A DNA stretch of 64,000 nucleotides from Lingula anatina (taxonomy: Eukaryota; Animalia; Brachiopoda). Where the stretch lies: assembly GCA_051362555.1 (NCBI GenBank), contig CM120643.1, forward strand, positions 9,982,001 to 10,046,000, read 5' to 3'. A program made the translations under genes and the position numbers. Shown in pieces: positions 1 to 64,000 of this stretch (positions within the stretch are counted from its first letter, which is position 1; the number at the start of each line of letters is the position of its first letter). Under the pieces are notes generated by a model, which was given only the letters and a program-made list of their open reading frames with translations, had not been told where the DNA came from and ran no database searches.

Positions 1-851
1 TGTTTCCCTTCTGAAGCATCCTGTTTATTTACACTTTCTCATGCTTGTGGTTTTTGCAGGGGGCTGTTTCTCAGCACATATTTATAGGATGCACTGGCAA
101 AGGTTGTCTTAGCAGGGCATAACCAGCGCATGATGCATATGTATAACCGTCTATGTTGAGTGGATTTAAAGTATATATAATTTCTGGTGCGAGGAAGCAA
201 GGTGGGAGTGTCCTACTTGGTGGACTATATAAACTTGTAATGGGCTGTTTGTTTACTACATGCATTCCACATTAAGAATGTAAATGTAACTGCTACGTGG
301 ATATATGAAACAGCTGGATTGGGTGTCCTTAAGAAGCATAAGACGCATTATTTTTTTAATGGAATTATTACCTCTTTGCAGGAGATATGGTATGTATAGC
401 GATTTCAAACATAGGGAACTAGTAAACAAGTACATAGATACAGATAGATGAGTGTAGATTGATCATACGCCTTCATTTGGTACTTACGCTGCCCAGGCTT
501 GATGTTGAAGTGTGTAATAACTTTATAGATCTAAGTACTATATACTGAATGTCATGTAGTTGTGGAGGCATTGGAGTTTTTTATTTTTTATTTTTTCATT
601 ATTATTATTTTGCTGTGATGATGTTTTTTTTTTCCACATGTTTAATGTGTTCCTGATGTTCCACTCACTTGCCTGTTAATTATTGTTCATCTTGTCTGGG
701 ATGAACAGGTTTTAACAGGTTTTGAAGTGAATATTTTTGAACATGTATAAAGAAAAATACTGTGCTACTTAAATTTGAGAAAAAAAGTCATAATTTACTC
801 TCTTTTGAAAAAATAATTAACATGTTTTTTTGTCTTCGTATGACTCAGTTG

Positions 852-1250
852 TTCACCTTGGATAAGACTGGCCAGAATATAAACCAGGTTTAACTGCCAG
901 ATGTTGACCTTGCCCAAGACTGGTCTTGAAAACCAGGTTTAGTTGCCATATGTTGACCTTGCCCAAGACTGGTCTTGAAAACCAGGTTCAGTTGCCATAT
1001 GTTGACCTTGTCTTAGATTGTTCTTGAAAACCAGGGCTCTGTAACTTGAAAACATTGCGAATTGTGAACAGCGATATCACCTTTTATATCAAGGCTATTA
1101 TATGGGGCGGGTTATGGAATCGAGATTCTTGCGCTTGGTCGCAATTCGCGATGTTTTCAAGTTACGGAGCCCAGGTTCAGTTTCCATATGTTGACCTTGC
1201 CCAGGACTGGTCTTGTAAACCAGGTTTAGTTGCCATATGTTGACCTTGCA
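852..1250. repeat. 49-bp tandem repeat (about 5-6 units) interrupted by a MITE
   Basis: Unit ATGTTGACCTTGCCCAAGACTGGTCTTGAAAACCAGGTTTAGTTGCCAT at 901, 950, 999 (split), 1188. Confidence 0.9.
1035..1171. mobile_element. 137-bp palindromic MITE, CAG TSD (PIF/Harbinger-like)
   Basis: TIR GGCTCYGTAACTTGAAAACATYGCGAATTG; CAG duplicated relative to neighbouring intact repeat units. Confidence 0.85.
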
Positions 1251-3067
1251 CAGGTTGTCTCTAATACACCCACCCTTCCTTTATCCATCCTCTCCTAGAT
1301 CTCTTTAGACTATTCATATTGAGGTCACAAAACATGCAAGGTGAGCCAAGGCATAATTCAAGCATGTAATGGAGAGGTGTTGCAGTAAATAAGGCACAAT
1401 TGTGAAGGTTAACAGAATAAAGATATTTTGTCATTGTATATCACCGAAAATAGGTAAACATTGCTTGGTTGCTTACTTGGATTTTTTCTTGTCTGGATGT
1501 ACCCCGAGGGTCAGGGTTATTTCAGTGGCATGTGTGTATTCTGGGGCTCGGAGTTATTTCAGTGGCATGGATGTACGCTGGGGGCAAGGGTAATTTCAGT
1601 GGTAAACTCTTTATTTTGTACACAGTAGTCAACATCTGACATGCCAATGTTGAATTAGTGTTCTTGTTATTTATTGCCTGGAAAACACTCCTCAAAAAGA
1701 ATTAATTTCAGTGGTTATTGATGATTTTTTTAATGACGGTATTCATACAATATATTTATTGTATGCCAGGATTGAGAGAACTCATAGAAACAAATTATTT
1801 GCCTTCATAAATTTTTAAAATCTCCTCATTTTTTAGAGCCTTGCAACTAATGCCTGAAAATTTCATAACATTGTTAGTTGGTGTGCAAATGCCAGTTTCC
1901 TTTTCTCAGCCTCTAGCTGATCTTTTCTTGCATTCTGTTAAGAATCTGTATGTTTGCAAGCTTTACTGCCTTTTTTGGGCCTTAAGTTGCCCAGAAAAAT
2001 GTATGTTTTTATCACAACACTGACAGCAGCCAGGGTGCTAATAAAGATTTCTTGTCTTTGCCATTAGCTGTCAGTGTTCCATCAGTGTTGTGAGCAGCCA
2101 GATTTGTTTTAAATGTATTCATTGCATTTATGCCCAGATAAATATTCTCAAGCAAACCAGCATGACTCACTGCTTCCAGACTAGTAATTTGCTTCTCAAG
2201 GATGATTCCCTAAGTAAGCTTATTGATATTTTCATCCTTAAAATTCTTGTTTTCTGTGTCATCAATGACTTGGGATAGATCCTGAGAATTTAGGCGGTTT
2301 TTGGCAGATTTGGTAAGAATAGCTTTGTTTTCATAGATAGTAATTTATAGACAGAAGCAGAGTAGCCTAGCTTATTAATATGAAGCTGTTACAAAGAGAT
2401 GTGTAATCTCCTTTAAATCCCGTCAGAGGATGACTTCCAGAAAAAAAATTCTCCTAAAGAGAAGAAAAGGAGTCTCAAGATTTCTCACAGCAAAAATGAA
2501 AAAAAAAAAAAAAAAAAAGAATTCTTTATTTTTACATTATCACACACTGGTGTAAAATTAATCTCATTTGTGATTTTAACCCTAGACAAAAATTTGGTGG
2601 TATAAAAAAATGCCTCAACTGGCTCAAGCTGGACTTCAGAAAGATTAGAGCAGTTTACGAGAGAGTCTAATAGCTATTTCACTATGGTTCTATGGTTTAT
2701 AATCCACTGGGAAGTGAAGGGTTATTCTAGCTGGTACTCACTCACTCAGCAAGGTTGTAATTTGTTCCATGAACATCATACTTGCCAACTTTAGATTTGG
2801 TACAAGGGTAGGGTCATACAGTGGATTTTTTGTTTGCCTCGGTTGACAGGGCATTGTTACAGTAATCTAGGACATACTAAAGGTTCCGTACGTTCTAGCA
2901 TGAATGAATATGCACTCTTGAATGATGACCATGTACTAGCTTAATATGCATATGCATGCAGGCAAATGCACATGCACACACACATACAAAGACAGAGAGA
3001 GAGGAAGAGGAGCAGCATGCTTGATAGATGATTTTACCGGCTTTATGTTTGAAATTATTTGTCAACA

Positions 3068-3167
<100 letters not shown>

Positions 3168-4742
3168 CATCATTTTTGAGGCAAAGGATTTTTATTTTGA
3201 CTAGTTTCCAGTCATTTTTAAGTTGTCAAAACATAGTTCTACATGATGCCTATTCTGTTTTCAGATATACGCCAGTGAAATACTATAATTAATCAGGAAA
3301 TTACTAGGAAGAAATCACAAAAGGTAAGAAAACTTTTAGAATTGATTAATAATTATAACATTGTTTCTAATGGAAGAAATTATGTTACCTCAGATAATAT
3401 GCAGGATACACATATCGCAAAATCCAAGTTGCAGATAAATATTTTTTTTTTTTTATTTATCAATTTTTATGGTTTTTATGTTTATGTCTGCCCAATACGA
3501 CATGTATGTAATATATTGGGATTTTTTTAAAAAAATTCCTGGCAGTTGTTTTAAGTAACTCGAGGAAATTTAATGATGTAGGTTATAAAAAGCATAAAGA
3601 TTACTTCCAACCCAAAGGCTGTCAAGATAACTGCAAGATGTTTATAGGAGAAATCAGATCAATTAGGTGTGAAACAAGGCATAGGTCACAAATAACTAGC
3701 ACGAAATACTTCCTTGTATGATGGTGAACACGTTTATCACACCGTCACTTCATCATAGCGTGTTATCCAATTTTTTCCCAACCTCAATAGATATTCTTTT
3801 TTGTTTCTCAGCATTAAAAGCATCCTCGCATAACTTTGAATTTTGGTGTTATTTTTAACGAGTAATAGAAAGTGGTAATTAGCCACAAAACTAGCTTCGT
3901 CTGACACAAACAAGTGCCTCTTTCCACTGAAGTCTGAATATTGTAGAGAAGTGTTTACTTTCTCTTAAACATAAGCATTGATATAAAAATAGAGAGGATT
4001 ACACTTTGGTTGCTTTCATATTATTGAAATCTTTAAAAAGTTGGTGTCATTTGGCCCAAATTATTATTTATATATTTATTGTTTTGCCTTTAAAAAATAA
4101 AACAGTTGAATTCAAATTTTAATAAAGGTGAAATACTTTTAAAATGCAAAATGGAAGGTGTTACAAAGATTGAAAAACATGATGGCAGCACAAACAATAG
4201 TCTGTCATTTTGTTTATCCTTTAAAAACTCTTATGGGTTGATTTCCATGTCAATAGTGCACGCATAACAGGCATTTGTCTAAGCTATTACCCAATACCAC
4301 TCCAGACAGTGCGAGCTGAAGTCATGTCATGTTTAGTATATGACGTTATTTCGCAGAAAAATAATGTTCTCATTATCACTCTATGGCATTCATTGGTGAA
4401 AGTATGCAATGCACTGGTAAACCTAATGACTCAGGCATTCCATTTTCTCAATTTTGGACCACAAAAGTATGACGTGTTTCCACTTAAGTTGGGTTCAACT
4501 AACTGTGGATGGTTTATCCCCAACTGGGAGTCTGATTATGACAAGTTCACAGGGGTGGGGAGGAGGGGGGGGGGGAGAGGGGAAAAAACAACCTAATGAC
4601 ATGTGCAGCCAAAAAAAAATCTGTTGGTGAAAGTGATTGAAATTAAAATCTACTGGACAAGGCCTCTGTATCTGAGTAATAATAGTAATTTAGTGGTAAG
4701 ATTGCAACCCAGTACATAAAGTATGAAGACCATTGCAATACT

Positions 4743-4977
4743 AAACTAGAACAGCACTCCCAGAGCACAAACCTCCACCAAGGCAGCGATTTTTGATTAT
4801 TATTGATTATTGACCCGGATCACCACCAAAAACTAATCATCTGTTCCTTGGCCCACTTCTGACAGTTCCTGAAAATTTCATCAAAATCAGTCCATAACTT
4901 TTTGAGTTATGTTGATGACAGACAGACAGACAGACAAACAGGGGTGAAAACATAACCTCCTTGGCAGAGGTAATAAA
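4743..4977 (-). mobile_element. Short HINE/DINE-like element
   Basis: Minus strand reads TTATTACCTCTGCCAAGGAGGTTATG, (GTCT)n, core, CCTTGGTGGAGGT subTIR, GTGCTC..GAGTGC hairpin-like segment, CTAGTTT. Confidence 0.75.
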
Positions 4978-5236
4978 TGCCTTATGTTTGAAGGATACTA
5001 GTACTGATATTATAGTGATCTGAAGCTTTGACTCCCAGGGCGGCTGAGGGTGCAAAATAATATCATGTCTTGTATGCTTTTATTTCCCTTTTTTTAACTT
5101 CTAGATTATCGTGATGTTATCCTTCATGGATTGTAGTGATGAACAAAATGTTTGTACAGAAGCATTATTTAAAAAAACCCTGCATAATAGCTCCAATGGT
5201 GTCCACACTCCAGTTTTTACTCAGACCTGTGTTACA

Positions 5237-5481
5237 GCCTTATAAATGGATTAGGTGTTTACTAACACTACACGCAGATCTTTTAGCACTAACACCCATA
5301 CTAACCACTCAACCCACGAACACACTGCACATTTATTTAGCACCAGCAAAGCAATACCTAGTACTAACATTCATCCACTCTGGTGGTGCTGGTTAATTTG
5401 TGGGTTATGAGGTTAATATGGGTGTTAGTGCTAAAAGATCTGCAGGTAGTGTTAGTAAACACTAGAATTGTTTATAAGGCC
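5237..5481. mobile_element. Palindromic MITE with long TIRs
   Basis: GCCTTATAAA..GTGTTTACTAACACTAC..GCAGATCTTTTAGCACTAACACCCATA is mirrored at 5415-5480. Confidence 0.7.
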
Positions 5482-6720
5482 TGTGTGTTTACCAGTTTAC
5501 CAGTGCCCTTCCTTCCACTACAATCGAAAGCCAAGGTCTACATAATCTAAAGTGCAGCATTCAGAAGATGCTCACTGCACATGCATCATATACATGCATA
5601 AGGATTCCGTAGAGGTTTTTTTTACCTCTGGCAAGCATGGCATAATAATCCTGACTGACACTAGAAACCAGAAAAGCTGCAGTGATAACTGATAAGTAGC
5701 ATTGAATATGTATCCTCTTTGTAACCCTGTCTGGCTGAAGATGATTGTCGGACTAGTGTACCCATCAAGGCAGTTACCGTTGTCTGCAAAACAACTTAGG
5801 GCGCATTTCCAGTGAAGTTAGGCCGACATAAGTGATCATCTGTCTCAATGGGCAGTTTGTATTTTGCTCTGTCAACCTCAACCTTTTTAATTGAGGTTAT
5901 AGAGCCAAAAATCCTTCAGTTGATGTCCTATGATGAAATAGCTATGTGCATCCAGGTTTCCAAGATGGGTGTTCCCAAGTTGGGTAGACTCAAGGTGAAT
6001 GGAAACACACCTAAATTGCAAAGGAATAGGCAGAATTGTATGTAACAATTGTACCATTTCTTTTCATCTAATGTCTGGTTTGATTTTTTATTGGCAGTAA
6101 AACTCTAGTTATTTGAATTGTGAGCAGGAAGTAAACTGGTTAATAGTTTTAATTTGAGGCATAGGGTGTTATCTTTTTCAGGCAGATAGACAGACAGACA
6201 GACAGACAGACAGGAAGGTTGTCAGACAGGTGTGCAAGCAGGTGGACAGTCAGACGGACAGACAGACAGACAGTCTGAGAAGAAAAAAAAAACATTAACG
6301 AGCAGATTGACCAGGAGCTTAAGATTATCTTTATTTTCAATCCTTCTTCCACCTGAACATCACGTAATATATCCAAAGTAAGTCAAGGACTCAGGTTGAT
6401 CATTTGGAAATCCTATCTTTAATTACTTCTTGACATTACCTATTACTTAATGGCAGGGATGTTCTGACGTCAGTGAGTTACATCATTGTGGTTTTATATA
6501 GCATTGTGCCGCATTCATTTGGATGTATGTTGTTTCAGAACTGGAATTTGAGAAGTGCATGAGGGATAGAAATTCAGCAGAATATTCATGGATTTTTTTT
6601 CCTTTGTAAATTCTCATCTTTTTGTCCTCACTTAGCCTGACTGTCTGCTACTAGCTGGTTGCATGAATTTGCAAAAGTCACAGCATTGTTTAACTATTTT
6701 ATGAAAATATTGTTAACTTG

Positions 6721-7111
6721 GAACACATTCAGAACAGCAGACTAACAGATCCATGGATCAAACATGGCTGACCCACTTTAATGTTTGTTGCGTAATCCCT
6801 GCGGGGAATCTATTGAGTGTCTATAAATTGGGAATTAAGCGACAAGCTTTTTAGTTGACCACCATATCTGACCTGCAGATTTGTAAGTCCACTGTTCTGA
6901 ATGCGCTCTTAAGCTCTATTCCCATAGATTTTAGATCGATCTATCCCCGCGGGGAGTCTCACTAGATTACTTTCAGATAATCCGACTTAAATGTCCGTCC
7001 CGCCTACTACAAGCTGTATGGGGGTAATTAACGTTCGTGTCCGCCCGGCTGACAGCTATTTAGCGCAAACCCCCAGGGAGTTAGGTCGATCTAATCTATG
7101 GAAATGGGGTG
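6721..7111. mobile_element. Two abutting Harbinger-like MITEs (family B 6721-6908; family A 6912-7111) joined by TTA
   Basis: B: CATTCAGAACAG..CTGTTCTGAATG. A: ATTCCCATAGAT..ATCTATGGAAAT. TTA at the junction and at the right end. Confidence 0.75.
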
Positions 7112-7566
7112 TTAAATGTGTTAGTTGGTACTTTCCTTACTAAGGAGACCATAGTTGTCATCAGATTTAATTGTGAGATTAGATAGTACAAATACTTTGA
7201 GGTAAGGAGCTTAGTTGACTTAAAGTCTTACATGGCTTACCTAAGATGTTCTGTCAACTCTTGGTTTGTTTCAGGTTTTTGGAATACAGGAAGTGAGTTA
7301 AAGGACAATAGGCTTGCGTAAAAAGGAAAATTTAAGGCATACCTCTTCATTTTCAGCTTTTTGTTGCTTTGGATTAACTTATCAGGTTAAGCTCACTGAC
7401 TGTTAAAAAAATCAAGTCAGTCCAACAAGCATTGTGGTGTTTTTTATCTTAGATACATCAGGAAGTTGTGCATTATGGAGCCTTATCCTAGGGAAAATAT
7501 GTGGTAATTAAGGGGGTGGTTGTGTGGTAGAGAACCAGGTTTATGGCATAGAGGTCAGCTGTGTAA

Positions 7567-7845
7567 GACCCCATTTCCACAGATTTTAGAGCCATCTATC
7601 CCCGTGGGAAGATGGCCGTCGGCTTAACCGGCTTAAATGTCTGTCCCGCCTACAAAAAACTGGGGGTAATTAACTTTTGTGCGCGCTCGCTTCCGGAAGC
7701 TGACAGCAATTTAGCGTGAATCCCCAGGGAGTTAGGTCGATCCAGATGGATTGATCTAAATCTGTGGGAACCCAGTCTAAGGGCTCATTCCCATTGAAAC
7801 CATCATTCTACATAGATCGATTCAACTCCACGGGGATTCTCCCTT
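7567..7845. mobile_element. Family A MITE (7567-7777, TAA TSD) plus an abutting truncated copy
   Basis: Homologous to 6912-7111; TAA on both sides. Confidence 0.75.
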
Positions 7846-8822
7846 AATGCAAGAAGTTTAAGAGATTAACATGCCTCCTCATTTCCAACGTACTCACATA
7901 ATCTCCAGCTTTTCTCTAATCTTATCAACACCAGGAGGCGGCATATATATATATATATATATAATCCTGCTGGTGGTACAAAACCTGGCAGCAGTATCGC
8001 AGCTCTGATCTCCTAGTTTTTATAGGCATTCTGTTTTCTGAGGCAATAAGGTTTATCAGCATTGTGCAGCCAAAACACAACACTGAAGCAACTTGACATT
8101 GAAATGACATCTAATGAATTGGATGATGCTGCGTTAGAGTGGATCACTGTTCAATTGGATGATTTGTCTGGAGAACCATTGGGAAGTTGTTGATTTTTTT
8201 TTTTCCTCTCTCCCTGTTTTTGACTCATTTTGTTCTATAGGCAGTGTAATTTTCCAGTATTATGCAGTTTCATCACAAAGAGATTGGGGAAACCAGTTGA
8301 TGAACAGAAGTTATAAGAGCAGGGTGAATCACTTGAGTTGCTCAGTTGTTTTGATGGAAGTACGTATCGTGCAGAGATCTGGAATTGCCTGGAAGTAGGC
8401 GATGAATCACTACGAAAAATACAGGTACCTGGGCTTTTTACATATAATGGTTTCTTTATGATACACAAAACTAGGGACATGTGAGCAACTAGATGTAAAT
8501 TTATCTTATTAATTTTGTTGGAGTTAGTAGGTGACAATATTAAGCTGTTTTTTTTCTTTTTCTTTCCTTATTTATTTGTTTATTTTTTTATACCATGTTC
8601 ACGCTTTAGCCATTTATCATGATAAATAGCAAATTGAGATGCGTTTCAAATAATTACAGTTGTGTAGTATAAATGCATATCTGTTAACTGTTTTTTAAAA
8701 ATCCTGCGAGCGAACCTGATTTTTGGCAGCAATTCGAATAACTCTGCAAAACCAGCTATGAATATAAGGGTCTTAATGCACATGCACCGATTCTCTGCTG
8801 TTTAAAAATAAGTATCACAGAA

Positions 8823-8857
<35 letters not shown>

Positions 8858-9868
8858 AGTATGGTAAGAGCAAAAAATGGCACCATATTTTTATGGACAG
8901 GTTTTCAAGTTTAAAAAACAACAACAACAGAGTATGATAAGAGCAATGAATGGCACCATATTTTTGAATTGACAGGTTTTCACATTTGCGCATACATATT
9001 TGTCTAAACAGGAGGCAGTGCTTTGATTTTCAACGCGTGATTCTGTTTTGTTTTGCTGAATGTGTACAGGGAAGCGATTCAAATTTTTCACCTAAAATTC
9101 AAATTGGAAAAATTCCAGATTTTTCTGATGGTAATATTGGCAAGATATTACCGTAGTTTGAATTAAGTGTTGTTTTTCATTATAACCTCCTTAATTTGGC
9201 TAAAACTTTACTTTCATTATTGCTGCTACTGGCGAGTTAGGAGAAGGATCTATCATATCCTATAACGTAACTGTTGTTGGCAGCTGCCACGAATGCTGAT
9301 GCAAAATAACCGATGCAATCTGTTTTGGATGTACTGTGCAAATTGCAACAAGTAAAACCATGTTGAGGTCAATGCCCAGTCTGTATTTGATTAGATGTAA
9401 TACAGGAAGGGAATTGGTCTGTTGTAGCATATAAAGTACAGGTACATTTAAGTAGGATGATTGATGGAAGAGCGATTGTATAACAGAATGGCAGATTTTC
9501 AGACATACTGATTGATGGACAAACAGACAGAAAAACACAGACTTGAAAGAGTAAGGGAATAGCAAATAAAAAAATGATTAAATATAGATACTTTTCCTTC
9601 TTTTAACAGTCATTGAACCTTTTAAGTTGAAAGAGGATATAAAGAGACAAAGTAAATAAAAGAGAAACATACTGAGGTAGTGGAATGAAAAAAAGTGAGT
9701 GAAATACAATATTTTGTTCTAAATCAATTCTTTGACAAAAGATGGCAATTAGATCAGCACATAGCTGGGGGCTGTAAGCTGCATTCATCTGTGGTGTTAT
9801 ATACTGTTACAGCCACAATACAGACTGTGATAATGTTATAGAGGACATTCAGAACAAATAGATCCGTG

Positions 9869-10035
9869 CAGGGGCGGACTCAGAGATATTTTCTGACAGT
9901 CTTCACAACTATCTTTGTTGGTCCATCCTCCATTTTGACCGTCTTCCGACAGAAAACATATGATACCCATCAATGTAAACTTGAAAATCTGACCGTCTTC
10001 AGGAAGACCCAGAAGACAGCTTAAATCAGCGCCTG
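9869..10035. mobile_element. CAGG-ended MITE with 5-bp TSD (CCGTG), nested in a family-B-like MITE (~9841-10270)
   Basis: CAGGGGCGGA..TCAGCGCCTG; a homologous inverted copy at 16039-16198 has an AAAAT TSD. Confidence 0.75.
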
Positions 10036-11235
10036 CCGTGGACTAAAGATGGCCGCCTTACTGAAAAGCGAGCAGCATCGCCTAATCCTCTGATGATCCC
10101 CACCTCCACACATGCTGGCACTGCAGGGGCCTCGCAAGTAAAGCTCGAAGCTCAGATTTAATCCATTTAATGGCGTGTGTGGAGGCGGGGAGACCATCGG
10201 GGGATTAAATGGTGCTGCTTTTATGTGGGGCGGGACATATTTGGTCAGCGGATCATCTATTCTGAAAATGTCAGGGTACAGCACTCGTGTTATGGTAGGA
10301 TACATGTTGTTATTGTATGGTACATGCTGTTATTATGAATTGGAAATAGGCTCTGGGGACGCTTTGCAGACAGACAGACTGTAGGTTACATGAAGAAGTT
10401 ATGTGTGGTGCCATTTATAGACTTGGTATGTATCCCATAAGAATACTACAGACTGAAAATAGGAAACATTTTAGTATTGCATGGAGAATATTTTAAAATG
10501 AAATTTTGATAATTTGGCAACCTAATATAACTGCTGTTTTGCACTATGCATAAATCGAGCTTTTTTGAGGTATCAGGCACTGTTGAATATTTATTATATC
10601 TGACTGAATATTTATTATATCTGACATGAATTCTGGCATAGGTGGGTGAGGTTTCCATCAGATAACCAAGGTTAAGTTTTACTTAACAGACTGAAAAATT
10701 GGGAAAAGGAGGAGCAGGGCACAAATCCAATCTATCACATTTAAGGGGTTCTTGTCAACAAACTAGCTAATTTTACTAATGCAGATTATTGATGCTTAAT
10801 CAGAGGATTCCTTTATCTTCTCCTGAAGAAGTTTTGAAGTTAATGGAGATGGATAGGTGGATGGCGTGCCCTGTGGTGTGCAAATTGGTGTGGTTTTCAT
10901 TTCAAAGTACTTGTCAAGATAATATTTTTTGTTATAACTCTTTTCCGGTATTTTTCTCATTAATGGACGCATTCCTAAAGTCATATATTTACTGTTTTTG
11001 TTTTTCTCTGAAGGTTGCAATGAGTTATGTAATAGATGAATTCTACAGACATCTGGTTGAGTTAGCCCAAAGAAACAAAACAGAAAAATAGGTGAAAAAC
11101 ATCCGGTCTCATTTCCACTCTCAGCATAGATAAGAAAGTGAAGGCAGGTGCACTCTGCAGCTTCTCTTCCCTCCCCCCCCCCCCTCAAAAATGGGATTTC
11201 CCTGATTCATTGACCTTTTCCATAACAGCAATCTT

Positions 11236-11450
11236 TATTTCTACTGTGCTACTGTATATGAAGCTCAGCACCAAGTATAAAGATTGCAGTCATAGCTTTG
11301 AAACTCGGGGCGCTGCATTATTTCTACTGTGCTACTGTATATGAAGCTCAGCACCAAGCATAGAGATTGCAGTCATAGCTTTGAAACTCGGGGCGCTGCT
11401 TTATTTCTACTGTGCTACTGTATATGAAGCTCAGCCCCAAGTATAAAGAT
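11236..11450. repeat. ~83-bp tandem repeat x2.6
   Basis: TTATTTCTACTGTGCTACTGTATATGAAGCTCAGC at 11236, 11318 and 11401. Confidence 0.9.
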
Positions 11451-12211
11451 CACACATCCTAACCATCAGGTAGTGAAGGTATTCAGTTTCTGGAGTACAG
11501 GGATAGCTGATCAAGAATAGGTTGCTGTCTATGAAATTTCCATATTTTTATGATATATATATATAAATAAATATATATATATATATATATATATTAAGTA
11601 TTTATTATTATTATTTTTTTTTTACTTGATTTATTTTTTGCTTAATAGTATTTATTATTATTATTTTTTTTTTACTTGATTTATTTTTTGCAGGCCTGGG
11701 AGTCATTTTCGAATCTTTTTTTTTTTTTTTCTTGATTGAGTATATCAATATCTGAATCCGTTCAATTTTTTAAAAATTTACTTTTAAATTTTATTTTCTT
11801 CTTCAAATGTTTCTGGAACTGAGCTTGTTTACTTTTTTATTTATGAAAAAAAAATGTACTGGAAGAAGAAATTAGGAACACTGTGGAGACCTTTTGAGTC
11901 AGCCAGATATTGTTGCCAAAGCAAATGATGTAATTAGCGGCTGGATTTAAGGCATTATGCCAGTCTCAATTTGTACTTCCGTGGCCTATGGAAGCGAAAG
12001 ATTGTTACTGACACCCTAACGTTTGCATTTTGTTCATCAGGTTGAAGCAACAACTAGACACGTGTTTCCTCTTCCGACTGTCCTTGGCTCAGAATTTTAA
12101 CAGGTAACACGCTAGAATTTTAATTGATACTTCTCCTACTGTTAATGCGTCTCTCACAATTAAAAGTTAAGTGGAAATAATACAGTTGGCACAAAAATTT
12201 TAATGTTTCAT

Positions 12212-13259
12212 CAGGGCTCGACATTAGCGCCTGTCCGCCTGTCCGGGACAGGTAAAAATTCAGTTCGGACAGGTGAAGTTGCAGGGTTGGCTGTCCGACG
12301 GACAGGTCATGTTTTATGAGAAATGTGGAGCAAAAATCTTTAAAAAATCATTTTTGTTGCATACTGATGTCTTTTTGCCTCTTCCTAGACGGCATTAAAA
12401 AGAGTGACCTACTTTTGGCACAAAACACATGCAGTCGCAAAACGAAGTCTGAGCAAACTTACCGCCAAATTATGCAAGTGTTCTGAGCAAACTTACCGCC
12501 AAATTATGCAAGTGTTCTGAGCAAACTTACCGCCAAATTATGAAAGTGAACACCCTCCAGAACTTCATCAGACAAAATTTATTCACATATCAGGTTCACT
12601 ACTGAACATTTATTTAGTTAAAAATCCTACGTGCTCTAGTAATAAAGACCCTTCCAAAAACAGAAACTATGCGAGTACAGTGCTGCCTGGTTACAAAACC
12701 AGATTGGACTGGATGAACAGGCTATATCTAGTTCGTTGTCAAGGCAACATACTGCCTGTCAATCAAATACCTACTAGTATGCGATCTACTCACTATAGAA
12801 AGTGAAATCTTTGGGATTGAAGATCTTGTTGAAATGTTGTTTATTTGCCAAGATATAACCAGAAATTTTGTATGATGTTTTCTTTAATGACTCTAGCATC
12901 ACCTCTGTTATTTACAGTTTAAAATTTAGTGCTGGAATATGATAAATTAACATTGCTCTCATATACCAGTGTGATATTGATGTAAGGAAGAAATTAGTAA
13001 TAACAAATATGAGAATTTAAATAAAAAGAAGGGGAAGTTTTTTATACTGATTTTATTTAATTCATATATTTTTTAAAAATGAAACACATGATAACCCCTT
13101 AAGAAGTAAATATAAGTAAATATAAATATAAGTAAGGTATTATAAAGTATTATAACATGAATATTCTTTAATTTTCATTGAACTTTATTCAGATATTTTA
13201 AATATTGAATATTTTAATAAAATTAATTTAACAGTACCACCTCCCCAATTCCCGCTCAG

Positions 13260-13290
<31 letters not shown>

Positions 13291-13686
13291 GCTTTGGTTA
13301 AACTTCATGTGAATCTGTTATCAAATTGCAGACTTACAATTAGTAAACCCTGTACCCCAAATCCTAGGAGAAGCCCTGATTGGAACTAAATAAATATTAG
13401 ACTTATATGCAAGATTAAATCTTCAGGAGTTCACAAGTATGAAAAAACAACTTTTTATCTGAACATAAATTCACTTTAAGGTGCATTTTCGGGGCTCATA
13501 TGATTGAATGTGTTGGTAATAAATACATTAAATGTATGACTACACATATTAATTGACAAAGTTCAAAGGTATGAATAAAAAAAAATTATTGGTTTTGTGG
13601 ACAGGTTGGATTGAAAATCGGACAGGTCAAATTTATGATCACCTGTCCGAAGGACAGGTGCTCATAAAAGTTAGTGTCTAGCCCTG
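12212..13686. mobile_element. 1475-bp non-autonomous hAT5-like DNA transposon
   Basis: TIR CAGGGCTMGACAYTA; subterminal GGACAGG repeats at both ends; TTCAT 5-bp TSD; internal 34-bp repeat x3 (12449-12547). Confidence 0.8.
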
Positions 13687-16038
13687 TTCATGACATTTAC
13701 TGTTGTTACATAGATATTGACATGTTAGGGGTTAAGGGGGGGGTTAGAACAAACCGTTCTTTTTGCTGACAAAAGGTCTGCTCTGGGTAAAATTTGATAT
13801 TGGTACATAAAGGTTTTATGGTAAAAGGTCCACTTTCAGAAAAAGACCTGACACCCCCCCCCCCCCTCCCTTTTAGAATTGCTGGCTACATTAAAACATG
13901 AGTAAGGCATGTTTATATTGCTGGTTGGAATCAGTAACGGTAATATATTGCTTGATTTCGTAATAAACCTGCTTTCTGTGTATACGAGTTTATGAAGATG
14001 ACTAAGTCATTACTGTCATGCGGCAGTCACTTTGGACTCTATTGCCTTCTACTAGTATTACTAGTTCAAATCGAAAGATAAAAGGAGCGAATGAAGCCGA
14101 GATTACCAGTGATGAAAAGAGAAACGATGCAGTGAACAAGATTAGAATAAACGAGGTTGAGAGGATTGTATTGTCATGCATGAAAACTGACAACTAACTG
14201 AGTACGCAAAAGGATGTGAACAAGGACATTTAATGTAGAACATTTCAAACAGATGAAAATTGATTGTTCCTGCGTATCTGTATTTCCTATGTGGATCGTA
14301 GCATTGCCGTAGTATATAAAGCTGGGGTGTGATTGACTTTTGTGAAAATATTTTATAGACTAACAAATGTCAGGCAAATGGTAATTTATTGATTTGTGAT
14401 TTTCCAGGTCGAAGTTTATAAAAAAAAAACCCTATAAGATAGCTAGGGATTTGATAATCATATTGACATAGGACTTAATTAGAGGAAACACAAATAAAAG
14501 ATCATGATATTGATTGCGTGTAAAACATTCTAGATTGAAGTCAAGAGTTATTGTGTAAAGATAAAAAATGACAATTAATTGCATCTGGTTACTACACACT
14601 AGCCAAATTATGCAAACAATGTTCATTTGATTAAGTCATTACCTGTTATCGATTCTTTTAATTTATAGGTCAAAGTTGAGGACTCAGTGAAGATATAGAG
14701 ATTGGATTGTAGAAGACATAATCAGTGATACGGACTAGTACCTACTTCAGAGATCATAGCAGAGAGCAGTGTGAAGAAACGAGGAGTGAGCAAGTCAAAG
14801 AAAAATATATATAAAATGGTAAGCAGCATAGGAATTCTCATTGTGAGGAAGACATGATCAAGAATTGAGACGTCTAAGCTTTCAAATTGTCAGGAGTCTC
14901 ATATCAGGCCTGTAGCTAGCAATTTCAGAAAGGGGGGTCTTTTTCTGAAAAAGTGGAAACCTTTGTGTGCCTGGATAAAATTTTACCTAGAGGGGACCTT
15001 TTTCCAGCAAAAAAGAGGGAGGGGAGTTGAACCCCCCCCCTCCCCCTCCCCACGAACCCCCCTTGCTGCAGGCCTGTGTTTCTTAATTAATCTACAGATA
15101 TAGAAAAATAGTTTCACATGTAGTAGCAGAGGACTTGAACAGTTTGCAATTAAAGGTGAGAGCAAACCCAATAAAGAAATAGACAACACAATACTTTACA
15201 GGTCATAAAGAGAAACAGTGATAACATAATACAGCCATTCTGAATAGAGCAACACATAAACAACATGAGTGGTTATGAAAAAAGATGATAACATGGCATA
15301 AGAATGTGTAGGTCAGTATATGAGGATGGTATTTAGTCATAACATCGTGGCAGTCACTTTGGACTTTATTGCCTCTATAATTGATATGACTAGTTGAAAT
15401 CTATAAGTTAAAGGAGGGGATGATACATTGTGAGTTGATTCACATGCAGTGCAATAAAGTTACAGTGTGCAAAAGTAAAGAAAAATGAGACCATTGCACT
15501 CGAGTGTATATCAGGTTATTGTGGTTAGTATCATTTTTGTCAAGCACGAATTTGCTCCGTCTTCAAGGAGATGTATCGGGTTTTTTAAGTATTCCTCCTT
15601 AAATGTATGAAAATGCAAAGATATGAGGCCTTTGCGGGGTTGGAGGAACAGATAACAAAAAGGAGACATACTGGGTCTTGCAAGTATTTCTCCTTAAATG
15701 TATGAAAATGCATAGGCATGAGACCTTTGAGGGGATGGAGGAACAGATAAGAATTTCCCACTAGGCTTTTCTAAGAATCCTCCTACCCCTTTTATCATGT
15801 GTGTTGTCCGTATGTAGAGCATCGGCGTCTAGAATCGATATCTAAGTCATTGGTTTATAAATAGAGATGGGAGAAGTCATGACATGCACTGTGAAGTGTG
15901 GAAAAGTAAGAAGTTAGCTGTGGTTAATGAAGTGATCGCCCCGGGTCCTGGTGGTTAGTATTGAGAATAATCAACTACAAGGCTTAGCAATAAGGCTTAG
16001 AGAGGCTTAACATACGTGTAGTACGTAATGTGAAAAAT

Positions 16039-16198
16039 CAGGGTGGACGGAAGCTGTCTTTTGGAAGACGGTCAGAATTTTTCAAGTTTACATGGAAAGC
16101 ATCTAATTTTTTTCTTTCGGATGTACAATTTCAAATGGAGGATGGATCAACAAAGAAAATTTGGAAGACTGTCAGAAAATATCTCTGGATCCACCCTG
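16039..16198. mobile_element. CAGG-ended MITE, AAAAT TSD
   Basis: CAGGGTGGA..TCCACCCTG; inverted homolog of 9869-10035. Confidence 0.75.
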
Positions 16199-16785
16199 AA
16201 AATGATATGAAATTTAGTCCATTGAGAGAGAATGCTTGAATTTTATCACTGATAGTAAGAAATCAACAAAGCGGCATTGTTTTTCATTAAGAAGAGATAA
16301 ATGTGTTGTCAAACATTGAAAAAAAAAATAATAATAAATGGTTTAAATGGAAAGATTGAGAGGGTGGACTGTTGGTATCAAAATGAAATTACTAGTAGTG
16401 ACCTTGTGTCTTCCTTGTGAGCTTGTGTCTTCAAAATAGGATATGCCATGTTTGGAGATTTAATCTTTAATTGGAAAATATTTGGCAATCAGTTGTAGAA
16501 ATACAGGATAGATTAGACTTGTTAGTTTAGTATTTAGTATGTTAGCAAAAGGATATTGAATTTTCGACTAAGACCACTAATTTTGTTTTACTTAAATCTG
16601 GAAAACAAGTTCTGAATAAATGGATAGGGTGAAGCGAAAAAGAGGGGGGGGGGGGGTGATTACTGTTAAAATTATTGTAGGTTTATCTGTAATGTAGCAA
16701 TTATATGTCCCTTATGAAATTCAATACCCCAAGTTCCATTATCTAAAACTGACTGAAAAGAAATGTGAGTCTTCTGCATCCATGA

Positions 16786-16982
16786 CAGGCCTGTAGCCAG
16801 CAATTTCAAAGATTTTTTTCTGAAAAAGTGGATCTTTTTATCCCCTTGGCCGACCCAGCTTGAGAAATGGCATAAAACCTAGATCACATTTTGATTCTAA
16901 GCAGATTTTTTTTTTTCGAACAAAATGCAGTACCTTCTAACCTTTTAGCCCTCGATCTCTCATTCCTCTGCTTACAGGCTTG
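16786..16982. mobile_element. CAGGCCTGTA-ended MITE, CATGA TSD; part of a ~240-bp tandem duplication (16813-17290)
   Basis: Related copies at about 14906-15076 and, inverted, at about 13730-13890. Confidence 0.65.
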
Positions 16983-19040
16983 CATGATAGACCTTGTAAT
17001 GGCATTCAATGCTGCCCTGAGGTCCACTAACAAGATCTACTGAAACACTGTTTTTTTTCTGAAAAATTGAATCTTTTGTCCCCTTAGTTGACCCATCTTG
17101 GGAAATGGCATATAATCTAGATCAGATTTTGATTCTGAGCAGACTTTTTTTGGACAAAAACATGATGCTTTCCAACCTCTTAGCCCTCCCCTCTCCCATT
17201 GCCTTGCTTACAGGTTGCATGATAGACCTTCTTCTTAATGTACTGGCATTCAACGCTGCCCTGAGGTCCTCTAACAAGATCTACTGAAACATGTGTTTTG
17301 TTATTTGCCACCAGTTGAACTTGACCCATGGATCTTGTCTGACATGCAAAACTGCTGGGAAACATTGGTTCAAGTTAAATAGGTACATGCTCAAAAACAA
17401 TATCAAAATAAGCTCAGTTTGGCCTTTTTCCTGCAATGTATCCTATCTGGTTTTTTTTTCTTTTTTCTTTTACTTTTTTCCCTTTTTTGTGTAAATTTTT
17501 TTCTGCAAAAACTACCTCATTTTGTCCTACTCGTGCGTCATTGTTTGACCCCTCGCTGCACTTAAATCTGATGTTTCACATGCCATTTCTAATAATTTCA
17601 AATAATTTAGTTCCAAATGTATACTGAGTCACAAGGACCACCCTGTCTTCCTTTACATTTCAGAAGAAAGGATGAACCTCAGATACTTTTATTAGAAGAG
17701 TTTTTATTATTATTTGGGGACCGAATAAAGACATCTGAACCCCCCCCCCCCCCCCCCCCCCCCAGGGCCAAGATACCATTTCAAGCCCATGTTCTTATTA
17801 TTACTTTTTCTGCTAAAAGAGTAATTGAGTCTGTTCAAAAGCCAGACGATGACAGAAAGGACTTCCTGTTCACGCAAAACCAGGTGGACTAGTACAAACA
17901 GGTAAAAAGACTGTCAACACATGGGTTTAAGTGGACAAAGTAGGAGTGTTTACACTGGTCATTGTGGTTCAACTCTATTTCTGACTAGTTTAACTGTGGT
18001 TTAGCTGTAGATGTAGAAGTAGACAGGTGATAATCAAGAAAGGTGGTAACTGAAGTGACTGGTGTAGATTATCAAATGCTTGATCACTGAGAGTATAATG
18101 ACTTCTTTTTTTTTTTTTTTTTTTTTTTTGTGGCAATACCAGCAGGTTTAGAGGTCCTAGATTTTTAAATCTTTTGCATTTTCATGTTCCTTTTCTAACA
18201 TTTTGGAAACTGAGGTCACATGTGCCATTTGGTTTCAAGAGAGTAGTTTTCTGATTTTTTTTTTAAATCTCACATAGGCTTTATGGTTACTTAATAATAG
18301 TGATAGGACAAGTTTTGGTCTTAAAGGTTCACCAACTATTGGTAAATGTACTTTTGTAAAAATGGACCCAATTATATGTAGCTGAGACGGTCCATTTGTT
18401 TTCTAAAAGAACTTCAGCCTCATCATTAGTCATAAAGCAACCTTTCAATTCATTAAATGTGTTTTTTATCCAAAATATAAGGATATTAAGCAGCCTGACA
18501 GCTCTCTCTTGAATCCAGCCCCACAACATGGAATTTTGGTTAATAGACTTCAGACTCTGTCTACAACAAACCAGGAAGATAAAGTGTGTAGAGAGAGAAT
18601 TTAAATGTAGACAATTACAATCGCAACATGCCTGGCTGTGCACAGTGTGAGCCACATTTTTAGCAGACATTACGATCACAGTTTCCAGCCTTAGGAAGCC
18701 AGCCCAGTGCTAGAAGACTTACAAATACAATTATCATGAAAAACAGGATTCATTACATGAGAAAGGTATCAGAAAATACAGACACAAAACCATGTGGGTT
18801 GCAATAAAGAGCTGGAAATTAGATGCTACCTTGACATTTTAGGTAAGTTTTCATGATGTTGTGCAGTCCCAGCGCAACCGACTGTTTGGTCCATTTTTAC
18901 TTATGACATAGCCAAAGAGGTAAATGTTGAACTTTTAGAACTTAATTTTGCTTGGAGAACCAAAGATTTACATTAATTTCCATGTCTATAACAAAGGTGG
19001 TCAGAACAACAGAAGAAAGGAGACCTTCCGAGAGAGCCTC

Positions 19041-19350
19041 AAATGAGGCTGACGACAGTATGTGATGTCATAAGAGACTTGAAAATGTGGTAGAATCCTC
19101 ACCAGGTGGGGGTTACCTTTATGCCATAGAGGTGAAACTGTGCACCAGGAATATCATTTTAGAATACAATGCAGAATTAAGTGACATGGAAAACAAATGA
19201 GGCTGACGGCAGTATGTGATGTCATAAGAGACTTAAAAAATGTGGTAGAATCCTCACGAGGTGGGAGTTACCTTTATGCCATAGAAGTGAAACTGTGCAC
19301 CAGGAATATCATTTTAGAATACAATGCAGAATTAAATGACATAAAAAACA
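19041..19350. repeat. ~154-bp tandem duplication
   Basis: AAATGAGGCTGACG..GTATGTGATGTCATAAGAGACTT at 19041 and about 19195. Confidence 0.9.
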
Positions 19351-19604
19351 TGATGAATAGATTGTAATTCAACACAGCTAAAAAGAAAACAACCGTAAAA
19401 ACATCAGTGGATAAATTCCATCAGATTTTATTTGTTGCCATACCGCAGTCACCAGTCTGCCATTATTGTAGACTCCCATTCCTTCCAAATCCCCTCGCAA
19501 AACTAATTTCACTTGTTTTCACAGTATGTCATAAGACATTGTGCTCTCTTGGTTTTTGTCCCTTTAAGAGCAGTTTTCTGTGGTTACCGAAGAGTTACCA
19601 CTTA

Positions 19605-19822
19605 GGGTCCATTCCCAGACTTTATCATACTAACTGTGGAGCAATCTATCTCCAAGGGAGTTCTTGCTAAATTGCAATCAACTTAAGCGGCTTAGACACA
19701 TGTCACACCTAATGAAGCTGCTAGGGGGTAATTAATTATTGTTTAGCAGCTTCGGTAGGTGTGCCATACCCCTTGGAGATGGACTGATCCTGTTAGATCG
19801 ATCTAGTTATGGGAACCCAGTC
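19605..19822. mobile_element. Family A MITE, TTA TSD
   Basis: GGGTCCATTCCC...GGGAACCCAGTC; core homologous to the other copies. A further copy lies at about 20529-20721. Confidence 0.7.
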
Positions 19823-21439
19823 TTAGTGCATTCTAAGTTGAACTGCCACAACTTGGCATGAAACACAGCCATGCATTTAAATTCCAGTAATTTGCAACCA
19901 ATGTTATTCACATGGGATTTTGTGGGGGTTACAAAATCATACCATGTTATGGGCCCTCTGGATGGAAATGGCTTCCTTGTACCAGGTACAATTCCAGGCA
20001 TTTGGTAGTCAGTAAATTAGAACAATATATATGTACTGAATTAAGATCAGACTCAGTTTCTGGATATTGGGTGGCAGTCGTATATAATTATGAACAACTG
20101 ACTGTCTGACATCATGCGCATGTTGGAATTTTTGTGATTGCAAACAATATTATTTTTAATGTGATAACAAATTTTTTATTCTTTGGAAAGAAGGGCAAAA
20201 CCACTTAACTGCATGCAATGTCATTTTTTATTTATTTTATTCAGTTATTTATATTTTTATACTGCATTAAGATTTTTATAATTTATTGGCTGTTTAGCCA
20301 TTAAAGAACCCATTGAACAACGAAGTACATGTACTTTTTTTCTCAGGGAAGAGGGCATATCTTTTCACTTGTTTACGACGGAAAAAGGAGATTAATTGGA
20401 AGTACAAATAAATGCATATTTACTTGTCTGAAATCTAATAAGGATAACTTCCTTTGACGGATATAGTCAACTCTTTAGATGCTGGACAGATGGGTATGTT
20501 TGTTCATTTACTACTGACCTCCATAACAGGACACATTTACATACCTAGATCGATCTAGCAGGATTGACCCATCTCCGAGGGGATTCTCACTAAATTGCTT
20601 TCAGATTAAGCGTTTTAGATGTCTGACACCTACTGAAGCTGCTAAGCGATAGATAATTACTCCCTAACAGCTGGGAGATGGGTCGATCCTTCTTGATCAA
20701 TCTAGGTATGGGAATGGGGTCTAAGTTATATCAGCTTAACTTCATACCCCACCAGCCAAGCAGTCCCTGTTATGTTATTATGATTGATAGCGTTAACCAT
20801 ATGGAGTCAGCCTAATTCCTAGAATGCAGTCTCGCCCCCTGGTGAAATGTCTGTGTGTACATTATAAGCCTACCGTTTAAAAGTCCTATTACCTAAGGCC
20901 CTTTTCTTAAGTGGTTTATTTTAGGGGTGCAGTCTGCAATGCACAGTGCGCTGAGAGTAATTTGACAGCTTAGAATCCTGGCTTTAGCATAAGAGAGGCT
21001 GCAATCACAACCAAGTTGATCTGTGGACTAACTGATCCTTGGATCAAATATGGTGCCACCCACTTGAGTGCATGCTGTATAATCCCCTATTGATTTAAAG
21101 GTTTAATTGTTCTACTCCTGCTGGGAGGTAGGGAATCAGTTAGGAGATTATGCAACATGTTTTCAAGTGCGTACCATATTTTATTGGTAGATCAGTTAGT
21201 CTGCAGATCAACTGGGTTGTGAAGGCACCCAGAGTCATCCAAATGACACGGCCAATTGTTCAACTTCTGCCCCAACAGCAGGATGCAAATTTGTGAAAGC
21301 AAGTCAAACTCCCTGTAGCATAATAACACGTTAGGACTTCCCAGAGTGAACCGGTACAGATTGTATGGTTTAAATATACAGCTCAATGTAAAAGGGTCCC
21401 CAATCTATGACTGGACAGTACAACGCATCCCTCTTGTAA

Positions 21440-21656
21440 CTCCCATTACACTGGACAGCGTCCTTTCTGCGTCCTGTGTGTGACCATGAAACTGGCATCA
21501 CTGTGGTCGTGAAAAGGAAGCACAAGCATCGCTTTGGTTGCAGAATGAATGTTCAATGTTCGGCCAGTTGTCGGCACGTAAAACATTTTTTTCTGGCTGA
21601 CAAAAGGGGCTGTACTGTGGGACACAGAAAGATTGCCGTCCAGTGTAAAGGGGGCT
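21440..21656. mobile_element. MITE with TIR CCCWTTACACTGGAC.GC..CTTTCTG.GTCC
   Basis: Inverted terminal similarity of about 35 bp. Confidence 0.6.
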
Positions 21657-22565
21657 TTAATGATTAAGCTCGGAGTACATTAGCAAAGATGAAAAACCGA
21701 CCACCTAAAAATGAGTATGATGCATTCAGTTTATACTGTAGTTTCCTCAGTCTTCTACTAAGACTAGTTATTACTGTTTTAGTGTTCCCATTAAATTAAT
21801 TCGTTCTGTGATTCAGGTATGCAATGACATCTATCGCTTAATTGATGAGGAGTTTATTGACCATTTATGATTAATCCAAAGTATCTGTGAGGGTCATCTT
21901 GACGTATGATAGACCAATAAAACATTAGTCTTAGTCACGCTGTATATAATAAAGTAATGAGAATTTACATTGCACCACACACCCAGATTATATAAGAAGA
22001 CTGGAGAATAATGGATTGACTTTTGACATGACATTTACAGTCTGATTCTATAGTTTATGTCCTGTTCTTCGATCGTCAGTAAGATTATTCCAGAGTGATA
22101 CTGAGTGAAAAATTTTGATCGCAATAAAAAAACAGTTGACGAATTAATCGAATCTACTAGAGCTGTTGAACCTGCAGTTGGATTATCTGCTGTAACGTCA
22201 ACGTATTTTTCTGAGAAACCAGATTAGTCTACAAGATAGGATTGATTCCTCGCCAGTGTCATGCAAGGCATATGAAATGTTGTGAGTAGGTTAGAGACCT
22301 AGCTGCTGGTGAAGTTCATAGTAATGTGAGTGAGACATGAGATTATTTTCAAGTAGTGATCACTTAAAAGTATTGAGACTATATAGGTAAACTAGAGTTG
22401 AATTTATGGTGTTGATGGTGAAGTACAGCTATATGATAACTGACAGGTATGGCATTGTGATTTACTTAATATTTTCAATGGGGGAAAATTATTAATTTTA
22501 TAGATACTGTATTTTCTACATTTTATTCAATGCAGTAAAAGCATTACAAATGCTATATATAATTG

Positions 22566-22566
<1 letters not shown>

Positions 22567-22622
<56 letters not shown>
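22567..22622. repeat. (CT)n microsatellite
   Basis: Direct read. Confidence 0.95.
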
Positions 22623-22628
<6 letters not shown>

Positions 22629-23183
22629 AATTCTGCTTATATATCAATACCATTTTTGTAGCCAACACTTCCAAAATGTATCCTTGTAGACTTCAGGCAG
22701 GAGAATTATATACCAATCTAGACTACCCTGGCCTTCTTTGACATATAATTGTGAATGATGACTTAAATTGGACAGTTTCACTACTGGAATAGAAACATCT
22801 TTTTTCATTTAGAGAAATAAAGGAGTGTTAGTGTCAAAGAATTGTTCCACAAAGGGCACACTTCCTGTACTTAAGTCGTTGCATTTGCCAAATGGAAAAA
22901 AGTGACAATTTGGGGGGGAAAGGATGACATTTAGTGATTTTTTTTAAAAAAATCAAATAAGACAAACTATGGGCTTCCCATTATAATGATCATAGTGATT
23001 TTTAAGGATGTACATTTGTCTTTGAAGGAATGTTTTAATGCCACATCTTTTTTTACTTGCCTTTTTTCTTTTCTGTTTCTTTTTCTTTCAAAGCTAAACA
23101 AAAGATTTTAACACGTGGTTCATAAAAAAAAAAAACATTTTTATTCCGTCGCATCCTGCACATTTTATTCAGTCTTACCTCTA

Positions 23184-23398
23184 CACCCCATTTCCATAGA
23201 TTAGATCGACCTACTTTAGATCGACCTAACTCCCTGGGGGTTCACGCTAAATAGCTGTCAGCCGGGCGGACACGAAAGTTAATTACCCCCTTACAGCTTG
23301 TAGTAGGCGGGACACACATTTAAGTCGGATTATCTGAAAGTAATCTAGTGAGACTCCCCGCGGGGATAGATCGATCTAAAATCTATGTGAATAGAGCC
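23184..23398. mobile_element. Family A MITE, near-identical inverted copy of 6912-7111
   Basis: Reverse complement matches 6912-7111 with few substitutions plus a short internal duplication. Confidence 0.8.
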
Positions 23399-23941
23399 TT
23401 AGATGTGGCATGTGTAAAATAGCATATTGAACTTATGCTGTACTAATTGACTCTCAGGGCTTTTTTTTTTTTTAAATGGGTGAAATTTGCTTGCTGTTGA
23501 TTTACATATTTTGATTATCGGTCAGTATCGCTCATCCTCTCTTTATTTATTTTTTGACAAGGTTTTCAGTATATTGAATGTGTATATACAATTGAGTGCA
23601 TGTCATATTTAAGTTGGCACCTCCATTGATTGGTATAAATTGCATTTGAAAATAGACATTAAATCCTCCCAGTTTTGGTGACGATAATGGCACCAGATAA
23701 ATATTTTCATTTATCATTGGTTTAGCCGTCTACCCCCCAGTGGGATCCAGCAGTATTTTTCTGCTGAATTAACTTTTGTGAATGAAAATTTATTTGGACA
23801 GGCCAAGGTTTCTGCTTTAATGTCACTTGGTTTGGTGTACTGGTTGAGTTATGTCTGTGTCTGAACAGACCTGGTCCTCCAGGTTTCCTTTTATGAGCAT
23901 AATGTTTATTTGGATATTCTTGGTGATTATTTTTTGGGTTT

Positions 23942-23944
<3 letters not shown>

Positions 23945-24033
<89 letters not shown>
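23945..24033. repeat. (CA)n microsatellite about 50 nt upstream of the acceptor of the ATG-containing VKR exon
   Basis: Direct read. Confidence 0.95.
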
Positions 24034-24034
<1 letters not shown>

Positions 24035-24218
24035 CAGGCATAAATATATGTTATACATAGATTTATTTGATGTATATTCCAGATAATGAAGCTGAGAAGA
24101 GGGGTGTGTCTTGTGAACACAGACTGAACTAGCTCCACCTTGTGATCTGAGTGAAATTGGAGCTAGACAAAAATGACCTGAAAAGGTAAAGGTCACCATG
24201 TGATGCTGAGAAGACAGT

Positions 24219-24297
24219 ATGGAAAGCCTCTTACCATGGCTACTTCTGGTTGCTATGGTAACCGTGTGTTCTCCCAGGTGTTTACCTGAGATTACAG
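24219..24297 (+). CDS. vkr: VKR coding exon 1, signal peptide [26 protein letters not shown]
   Basis: ATG, hydrophobic core, donor G|gtaagc (phase 1). A probable acceptor upstream at ttccag|24083 implies further 5'UTR exon(s). Confidence 0.85.
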
Positions 24298-25894
24298 GTA
24301 AGCTTTTTTTTTTATTCTGTGCAATTGTGTTTGGTAGAATGGAATGGAATATTCTTTTTCATATCTAGTTAGAAATAAAAATGATTATCAGATTTCACAG
24401 TCCTTTAAAGAAATGAACACTTGTTTCTATGTATTTTGGCATGTGCAGACTGCTCTCATCAGGAGACTACTAAATCATTGACAATTAAGGAATTCATTTG
24501 CCCAAGACTGGACTTGTTAGTGATTCATTAGTTGTAAACCACTGATTTGTATACTCTCTTGGAACTTTTCAGACCCAAAGCGCCACCTATACTACAAAAA
24601 TGGTGATCTTCCAATCAGATTGGAGAGCAGCAACCGTGTGTCTCACAAGTTGGCTAATCACATCCTCAAAATTTTGCTGGAAGAGAAGGTTAACTACCAG
24701 AAGGTTGAGATTAAAGATGCTTCAGATCCTATGAATCCAACCAAAATACTCAATAGAATCTCTGGATGCGTGGATTCAAAGTGAGTGGGATTTTTGTTGA
24801 CTAGTTTGGTTGCTAGATTTTCTTTAAAACTGTCGATCGATACTTTTGTGATATGATATTTGAGTGATTGGTACATCTTGGACAATTGATAGTCATTGTT
24901 TTCAGTTGGTATATTTTGTTGCTAATTTCATGATCAACAATAGGACTTAATTATTTGAAATTTGTGATAATATTGGCAGTGATAGCCTAAAACTCGTTAA
25001 TATTTTGATTCAGAGAGCTAGAATGTATTTCCTTGCAAAACACTATGAAAAAATGTGTGTTAATTGTATTTTTACCCCCCCCCCCCAAAAAAAAAAAAAA
25101 AAAAATTAACAAACAATGTTTCCATTCCCAGTTGTTCTCGGCGCCAGGACATTCCCGAGACAATGGTGAACATAGAGGTGTGGATGCCAGCAGGATTTAA
25201 CATGGAACCATGGGCTGACAATGACCATGTCAAAGACTGCGGGCCACTAGGCCCTGTTGGGAGGTACGTGACAAGATATTTGAGAAATTCAGTTGAGATG
25301 ATATCAGTGATGATATCAGTGATGGCTCAAGTGAACCTCAAACTGAACTGTTGATGGCTAGCCATAGTTCGTGCAAGGAGAACGTAACATTGTGATAGTC
25401 ACAATTAATTGTCCAGAAATAGACTCAAGAATGTTCTTGCATATATTGCTACAACTGCTTTGATGAAAAAAAAATTGTTTCAGACTGGTTTAATAAATCA
25501 TGCTTTACCTCAAATTTTGCTTATGTCCTTTTTTTGATTTTCCAGGTATGGGTGGTACCTTCCAAATTTCTTTGTAAAGCAAAACTGGATCCAGCGTAAT
25601 CTCATCACAGACCACTGGAGGGCGCTGCAGTCTAGCAGTGTCACCAGGCTCTTGGACTTAAGCGATGCAAGAAACGAGCTTCTCAATTTGGTGCGTAAAA
25701 CGGAAACTTTAGGTAAAGAAGAGTCTGGCTACTACTGCAGCGCGTCATACTGCTCTCAGGGACAGTACAGTGGTGCCACCTGTGGTTCTGAACCGTGCGC
25801 TGTATTGGTGTCAGATAGCGTAGGTATGTATTAAGGTCACATAAAAGCGGTGGCTATGGTTTTTCTGATGGTTTAAACTAGCTGCACAAAATAT

Positions 25895-25930
<36 letters not shown>

Positions 25931-28218
25931 AAAAATAAAGAGATTAGGAGTAGAGTGTGTTGGAGAAGATATATGGTGTTGAATCAATCAGTTGTTTTTT
26001 TGTTATGACTGTCTAATTACTGCGAAACCTGTTAAACTGTTCTGTTCTGTAAACATTTTACTTTTTTCTCTATAGAATGTGTTTTCTCTCTTGGTCCTCT
26101 TCCAATCTGATCAATTCTTTTGCAGTTAGTTTGTGTAGTGTCATCTTTCCTAAGATTAACCTGTAATCACTTTTGTAGTTCTCACAGTTAAAAATAAGAC
26201 GTGAAAGGATGTACCATTTAAGGTTGATACTTTAAAGTTATTTTATTTATTATTTTTAAACAAGCTGGCCCCCTTTATGCTTCTCTTTATGCTTACCCTA
26301 ACGAAAAAGTCCTATAGGATCCTATAAGATCCTGTAGTATCCTATAGGAAATTGGGCCTGTTTCCTATAGAATCCTATAGGACTTTTTCGTATGGGTAAA
26401 TATAATGGTTCAGGTCTGTCTCATATCATTTTCACTCTTTTTATACTGTTTTTTTTTTTAAAGGAGAAGCTCAAAAACCTGATCAGTGGGACAATAAATT
26501 TATAAGTAACTGCATTCTTTTACATGTACTAATTAAGTGTTAATAAAGCTAAAACACGTCTCAAATATTTTTTTCAACATTGCTACAGTGTCCTATTTGT
26601 ATTTTCAAAGGATTAAAAAGACTATTTCTTGGATTTGCCCTTTCCCATATTCTATTTATTTATTTACTTATTTATTGGAACTAGAAACACTGTACATGGT
26701 TGCAAAGCAGTTTTTGGTGGCAATGTTTATCAAAATATTTCTATCCTTTTTCCCTAGCATCTTTCCATTTGCCAGCATTTTATCCTGCCTTGATGCCTGA
26801 AAGTGTCAAATTTTCAAATCAAAGCTTGCATGCACGTGCGTGCGTGCGTGCGCACACACACACACACACACACACACATAGCATTCAGTTCCTCATGGCT
26901 TCAGTGCAGTTTTGCATCATTTTGAAGATCTGCCCTGCATTTTACTTGCCCTCAAGCGGTCTCAACCAATTGCACAACTTGTCTCAACTAGCACAATCAG
27001 AAGATCCAGCTAATAAGTGCACCCACCTATCGCTATGGCAGGCACATAGCCCCAGCATAAAACTTATCCTAAAACACAACAAAAAGCAGCCCCCAGTGAT
27101 TTCAGTTAGTTTCAATAACTACTTACTCAAGTTACATATTCAGTGATCTTAAGTGAACTGCTACATCTGACATACTAAACTATACGATCATTGTTTTTGA
27201 AAGAAATGAGTTAAAAAGATAATGTACAGTATGTGCTAGTTTAAGATAGTAGAACCTGCATTTTTTGGAGAGATTTTTTCCAGTATTAAGAAGAAGCTGC
27301 TTAAATTTTACTTATAAAGAATCAAATGTTTGCACCAATTAAATTTTGAAAAAAAAATTTTCAGACTCTGATATGGATACCCTGAAGAACCAGATAGACA
27401 ATTTAAACCTGAGTGTAAAAGTTGCCTGGGTGGGCAAGAGGCTGGAACGGTTTGTACACCAGAGGACGATCAAAGGCAAACCAACGTTATTCTTCCACTT
27501 TACGCCCAGCGAACTTACAGCCAGCAACAACTACACAAATATCAAATTCCCTCGATGTACCAGATATCTGGAGCATCCCATTGACTGTGATTTTGAGATC
27601 AACCAGCTTTCCAAGGTAGTGTGGCCGAAGCTGGAGAAGGACGCCGAACCTGCATTCCATGTTATCCAGAAAATGACTTTCACTCAGCAGCAGTATATGG
27701 AACTATTGCAAGATTTCGAGCACATAGACGTCCATTTTAATGGTGCTTACCAAGAGGTGGCTTGCCAGTGGGTAAAGAAGAACAGCCACATTTGGTCGCA
27801 ATGGATTCCGGAAAATTTGGCAAACAAAACCAAGATATATCTGGGGGGAATGTTTTCACTGTCACGCCGTCACTATTTTGCGCCAGGTGTTTACGTAGGT
27901 AAGCTGTAATAGTCATTGTAGTAGAATTTGATTATTTCTGTTTACATGTGTGTATTTTGATGTAGGGAGCAGAGCACACAAACAGTGTGGTAATTAGACT
28001 GCAGCTTCCAGATTCCGGTGAAATAAGTTCATTTAAGTACATATTGTTCTCCTGTTCACCAGCTGTACATCACCCTGAGATCTTGTATGTTCTACAGATC
28101 AGTGATATCCCACAATGTGAAATGCTATTACTCATCAAGTACCACATTATATCACTGGGCGATTCCATGGTGCCTTCCCCCCTGTTACATCAACATAATT
28201 GACATTTTTATATCCTAT

Positions 28219-28254
<36 letters not shown>

Positions 28255-31200
28255 ATGAGAGGAAATTGCCTGATCTTATAATTAGCAATTTTGAAAGGAA
28301 TTTGTAATGCTGTAAGTCTTTGAAGTTTTGATGGTGGATAAATGGCCATGTGGGGAGGGGGGATGTTGCAGAATTACCCTGTTTTAAGAATTTAATGTTG
28401 CTAGTTATTGAGAGATCACTTTTTTGAGACATTCAATCAGTTATTGGTTCTAATGGCATCTTCATGAATTTTGGACACATTCTTTAATTTACTAAAAAAT
28501 ATGTTTTCTTGTCTTCTGTATAAAAAGAACAACCAGTGACTATATCATTTAATTGCCTTTTTTGTCATAAGTCACAGCGTATGTCTCATACCTGAATTTT
28601 TTTTCCCCTTTTCAGCCTCCAAAATGGCTGCTGATTTAATCAATAACGACACGTCATTGCTAAAGAACTACAAATTAGAGGTGGTTAAAATCGACACAAA
28701 GTGTGGACTGAAGGAAGGGCAGAAAGCCTTCATAGAGATGCACTACAACTCCACCTATAAGTTAGCAGGAATTCTTGGTGAGTTGGCTACATCTATTTCA
28801 AGCCCCAGTTTCACAAAAACACTGAAGTCAGTTCGCTGGCTTAGTTGACAAGGATTTTTATGAGAATGCTGTTACACTGCTCCTGATAGGGTAAGATGTG
28901 CCCATGTAACCTTAAAAATTCAGCTCTTAGCCAGGGTACCTGACCTAAGTTTTTTTGTGAAGCCAGGGCCAGCACAGAAACCTTATGAAAGTAACCACCA
29001 TGCTTGAAGTGGAAAACCTTTTTGTAACACATGATGTGAAGCCTTTTTTTGTTTTCCTGCAATGACATTTTAAATAAAAACGCAGGTACATCTGCTCTTA
29101 ACTCCACATGTCACATTAGTACACTCGTACTCATACATACTTGCTCATATACATACATATGCACATACCTGTTTAGCAGCCATTTAAGTACCATATCACA
29201 ATACGTACAGATCCTTCCATGTAGACTCATATACATAAACATTCATTCTTACGCTCATACGCACACAGGTGCGCATGCATGCAGACGTAGCAGGAAAGAG
29301 TTTGATGTAAGCTGTAACACCATTGTCTCTCATAAAACTACAGTAAGTACTATTTAAAGGCCCATGCAATCACATTAATTTATATACCCGTATGCACTCA
29401 TACACACAGAAATGCACTGGTGCATGCACATGCACGCACCCACATGTGCACACACACACATTAATAACCTGTCTGATTTCAGGCCCAGACTGTGCAGATA
29501 TTGTGCGTCCCATAGCGCGCCTTACCACCACCTATGACACTGTGATGATTAGCTTCAGTGCAGGCAGCATCCATCTTGGAAACCGACTCCATTATCCATA
29601 CTTCTTTAGAACCATACCACCAGTCAGCGAGTACAGGTAGGGGCTCGAGTTATCTTAGACCCCATTCCCACAGGGATACATTGATCTATCCCTGTGGGGA
29701 GTCTCACTAGATTACTGTCAGCTTAGCCGGCTTAAGGGTCTGTCCCGCCTACTAAAAGCTGTAAGGGGGTAATTAACTACCGTGCACACTCGGCTAACAT
29801 CAATTTAGCGTGAACCCCCAGGGAGTTAGGTCGATCTAGATGTATCAATCTAAATCTATGGGAATGCACTCTTAGGTCCCATTCAGAATAGGGGGCTAGC
29901 TAGTCCGAGGGTCAAATATGGTCTTATAAACTTGAATACTTCTCCACAGGATATCTGTTCAGTGTCTATAAGGGGATTAGATGGCAAGCTTTGTAGTGGG
30001 TTGCCATATTTGACCCTCGGACTAGTTAGTCCCCTATTCTGAATGGGGCCTTAGAGTGCAGTCAGAACAGCAGACTGACTTATCCTTGGATCAAATATGG
30101 CTACTAAAAAGCTTGCCACTTATGTCCTGATTCGACACTGAATAGATTCTCAGCAGGGATTATGCAGCAAACATTGAAGTGGGCGGGCCATATTTGATCT
30201 GCGGATCTGTTAGTCTACTGTTCTGAATCCCTTCTTAATGGGGTAATAAGGGCGGTGACCATTAGATTTCAAAAGAAAAATGTACAAATAGATATTTTAA
30301 AGAATACAAGAAAATTGATATAGGATTTATTATTGGTAAGCAAATAAATGCAGAAAATCACTTTTGTGAAATTCCGAACATTGTTATTTGAGACTGGCTT
30401 CAAGCTTCCAAGAATGAGCTACTTTCATGGCTTTCTTATCATGGAAAATAGATAACGCTTTTGATAAATGTCTAAGACTTTTGGCTTTGGCTGAAAGCTC
30501 TACTTGAAAAAAGCTTACGCAATCTTTTTTTTTTTTTAACTTGGAAATATGGAAATCTTTTTTTTGTACAGGCATTGTATCAGAATTAACAAAGTATCAG
30601 TTTTGTGCATCATTATTTGCTCTTAATGCTGTACATTTTACAGCTTTGCTGCTTGTTTTGTTTCAGCAATGTATATGCAGAGTTATTTAAGCTGTTGGAC
30701 TGGCAACAGGTGGCTGTGCTGACTTATGAAAAGGCAGAGGAATATCTGAGTCTTGACAACCCCATCAAGATAGTGTATGAAAAGAAAATCCCGGCAGACC
30801 GTAGCAAGAGAAATATCCCAATGGTAAGTGTCATCAGAATCTGGGGTAGCGCTAACACTCGCCAATTTAGCCAAATGCTAAAACTGACTTAAATTGGCTA
30901 AAGAAAAAGGGCCTGATTTGACTTGTTTTAGTCAAATTATAACAATTTTGATAACAAATTGACAAAAAAAGTGGTGATTTGGCTAAGCCAAAAAAATTGC
31001 TAGCGCTACACCAGAGAATGTGTATATGACAAGAAAATCTTGACAAAGCACAGTGAGATCAGAAATAATTTGAGGAAGTTTAAGAGAAAGAATAAGGTGG
31101 GAGTTTTAAAACTTGTGTCACTCTGGGTCTATTACTCGAAAGTATTCAAATAATTAAATATAAGGCAATCACACCAGATGCAATTACTGTGTAGTTATCA

Positions 31201-34200
31201 AGCTCTGGTTTATGCACTGAAAAATGGAAAATGAAAAAAGGGATAATTCACTACCTAGTCTGGATTAATCACTAAATCACTTAAAGATGTCAGTAATTTG
31301 ATTTTAAAAAAAATCCATGTTTTCATAGTTAAGAACTTGAATGTGCATTCATATATTTTGCTCAAATTTTTCAGATGCTGGAAGAGATCAAATCCAAAAA
31401 TGGCAGAATTATAATTGGCACTTTCTACGAAATGACGATTGCTCAAGATGTCATGTGTGAGGCGTATAGAAAGGTAGGAGCGTACTTAATGTATAAGGTT
31501 AAACCTAAATCATGATGTGATGGCTGACTTGAGATATTGTTTTGATATTTTTTCTTCTCACTTTCCGTAATATGAGGTTAAATCTAGGTTGGGATTTAGA
31601 TTGGTTAATGTGGCTTTAAACTAAGGTCATGATTTAGATTTTTTTTCTCAGTTTTCGTATTATGTGATTAGATCTGAGGCCACACTCAAAACAGTGGACT
31701 AACTAGTCCGAGGGTCAAATATGGCAACCCACTACAAAGCTTACACTCTAATCTGCTAATAGACACTGAATAGATACCCCTTGGGGAAGTATTCAAATGG
31801 GTCAACCATAGTCTAAGTTGGCTCTCAGCCTATTTAGTCCACTGTTCTGAATGAAGCCTTGGACATTATTTTGATTAGAGCTATTTCTGATAATTATCTC
31901 CAGTGACAAAACAAGTCACATCAGGATCACCTCCTCACCAGCAGCATCACTAACATTATAAACTTATATCAGAAATAAGATTTTTACAAAGTTATGTTCT
32001 TAGCATTACAATAGCATCTGAAAATCTTGAAAAATTTTCTAATCAAACCAAGCATTTTTTTCCTTTTTATGTACAGACACAGATGTGTCTGTACATATAG
32101 CCATCATCTGCGTCTGTCGTCGCCGTCGCCGTGCACTTTTACCGATAACACGATAAGTGGAAAACCATTTTACTTTTTGACTTGAAACTTGCAGAACTGA
32201 TGAATATTCATAATACGCAGGTCAAGTTCGAAAATCAGCATGATCGGGTCACTTTTAGGGAATTTATGCTGTTTTTTCACTTTTTTCAGCATATATGCAG
32301 CACCGATAACACGATAAGTGGAAAACCATTTTACCTTTTGACTTGAAACTTACAGAACTGATGAATATTCATAATATGCAGGTCAAGTTCGAAAATCAGC
32401 ATGATCGGGTCACTTTTAGGGAATTTATGCTGTTTTTTCACTTTTTTCAGCATGTATGCAGCACCGATAACACGATAAGTGAAACACAATTTTACCTTTT
32501 GACTTGAAACTTACAGAACTGATGAATATTCATAATACGCAGGTCAAGTTCGAAAATCAGCATGATCGGGTCACTTTTAGGTAATTTATGCTGTTTTTTC
32601 ACTATTTTCAATATAAATGCAACACTGATAACACAATATAAGAAAAACGGATTGTCCAATTGTAATTATACTCACAGCAGTGGTCAATCTTACTAAAACG
32701 CAGGTTGAGTTCGAAAATAAGCATAATCGGGCCATTACTTAAGAAGTTATACTGTTTTTTCACATTTCCTCAGATTCAATTATTAGGCATGTTAACAGTC
32801 TCATTATTTAACTAATAAGATGCCTAAAAGTGTTTGTTTGATATTTCCTGCATCATTACAACATTGTTAGTTGATTATGTAAAAAACATGGTATGTTATC
32901 ATGTATTGTGTAATAAAGTGTCAAAAATGGAAATAAACTCATATCATTGCAGTTTGTCATATTCAATCATCCACTATGTTTGTAACATAAACGTGCTAAC
33001 TCTGTAAGCCGCCATGCTGGAACACACGTGTATTATTCAAGTCGCTTACAACATTGTAAAATAAGAGATGGTCGCTTAAGACAAATAAAATGTTACATCT
33101 CCCTCTTTATAATCAACTAAGATTAATAAAGTAAGTAAAAGCATGTAAATTAAAATAAATTCAGTTTTTGGTGTTCACAGTTCTTTGTGAGTGTTCACTT
33201 TAACTTAAAGTCTTTCAATGTTCAATGTGAGAAGAGCATTCAGAGTCTCTGACCTTCTAGTCCTTTTGTAAATAATTTTTTTTTTTTTACTTAAAATTAT
33301 TTCATGCTCCACAGAGAATGTCTTTAACAGTCTATTTAAATGAAAGAAAAGAAAATTAAAGAAAAGTCTTTGGCTGAGTCTTTGCATTATAACTTAAAAC
33401 TGCTTTAAAGCAAGTTCACATGAAAATCCATATGTAGTATTAAATTAATACTGAATCGTTCACAAAACACAAGTTATAAATTTAATCTGTCTGGCGGTTT
33501 CACCACACGACCAGATCTTGTTACAATCCTTGGGGTATTAATTGCTGGTGTCACTGTTTTTGTTGGTGTTTTACACTGATCCTTGACAATATCTCGGGTT
33601 GGTGTTACTGTCTCCTCAGGTACTATATGCTGATCCTTGATGGGTGAATGTAATGGCTCATCACATGGCTCCAAGTCAACAAAATTAGGGTTATAGTGAT
33701 GTGCTTTTTCTGTTGATGATCTTAAGTGCTGACGATTACGTCTGTATACACGGTCATTTCCTTCCACTATGTATGATCTTGGATGCGTATGACGTTTAAC
33801 AACAATGGCTGGTGCCCATGTTTTTGAACCTGGATGAGGCTGCATTCTCACATGTTCTCCAGGGCTGAAAGCTTTCAGTTCTTTAGCACCTTTCCTTTGA
33901 TCATAATAATATTTCTGCTTTAGTTTCTCCTGGCTAAAATGACGTTTCACCTCTCGTTGGTTATATGCCTGTGGTTTTAACAGATTTCGAGCTGCAGGCA
34001 GTGTGTTTCTAGGTCTGCGTCCCATTAACAACTGGGAAGGGGACAAGTTTATGCCTTCCAAAGGTGTAGTTCTGTAGTTGAGTAGAGCAAGATACTTGTC
34101 ATCACATTTTTTCCACATTTTCTTCACAATTTGAATAGCTCTCTCAGCTTCCCCATTTGAACCTGGGTACTGAGGACTGGAGGTCATATGTTCAATATCA

Positions 34201-37200
34201 TACACTTTGCAAAATTGTTTGAATTCACATGAACTAAACTGTGGTCCATTGTCTGATCTGATTTTAAGAGGTATGCCATGACAACTAAACACATATTTCA
34301 TAGCATTGATTGTAGCAGTTGTAGTTGCGGCATTCAGTTCTACAACATCAATGTACTTTGAATAGTAATCAATGAGAAGTAGGTACTTCTTTGCTCCAAA
34401 GTCAAATATGTCACAACCAACTTCAGTATAGGGTAGATCTGGAGGGACGGTCGGTTTCAACGGTTCTGGGGGTAACCTGTTTTGATACTCAGAACATTTT
34501 GTGCAGTCTCTCACCATGTTTTCAATTTCCATATTCATTCCAGGCCAAAACATGACTTCCCTTGCACGCTGTTTGCATTTCACAACTCCAAGATGTGACT
34601 CGTGTATCAAGCTAAGCATGTACTTTTGTAATGACGGTGGAATAACTATTCTGAGGCCTTTGTAGATTACACCATCAAACACAGACAATTGGTCTCTGGA
34701 GTCCCAGAAATTTCTAATTTCATAAGGTGTCTCTCTACGCGTATCTGGCCATCCTTGAACAATTGTGTTGTATAGAGGCTGTAGCTCTCTTTGCGTTCTT
34801 GTTCTAATATCAGAGTATCTCTCGCTGCTCACAGAGATCATATCAATTAAACATAAATCATCTAGTCCTGTCACGTCAGAACTGGTGTCTGGTAAGTATG
34901 CTCTCGACAATGTATCTGCTACCACCATATCTTTGCCTTTCCTGTATACAACATTGAGATTGTACCACTGTAGACGTAGCAACATCTTCTGCAATCTCAT
35001 TGGAGCTGACAGTAATGGCTTCTTATAAATGCTCTCTAATGGCTTGTGGTCTGTGTACACTGTTGTTTCCTTACCGAAGATGTAGCAGTGGAATTTTATA
35101 GCTCCATGGACAATGGCGAGCATTTCCTTCTCTATTTGAGCATAACGCATTTCAACATCAGTAAGAGAACGTGACGTGTATGCTATAGGTCGGCCATCTT
35201 GTATTAGCACTGCCCCTAGTCCACTTCTTGATGCATCACACTGAATCTCTACGGGCTTGTTCACATCATAATAAGCTAATACAGGCGGTGTGCTACACAA
35301 GTGTTTGAGTTCCTCAAAACTTGCTTGTTGCTCATGTTCCCACTTGAATGACACATCATTCTTCAATAATGCTCTCAGTGGGGCATCCACCTGACTCAGG
35401 TTTGGTATGAACTTGGCTAGATACTGTACAAGACCAAGTATTCTTCGTATTCCATCCTTATCTGTGGGTGGTGTCATCTCAGTTATTGCGCGCACTTTTT
35501 CTGGATCTGGGCTCAGGCCCTCTGCTGTGAGGATATGTCCCACATACTGAACTTTGGGCTGACGCACCTGACACTTGTCAAAATTGAGCTTTAGGTTGTA
35601 TTCAGTAGCTCTCTGAATAACCTTCTTGAAAATCGAATCATGATGCTCACGATCTGTGCCTGCTATCAATATGTCATCCATTATAGCTGTGGCACCTTCT
35701 ATGCCTTCAAGCATTTCATCCATGATTCTCTGAAAGATTTCTGGCGCTGATTTAATACCAAAGGGTAGGCGAAGCCATCTGTACCTGCCAATTGGAGTGT
35801 TGAAAGTAGTCAAAAAGGATGACTGCTCATCAAGCTGTATCTGCAAAAATCCCTGTGGCGTCTAACACAGAAAACACTGTGGCTTTTGGAATACTAGCTA
35901 CAACTTCTTCAATAGTTTTCAGTGGATGATGCTCTCTTTTGATTGCATTGTTCAAATCACATGGGTCTATACAGATTCTCACTTTATCATTTCTTAATGA
36001 AACAACCATTGAACTGACCCATTCAGTTGGCTCATGGACTCGGGTAATGAAGCCATCTGATTCCATTTCCTGTAATTTCTCTACGATGCGTGGCCTCAGT
36101 GATGCTGGCTGTCGTCTGGCTGGATGTATAACTCCCTTTGCTGTTGGGTCTATCTTTATGGTATGCTTACCTGGTAGCGTACCTGTGTTCTTGGCAAGTT
36201 CAGTGAAATCATCTACACTGTTTACCTTGTTTACTCTGACTCTATGGAGGAGCCCAAGTTTCTCTGAAACTTCACCGTTAATGACATTTTCCTGGTCTAT
36301 GTCTACTACTTCAAAGTCAACTGGCAACTGAGTAGTATTGTATGCCACTGAAAGCTGTGCTTTTCCAATTGGGCGGATCTTGTGATTAGAGTAGGAGCGA
36401 AGAACTTTAGTTGTTTGGTTCAAGTTCTTGTGAAGACTAAGTTTTTCATAATCAGCTTTCACTAGAATGTTACATTTTGCTCCAGTATCTATACGAAATT
36501 TAAGTGGCTTGTCTTGGACATCTAGTGTCACTATCCATTTATCTTCAGCTGCACTGACAGAGTCAACATTTTCATCATCAACTTCAGTTGTATGAATGTA
36601 CAGTGGATCATTGTTGCTATCTTCACTCACTGAATCATCATAGTAAACATCATTATCACTTTCCTGTAAAGTGTGTACTGCCTTGGCTTTTCGTTTTCTG
36701 CATACTGAATACCAATGGTCTAGTCTTTTACAATATCTGCATTTGGTTCCTTTTGCTGGGCAAGTATTGTTTCTATGGGCTGTTGCAATATCTAAACCAC
36801 ACTGACCACATTTCTTGTTCTTTTGCTTCCAAGGTACGTGTTCCTGTCTCTTAGAGGCTTGTGAGGGATTTCTACTAGCATGGCTTTCCTTACTCTTATG
36901 TGACTTGTGATTAATGGCGGAAACTTCAACTTCTGGTCTTAGAATCTTCATTTGTTGCTGGGATGACTCATACTGTCTGCCTATTTCTAATGCTTGAGCT
37001 AGAGTAAGTCTTTCCCCTTTTTCTAACAGTTTCTCTTGAACTCGAGGATAATACACCCCACGTATTATACAGTCAATTAAAATGTCTTCAGCGTCTTGGT
37101 ACTCACAATCCATAAGAATCAATCTGATGTCTTTTACAAAATTGTCAAATGTCTCACCTTCCTCCTGCTTCCTTTTCTGGAGGTTAAATCTTTGTGCACG

Positions 37201-40200
37201 TTTGTTTTTTCTGGGTCTTACATAATTTTCAAGCTTGCCGAATATTGCTTCTGGTTTATCCTCTTCATCTTCTTCCCAAGTGAATGTTTTATAAATTTCT
37301 CTCCCTTGTTTTCCAATCCACATGCCCAACCATCCTGCCCTTATCTTATCATCTGTTTGTGATAGTGGACCCTTGAAAACGAGCTCAGCATGCTGTCGGA
37401 ATCGAGTAAATTCCAAGTACAAATTTTTAGACTCCCAATCGAAACTGGGTTGCTCGAATGCATACGCCATTTTAATTAGTGTCTCGCACAATTAAAAATG
37501 TTATGTGGCATGTGTAAGGACTCACTAATAGCTTGAAAAGTTTAACTTCTGACACCATGTAACATAAACGTGCTAACTCTGTAAGCCGCCATGCTGGAAC
37601 ACACGTGTATTATTCAAGTCGCTTACAACATTGTAAAATAAGAGATGGTCGCTTAAGACAAATAAAATGTTACAATGTTCAGAATTTCAGAATGGAGGAA
37701 ATTGGACATTTAACACTGTTCTATTGATACTTTTCCCATCTCATCAATTTTCTTAGTTGGTCATATAAAAATGACAGTAAAATGTTTATTTTGTTTTATG
37801 TTAAAAAAGTGTTAAAAATGGAAATAAACCCATTTCAGAACAGTGCTGTCTTGTTTACATTTTGGCATTATCAAGGCGTGACTTTGAAGTTCCATGGGCC
37901 TGAAGACCTTTGCTAGTCACATTTTCTGAATATCTGTGATACAAATATTTTATAATTAAAAATTGATGGTCATTAAGCTGTTAAACATTATGTAATATTG
38001 CATCAAAATTTGAAGAAACCATCATTTTGGGCACTGCTTCCATGATGACCATTTAAGGAAAATCATGTCACTTACTGGTCTCAAACTTACAGGATAGAAA
38101 CATGGGACTAAAATACAGCTTCAGTAGGCAATGCAGTCTGTTTGGTTTTTTTTTTTTTTTTTTTTTTTTTTTTGGCAGTTAAACAGTTTTTTGTGAAAAT
38201 TTAATTTTTCACATATTGGCATTTTCAAGGTGTGACTTTAAAGTTCCATGATCTTGAAGACTTTTGCTTGTCACATTTTCTGAATGTCCATGTTACTAAT
38301 ATTTTATAAATAACATTTGATTGTCATTATGCTGTTAAACATTATGTAATGTTGCATCAAAATTTGAAGAAACCCCTATTTTGGGCACTGCTCCTATGAT
38401 GACCATTTAAGGGAAATCATGTCACTTACTGTTCTCAAACTTACAGGAAAGAAACATGGGTCTAACATACAGCTTCAATAGGCAACGCAGTCTGTTTGGT
38501 AAATTTTTCTGGCAATTTAACAGTTTTTTGTGAAAATTTAATTTTCACTTATTTGCATCTTTATTTTCTGTTCTTTGTCTGTACATTTGTCAGCTTTGCT
38601 GCCTTGTTTCTCTTTGAATTTGCCCAAAATGTTTAAAACAGATTGGACAAGACCTATAGTACATGTTATTTCACTATTTTTCATTCATTTTTCTCTCCCT
38701 CGTTTCAAGGACATGACTGCTTTCAAGGGGTTCCAGTGGTTCCTGACGGGATATTTGGGGGAGGAATGGTGGGACACTGACTACTACAGAGACAGGGACA
38801 AAACTGTGTGTAGTACCAAGGAGATGTTGGAGGCCGTCAATGGTTCCATCTCCATCAACCATGCCATGTATGACCGCGACGATGTGAAGGTGGTGGGCAA
38901 CATGACCGTCGCCAAGTGGAAGAAAGAACTGGAGAGACACCTGGGACAAGTTAGTAGATTTTTTTTTACCTTACTAAGATTCCACTGTCTTGACAATATG
39001 ACAGTATGGCTAGCTACATGTAAAATTCAGCATTAGGCAGTGATATATATATATATATACATTTATTTATTTGAAGTGGAAGAAATGGACCTCATTTTCA
39101 ATACAATCTTTTTCTCATTATATATACCCTGTGCATTATTTGACTTTTCGACCAGACTACAGAGAATAGGAGTGGATTGAAAATTAAATGTTTAAATTTT
39201 AGAAAGTCATGAAAGCCAAATTGATGATGTAGATCTGTGTTAAATAGATAATTTGTCTGTATTTTTGTTTTGCTTGAAATTTTATGGAGTGATTTTGATG
39301 AAGCAATTAAAAATGGTTCTCCCACCCTAGCTGACTGCAAACACTGATTCTGTTGTTATAATTTTCATCCAGCATAAAAGATACAAAGATAACCCCCACG
39401 TGACGTACGCCTATGATGCTGTCTGGGTGTACGGCAAGGCTCTGGACAGTTTACTGAGTAAATCTCCCGCTGTGCTAGGAGACTTGACTAATAAGGAAAA
39501 TGCTAAGTAAGTAACACAAAAAAAAAAAAAGAAAAAAAAAGCCAATGGTATAAAAGTTTTTTTTTGGCTTGTGTTTGATAATTTTTGTTTATGATACAAC
39601 TACCAAGCTAATGAACATTTTTGCCAAAAAGAAAAGAAATTGACACTGCGTCTGGACAGATTTTATGTGTTTTGGTGCAGGTATGTTTAGATGTTTTTTT
39701 TTAAACCAGAATTGTTTGAGGTACAAGTCACTAGTAAAACAATCTGTAGCGAAATTGCAGTAAAAGTTACTGTTATGTTGGAAATGTTAGGCCTGAATGC
39801 TTTTATTATCACTTGGCATAAGATTCTAGAAACTTGAATTTTGAACTGTGTTCAGTAATCATATCTGATATATTGTTTGTAATGTCTCTTTCACAGTCCT
39901 GTTTCTAAAATATGTTGAACACTTTTCTTTTTAAGAAAATTAGTCGATGAGATCAGCAAGGTCCACTTCCAAGGTGTGTCAGGGCAGATATTTTTTAAGG
40001 AAGCTGATAGGTCAGGAATTGTGCTCATAAAACAGTTGATTCATAACAAGTCTCGTGTGATTGGGCGATATTTACCCAAACAACTGGATCTTGAGGAGAA
40101 AGATATCACGTGGCTGTGGCCTGGTGGGAAAATTCCTGACGGTCGCCAAGGTAGAAAGATTTATTACTGTAGACAACTTTATGCATAAATTTATGATTTT

Positions 40201-43200
40201 TGAAATGTTTATATATAAAAGATATATAATTTGAAATGGAAAGTAGAGTGGCTAAGTTTCTTTTCTTCCCCTCTGTCTGTCTCTGTCTCTCTCCCTCTCT
40301 CTCTCTCTCTCTTTTGCATTTGAGGCACTTACTTCTTTAAGCTTCACTACTTTTTTTTAATATGCTTAAGCCATCCAGAACAATTCCTATACTATTTTCT
40401 TATTTCCCAAAGATAGATACCAACTCTTTTTCTAAATTGTAGAAAATTCCAATCAGCCAGTGTGCAGCATCGAGGACTTCCGTGCAGCTCTTGGAGTGTC
40501 CTGCGATGTGGCTTTGGTGATAGCCAACATCATAGGGTTTGGTCTGCTTATCATGCTGCTGATCGTGGTGTTCTCTATCATTAAAAGAAGGTAAAGATAG
40601 ATTTACTCTACTGGTTTGAATGTGTTGTTTTGTGGAATTTAGAATGTGGTAGTTGAGCTTAATATTGTAGAATTTGTTAGTTGAGCTTAACATTGTGATT
40701 TGCAACGGTGTCTTGTGATATTCTTTATTGGCATGCTTTTGGGTGTCAGATTATTGTGAGCAATGTTGGTATTAGTTGGTTTGATCTGTTGAGAATGTAA
40801 AATTTGAATGTGAGATGTGGTAGCTACCACTAAGTGTGAGATGTGGTTCTAGTTGGAATGTCAGATTGGTGTTTTGTTTTTTTAGTGTTTTCATGCAGAT
40901 TCTTATCATATTGCAAGCTTTGTTTTGCAAATAGATTTCCTTCTAAAATAATCACAAATGTATGGCTCTCGGTTACATATTTTGATAGAAAAAGGGTCCA
41001 TTTAATTCACTTGAATTAATTTGTCTTATAGTTGTTGGTGCTTACATTTTAGATATGACCTGAAATTCCGCCGTACCAGGGAGAGGATGGAGGAGCTGGG
41101 TCTGCTCTCGGACACCCTGAATTGGTTGTCCCTGGATGAGTGGGAGCTCCCCAGAGACAAGGTTGTGCTGAATCGCAAGCTCGGGGAGGGAGCATTTGGA
41201 ACAGTGTATGGTGGAGAATCCTTCATAGATGACAGCTGGGTAGCAGTGGCAGTGAAGACGCTGAAAATTGGCTCATCTGTGGAGGAGAAGGTGAGTTAGG
41301 GAGGTTATTTGACCTGGGCTCCGTATCTCGAAAGGTTCGCTATGTTGTGCACGTTAGCAAGTGTCTCGATTCCATGGCCCCGTATCTCGAAATAGAATCA
41401 GTTATGGAATCGAGACACTAACGCACGTGCGCAACATAGCGAACCTTTCGAGATACGGAGCCCAGGGCACCGAGAATGAGATCAAGTCATTATCAATATA
41501 TTTATGGTGCGGTTTCGCTTGCAATATCCATAAGTGCATTTCAATAAAAAATGTGATAAATTCCACTGTTTCTCAAAAAAAAAAAAAAAGTCTATGTATT
41601 ACCTTCAAAACATATTAGATTTTTTTTATGCCACAGTTTTCAGGTGTTTTCATTGGGATTTTTGAGCTGACTGCACCTCATATTTAACAAGTTTATAACA
41701 ATCAATACGCCTGAAAATCTGTAGTATAAAACCTAAACAGAAGAACAAGCGTGAGGCATAAAGGGCCCTCTATATTTCAGCTTGATTTCTTAAGTGAAGC
41801 AGAGACGATGAAGAGGTTCAACCATGATAACATTGTCAGGCTGTTAGGTGTCTGCACCAGGGGAGAGCCAGCCTACGCTGTCATGGAATTCATGTTATAT
41901 GGTAATACAGAGAGAGAGAGAGAGAGGAGGGGGGCTGACAGGGCTTTATTTATCATGTGAAAAAAATCTTTGATTCAAGTTTGCATTGTGTTTTCAAAAA
42001 TTTGTAAAATGCCATTTTTATGAAAAAATGTTTAAACTGGATTTATTTGTGCTTATGTAACTTGAATAAAGTGGTACAATATGTTGGATTTTAAGATAAA
42101 TATTAAGGGTTTGAGATGTAGTCAGATGGAAGCAATTGACTTCAAACAAATCACATATCAAACATAAGTTTTTTTTCCGAGGAATCATGGAATTTCTTGT
42201 TTTTACATGACCTCAGAGGATATAAAACCCAAAGGCTAGGTGTTTGGTCTCATGTTAAATGTTCAGAGGTTTTCTTTTTATTTTGATAAACCTAGGCTCA
42301 TGTCTGAGATATCTTTTCAAACAATATTTTATGTTTCAGGTGACCTGAAGACATATCTCTTAGCTAGACGACAGCTGGTCGGCAAGACAACCCCAGAGGC
42401 GGAGGATGTGTCCGCGATCAGGCTGACCGCCATGGCTCTGGACGTGGCACATGGACTCCATTACTTGAGCTCCCTGCATTTTGTACACAGGTCAGGGTTT
42501 TTTTTTTTTTTTTTCTATTTCTCCAGGTGCTGGAAGGGGTATAGCTACTCCTAGGCCTGGAATTCCTTCGATTTTAGAAGATTTTGTTTTCACCCTACCT
42601 CTATTCATGTTTGGTAATTCATCAGATTCCTTGATTTCAAGTTATATCATTCCTAACCTAAGCGCAGCTCTGATCAAGCCCTAAGAAAGAAAAACTTTTT
42701 GAAACAGTTTATTCTGTTTTAGCTCTTAAGAATCCTTAAATAACTGAAGTCATTCTCCAGATTTTTAAGTGTCAGTAATGTTGCCTCTCTCTTATTCCCT
42801 GTTATACATAGTTGAATGTGTAGTACTGTATAGACATTGTTATGTCTACATATTCTTATCCTCCAACTAAGAATTAATAAGATTTTTGTCCTGGTCCATT
42901 CGCTAATTAATTAATAATGAAAACTGGGCTGTTTTGAAGGAGGTTTGCCCTCTCTAAGTGCTTATTACTTGACTTATTTTGAATTAATATGAACTTTTAT
43001 TATTTATGAAAATCTTTTTTTTTTTAATCTTCTTACAGAGATCTTGCCTGTAGGAACTGTTTGGTTCACATGAGTAAGACAGTAAAGATAGGTGACTTTG
43101 GGATGACCAGACCTATCTTTGACCATGACTACTACAGGTTTAACAAGAAAGGTATGATTTCAATGAAGATTTTATGAACCATTTGCTGTACTTCACAAAA

Positions 43201-44957
43201 TTGTGTCATTTTAATTCTTTTTTTACCAAAGCTTATTAAAACTTGGTTACTTACTTTACTTGTGGTTTAACAAACTGAGCCCATAAAAGATATGGTGTTT
43301 GTTGGTCCTTGTGCTAAATTCATGTGACACCAGTTTTCTTAACTTTACAGAAGTTAAATAAAAGATTACCAAAAGGAAAATAATATATATACATATATTG
43401 AGGTTTTTCAATTAATGGCTTGAGGAGCAATCCTGATACTTCAATAATATTTCATCTACTCGCTGTCAGAAGAAAAGAACTTCTGATTTCATAGCTTATT
43501 TAATAATTGTTTCTATAAATTTATAATCAATCAAGTGATCTCTATGATAATATGATAAAAGTAAACTTATTTTCACTGTATAGGTATGCTGCCAGTGAGA
43601 TGGATGTCTCCAGAGAGCCTCACAGATGGGAAATTCACATATAAATCTGATATCTGGAGTTTTGCCATCTTGTTGTACGAGATCGTCACGTTTGGCAGCT
43701 TTCCATATCAGGGTTTGACCAATAATCAGGTTTTGGAGTTTGTGAAGAACGGAAATACGCTGGAGCTTTCAGACCAAGCGTCCCCCAAACTGTAAGTAAA
43801 TTTTAAGCGTCCAAAAGTTGAATTTCGTGAATAAGGAAGGTGTGACCTGATGTTGGTGCTTTCAAACCATATAAACTAACCCCAAGCCACATGAATTTAC
43901 TGGGTAGTTTTAAAACATCTAGATGACACGTAATATAAATGTATCAAATGTGATTCATTTTGATTATCTTTAATGCACCTAAAAAGCCCTTATTTTTTAT
44001 GAAAGTATTAAAATCATCTTTAAGTATCTTGTTTTCTTTCATCCTATGGGGTGTTGTTATTTAAAGGGAAGGTAGGCAAATTATTTGTGTGTGTGTGGGG
44101 GGGGGGGGGGATTTTGGGATCAGTCATCATCTCTGATTAGTCTTTATTAATGTTACTTTAATGTTTAATAAAGCCTTTTTGTCAAAAATGAGTTAGAAAA
44201 TGTCTAAACACTGTTGAGAAAAGTGTAAATTGTGAAATTGTATTGTCAAATTGTGTTTTATCGAAACATTTCACACAAATTTTGACATTCTTCAAAACAA
44301 AAGTATGTAATTGGTTTCTTACTTTATTACAGGAAATTATTACTGAAAGCCTGTTGGGAGTATGAACAAAGCAAGAGGCCAGACACCTTGGACATTATTG
44401 GTATACTTGAGGCCAATCCTACGCTCATAACTCCGATTTTAGATGCTCCATTGTCAGCTGTCATAACGGAGGAGTCCAAATCACTCAATATCAATATTCC
44501 AGTCAAAAGTAAATTCGGTGGCATGGCCCGAAGACGGCAAATGCTACGCCAAAGCAGCTCCGTCTCTCACGACGGAAGACTGTTGTCGTTTAATGGCGAT
44601 GTTGAACCACATTCGCCAAACGAGCCCTCCTCTCCTGCTGTTAGAGGGGATCGCGTGCGGCATGCAACCGGGGAGACAGTGTTCATCTTTCCTCACAATT
44701 CGGAACACTCGAACCTTGAAAACTTCCATCTGAGTAACAGCAACAAGAGTATGCAGAGTTTGAAACTGGCGTGCAGCGACAGGGGCAGCGTGCCTAACGG
44801 GCTCGTGTGTCACCAGGACTCCATGGTCGCAGTTGGAGACTCCTCAAATAACATGATCCAGTTGAGTGCACACAGACACTCCCTGGAGGAGAAGGGGGAC
44901 AGTGATTACTGCAGTGACAATTCCAAGGAGATGTGGAATCACGTCAGTCAAGTATGA
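24219..44957 (+). CDS. vkr: Venus Kinase Receptor, 19 coding exons, 1331 aa (signal peptide - type II PBP-like domain - Venus flytrap - TM - InsR-like tyrosine kinase)
   Basis: Exons: 24219-24297, 24573-24780, 25132-25263, 25546-25823, 27365-27898, 28616-28777, 29483-29636, 30667-30823, 31375-31473, 38710-38949, 39373-39506, 39936-40150, 40443-40590, 41053-41290, 41781-41901, 42340-42490, 43039-43151, 43584-43791, 44333-44957. All introns are GT-AG, all phases are compatible, and the total is 3996 nt. VFT motifs: [34 protein letters not shown]. Kinase motifs: [41 protein letters not shown] plus RTK combination defines VKR. Confidence 0.93.
24573..24780 (+). CDS. vkr: VKR exon 2 (DPKRHLYY...[23 protein letters not shown]...CVDS)
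   Basis: ttttcag acceptor, gtgagt donor, open in phase 1->2. Confidence 0.88.
25132..25263 (+). CDS. vkr: VKR exon 3 ([17 protein letters not shown]...GPLGPVGR)
   Basis: ttcccag acceptor, gtacgt donor, phase 2->2. Confidence 0.88.
25546..25823 (+). CDS. vkr: VKR exon 4 (YGWYLP...DHWRAL...Cys-rich insert)
   Basis: tttccag acceptor, gtatgt donor, phase 2->1. Confidence 0.88.
26296..26396. mobile_element. 101-bp CCC...GGG MITE with TCCTATAGGA subterminal repeats, TA flanks
   Basis: ACGAAAAAGTCCTATAGGA / TCCTATAGGACTTTTTCGT. Confidence 0.7.
27365..27898 (+). CDS. vkr: VKR exon 5 (end of PBP-II-like domain, start of [11 protein letters not shown])
   Basis: Lies within ORF 27346-27909; tttcag acceptor, gtaagc donor, phase 1->1. 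Confidence 0.92.
28616..28777 (+). CDS. vkr: VKR exon 6 (VFT: [26 protein letters not shown])
   Basis: ttttcag acceptor, gtgagt donor; class C GPCR/ANF-receptor VFT motifs. Confidence 0.92.
29483..29636 (+). CDS. vkr: VKR exon 7 (VFT: [23 protein letters not shown])
   Basis: tttcag acceptor, gtaggg donor, phase 1->2. Confidence 0.92.
29658..30234. mobile_element. Train of three MITEs (A 29658-29871, B 29875-30050, B 30054-30234), each bounded by TTA
   Basis: TTA at 29655-57, 29872-74, 30051-53 and 30235-37; each unit has its own TIRs. Confidence 0.82.
30667..30823 (+). CDS. vkr: VKR exon 8 ([18 protein letters not shown]...)
   Basis: tttcag acceptor, gtaagt donor, phase 2->0. Confidence 0.9.
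30841..31014. mobile_element. MITE with TIR CTGGKGTAGCGCTA and AGAAT TSD
   Basis: AGAAT directly flanks both ends; starts 17 nt after exon 8. Confidence 0.75.
31375..31473 (+). CDS. vkr: VKR exon 9 ([33 protein letters not shown])
   Basis: GABA-B-like RIII..FY...CEAY motif; tttcag acceptor, gtagga donor, phase 0->0. Confidence 0.9.
31678..31858. mobile_element. Family B MITE
   Basis: Shares ACTAGTCCGAGGGTCAAATATGG and its core with 29875-30050. Confidence 0.7.
32981..33097 (-). repeat. 3' LTR (117 bp)
   Basis: Identical to 37558-37674; adjacent PPT AAAGAGGGAGA on the minus strand (33098-33108). Confidence 0.96.
33474..35852 (-). CDS. Retrotransposon pol continuation (RT core, RNase H, integrase)
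   Basis: GFLQIQL..TTFNTP.GRY..RLPFG; IMDD; CDAS..GLGAVL; YAQIEKE; TDHKPL; HESH..CTKC; SDNGPQF; NGEAER; C-terminal TRSGR..KPP.RL. Confidence 0.93.
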   Translation of the reverse strand, partial: GFLQIQLDEQSSFLTTFNTPIGRYRWLRLPFGIKSAPEIFQRIMDEMLEGIEGATAIMDDILIAGTDREHHDSIFKKVIQRATEYNLKLNFDKCQVRQPKVQYVGHILTAEGLSPDPEKVRAITEMTPPTDKDGIRRILGLVQYLAKFIPNLSQVDAPLRALLKNDVSFKWEHEQQASFEELKHLCSTPPVLAYYDVNKPVEIQCDASRSGLGAVLIQDGRPIAYTSRSLTDVEMRYAQIEKEMLAIVHGAIKFHCYIFGKETTVYTDHKPLESIYKKPLLSAPMRLQKMLLRLQWYNLNVVYRKGKDMVVADTLSRAYLPDTSSDVTGLDDLCLIDMISVSSERYSDIRTRTQRELQPLYNTIVQGWPDTRRETPYEIRNFWDSRDQLSVFDGVIYKGLRIVIPPSLQKYMLSLIHESHLGVVKCKQRAREVMFWPGMNMEIENMVRDCTKCSEYQNRLPPEPLKPTVPPDLPYTEVGCDIFDFGAKKYLLLIDYYSKYIDVVELNAATTTATINAMKYVFSCHGIPLKIRSDNGPQFSSCEFKQFCKVYDIEHMTSSPQYPGSNGEAERAIQIVKKMWKKCDDKYLALLNYRTTPLEGINLSPSQLLMGRRPRNTLPAARNLLKPQAYNQREVKRHFSQEKLKQKYYYDQRKGAKELKAFSPGEHVRMQPHPGSKTWAPAIVVKRHTHPRSYIVEGNDRVYRRNRQHLRSSTEKAHHYNPNFVDLEPCDEPLHSPIKDQHIVPEETVTPTRDIVKDQCKTPTKTVTPAINTPRIVTRSGRVVKPPDRLNL
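35830..37470 (-). CDS. Retrotransposon gag-protease-RT(N-terminal) ORF
   Basis: Starts MAYAFEQ; zinc knuckles CGQC..H..C and [14 protein letters not shown]; protease IDTGA; RT start WVSSMVV..RICIDP..LN; ends just after LDA through a frameshift. Confidence 0.9.
   Translation of the reverse strand: MAYAFEQPSFDWESKNLYLEFTRFRQHAELVFKGPLSQTDDKIRAGWLGMWIGKQGREIYKTFTWEEDEEDKPEAIFGKLENYVRPRKNKRAQRFNLQKRKQEEGETFDNFVKDIRLILMDCEYQDAEDILIDCIIRGVYYPRVQEKLLEKGERLTLAQALEIGRQYESSQQQMKILRPEVEVSAINHKSHKSKESHASRNPSQASKRQEHVPWKQKNKKCGQCGLDIATAHRNNTCPAKGTKCRYCKRLDHWYSVCRKRKAKAVHTLQESDNDVYYDDSVSEDSNNDPLYIHTTEVDDENVDSVSAAEDKWIVTLDVQDKPLKFRIDTGAKCNILVKADYEKLSLHKNLNQTTKVLRSYSNHKIRPIGKAQLSVAYNTTQLPVDFEVVDIDQENVINGEVSEKLGLLHRVRVNKVNSVDDFTELAKNTGTLPGKHTIKIDPTAKGVIHPARRQPASLRPRIVEKLQEMESDGFITRVHEPTEWVSSMVVSLRNDKVRICIDPCDLNNAIKREHHPLKTIEEVVASIPKATVFSVLDATGIFADTA
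37545..37557 (-). promoter_or_regulatory. Primer-binding site TGGTGTCAGAAGT (tRNA-Leu(CAA)-type)
   Basis: Abuts the 5' LTR; complementary to ...ACTTCTGACACCA, the 3' end of metazoan tRNA-Leu(CAA). Confidence 0.85.
37558..37674 (-). repeat. 5' LTR (117 bp)
   Basis: Identical to 32981-33097. Confidence 0.96.
38710..38949 (+). CDS. vkr: VKR exon 10 ([21 protein letters not shown]...)
   Basis: ttcaag acceptor, gttagt donor, phase 0->0; GABA-B-like W(F/I)..G...WW motif. Confidence 0.9.
39373..39506 (+). CDS. vkr: VKR exon 11 (…[15 protein letters not shown]…)
   Basis: YDAVW VFT motif; atccag acceptor, gtaagt donor. Confidence 0.92.
39936..40150 (+). CDS. vkr: VKR exon 12 (…[15 protein letters not shown]…WPGGKIPDG)
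   Basis: ttttaag acceptor, gtagaa donor, phase 2->1. Confidence 0.9.
40443..40590 (+). CDS. vkr: VKR exon 13, transmembrane helix [24 protein letters not shown] followed by KRR
   Basis: 24-residue hydrophobic stretch with basic stop-transfer; ttgtag acceptor, gtaaag donor. Confidence 0.9.
41053..41290 (+). CDS. vkr: VKR exon 14 (juxtamembrane, [14 protein letters not shown])
   Basis: Kinase subdomains I-II; ttttag acceptor, gtgagt donor. Confidence 0.95.
41317..41462. mobile_element. 146-bp palindromic MITE related to 1035-1171, CTG/CAG flanks
   Basis: TIR GGCTCCGTATCTCGAAAGGTTCGCTATGTTG; shares internal GTTATGGAATCGAGA with 1035-1171. Confidence 0.8.
41781..41901 (+). CDS. vkr: VKR exon 15 ([25 protein letters not shown])
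   Basis: Kinase subdomains III-V. Confidence 0.95.
42340..42490 (+). CDS. vkr: VKR exon 16 ([11 protein letters not shown]...HFVHR)
   Basis: Kinase subdomain VIa. Confidence 0.95.
43039..43151 (+). CDS. vkr: VKR exon 17 ([32 protein letters not shown])
   Basis: Catalytic loop and DFG; activation-loop YY. Confidence 0.95.
43584..43791 (+). CDS. vkr: VKR exon 18 ([20 protein letters not shown])
   Basis: Kinase subdomains VIII-X. Confidence 0.95.
44333..44957 (+). CDS. vkr: VKR exon 19 (CW....RP, Ser-rich tail, ends VSQV*)
   Basis: ttacag acceptor in phase 2; stop TGA at 44955-44957. Confidence 0.92.
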
Positions 44958-47900
44958 CGGGGCGCCTCTCCCCTTGGCCTGCCGACCAGGACGCGGGAGG
45001 AACAGGTGACCGCTGCTTCGGCAGTGGCGCAAAACGGAGACGGGACGATGTCCTCTACATCGGGGACAGAGCCACGTCCCAAGGCCTGGGCGGTTTCCAT
45101 AAACAAACTTCCAGTTTGTAGTCAAGGGGAGAGCTTTGTATGAAGACTTAATACTTTCAAACAACTTCTGTATTCTGTATGTAAATAGAAATATGTGTAA
45201 ATAGAAATATACACATGGACCTTATAAAGGTTGAAGGTTGTGAAACTTAGTAGAGACAAGGTGATGATTTGACTTACTGACTGGCCAATGTTTATAGCAT
45301 TGAAATAGGCCAGTGCTTTGTAAGTTGACCTTTTAAGCAGCATCAAAGTGGGTGGAATTGAAAGAGGTCAAGGTCATACAAGGCAGTGAAGGTCCAGATG
45401 GATGTGCTCATGTTTGAGTTGCATGGCCTACATTTTTTAATGAAGTTTGAGGGACATGCTTTTGAACTTTGGGAATATGTCATATATTCCACTAACATCA
45501 AAGTTTTTATATCTCCAAGACCATAAGAATACAGGTCAGTAAATCCACAATGAAGTGTAGGTCGACATTATACATGTTTTTAGTATTAACCTAAGTGGTA
45601 ATTGTAAATAATTTAACATTTTGTACAAGACTAATAGAAACTGTTAGCTGAATAAGTGTTTCTGTTATGATTTCTGCTGTTTGGTCTACAGGCAGCCCTT
45701 AGTCAATGAGTCATGACCTTGAATAAATATGTCAAGGTCAACAAGTTTTGAACTTGAATTCATGAGTGAAGGTCACCAAGTATTGACCTTGACACTGAAG
45801 TTACCTCATTATTTATGCACAGGCCTTGTTCTAGACAATGCAACTTGATTGATACAAAAGTGACCTCCATTGCCAGGTGGTACGTTAATGGCTGGATCCT
45901 TTCAACCTGGAAAAATTTTCAACTTTTCAGATGCACATAATTTTTGAATTATTAAAAATAAACTTTTTTTTAGCATTTTGGTGCTTTTACTGCATAGTAT
46001 AGAACTATCAGGTAGCCTGCTTTTCAATTGTCTAATTTGAAGAATTTATTGCTTTAAAAATACTGTGTCTATTAATTTCCAGTTTGAAATGATCTAGCCC
46101 CTACCGTATGTTATACTGTGATTGATATTGGAGGAAAGCTGACTGTTGTAATATGTATGTGGTTGCATTTGGTTGATGACTCCTGTGTTTTGTGACTGTA
46201 AAAAGCATCGTGATTATACATATATGATATGAGATGGGTAAATGGGCAAGGCTCAAAATGTTGATAACTTTCTCTGTTTTGTAAAACACTGAGGTAATGT
46301 ATTTGACATTGAGAGGCTTGAATGTGTCCAAAATATGTTTTTTTCCTTTTGGTCATAAAAGTTGTTATCTTTAAGGGCTGTTTAGAAAGTCATATACATT
46401 TACGTTGTAATTTTATTTTTTCCAAGAGCAATTACTGGAGGAGCACTTTAATTTTTTGTTGTTAAATTTAGAACACAGTCTTAATTTTCCAGCATACCCT
46501 ACATGTATTAATATGTTAATGTGCAAGTGCATTTTATTTTCTTTTATTTTGGTTGCTAAGCAACTGTTGTTTAGTTAGGGCACCTTTGTCTCAAAGCACT
46601 TCTGCTTTAAAGAAACCCCAGACATGTTTTTATTTATTTATTTGTTATTGTAGAATGGATTGCTGTTTTACCATAACCTATTTCACACCAATTAACCAAG
46701 TTTTTAAGAATTAGTTTTCAATGAATTGGTCAGTCACTTTAATTTGCACTTTAATTTGTTTCATGCAATACCTCATTTATCTGCTATTTTAGCATGGGTA
46801 TAAATACTCTGGCTAAGTGTACCTGGTCTTTTTTAATCTTTAACCCAATTCAGTCAAAACTCATTTTGACATAGTTGCAGGAAAGCCATTTACCATTTTT
46901 GCTGCTTCTACACTTTTTTGACTATCGATTTCCTTGGTATTTATGTGTTGAACACATCTTCTGGTGATATATGATAAACAGCAGAACCTCACACCAATCT
47001 TGTCTTGTTTTGGCAACTCAAAGTTGAAATTTAGATGTTAACTGTAAGGTATGTGTAGTGTGTTGTGCTGTCTCATAGTAAAGTGTCTTTCTTGCTTTTT
47101 TTTCTCCTTTTTTAGACTCGTGGTAACAGAATTGTAGTTGTTTGAATGAACGAGAATGTTAGTGGTTGTTTTATCACACAATGTTTTATTGACAAGTAAA
47201 GTTTTCTTTTAAGTTCCAAGTCAGTTGTCAAACCATTGAGTTACCTTCTTTTGCATAATATTTGCAAACTACTAGAATAAGCATGATAGTAAATCAAAAC
47301 CTTTTTGTGTGTGTGAGTCATGAAAACAACTGTTAGCTGTTTGTAGTCTTATCTGCCAAAGCGAGAATTTTGTCAATGATTAAATGCTCAGAAATCCTTA
47401 AGTGAAGATATTAAAGGTTATAATCATTATCAAAAAAAATTCATAGTAAAGAATGGACCATCTGGACGATTCTTCTTACTACATCTTTTATTGTGTGAAA
47501 GTTTTCAGGATTTAAAGTTTCCCTTTTGATGTCAAATTTGATCTTGGATATACTTTTTGGTGTTTATAGGTGATTGTAAAATTGTAAAGCTTTTAATGTT
47601 TTTTTAAGTGTTTTGGAGTAATTAACCTGTTCGAGAGCAATGGCCATGGTGGTGCCACCAACCTTGTCGGGTCATTGACCTTGTTGGGGTCATTGACCTT
47701 AATACTGAAGGTCACCAAGTTCGATTTACTGGTCATCCCCATCATCATCATCATGTGTCAGGCCTGATGCAGGAACTCTAGTTTACTCTTTTCAGTAGAT
47801 TGGATGAGCTCGTTATTGTGCAGTTGTTGATTTGTTGCGAAGGCATTAAGGCTATCAATGTATGATGTTCTTTGTAAGTTGTTTATTTTGTCCAGCTGTG

Positions 47901-48163
47901 TTCACTCTGTTTTAACACCACAGTGACCATGATGTTGTTGAGGTATCTACGAGTCAGTTTTTTTTTTTTTTTTTTTTTTTTTGGTTTATTGCCTTTTTAG
48001 AGTGAGCGACCTTCATAAAGTTACTTACTGTTCTGAGGGTATTTAGTGGTAGCAATGACGGTTTGCAAAGTTTTCACTCAAGTTTCATTGTTGCTATACT
48101 TGTGTCAAGTTTTTGCTTTGGGTTTAAGTTGCAATACCTAATGCACACTTTTGGGGTTTCTAC

Positions 48164-48206
<43 letters not shown>

Positions 48207-48284
48207 TATATATATTTCTACCTTATTCTACTTTTTTTCTGTTTTATTTCTGGGATGAAATGTGTTGTATGTGGAAAAGAAATC

Positions 48285-48290
48285 AATAAA
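48285..48290 (+). terminator. Candidate VKR polyadenylation signal (implies a 3'UTR of about 3.3 kb)
   Basis: AATAAA followed about 40 nt later by a T/GT-rich tract; the T-rich strand skew fades after about 48350. Confidence 0.4.
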
Positions 48291-51200
48291 GATGCCATGA
48301 AGGGTTCAAATGGAGATATGTAAGAAAAGTTACTGTTATGTCTTATTTATTTGAATTGAATTTGAAGATTAGTGTACATACATGTAGCAGCTACTGCCCA
48401 GAGTGTGAAATTCACTACTAACAGTATCACATAACTAAAAATCGATGGTAATTATGTGTTTTTAAAATTGCATCAAAATTGACGAAAAGTAGTACGAGAG
48501 GAAAACTTTGTCACTCACTGTCTATAAACAGTCCTCAAACTGTCAAGAATGATTTTTAGTATTGAAATACGGCTGTAGTTGGAAAAGAAGCCTGCTAAAA
48601 TTATTTCTTACTGAAATATTCTAATGTTAAAATGGAACGTGTGTTACAACTTAATCATAACCAACCAGTGTCTAAGCCTTTACTGAAGATCTATAGTGGA
48701 ATATACACTGTAGCTACAATGAAAATCGGCTCTCAACTTTCCCAATCAACCTTACTAAATGCCAGATTTTGTCACAGTAAATGTATTTGAGTAAAAATCT
48801 GTTTATCTGATTTTATATATTTAATAAATTAATAATTTAATACAATGTTCTATAGCTTATTTTCTGCCTAATTTCAAATAATGCTTGAGAAAAAATGGGC
48901 CTACCTAAATTGCGGAGATCGTACCTTAAAGCGCTGGTATCTTATAAAATCTTTTTACATACCTTCTGCAGGTTCTCTGTCACTTAATATCTTACAGCGA
49001 TTGTCCAAAAAGTCTCTGCAAATATGGTAGTGATACCAGCAACTGTACCTCGAGTCAATGTATATGACTAAGTATGTATGTCTAAGCCAGTAATCTTCCG
49101 TAAGTGTTTAGTGGATATATTTGTAGTACATGTACACGTATTAGGTTTTGACGCATTCTTTATGAGGGATTTTAAGTCACTGGCTAACTTAACTGTATCG
49201 GTCAAGGGCCCACAAAAAATTGATTTTATCAATTAGTCTGCTGGCCCATGTAGATCCGCTATTCTTCGAAAATGATTTCCACAGCACCCCCTCAGTCAAA
49301 ATGTGCCAAACCTGTTGTAATTTGCATAAGAATAGGTCGATCGGCGAAGTGCTCACTACTCGTATATCTTCTTGGCTGGTCACTTGGCAGCTGCACACCG
49401 TAAGGACAGGACGCTGATATGTGCGACGAAGGCGAAGAACTGGACATTTCACCCAGCTTTGAAAATTGTAACAAATTTGTCATGTGAGTAAAATTTCTTC
49501 ATGGTTTTTACGATTTCAAACTACCAGGCACCTGTAGTAAGATCTTAATGTATAATACGCGTTCTAAACTTCTAGGTTGCAATTGTCTGGTTAGTTAAAC
49601 CGATTTGAGAAAAGTTGCATAGAAGTATCTCTAAAAATCATGAAAACCACGTCTTGCCAGTAGACACAAATAATATGAAGAAAGTTATATTAGATAGTTT
49701 GCTTTCTGGTGCCCAAATGCTGTCAATTCAATGTCAGTCAATATACGTAATTGGGTCACCTGAACACATTTTGTATTTCAAACACTTCTATAGTACATGT
49801 ACTTGGTGAGCCCCCTCAGATGCTGCCAGCAACTGATCAGTATAACATTTCAGTTCGTTTTATTTTGAAAAGATTTTCATTTTTGCAATTGAAACGTAAT
49901 CGAGAGAGAACTATTTAAGTTTACGCGACGACATGAAAATTCTTGATATCCAAAGGATAATTTCCATGATTTTATAGTGACCCCATAGTTCATTTTACAA
50001 ATAATAGATTTAGTCTGTTATACCATTTACCCAAAAATTGCTGTTCATGAGAAAACTGAAATATGTATCAGATCATTAGCCTTCTGGGCTCTAAAGCTTT
50101 GACTTTATTCTTTGCCTTTGCATTGGTCGCGCTTTCCACTTGTATTGGTAGCATTTATTTCTTGCCATTCTTCTCATAATGAAATACCGAAAAGTTTTGA
50201 ATCTTGAAAACAAACCCTTTTTACTCGATTTTTCAAGTTTGATGTTCAATTAGCCTCAGTGTGATTTTTTTCAGCATGAGCACAAGTCTGTCCATTTTCA
50301 GTTATATGTAACCGAAACTTCATTCAAATAAAATATGGTATTACACGTATATCAATATGGTAAACTAACTGTTATTTTTTATGTTTCAGAACTGCCAACG
50401 CCTTTGTCGAGATCCTGCAGAGTGCCCTTGCTTCTGACTAAAGTTTCCCTCGTCTTCGGGTCGGATTTTAAAACCTGCCACAGATCCATTTTCACCGCAG
50501 ATGCTCTTTGTTGAAAACTGTAGCCTACGTTCTCTCTCTGTGATTTTCAAAACTTTAAAATATATATATATTATGCGCTCACATTATAAGCATCGCACAC
50601 GACACATGTTGAAAATTGTACATGCTTTCTCTATGATTTTCTACACATTTTAGGCCTGCATATTAGATTGTAACATGTTAAATTGTTGTACAAAGACCGA
50701 TCCTGTTCTCTTTTTTTAATTTTTAATTAATCTCATGAATCAATTCTTTTTGTTTTCAAATGATACCCTATGGAGCGATCATGATTTTTTTAAATTATTC
50801 CTTGGGACATCCTCGGATGTATACATATACATATGATTTTATTTAAAACCCATCCGGTTTCTCTCCAAATTCATCTCATTATGCAATAGTGCAAATATTA
50901 ACTTGTTTAAAGTACCATGATCTGACTTTTTGCAAATCACAACTGTCAAACTTGAGAGTAAAACCGCAATTTTTACAATGTCGGTTAAGATTGTTTATTT
51001 AGTCAATCAGCTTCCTTATCATATCAATATAATTTGAAATATATAAGTCAATTGTTATTGTTAATATTTGACATTTGTGAATGACATATATGAAAATAAA
51101 TGTGCTTTTTTGGGGGGGGGTTGATTTCGATTTAATCTAAAATACAATTAAAGTAAAATTGATATGTACTGGATTATTAGAACCAATACTCTATTTGAAA

Positions 51201-51596
51201 TGCATTTTTTGTTCTTCAGATTAAATCTAAAATTGGTTTTAAAATTTGTAAATGAAAAATTTGAAATTAACACAAAGCATTTTCATCATAATGACACGAA
51301 ATATTAATATGAGTGAATTCTGTAGCTGCCAATTTTCATATGTATTATTTCCGTTCAAAATCAAAAGGTTAATATCACCTGTCGGCCTGTTATTTGTCCA
51401 ATGAATCCAGTCCTGTTCAAAGACTGTTCTATTTTCTCATCTTTTATGATCGGAGTACATGAATTCTCCAGTGAATATTTACATTGTTTCATCACAATTC
51501 TCTGCCATTAAAGATGTCATATAATAAAAAATATATCGAAAATTTGTCTTTGCTTGTAGAGTAAAATAAATGCTACTTGAATGACTGCGCGTCTTT

Positions 51597-52112
51597 GGGG
51601 GTAACAGGTAGGGCAAGTCCATTTCATTTGAGGGGTGACAGGTGGGGCGAGTCCATTCCATTTGAGGGGTGACAGGTGGGGTGAGTCCATTTCATTTGAG
51701 GGGTGTCAGGTGGGGCGAGTCCATTCTTCTTGAGGGGTGACAGGTAGGAAAAGTCCATTTCACTTGAGGGGTGTCAGGTGGGGCGAGTCCATTCTACTTG
51801 AGGGGGTGACAGGTAGGGAAAGTCCATTCCATTTGAGGGGTGACAGGTGGGGCAAGTCCATTTCATTTGAGGGGTGACAGGTGGGGCGAGTCCATTTCAT
51901 TTGAGGGGTGACAGGTGGGGCGAGTCCATTTCATTTGAGGGGTGACAGGTAGGAAAAGTCCATTCCACTTGAGGGGTGTCAGGTGGGGCGAGTCCATTCT
52001 ACTTGAGGGGGTGACAGGTAGGGAAAGTCCATTCCATTTGAGGGGTGACAGGTGGGGCAAGTCCATTTCATTTGAGGGGTGACAGGTGGGGCGAGTCCAT
52101 TCCGTTTGAGGT
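51597..52112. repeat. G-rich 34-bp minisatellite, about 15 units
   Basis: Consensus GAGGGGTGACAGGTGGGGCGAGTCCATTTCATTT. Confidence 0.95.
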
Positions 52113-53052
52113 GTGATATGCATGTTGTTACAAAAAAATAGAATTTCAAATATTAGAAATTAGAAAATAGATTTTCAAAATTTTATCAAAAATTTATACT
52201 TTTTATTGAAATTTAGACATACTTTCAGCGGGTTACACTTTAAACGCCTGATTTTACATATACAAAATACTGGGCATATTAACAAAGCTTTTAAACTAAT
52301 TCAACTTTAAATATCTCCAAATTTCATAGAAAACTGTCAATTCCAAAGACAATTAGACCATTTTTACAGATTGAATTTGAAAGTGCTCAAACAGGTATCA
52401 CACCTATGTAATCTTTCCCCTTTCCCTTTTTTTACTGTACTGTATATTTTATATCAATATGAAAAAATAACGAGGAATTAAAGACATGTTTATTCGGATT
52501 TATCAAAAGATATACATGAAATTGAGTATGATATATGTCAACCAAAGACCTTGTTGCTTGCAGGCCCATGTTGCGCAGTTTCTCCGCGGTTTTTCTGAAA
52601 TGACAAAATAACACATACAAAATTTGATTTAATTGACAGGCTAAGATCATTTTGACTTATTCTACAGAAGCACATAACATCTCATTTAAAAATATGGTTT
52701 TTAGAATATATTAAATAAATTACACATAATTTGAATGAAAGTACAATCAAGTTTTAATATAGTTGGTCGTGTAATAAAGGGACAGAATACGGCAAACTGG
52801 AGACGACAGACAACTTGCGTAAACACTTAGTCGGTAAATCTTCGTGTAATGAGCAATTGACATGTGCTTGTGCCCGTGTGTTTACATGTGTACTGCATTA
52901 AATTAAAAATTACTTACCTTACAAAAAGATCTTTGACAGCATGTTAAACTTAAGCAAAAATGAATTGTCCAAGTTTGCTCTGAAACAAGTAAATAATTAA
53001 ATAAAAACTACTACAATGAGAACTATAAAAGCTGTTTGTATCCTAATGCTTG

Positions 53053-53054
<2 letters not shown>

Positions 53055-53101
<47 letters not shown>

Positions 53102-53109
53102 GTAATAAT
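53055..53109. repeat. (TAA)n microsatellite
   Basis: Direct read. Confidence 0.95.
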
Positions 53110-53995
53110 TTATTGCTAAAATAGCTCTAATTAAGGTCTTGGTGCTGTTTACAAATATACATATAACTCAAGAATGTTATTTTAATTTTGCTGAAAAGTA
53201 TCATAATCGTTACTGTCGTCAAAAGAGACTTATCCGTATCCAAAGCTCAGAACTGTGACAAGTATTACTATCTAATTTAATCAGTTTTCTTTGACATGAA
53301 AACATGTTAATTTTAGTCACAAATGCGTCTTTAAATGTCCGGGCCATACAAAATTTTTCACACATTACGCAGAACTAAATAGCTAGTTTTAAAGATTTCA
53401 AGCATACTTCGTTCTTCATCAATGGCCAGCTGATAGCACTATTTTACAGTTCTAAAACCTTGTAACCAATACATTCTAATATTCTGAGGGACATACAAGT
53501 ACCGATCGGCATAATATCACAACGAAACGCGTCACAAATATCTACCATAAATTTTCTTTCATTCGTATTGTATTGAGGGAGGTTATTGAAGAAATAGTGC
53601 TACTTACATACGATATGTATTTGCTTCTACGCTTTATAAAAGCTGGAACTTGCGAATGCACCACACACAATGTTGCATCTTCACTCAACTGTGCCCAACT
53701 GCGGAGTGAGTATTCAGGAAGACAGCTCGAACTACGACCAGCAACGTATTGTTATGCAAATAACAGGTTTGGCCCATTTTAGGTGAGAGATTTTGGCTAA
53801 AACTGCTCACAGATGTTCACTGTCAAAATGTTACAAGTACATTATTGATACAGCTGAAGTCCACTCGTTCTTAAAATATACTGCTTAATTACAGGTAAAA
53901 TACAAGAACTACTTTTTAGAAAACATAATCGAATGATGCGTTTTTATGACTCTTCATATATCTTAATTATGGCCCAAGATCCACAGTAATTTATA

Positions 53996-55954
53996 GGGGA
54001 GACCTGTAACATGAAAATCTGACTCCCATGAAAATCTGACTCCCCCCATGAAAATTTGACTCCCCTCCACAAAACTTCATAAATCTTATTTTATTTGAGT
54101 ATATGACTGTGAACTTGTAGTATGTAAAATGGAGGATACATTGGCACTTTTTTTAGTTTGCAGGTGAAAATTTTCATAAAAAAAATAAGAACATTAAAAA
54201 TGTGCACTTAAACGCCCATTGTTTCCCTTATGAAAAAGCTATTTATTTGATACTGGATGATCATTTCAACATCTTTCCTTTAAATTTACTTTATGAAGAT
54301 TATATTGGAAATATTTGAAAGTTTGATGGTAAACTATTGGGTGAAAAAACTAAAAAAAACATGAAAAATAAGAAAATTAAAAATGTGCATTTTATCACCC
54401 AGTGACTCCCCTGTGAAAAAGCTATCTATTTAATATTTGATGATCATTTCAACACCTTTCCTTTACTTTTACTTTATGAAGATTATATTGGAAATATTTG
54501 AAAGACTAGGGGAGTCAAAATCCTACGGGTAAAGGAATGCAAATTTATTGTCCATTTAAAATCATCAATCTCTATTTTTCATTCAGCTTTGGGAAAAACA
54601 ACAGCAAATATAAAATAGGGCCTTTCCCTAATGGGAGTCCATGGGAGTCCAAATCCCATGCATATTAAAATGAAGATTTCCATAAATTTTTTTAATTTAA
54701 TTTTCACCCAATTTTTTACCATCAAACTTTCAAGTACTTTCAATATATTCTTCATAAAGTGTCATTAAAGAAATAATAATCAAATACAATGTCAGAATAA
54801 CAATCAAATAACATAGCTTTTTCTATATAGGGGAGTCATTGTGTGTTAAAATAAAATCTTTAATTTTTCTCATTTTTCATGTGTTTTTTTTTCACCCAAT
54901 TTTTACCATCAAACTTTCAAGTACTTCCAATATAAATTTCATAAAGTATCCTAAAAGGAAAGATGTTGAAATGGTAATCAAATTTCAAATAAATAGCTTT
55001 TTCATAGGGGAGTCCTTGGGTGGTAAAATACAAATCTTTAATTTTTTATTTTTTTCATGAAAATTTTCACCTGCAAACTTACAAAAAGTGCCAATGTGTC
55101 CTCCATTATGCATACTACAAGATCATAGTCATTTACTCAAATTAAATGAGATTTATGAATGATTTATGTGGTAAAATACAAATCTTTAATTTTTTATTTT
55201 TTTCATGAAAATTTTCACCTGCAAACTTACAAAAAGTGCCAATGTGTCCTCCATTATGCATACTACAAGATCTTAGTCATTTACTCAAATTAAATTAGAT
55301 TTATGAATGTTTTTTTTGGGGGGGGAGTCAAAATTTCATAGGGGGAGTCAGATTTTCATAATGAAAATCTGACTGGGGAGTCACATTTTAGGGTGGTCAG
55401 ATTTTCATGGTACACCGGGGCTAGTTGGACCCCGGGGTATTTTTTTATTTTTCGTTTTCATTCATTAAAAACCTGCTTTGTACCATTATTAATTTATTCT
55501 TAATTAAAACAAAACAAGTTTTATTAATAGATATTTTGGTTCTTGCAACACATACAGCCTGACGTACGGAAACCTCAATAAATTTGCCTCATTTGAACTA
55601 TTTATTCATCTAAGTCTCTCGAAAATCAATTTAATAAATTAAAAATGTGTAAAGATGTATTTCAATGCATTTACATGAGGTGCGTACTTCATTTTCGTAT
55701 AGGGTGCCAACTTGCCACTACCCTGGGGCCAAAGTTGGCCCCCCTGACGTCAATTCCTTTTTTTTTTTTTTTTTTTTTTTGTCAAATTGTGAGACATCTG
55801 GCATAATATTTGAAAAATAATGACTTTGCATACCTAGCTTAGTTGAAGGGGCTTACTTTGAAACCGGTTTTGTTACTGTAACTCATTCCTAGTTGGCTCT
55901 ACAAGGCCAAAAGTACACATGTATCTGGCTGGGCCAACTAGCCCCGGTCTCCCC
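53996..55954. mobile_element. TA-flanked MITE (TIR GGGGAGACCGGGGCTAGTTGG) whose left TIR is split by a foldback element
   Basis: The right TIR CCAACTAGCCCCGGTCTCCCC is intact; the left TIR is present as 53996-54004 plus 55415 onward. Confidence 0.82.
54005..55414. mobile_element. 1410-bp TGT...ACA foldback element with modular long inverted repeats (possibly Ginger-like, non-autonomous)
   Basis: TGTAACATGAAAATCTGAC / GTCAGATTTTCATGGTACA; repeated GACTCCC subterminal motifs; arms 54005-54500 mirror 54690-55414. Confidence 0.75.
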
Positions 55955-56866
55955 TATAATGAACCCATTGGTAGAAATAGTTTAATATGGACACGACAAA
56001 TGGGTCCTTTCTATATAACTCGTTACTAACATCGCAATCCCGAACAAAGTTGTATTCGTCACACTTGAAAAAAAGGTTTTACGTTGACAACATGCTTTCT
56101 AACCACTATGTAAGCCTTAAAAAACAAAGATTCGATGAGAGAAAAAAATTCAATTAGTACATGTATATGGGATTTCGATTTTTTTATGATTTCCAAAAGA
56201 GGCAACACCGATGACATGGCTATTTTAACGCCTTTTTAACACCTCTGGGGTCTCCCTTTGTTGTTTGAAGTATAAATTTTAACTTTATTAAACTTTTCAA
56301 AAACGATTCTGATGCCCATTAACCAGTAACTATTCTGGCAGCCAGAAACTAGTGTCGATTTTCAAAAACGATTCCGGGAAGTCAGAATCGTTTTTGCGGA
56401 GGGAACAGGAGTGGACAGAGCGTCTACCGCGACCAATTTAGGTCCACCTTCACCGCAGAAGATGCTACTATCTCTCTGTCGACCGCCGATCGTTGTTTAC
56501 TATAAGATATCCTAGGTAAATAATACCAAGGAGTTATAACAGACTCCTTGATAATACTAACTTGAACTTATTTTTTTATACAACGTTGTAGATTTTATTT
56601 ATGAATTTCGCTCAGTTGGTTATATGCAATTTACAGTTACTAAAAGTAATTTAATGAAACAACGCACCGAACATTTTCTTTTGGAATTTTCAAAACAAGA
56701 AAATCTTGATAAAATACAAATATAGACCAATTCTTTGAATTATTTTACTCAACTTTAATATGTGTGTTTTATTCCTGCATGGTCAGTTAAAATATTAGTT
56801 CTGTAGAGTTTACTTAAGGAAATTTACTTTTTGATGAAACATACAAGACAATTCAATGAATGTGTG

Positions 56867-57121
56867 CAGTGGCGGATTTAGTTGGGGAGTCAGGGGGGTC
56901 CTGACCCCCTTTGATTTCTGGAAAAAGTCACACCAATGGGATCCCCTATTGAAATTAGAATTTTGACTAGTTGAATCATAGTTGAATACCGTACCAAATG
57001 ACACCGTTCGCCCTCTAAAAAGCCAGTACCCTTCAGTGGACCCCGAATTCCACGCCAGGGGGGTGGCTTCGCATCCGGGCACCCCCCCCCCCCCTTTCAA
57101 ATAATCCTGGATCTACCCCTG
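56867..57121. mobile_element. hAT-like MITE (CAGTGGCGGAT...ATCTACCCCTG)
   Basis: Imperfect TIRs with G-rich/C-rich subterminal tracts; TSD not recognisable. Confidence 0.55.
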
Positions 57122-58393
57122 GATGGTATGAAACCTTAACATTTTCACTTATAAGTGTCCATGTTTGTTTCAAAAAGTAGAAAGAAAGAAAGAAAGAAAT
57201 ATCAATAACCTTACGGTTGTACCGTAAAATTGAATGAAAATCCTGTCTTTTTTGTCACAATCCCGCCACAGTTCTTTCATTCTACCTATGATGGCTGATT
57301 TATATGCCCAGTCACACAATTTCAAGTATGTTGACTTTGAAAATGCGCTTTTATTTTTATTCATTTTTGCTGTGTGTGTGTGTGTGTGTGTCATTATCAC
57401 TTTATCAACCCCTAATCCTCTTTCCGAGATGGACTGTTGTGCCTTCTCATAAACTAGAATATAATTCAAACCGAAGCGTCCGCGCGGAAAGTAGGTGACC
57501 TCTTCATTATTATGTAAATCAGGTGAGCGTTTTGGTGAGAGGTGCTCAGATAGGACCAAGGTCAGTAGAAGATGGAGAAGAAGGATGTCCCGTGCCATAT
57601 TACCGCTATTGCCACATGAAGACCGAAAAGATGGTACTGAAACCGGTAGCAGAATCTCGTAAGTTCCGTACAGATGATAGAAAATGTATTGTAGCATTTC
57701 TTAGTTTTGCATTGACGATATTTTCCCGAAATGGTGCACCCGAGGCATAATAATCACGGGGACATCTAACTGACGTGAAGGATACTTTCTCTTAGCTTTC
57801 CCTCAGTGCCTTAGCTTTCCACGAGGGTTCAATATGAATATATATATGTAATAAATTTCTATAATTTTAAAGCTTAATTCCGATTTGTTAATTATAACCC
57901 AAGGGATACTGACACGAAGTGCTGTAATGGACATGCAATGATTTATCAGATATTTCGATATTGTTTCATGAATGTGAATTTATTCATTTAATTCCAGTGA
58001 CTCTAAGTACCGTTTACGAAGATACCAGAAGCGTCCTACTCAGAGACGAGTTTCGTGTTCGACACATACAGCCCCACACCCATGCCAAGATCGCCTCCTA
58101 TATCGACGTTTGTCTGCTCGTTAATTTGCAGGGACGACGTTTAGTACGGAATGTTATGTTTGCTTTTGGTTGTAGTATTCTGCTTCAAAAATTATAGCAA
58201 ATTAAAAGTCGAATGTAATGGGCTTTTTATTTATGAAACTTCTCATAGAAAGATAATCCATACTAAAGTATCCACACAAATTCAATCCAAACTAAGCGTC
58301 CACCCTGCATAATGCTGGTTTGCTCCTTTTGGTAATTGTATGTTACTATGTCGTATTACTGTGCTCTGTCTGCTCATGGTGTGATGACGGCCA

Positions 58394-61112
58394 TTTATTA
58401 TCCCCGCACTTTTGGGACAAAAGTCGGGGATCATGTTATCCCGCCCGTCCGTGCGTCTGTGCGTCCGTGCGTCCGTGCGTCTGTGCGTCCGTGTGTTGGT
58501 AATTTCCGCTATCTCCTCTTAGACCATTACAGATAGGAAACTGAAACTTTTGGAATTGGTAGACCCATCTTCAGGGATGTGCATGGGCACATTGGAATTT
58601 TAGTGCAACAGGGGGTTGGGCTGTCCCTGGGGGGGGGGAGCTGATTCAAAATTCTTATGCCATTGTAATATCTGCTATCTCCTCCTAGACTATTAGAGAT
58701 AAGAAATTGAAACTTTTGGAATTGGTAGACCCATCTTCAGGGATGTGCATGGGCACATTGGAATTTTATTGCAACATGGGGTTGGGCTGTCCCTGGGGGG
58801 GTAGTTGATTCAAAATTCTTATGCCATTGTAATATCTGCTATCTCCTCCTAGACTGTTAGAGATAAGAAATTGAAAGTATGGGAATTGGAAGATCCATCA
58901 TCAGGGATGTGCATGGGCATTTTGGAATTTTAGTGCCAAAGGGGGTTGGGCTGTCCCCGGGGGGTGGTTGATTCTAAATTCTTATAACATTGTAATTTCT
59001 TCTATCTCCTCCTAGACCATTGCATGTAGGAAGTTGAAACTATTGGAATTGGTAGACCCATAATCAGGGATGTGCATGGGCACATTGGAATTAAAGTGCA
59101 ACAGGGGGTTGGGCTGTCCCTGGGGGTTAGATGATTCAAAATTCCAATGACATTGTAATTTCTGCTATCTCCTCCTAGACCATTGCATGTAGGAAGTAGA
59201 AACTTTGGGGATTGGTAGACCCATAATCAGGGATGTAAATTGGCACATTGGAATTTTAGTGCAACATGGGGTTGGGCTGTCCCTGGGGGGGTAGTTGATT
59301 CAAAATTCTTATGCCATTGTAATATCTGCTATCTCCTCCTAGACTGTTAGAGATAAGAAATTGAAAGTATGGGAATTGGAAGATCCATCATCAGGGATGT
59401 GCATGGGCATTTTGGAATTTTAGTGCCAAAGGGGGTTGGGCTGTCCCCGGGGGGTGGTTGATTCTAAATTCTTATAACATTGTAATTTCTGCTATCTCCT
59501 CCTAGACTATTGCATGTAGGAAGTTGAAACTTTGGGGATTGGTAGACCCATAATCAGGGATGTAAATTGGCACATTGGAATTTTAGTGCAACATGGGGTT
59601 GGGCTGTCCCTGGGAGGGTAGTTGATTCAAAATTCTTATGCCATTGTAATATCTGCTATCTCCTCCTAGACTGTTAGAGATAAGAAATTGAAAGTATGGG
59701 AATTGGAAGATCCATCATCAGGGATGTGCATGGGCATTTTGGAATTTTAGTGCCAAAGGGGGTTGGGCTGTCCCCGGGGGGTGGTTGATTCTAAATTCTT
59801 ATAACATTGTAATTTCTGCTATCTCCTCCTAGACTATTGCATGTAGGAAGTTGAAACTTTTGGAATTGGTAGACCCATAATCAGGGATGTGCATGGGCAC
59901 ATTGGAATTAAAGTGCAACATGGGGTTGGGCTGTCCCTGGGGGGTAGTTGATTCAAAATTCTAATGACATTGTAATTTCTGCTATCTCCTCCTAGACTGT
60001 TAGAGATAAGAAATTGAAACTTTTGGAATTGGTAGACCCATCTTCAGGGATGTGCATGGGCACATTGGAATTTTATTGCAACATGGGGTTGGGCTGTCCC
60101 TGGGGGGTAGTTGATTCAAAATTCTAATGACATTGTAATTTCTGCTATCTCCTCCTAGACCATTGCATGTAGGAAGTAGAAACTTTGGGGATTGGTAGAC
60201 CCATAATCAGGGATGTAAATTGGCACATTGGAATTTTATGCAACAGGGGGTTGGGCTGTCCCTGGGGGGTAGTTGATTCTAAATTCTTATGCCATTGTAA
60301 TATCTGCTATCTCCTCCTAGACCGTTAGAGATAAAAAAATGAAACTTTGGAAATAGGAAGATCCATCATCAGGGATGTGCATGGGCATTTTGGAATTTTA
60401 GTGCCACAGGGGGCTGGGCTGTCCCCGGGGGGGTGGTTAATTCTAAATTCTTATAGCATTGTAATTTCTGCTATCTCCTCCTGGACTATTGCAAGTAGGA
60501 AGTTGAAACTTTTGGAATTGGTAGACCCATCTTCAGGGATGTGCATGGGCACATTGGAATTTTAGTGCAACAGGGGGTTGGGCTGTCCCTGGGGGGGGGG
60601 GTAGTTGATTCTAAATACTTCTGACATTGTAATTTCTGCTATCTGCTCCTAGACCGTTAGAGATGGGAAATTGAAACTATGGGAATTGGAAGATCTATCA
60701 TCAGGGATGTGCATATACACTTTGGAATTTTAGTGCCACAGGGGGTTGGGCTGTCCCTGGGGGCTGGTTGATTCTGAATTCTTTTCACATTGTAGTTTCT
60801 GCTATTTTCTCCTAGACCATTGCAGGTAGGAAGTTGAAACTTTGGTGATTAGTATACCCATCATCGGAAATGTGCATAAGCACTTTTGAATTTTAGTGCA
60901 ACAGGGGGTTGGGCTGTCCCTGGGGGTTGGTTGATTCTAAATTCTTTTAACATTGTAGATTTTTTTACATTTATTTCGAAATACCTTTGGATGAAGCAGT
61001 GATGTGTGTGTATGTGTGTGCGTACGTGTGTGCGTACGTGCGTGTGTATGTGAGCTGCTCTATGGGGAAGTGCGGGGATATGCGATGGCTACCCATCGAC
61101 ACCATCTAGTTT
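58394..61112 (+). mobile_element. HINE/DINE-like element with internal ~163-bp satellite array (15 units, 58501-60957)
   Basis: subTIR ATCCCCGCACTT (58400-11) with local inverted copy, (GTCC/GTGC)n microsatellite, tandem array, 3' subTIR AAGTGCGGGGAT (61068-79), CGATGG-ctac-CCATCG hairpin, CTAGTTT end. Confidence 0.85.
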
Positions 61113-64000
61113 ATCTATACTTTTGGGTCGCGGTTGACACCTGTCCCTTTTATTTTCGAACCTAAAACGTTAGATTTGAATTTCACATTTAACAGAAATA
61201 ATGTCTGTATAAAAATGATAGAGTGATTGTTTTTTTTAAAAAATTATCACATATTTATTTTCAAGAAAAGAAATGTTTTCTATTTGTCACTATATATATG
61301 TGTGGGCAAATCTGCAACTTGAACTTGAAGATGTTCTCTTATTCATTTTAAATGATATTGACATCTGGGAAGGAAAGACAGTTCAAACCCATTACCTTAA
61401 ATTCATACTGGAAACTTTTAATAACATTTATCGTGTGTTCAGTCGAAAAAGAGAAAGAGATGTAAATGTACAAAAGACACTGTTAATAAAATGTATAAAG
61501 ATTAAAAAGTCCCAACATTGTGTTCACGGGCATAATGTGCCCACGTTACTGCAGATTTGACCACATGTAATATAACGATCATTTAACAATTATAAATATG
61601 ACACTGTGGCTGTGAATAAACTCCCTCTGGTTCTCGATGTTTTCAGTGCTGGGCGGGGATCAAATGTCTTTTTTCTAAAATAAAGTTAAACCATGGGGTG
61701 GGGTAAAGATTGCCATCCGAAATAAAGATTAATGTAAATTAATGAAATATTGAAATATACTGGAAATCGTTGTTGCGTTTATGAAAAGAAAATTGTTCCT
61801 GTAGTTGGCTTAAAAAAATTCCCAGCATTGTGAAAATTTATATGCCATTTAAGACAAAACAGAAGTGTCGAAAAACAAAAACGGGAAATGGACTTCATTT
61901 TAGATACCGTCTGTCCATTGAAATGCTTCTGTAGGACTGATATTAATCATTGCCTTTTGTATTCCATATTTTCAAAATCACTTGAGCTGTCGCAAAGCCC
62001 AATTTTCGGGAGGTAATGAGTATTAAGAAAAGATTCAATAATTTTTTATACCTTCAACTTCTATCAATTTTGCTCAAAAAGATGAGAACAATTAATGATT
62101 CTTAAACAAAATTTATAGATTTTTTTAAAATTAGACTATAGGATTTATTATTTTGTCTCTTACAAAGTCCATTCTAACAATTTGGTCAGTTATTTAAGAA
62201 TTTAAGGAATTATCATCTAAAAATGTTACTTCAAAGTATTTTGTTTCTCTAAATGGCAAATTCCATATTCTACCAAAGTGTATGTAAACCTGATACTTCG
62301 TTTGGTTTGAATTTTAGGTGAAAAACATGCCTAAAATGTGCGGAGGAACGTTCTAATTAAAGTTGTCCTGCATTCTTATACATTTTAATTTTTTCGGGAA
62401 CAAGGGGTGATTGAAAAAGACGGGCTTTGTTAGATATCAGTCCTGCATGCCCATGTTATATTATTTGTGTTTAGTGTTATCACTGAAAACCGAGAACCAG
62501 AGTTAAATTTAAGTGAATGTGAAAAGTAACTACAAGGACATTGACTTTTGCGTAACCTTTTCAGTTTTGTTTGTATATTATTATGAATTTGGCTAAGACT
62601 TGAATAATCTTGTAAACCGCCCATGTCTTTATGTCGCTCCTGATTCAAATGCTTTGCAAGTGTAAATTTTCATCCACAGTTACGCCTTGTATGATATTTA
62701 TTTTCGGATTTAGTGCAAAGAAAACATTAAAAAAACATCGATTGGCAAAACAATCAGGAATTTTACAAACGACGAAATTTTGGTATCTGTTCGATTTGGT
62801 GTGCAAACATCAGACAACATAGGACAAGGTGTGGTTACATGCGTGTGTGCGTTAGTGCACCAATAACATAAAAGATTATTTGCTTTTTTAAAATGGTTAC
62901 AATCTTTGGATTTGTTTTTGATGGAATTCGATGAAGACAAGGTACTAATGTCAACTTTGACAAAAAATTGGCAAGTACAATTCGTTATAAAAAAAACATT
63001 TTGGCTTTCATCAGTCCTTGCCAGTCTTTCAAATGTTATGATCTTGAACTTATTTTGATTTTCATAAATCAAAGGATTCCGTCTTTTAGTAACAATGTTA
63101 AAAATGCATAAAATCTTTGACTTCATTTTATTTACAGATATATAGTCTTTTTTGTTTGTTAAATTTCAATTCATAATAACTTAGAGCACAAAATGTTTAA
63201 TTTTTGGAAAAATTTTAATGCTGTAAATAATTCATTTTGACAATAATAAATGTACAAATGCTTTACTTCGTTCAAAACTTGCAAAAAGAATTTCTTTCAC
63301 CTCTAGCTCATCCCGATCCCTTCATCTCCTGCTTACTATTCTGCCGTCTTACCCACTGAGCCACTGCCCCGACTTGTTTTCTACACTATCGTAGGACCTT
63401 CTTGTCGCAATTTAAATCACTTATTTGGAATTTTTTTGCAAAAGGTAATTTGCTGGGACCTAGAAGCGCCAGGTTTCGAACCCAAGCTTGCTGTGTCCGA
63501 GTTGCGCGTGCTATCCACTCTCCTAAGTGTTCCCGCCCACCCACCCCTGGTAGACTTTCCTTTTATAGTAACTAAAGGGAATTTTGAAAAGTACCTCTGG
63601 AAAAGAATTACTATGTTCCAAGTACCCGAATCGAACCCCCACCCTTACAGTTCCGAGCCAATGAAAACGCTAAGTCATTTTGCATATAATTGTAAAGTAT
63701 TTTATTTCGAGCAAAATAAACTGCCACATATTTTCAAACATCCAGTTGTAAAAGTTTTAAAAATATTTTAATCACAATAAATTCAGAAATGTAAAACAAA
63801 AATATTGATATCTGCATTAAGACAAGTTTGAATTGATAAGTAAACTATCTAACGAACTACTTGGCTAATATTTGATCTCAGATAAAGAAAGAATCAGATT
63901 TTTAAATTTCATTTTAACAAAAACAACGGCAGATCTAGTAGCTGTCTCACTCCACACCACCGCAAGAAAAAAAAATCGAAAGAAACTCGCTCTGATATGA

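Follow-up and report, generated by a model that had tools for sequence, protein, structure and literature searches.

The 64-kb window, the whole stretch of Lingula anatina DNA analysed here, contains a Venus kinase receptor (VKR) gene (Venus flytrap, VFT, plus tyrosine kinase) of 19 exons coding for 1331 amino acids. The receptor is an ordinary new member of the known VKR family, and it carries, outside the VFT, a second clamshell: a type II binding-protein (PBP-II) domain of the ProX/TmoX/DmpX group, at residues ~21–381. The domain is real and family-wide, and apparently undescribed in VKRs. With a confidence slightly short of even, we propose that this outer clamshell, predicted to pair twin receptor chains, has a cleft for a ligand that is probably not a betaine, and thereby tunes the kinase. 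The features of the gene are as follows.

24219–24297, + strand: exon 1, with the start codon, signal peptide (~residues 1–19) and C21; first ATG past an in-frame stop, hydrophobic N-terminus, RNA joint to exon 2.
24573–24780, + strand: exon 2, PBP-II residues 27–96, including R48 and H51; RNA joints, translation, alignment, fold search.
25132–25263, + strand: exon 3, residues 96–140, with E111, W113 and the first hinge strand; RNA joints, translation, profile match, AlphaFold2 model.
25546–25823, + strand: exon 4, residues 140–233, with the predicted self-pairing core (154–169) and the Cys-rich insert (C204–C224); RNA joints, alignment, two-copy model.
27365–27898, + strand: exon 5, the remaining PBP-II (F276 and F278 at 27493–27501, the second hinge and the last helices, ending at 27810), then a linker of ~7 residues leading to the first VFT strand; Pfam OpuAC, RNA joints 4–5 and 5–6.
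27832–40150, + strand: Venus flytrap (type I PBP), beginning late in exon 5 and reaching exon 12; Pfam ANF_receptor on P0001, GABA-B fold match of P0003.
40517–40582, + strand: single transmembrane helix in exon 13, residues ~823–844; hydropathy.
41053–44957, + strand: exons 14–19, insulin-receptor-like tyrosine kinase, tail and stop codon; Pfam PK_Tyr_Ser-Thr on P0001, motifs.

Translation of the window gives an open frame across all 19 exons, and the protein differs at four residues from P0001 (Lingula anatina LOC106157335). Exons 2–5 have GT-AG borders. The earlier note's two-clamshell receptor depended on exons 1–4 being spliced to exon 5, and joints 1–2 to 4–5 are indeed present in RNA reads. 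The reads come from raw-read runs labelled Lingula anatina, covering joints 1–2 to 6–7 plus 8–9: joints 1–2, 2–3, 3–4 and 5–6 are each supported in all four runs, joint 4–5 in two of the four (six reads with six starts in run X5, one read in X9), and joints 6–7 and 8–9 in 4/4 runs of a separate mapping. At 95% likeness no exon 4–5 reads were found in the other two runs, both of which show many mismatches to the window. Exon 5 encodes both the end of the PBP-II domain and the start of the VFT (first strand at residue 389, 27832), so that the fusion is independent of splicing. Beyond its own exons, no further matches to the receptor protein were found within the window.

The VFT is matched by Pfam ANF_receptor (E 7e-49 on P0001), also at the level of single exons, and the best fold match of the homologue P0003 is the GABA-B ectodomain. 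Apart from the signal peptide, hydropathy gives one hydrophobic stretch (823–844). The kinase (Pfam PK_Tyr_Ser-Thr, E 1.8e-83 on P0001) has all of the motifs listed for VKR kinases (PMC3703292): the Gly loop, VAVKx16E, HRDxxxRN, DFG, YY and MxPE. VKRs are its closest kinases, a VFT being borne by 119 of the best 120 kinase matches, and Capitella and Lottia records tabulated in PMC3703292 are among the closest. The amino-acid site of the VFT (S66, E92, R107 and Y406) is kept in most members, and its serine is reported to be necessary for arginine. In Lingula, R507 and Y695 are retained; S66 is replaced by A469 (codon 29494–29496, present in RNA reads too) and E92 by G492 (codon 29563–29565). 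The S66 site is Ser or Thr in 132 of 136 VKRs and the E92 site Glu in 130 of 137. Membership of the family stands, since cestode and lepidopteran VKRs also lack the serine (PMC3703292).

That the region ahead of the type I VFT is a ProX/OpuAC-like clamshell, as first suggested in the earlier note, is agreed on by fold search, Foldseek, Pfam and profile search. The AlphaFold2 model of the domain (pLDDT 94.3, pTM 0.92) has the bilobed type II fold with two hinge strands, and its best Foldseek match is TmoX (E 1e-14). The fold search is led by DmpX (Z 24.7, rmsd 3.1, 274 residues aligned), TmoX (Z 24.1) and E. coli ProX (Z 22.9); the best 13 rows are all betaine-group binders or sensors derived from them, with Z of at least 15.4, and the next row is at Z 10.0, the highest value for proteins that do not bind betaines. 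Pfam OpuAC matches nine of nine aligned domains; the isolated Lingula domain scores 25.2 bits (E 1.5e-5) against a curated cut-off of 21.2 bits, the match covering the C-terminal part of the profile only, and exon 5 alone gives E 0.0013. The profile search returned TmoX (4xz6) at E 7.9e-10, and an Atlas search OpuAC clusters at 0.88, below the 0.9 mark. The six sequence motifs on which the assignment was originally based occur in the order proposed, at residues 50–72 (24641–24709), 109–113 (25169–25183), 133–146 (exons 3/4), 274–280 (27487–27507), 314–338 (27607–27681) and 363–381 (ending at 27810), while the start of the domain, placed before at ~38, moves to near residue 21–28. C21, the first conserved Cys, is encoded in exon 1. 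The Cys-rich insert noticed in exon 4 (C204, C209, C219 and C224) is kept in 90–98% of 133 VKR domains; none of 5 stand-alone binding-protein domains has a residue in the C224 column. An 868-residue model of P0003 has a pTM of 0.78, which suggests a set orientation of the two clamshells; the outer one is thus predicted to pack in a fixed manner on the VFT.

The survey of orthologues called for earlier showed the domain to be common to VKRs, a family trait and not a peculiarity of the Lingula receptor. When VKRs were picked by kinase likeness alone, from the best 120 matches, the whole domain was present in 106 of 119 VFT-bearing records, and none of the remaining 13 was a complete VKR record without it; shuffled controls gave at most 1.4 bits. 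It is present in all phyla sampled, and its carriers include Anopheles VKRs and a record that bears the name NeuroparsinReceptor; the survey included one brittle-star record, cut at the N-terminus, and no cnidarian, echinoid, hymenopteran or choanoflagellate VKR identified by name. Over 122 VKRs the median identity to the Lingula protein is 33% for the domain and 36% for the VFT, so that its conservation is close to that of the known ligand domain. The family-wide presence rules out a lineage-specific fusion. VKRs have usually been described as VFT plus kinase, and the outer domain is indeed absent from the VKR descriptions found; among the openly available main texts listed in the search, none linked VKRs with a betaine-type or type II domain.

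In a tree with only four stand-alone rows, which no single branch sets apart from the rest, the VKR domains group as a single clade inside the receptor domains of eukaryote type. This nesting argues against a recent bacterial gift, and recent transfer was rejected as the simple reading; the label "bacterial" in the earlier note holds for remote ancestry only. OpuAC-bearing class C receptors have been published from fungi and protists (PMC3251606, PMC3971589), and a related domain with the Cys insert was found on 7tm_3, RGS, guanylate cyclase, two-kinase, channel, TIR and Na/H-exchanger proteins, the carriers including Hondaea, Lithocolla, Blastocladiella and Capsaspora. The VKR domain would derive from an old eukaryotic receptor module, joined to the VFT-kinase perhaps once, ahead of the divergence of the animal phyla sampled.

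The domain is predicted to self-pair through a hinge-side surface. A two-copy model scored 0.69, the best of three controls 0.30, the score being a measure of model confidence for an isolated domain folded without the VFT, which may cover that face. The runs have at least 94% of contacts in common, with pLDDT of at least 85. In calibration, 21 of 30 microbial proteins solved as pairs and 17 of 29 eukaryotic ones (animals 7/16) attained this mark, and none of 23 microbial and 30 eukaryotic proteins solved as single chains did, although one single chain scored 0.68 and only one of seven eukaryotic pairs lacking an older solved relative attained it. In favour of pairing, sugar-attachment sites are sparse on the predicted surface (31 positions), with 23 out of 572 against 48 by share; the second commonest, N288 (40/133 VKRs, Lingula too), lies at the interface rim. 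Conservation of the interface resembles that of the domain overall (0.44 vs 0.43), and its polar positions are more conserved (0.47 vs 0.34; 42 of 10000 draws), an excess that includes hinge residues kept also in non-VKR relatives. VKRs are described as functioning as dimers (PMC4038586, PMC4026697).

The residues and the geometry of the cleft are read from alignments. Of the aromatic cage sought in the cleft, the alignment indicates two of four members: the sites of the TmoX box, W55, W102, W177 and W222, correspond to R48 (codon 24635–24637), W113 (codon 25181–25183), a non-aromatic residue and F278, with F118, Y141 and F276 nearby. E111 is conserved in 123 of 131 VKR domains, W113 in 117 of 131 and H51 in 99 of 122; the 278 site is Trp in 93 of 133. 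The cleft likely binds something other than betaine, and the basic residues in it, R48 and H51, are a hint of an anionic or zwitterionic ligand. In the mechanism that we tentatively favour, the outer clamshells of two receptor chains would pair, the remodelled cleft would take up a ligand other than betaine, and closure of the cleft could shift the dimer, a movement that might reach the kinases by way of the VFT and the transmembrane helix. Against this, published work places the dimer surface and arginine binding on the VFT (PMC2680970, PMC3703292). A wider proposal, that all VKRs have two inputs, the outer clamshell both pairing the chains and sensing a ligand, and that in Lingula, where the VFT lacks the amino-acid-binding serine and glutamate, it is the main sensor, is more doubtful.

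R48 may instead occupy what remains of the aromatic cage and make the cleft blind to ligands, in which case the shell would stay shut and only pair or space the ectodomains. The cage wall is changed from Trp to Arg in 107 of 120 VKRs, adjoining the conserved E111 and W113, and the domain is retained in Schistosoma, Hemiptera and some others in which the cleft is further eroded. The model is closer to closed than to open OpuAC (rmsd 5.4 vs 8.6), such models tending toward the closed state, and the predicted self-pairing suits a scaffold too. The plug would explain the conservation as well as a ligand site does, and sequence does not separate the two; however, Lingula keeps five aromatics near the outer cleft despite having lost two VFT pocket residues, which fits a functioning outer site better, and we consider a blind scaffold rather unlikely.

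Osmolyte or quaternary-amine sensing, as suggested in the earlier note, is a weaker reading. The domain would detect betaine, choline, TMAO, DMSP or a similar compound and feed insulin-like signalling, and the closest solved structures all bind such compounds. The reading is weakened by the half-replaced four-Trp box with Arg at one wall: aromatics occupy all four sites in none of 120 VKR domains, compared with 30 of the 46 other domains of eukaryote type and all 5 stand-alone domains, and Arg, unlike Ala, should repel trimethylammonium. What speaks for it is that the retained tryptophans are those that matter most in mutagenesis of SAR11 TmoX (PMC8918994): the equivalents of W102, F106 and W222 were needed, those of W55 and F220 could be changed with fairly high binding kept, and that of W177 is possibly not involved. 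In VKRs the W102, F106 and W222 sites are mostly kept and the W177 site is mostly lost, where Tyr or Phe at 231 (80/133) might substitute. DmpX, however, requires Tyr at the 276 equivalent (PMC10030565), which is Tyr in 34 of 46 relatives and mostly Phe or Leu in VKRs, and land insects and parasites have retained the domain. Osmolyte sensing is accordingly improbable.

Docking of a protein hormone (neuroparsin/OEH in arthropods, some other peptide elsewhere) to the outer domain, with the VFT reading amino acids or calcium, appears quite improbable. The mosquito VKR binds the 86-residue OEH, and in two reviews (PMC4522560, PMC5601475) its assignment to the VFT is an assumption; the domain is also outermost, and present in the Anopheles and NeuroparsinReceptor sequences. 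Neuroparsins are, however, described as arthropod-only (PMC4522560), and the domain occurs in all phyla sampled. Mis-joined exons or bacterial contamination, to which a whole-protein Pfam OpuAC score marginally below the cut-off (19.3 vs 21.2) might point, are refuted by four spliceosomal introns, the RNA joints, the exon shared with the VFT and more than 100 orthologues, and are scarcely credible.

VKRs govern egg formation in schistosomes and mosquitoes, and are reportedly absent from vertebrates. About half of the VKR ectodomain has been left out of the ligand discussion in the literature found, and a control site has likely been overlooked in the family. Three ligands, namely arginine, calcium and a protein hormone, are ascribed to the single flytrap (PMC4522560, PMC4038586); now that a second clamshell is defined, its cleft residues named and its pairing surface predicted, the ligand question becomes addressable. 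If VKRs do have two inputs, the schistosome and mosquito fertility receptors would offer a druggable site without a vertebrate counterpart.

Like the described VKRs (SmVKR1/2, AmVKR, AaVKR, CtVKR and LgVKR; PMC3703292), the Lingula protein has a signal peptide, a GABA-B-like VFT, one helix and an insulin-receptor-like kinase; it differs in the Ala and Gly at the pocket Ser/Thr and Glu sites. The published descriptions found omit the 360-residue outer domain, although the sequence records contain it. Through the domain, an animal receptor kinase is linked with an ancient family of eukaryotic sensors; its type is known from fungal and protist receptors and apparently undescribed on VKRs. The OpuAC-bearing class C (7tm_3) receptors (PMC3251606, PMC3971589) and similar sensors bear the same Cys-insert domain outermost on a membrane protein, usually as their sole type of clamshell and with the aromatic box retained (W at the 48 site in 39/46), whereas VKRs stack it on a VFT and have remodelled the box. 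The cluster F-III proteins TmoX (4xz6), DmpX (7yle), ProX (1r9q), OpuAC (3l6h) and ChoX (2reg) share the predicted fold over the whole domain (Z 21–25), at 12–19% identity and with the Cys-rich insert on the VKR side. They are parts of transporters; the VKR domain, which a spliced animal gene encodes as one protein with a VFT and a kinase, departs from their ABC importer role. Ionotropic glutamate receptors are likewise animal receptors in which a type I and a type II clamshell follow one another in a chain, and their type II domains are paired; these belong to a different PBP-II branch (Z ~9 to the VKR domain model), the order is reversed, with type II adjoining the membrane, and the output is a channel.

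On its sequence, the gene in the window is a Venus kinase receptor (VKR), with the following layout.

24219 to 44957, plus strand: VKR gene of 19 exons with GT-AG introns and a 1331-residue open frame
residues 409-751: ANF_receptor, the Venus flytrap (VFT) (Pfam)
residues 885-1146: tyrosine kinase (Pfam)

The protein has a signal peptide and a single membrane helix, and its kinase contains all the VKR catalytic motifs given in the available text of PMC3703292. The kinase search gave 1817 matches; among the 120 highest-ranked, 119 carry a VFT, including the Capitella and Lottia records tabulated in the same text. A search with exon 5 leads to the database protein P0001 (Lingula anatina LOC106157335, 1331 residues), which differs from the gene model at 4 positions.

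Ahead of the VFT lies a second clamshell which is, with near certainty, real, spliced and family-wide. The earlier note proposed a ProX/OpuAC-like type II PBP domain in front of the type I VFT; the motifs it quoted are all at the positions it gave, and Pfam, profile, AlphaFold2 and Foldseek checks all agree with it. Pfam OpuAC matches 9/9 aligned domains, and a profile of these nine has four PDB matches at E ≤10, each of them a betaine-group binding protein; TmoX (4xz6) comes first (E 7.9e-10). The AlphaFold2 model of the domain (91 sequences; pLDDT 94.3, pTM 0.92) has TmoX, DmpX, OpuAC, ProX and ChoX as its top Foldseek ranks. In a wide fold search DmpX aligns with Z 24.7 (rmsd 3.1, 274 aligned), TmoX with 24.1 (3.5, 274) and ProX with 22.9 (4.1, 287); the 13 top rows have Z ≥15.4 and the next 10.0. 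Both clamshells are visible in the model of the homologue P0003 (pLDDT 89, pTM 0.78), whose top fold matches are GABA-B ectodomains. The outer domain and the VFT are thus modelled as different clamshell types.

Exon 5 contains both the final helices of the domain and the first VFT strand, with ~7 residues between, and the fusion is therefore encoded in the DNA itself. Splicing was followed joint by joint for exons 1-7 and 8-9, with no single read across the whole, in two alignments of RNA runs of the same species label, four runs each. In one, joints 1-2, 2-3, 3-4 and 5-6 are found in 4/4 runs, and joint 4-5, which links exons 1-4 to exon 5, in 2/4 (7 reads); in the other, joints 6-7 and 8-9 are found in 4/4 runs. 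Over 24050-28810, run X5 matches the window closely but runs X7-X9 have mismatches at many exon positions, which suggests that animals carrying one species label have diverged strongly.

The domain extends throughout the family. When 120 kinase-selected records, a sample skewed to kinases near Lingula, were scored with the domain profile, 106 had a whole domain (6 of them already in the profile seed), 8 a partial one and 5 none, and 1 lacked a VFT; shuffled N-termini gave ≤1.4 bits. Of the domain-less records, four start inside the VFT and one starts 80 residues ahead of it. Named carriers include nemertean, annelid, mollusc, hemichordate, chelicerate, myriapod, crustacean and insect records, Drosophila willistoni among them, and Schistosoma and Hymenolepis have divergent copies. 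Precomputed Pfam places PF04069 on 5/120 records, so databases already hint at the domain.

At E ≤0.001 the domain profile matches 1536 representatives; the listing covers the 150 top-scoring ones. In the 80 scanned, non-VKR hosts are 7tm_3 receptors, RGS-7TM, guanylate cyclase, two-kinase proteins, a channel, TIR and Na/H-exchanger proteins; Hondaea, Lithocolla, Blastocladiella and Capsaspora are named, and elsewhere 'other eukaryote' is assigned from architecture. OpuAC on fungal and protist class C receptors is already reported in the available texts of PMC3251606 and PMC3971589. P0029 (EukProt), a class C 7TM receptor with the domain as sole ectodomain, is the top-scoring single-domain non-VKR relative among the matches listed (E 4.6e-56). 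P0052 and P0053 have an unusual receptor layout: the domain, a partial 7tm_3 match, then two kinase domains.

In a 55-row tree with an imperfect outgroup (16/133 VKR domains, 35/46 others, 4/5 stand-alone binding proteins), VKR domains form a single clade (support 100/97) inside a 48-row group (96/99) without stand-alone proteins. The ProX-type relationship holds; a recent bacterial gift is disfavoured, since VKRs nest among other eukaryote-type domains. We infer one early fusion of a pre-existing eukaryotic sensor module. P0106 (JGI, 1628 aa), a non-VKR membrane protein, likewise has a ProX-type domain followed by an ANF_receptor VFT. This ProX-type domain clusters with TIR- and Na/H-exchanger-linked copies, apart from VKRs, and the two-clamshell stack may therefore have arisen twice.

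As to function, the domain is tentatively read as a module that pairs receptor chains and whose ligand cleft has been remodelled; this is the leading proposal, at somewhat under even chances. A two-copy model scores 0.69 (best control 0.30), with ≥94% of contacts common between runs and pLDDT ≥85, which supports self-pairing. The pairing mark is reached by 21/30 solved microbial pairs and 0/23 single chains, and by 17/29 eukaryotic pairs (animals 7/16; without an older solved relative only 1/7) and 0/30 single chains, one of these at 0.68. The predicted surface is centred on residues 154-169 and 287-311, adjoining the hinge strands. It holds 23/572 sugar sites against 48 by share, with the common site N288 (40/133) at its rim, and its conservation is not above that of the domain overall (0.44 vs 0.43).

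In TmoX, TMAO is boxed by W55, W102, W177 and W222, plus F106, F220 and E131 (PMC8918994, available text), and DmpX has four similar tryptophans and Y200 (PMC10030565, likewise). By alignment, the box sites here are R48, W113, a non-aromatic residue near 234, and F278, with F118, F276 and Y141. With 17 near-duplicate ids and 9 fragments removed, 107/120 VKRs have Arg at position 48, where 39/46 others and 5/5 stand-alone proteins have Trp. H51, E111, W113 and R48 are strongly conserved in VKR domains, and conservation of the domain is close to that of the VFT (median identity 33% vs 36%); together these indicate that the cleft region is under selection, either to bind a new ligand or to keep a plug of its own in place. 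A scaffold blind to ligand comes second and is unlikely. The osmolyte or quaternary-amine sensing suggested earlier is improbable: all four box sites are aromatic in 0/120 VKRs, as against 30/46 others and 5/5 stand-alone proteins, and position 48 is usually Arg, although a W55-equivalent mutant of SAR11 TmoX retained fairly high binding, the W177 equivalent may take no part (PMC8918994, available text), and Tyr or Phe occupies 231, just beyond the box-site counting window, in 80/133 VKRs. A hormone dock ranks last and is more doubtful still.

The VFT pocket is also altered in Lingula. The serine that arginine activation is reported to require (Ser/Thr in 132/136 VKRs) is A469 (29494-29496), and the pocket glutamate (Glu in 130/137) is G492 (29563-29565), replacements nearly unique among ~137 VKRs; R507 and Y695 are retained. 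The receptor may be unresponsive to arginine.

Other features of the window are as follows.

23182-23400 and 29670-29840: copies of interspersed repeats, where RNA coverage is very deep and loose ends are numerous
32141-32767, intron 9: tandem repeat with a 161-base unit in about three copies, 84-89% similar to one another
32981-37674, minus strand, intron 9: LTR retrotransposon, open frames of 553 and 795 aa, with reverse transcriptase, RNase H and integrase
57170-57700, minus strand: open frame of 176 codons, including a stretch that resembles a signal peptide

The retrotransposon LTRs, 117 bases each, are identical, and its insertion inside the receptor gene is therefore recent. The 57170-57700 frame had no match in a Pfam search and may be the opening exon of an adjacent gene.

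A literature search of open-access main texts found no link between VKRs and this domain in the text available, and the second clamshell is apparently undescribed. As the earlier note had it, VKRs are usually presented as VFT plus kinase: the available texts of PMC3703292, PMC2680970, PMC4026697, PMC4522560, PMC5601475, PMC9661718 and PMC4038586 give a layout of VFT, membrane helix and kinase only.
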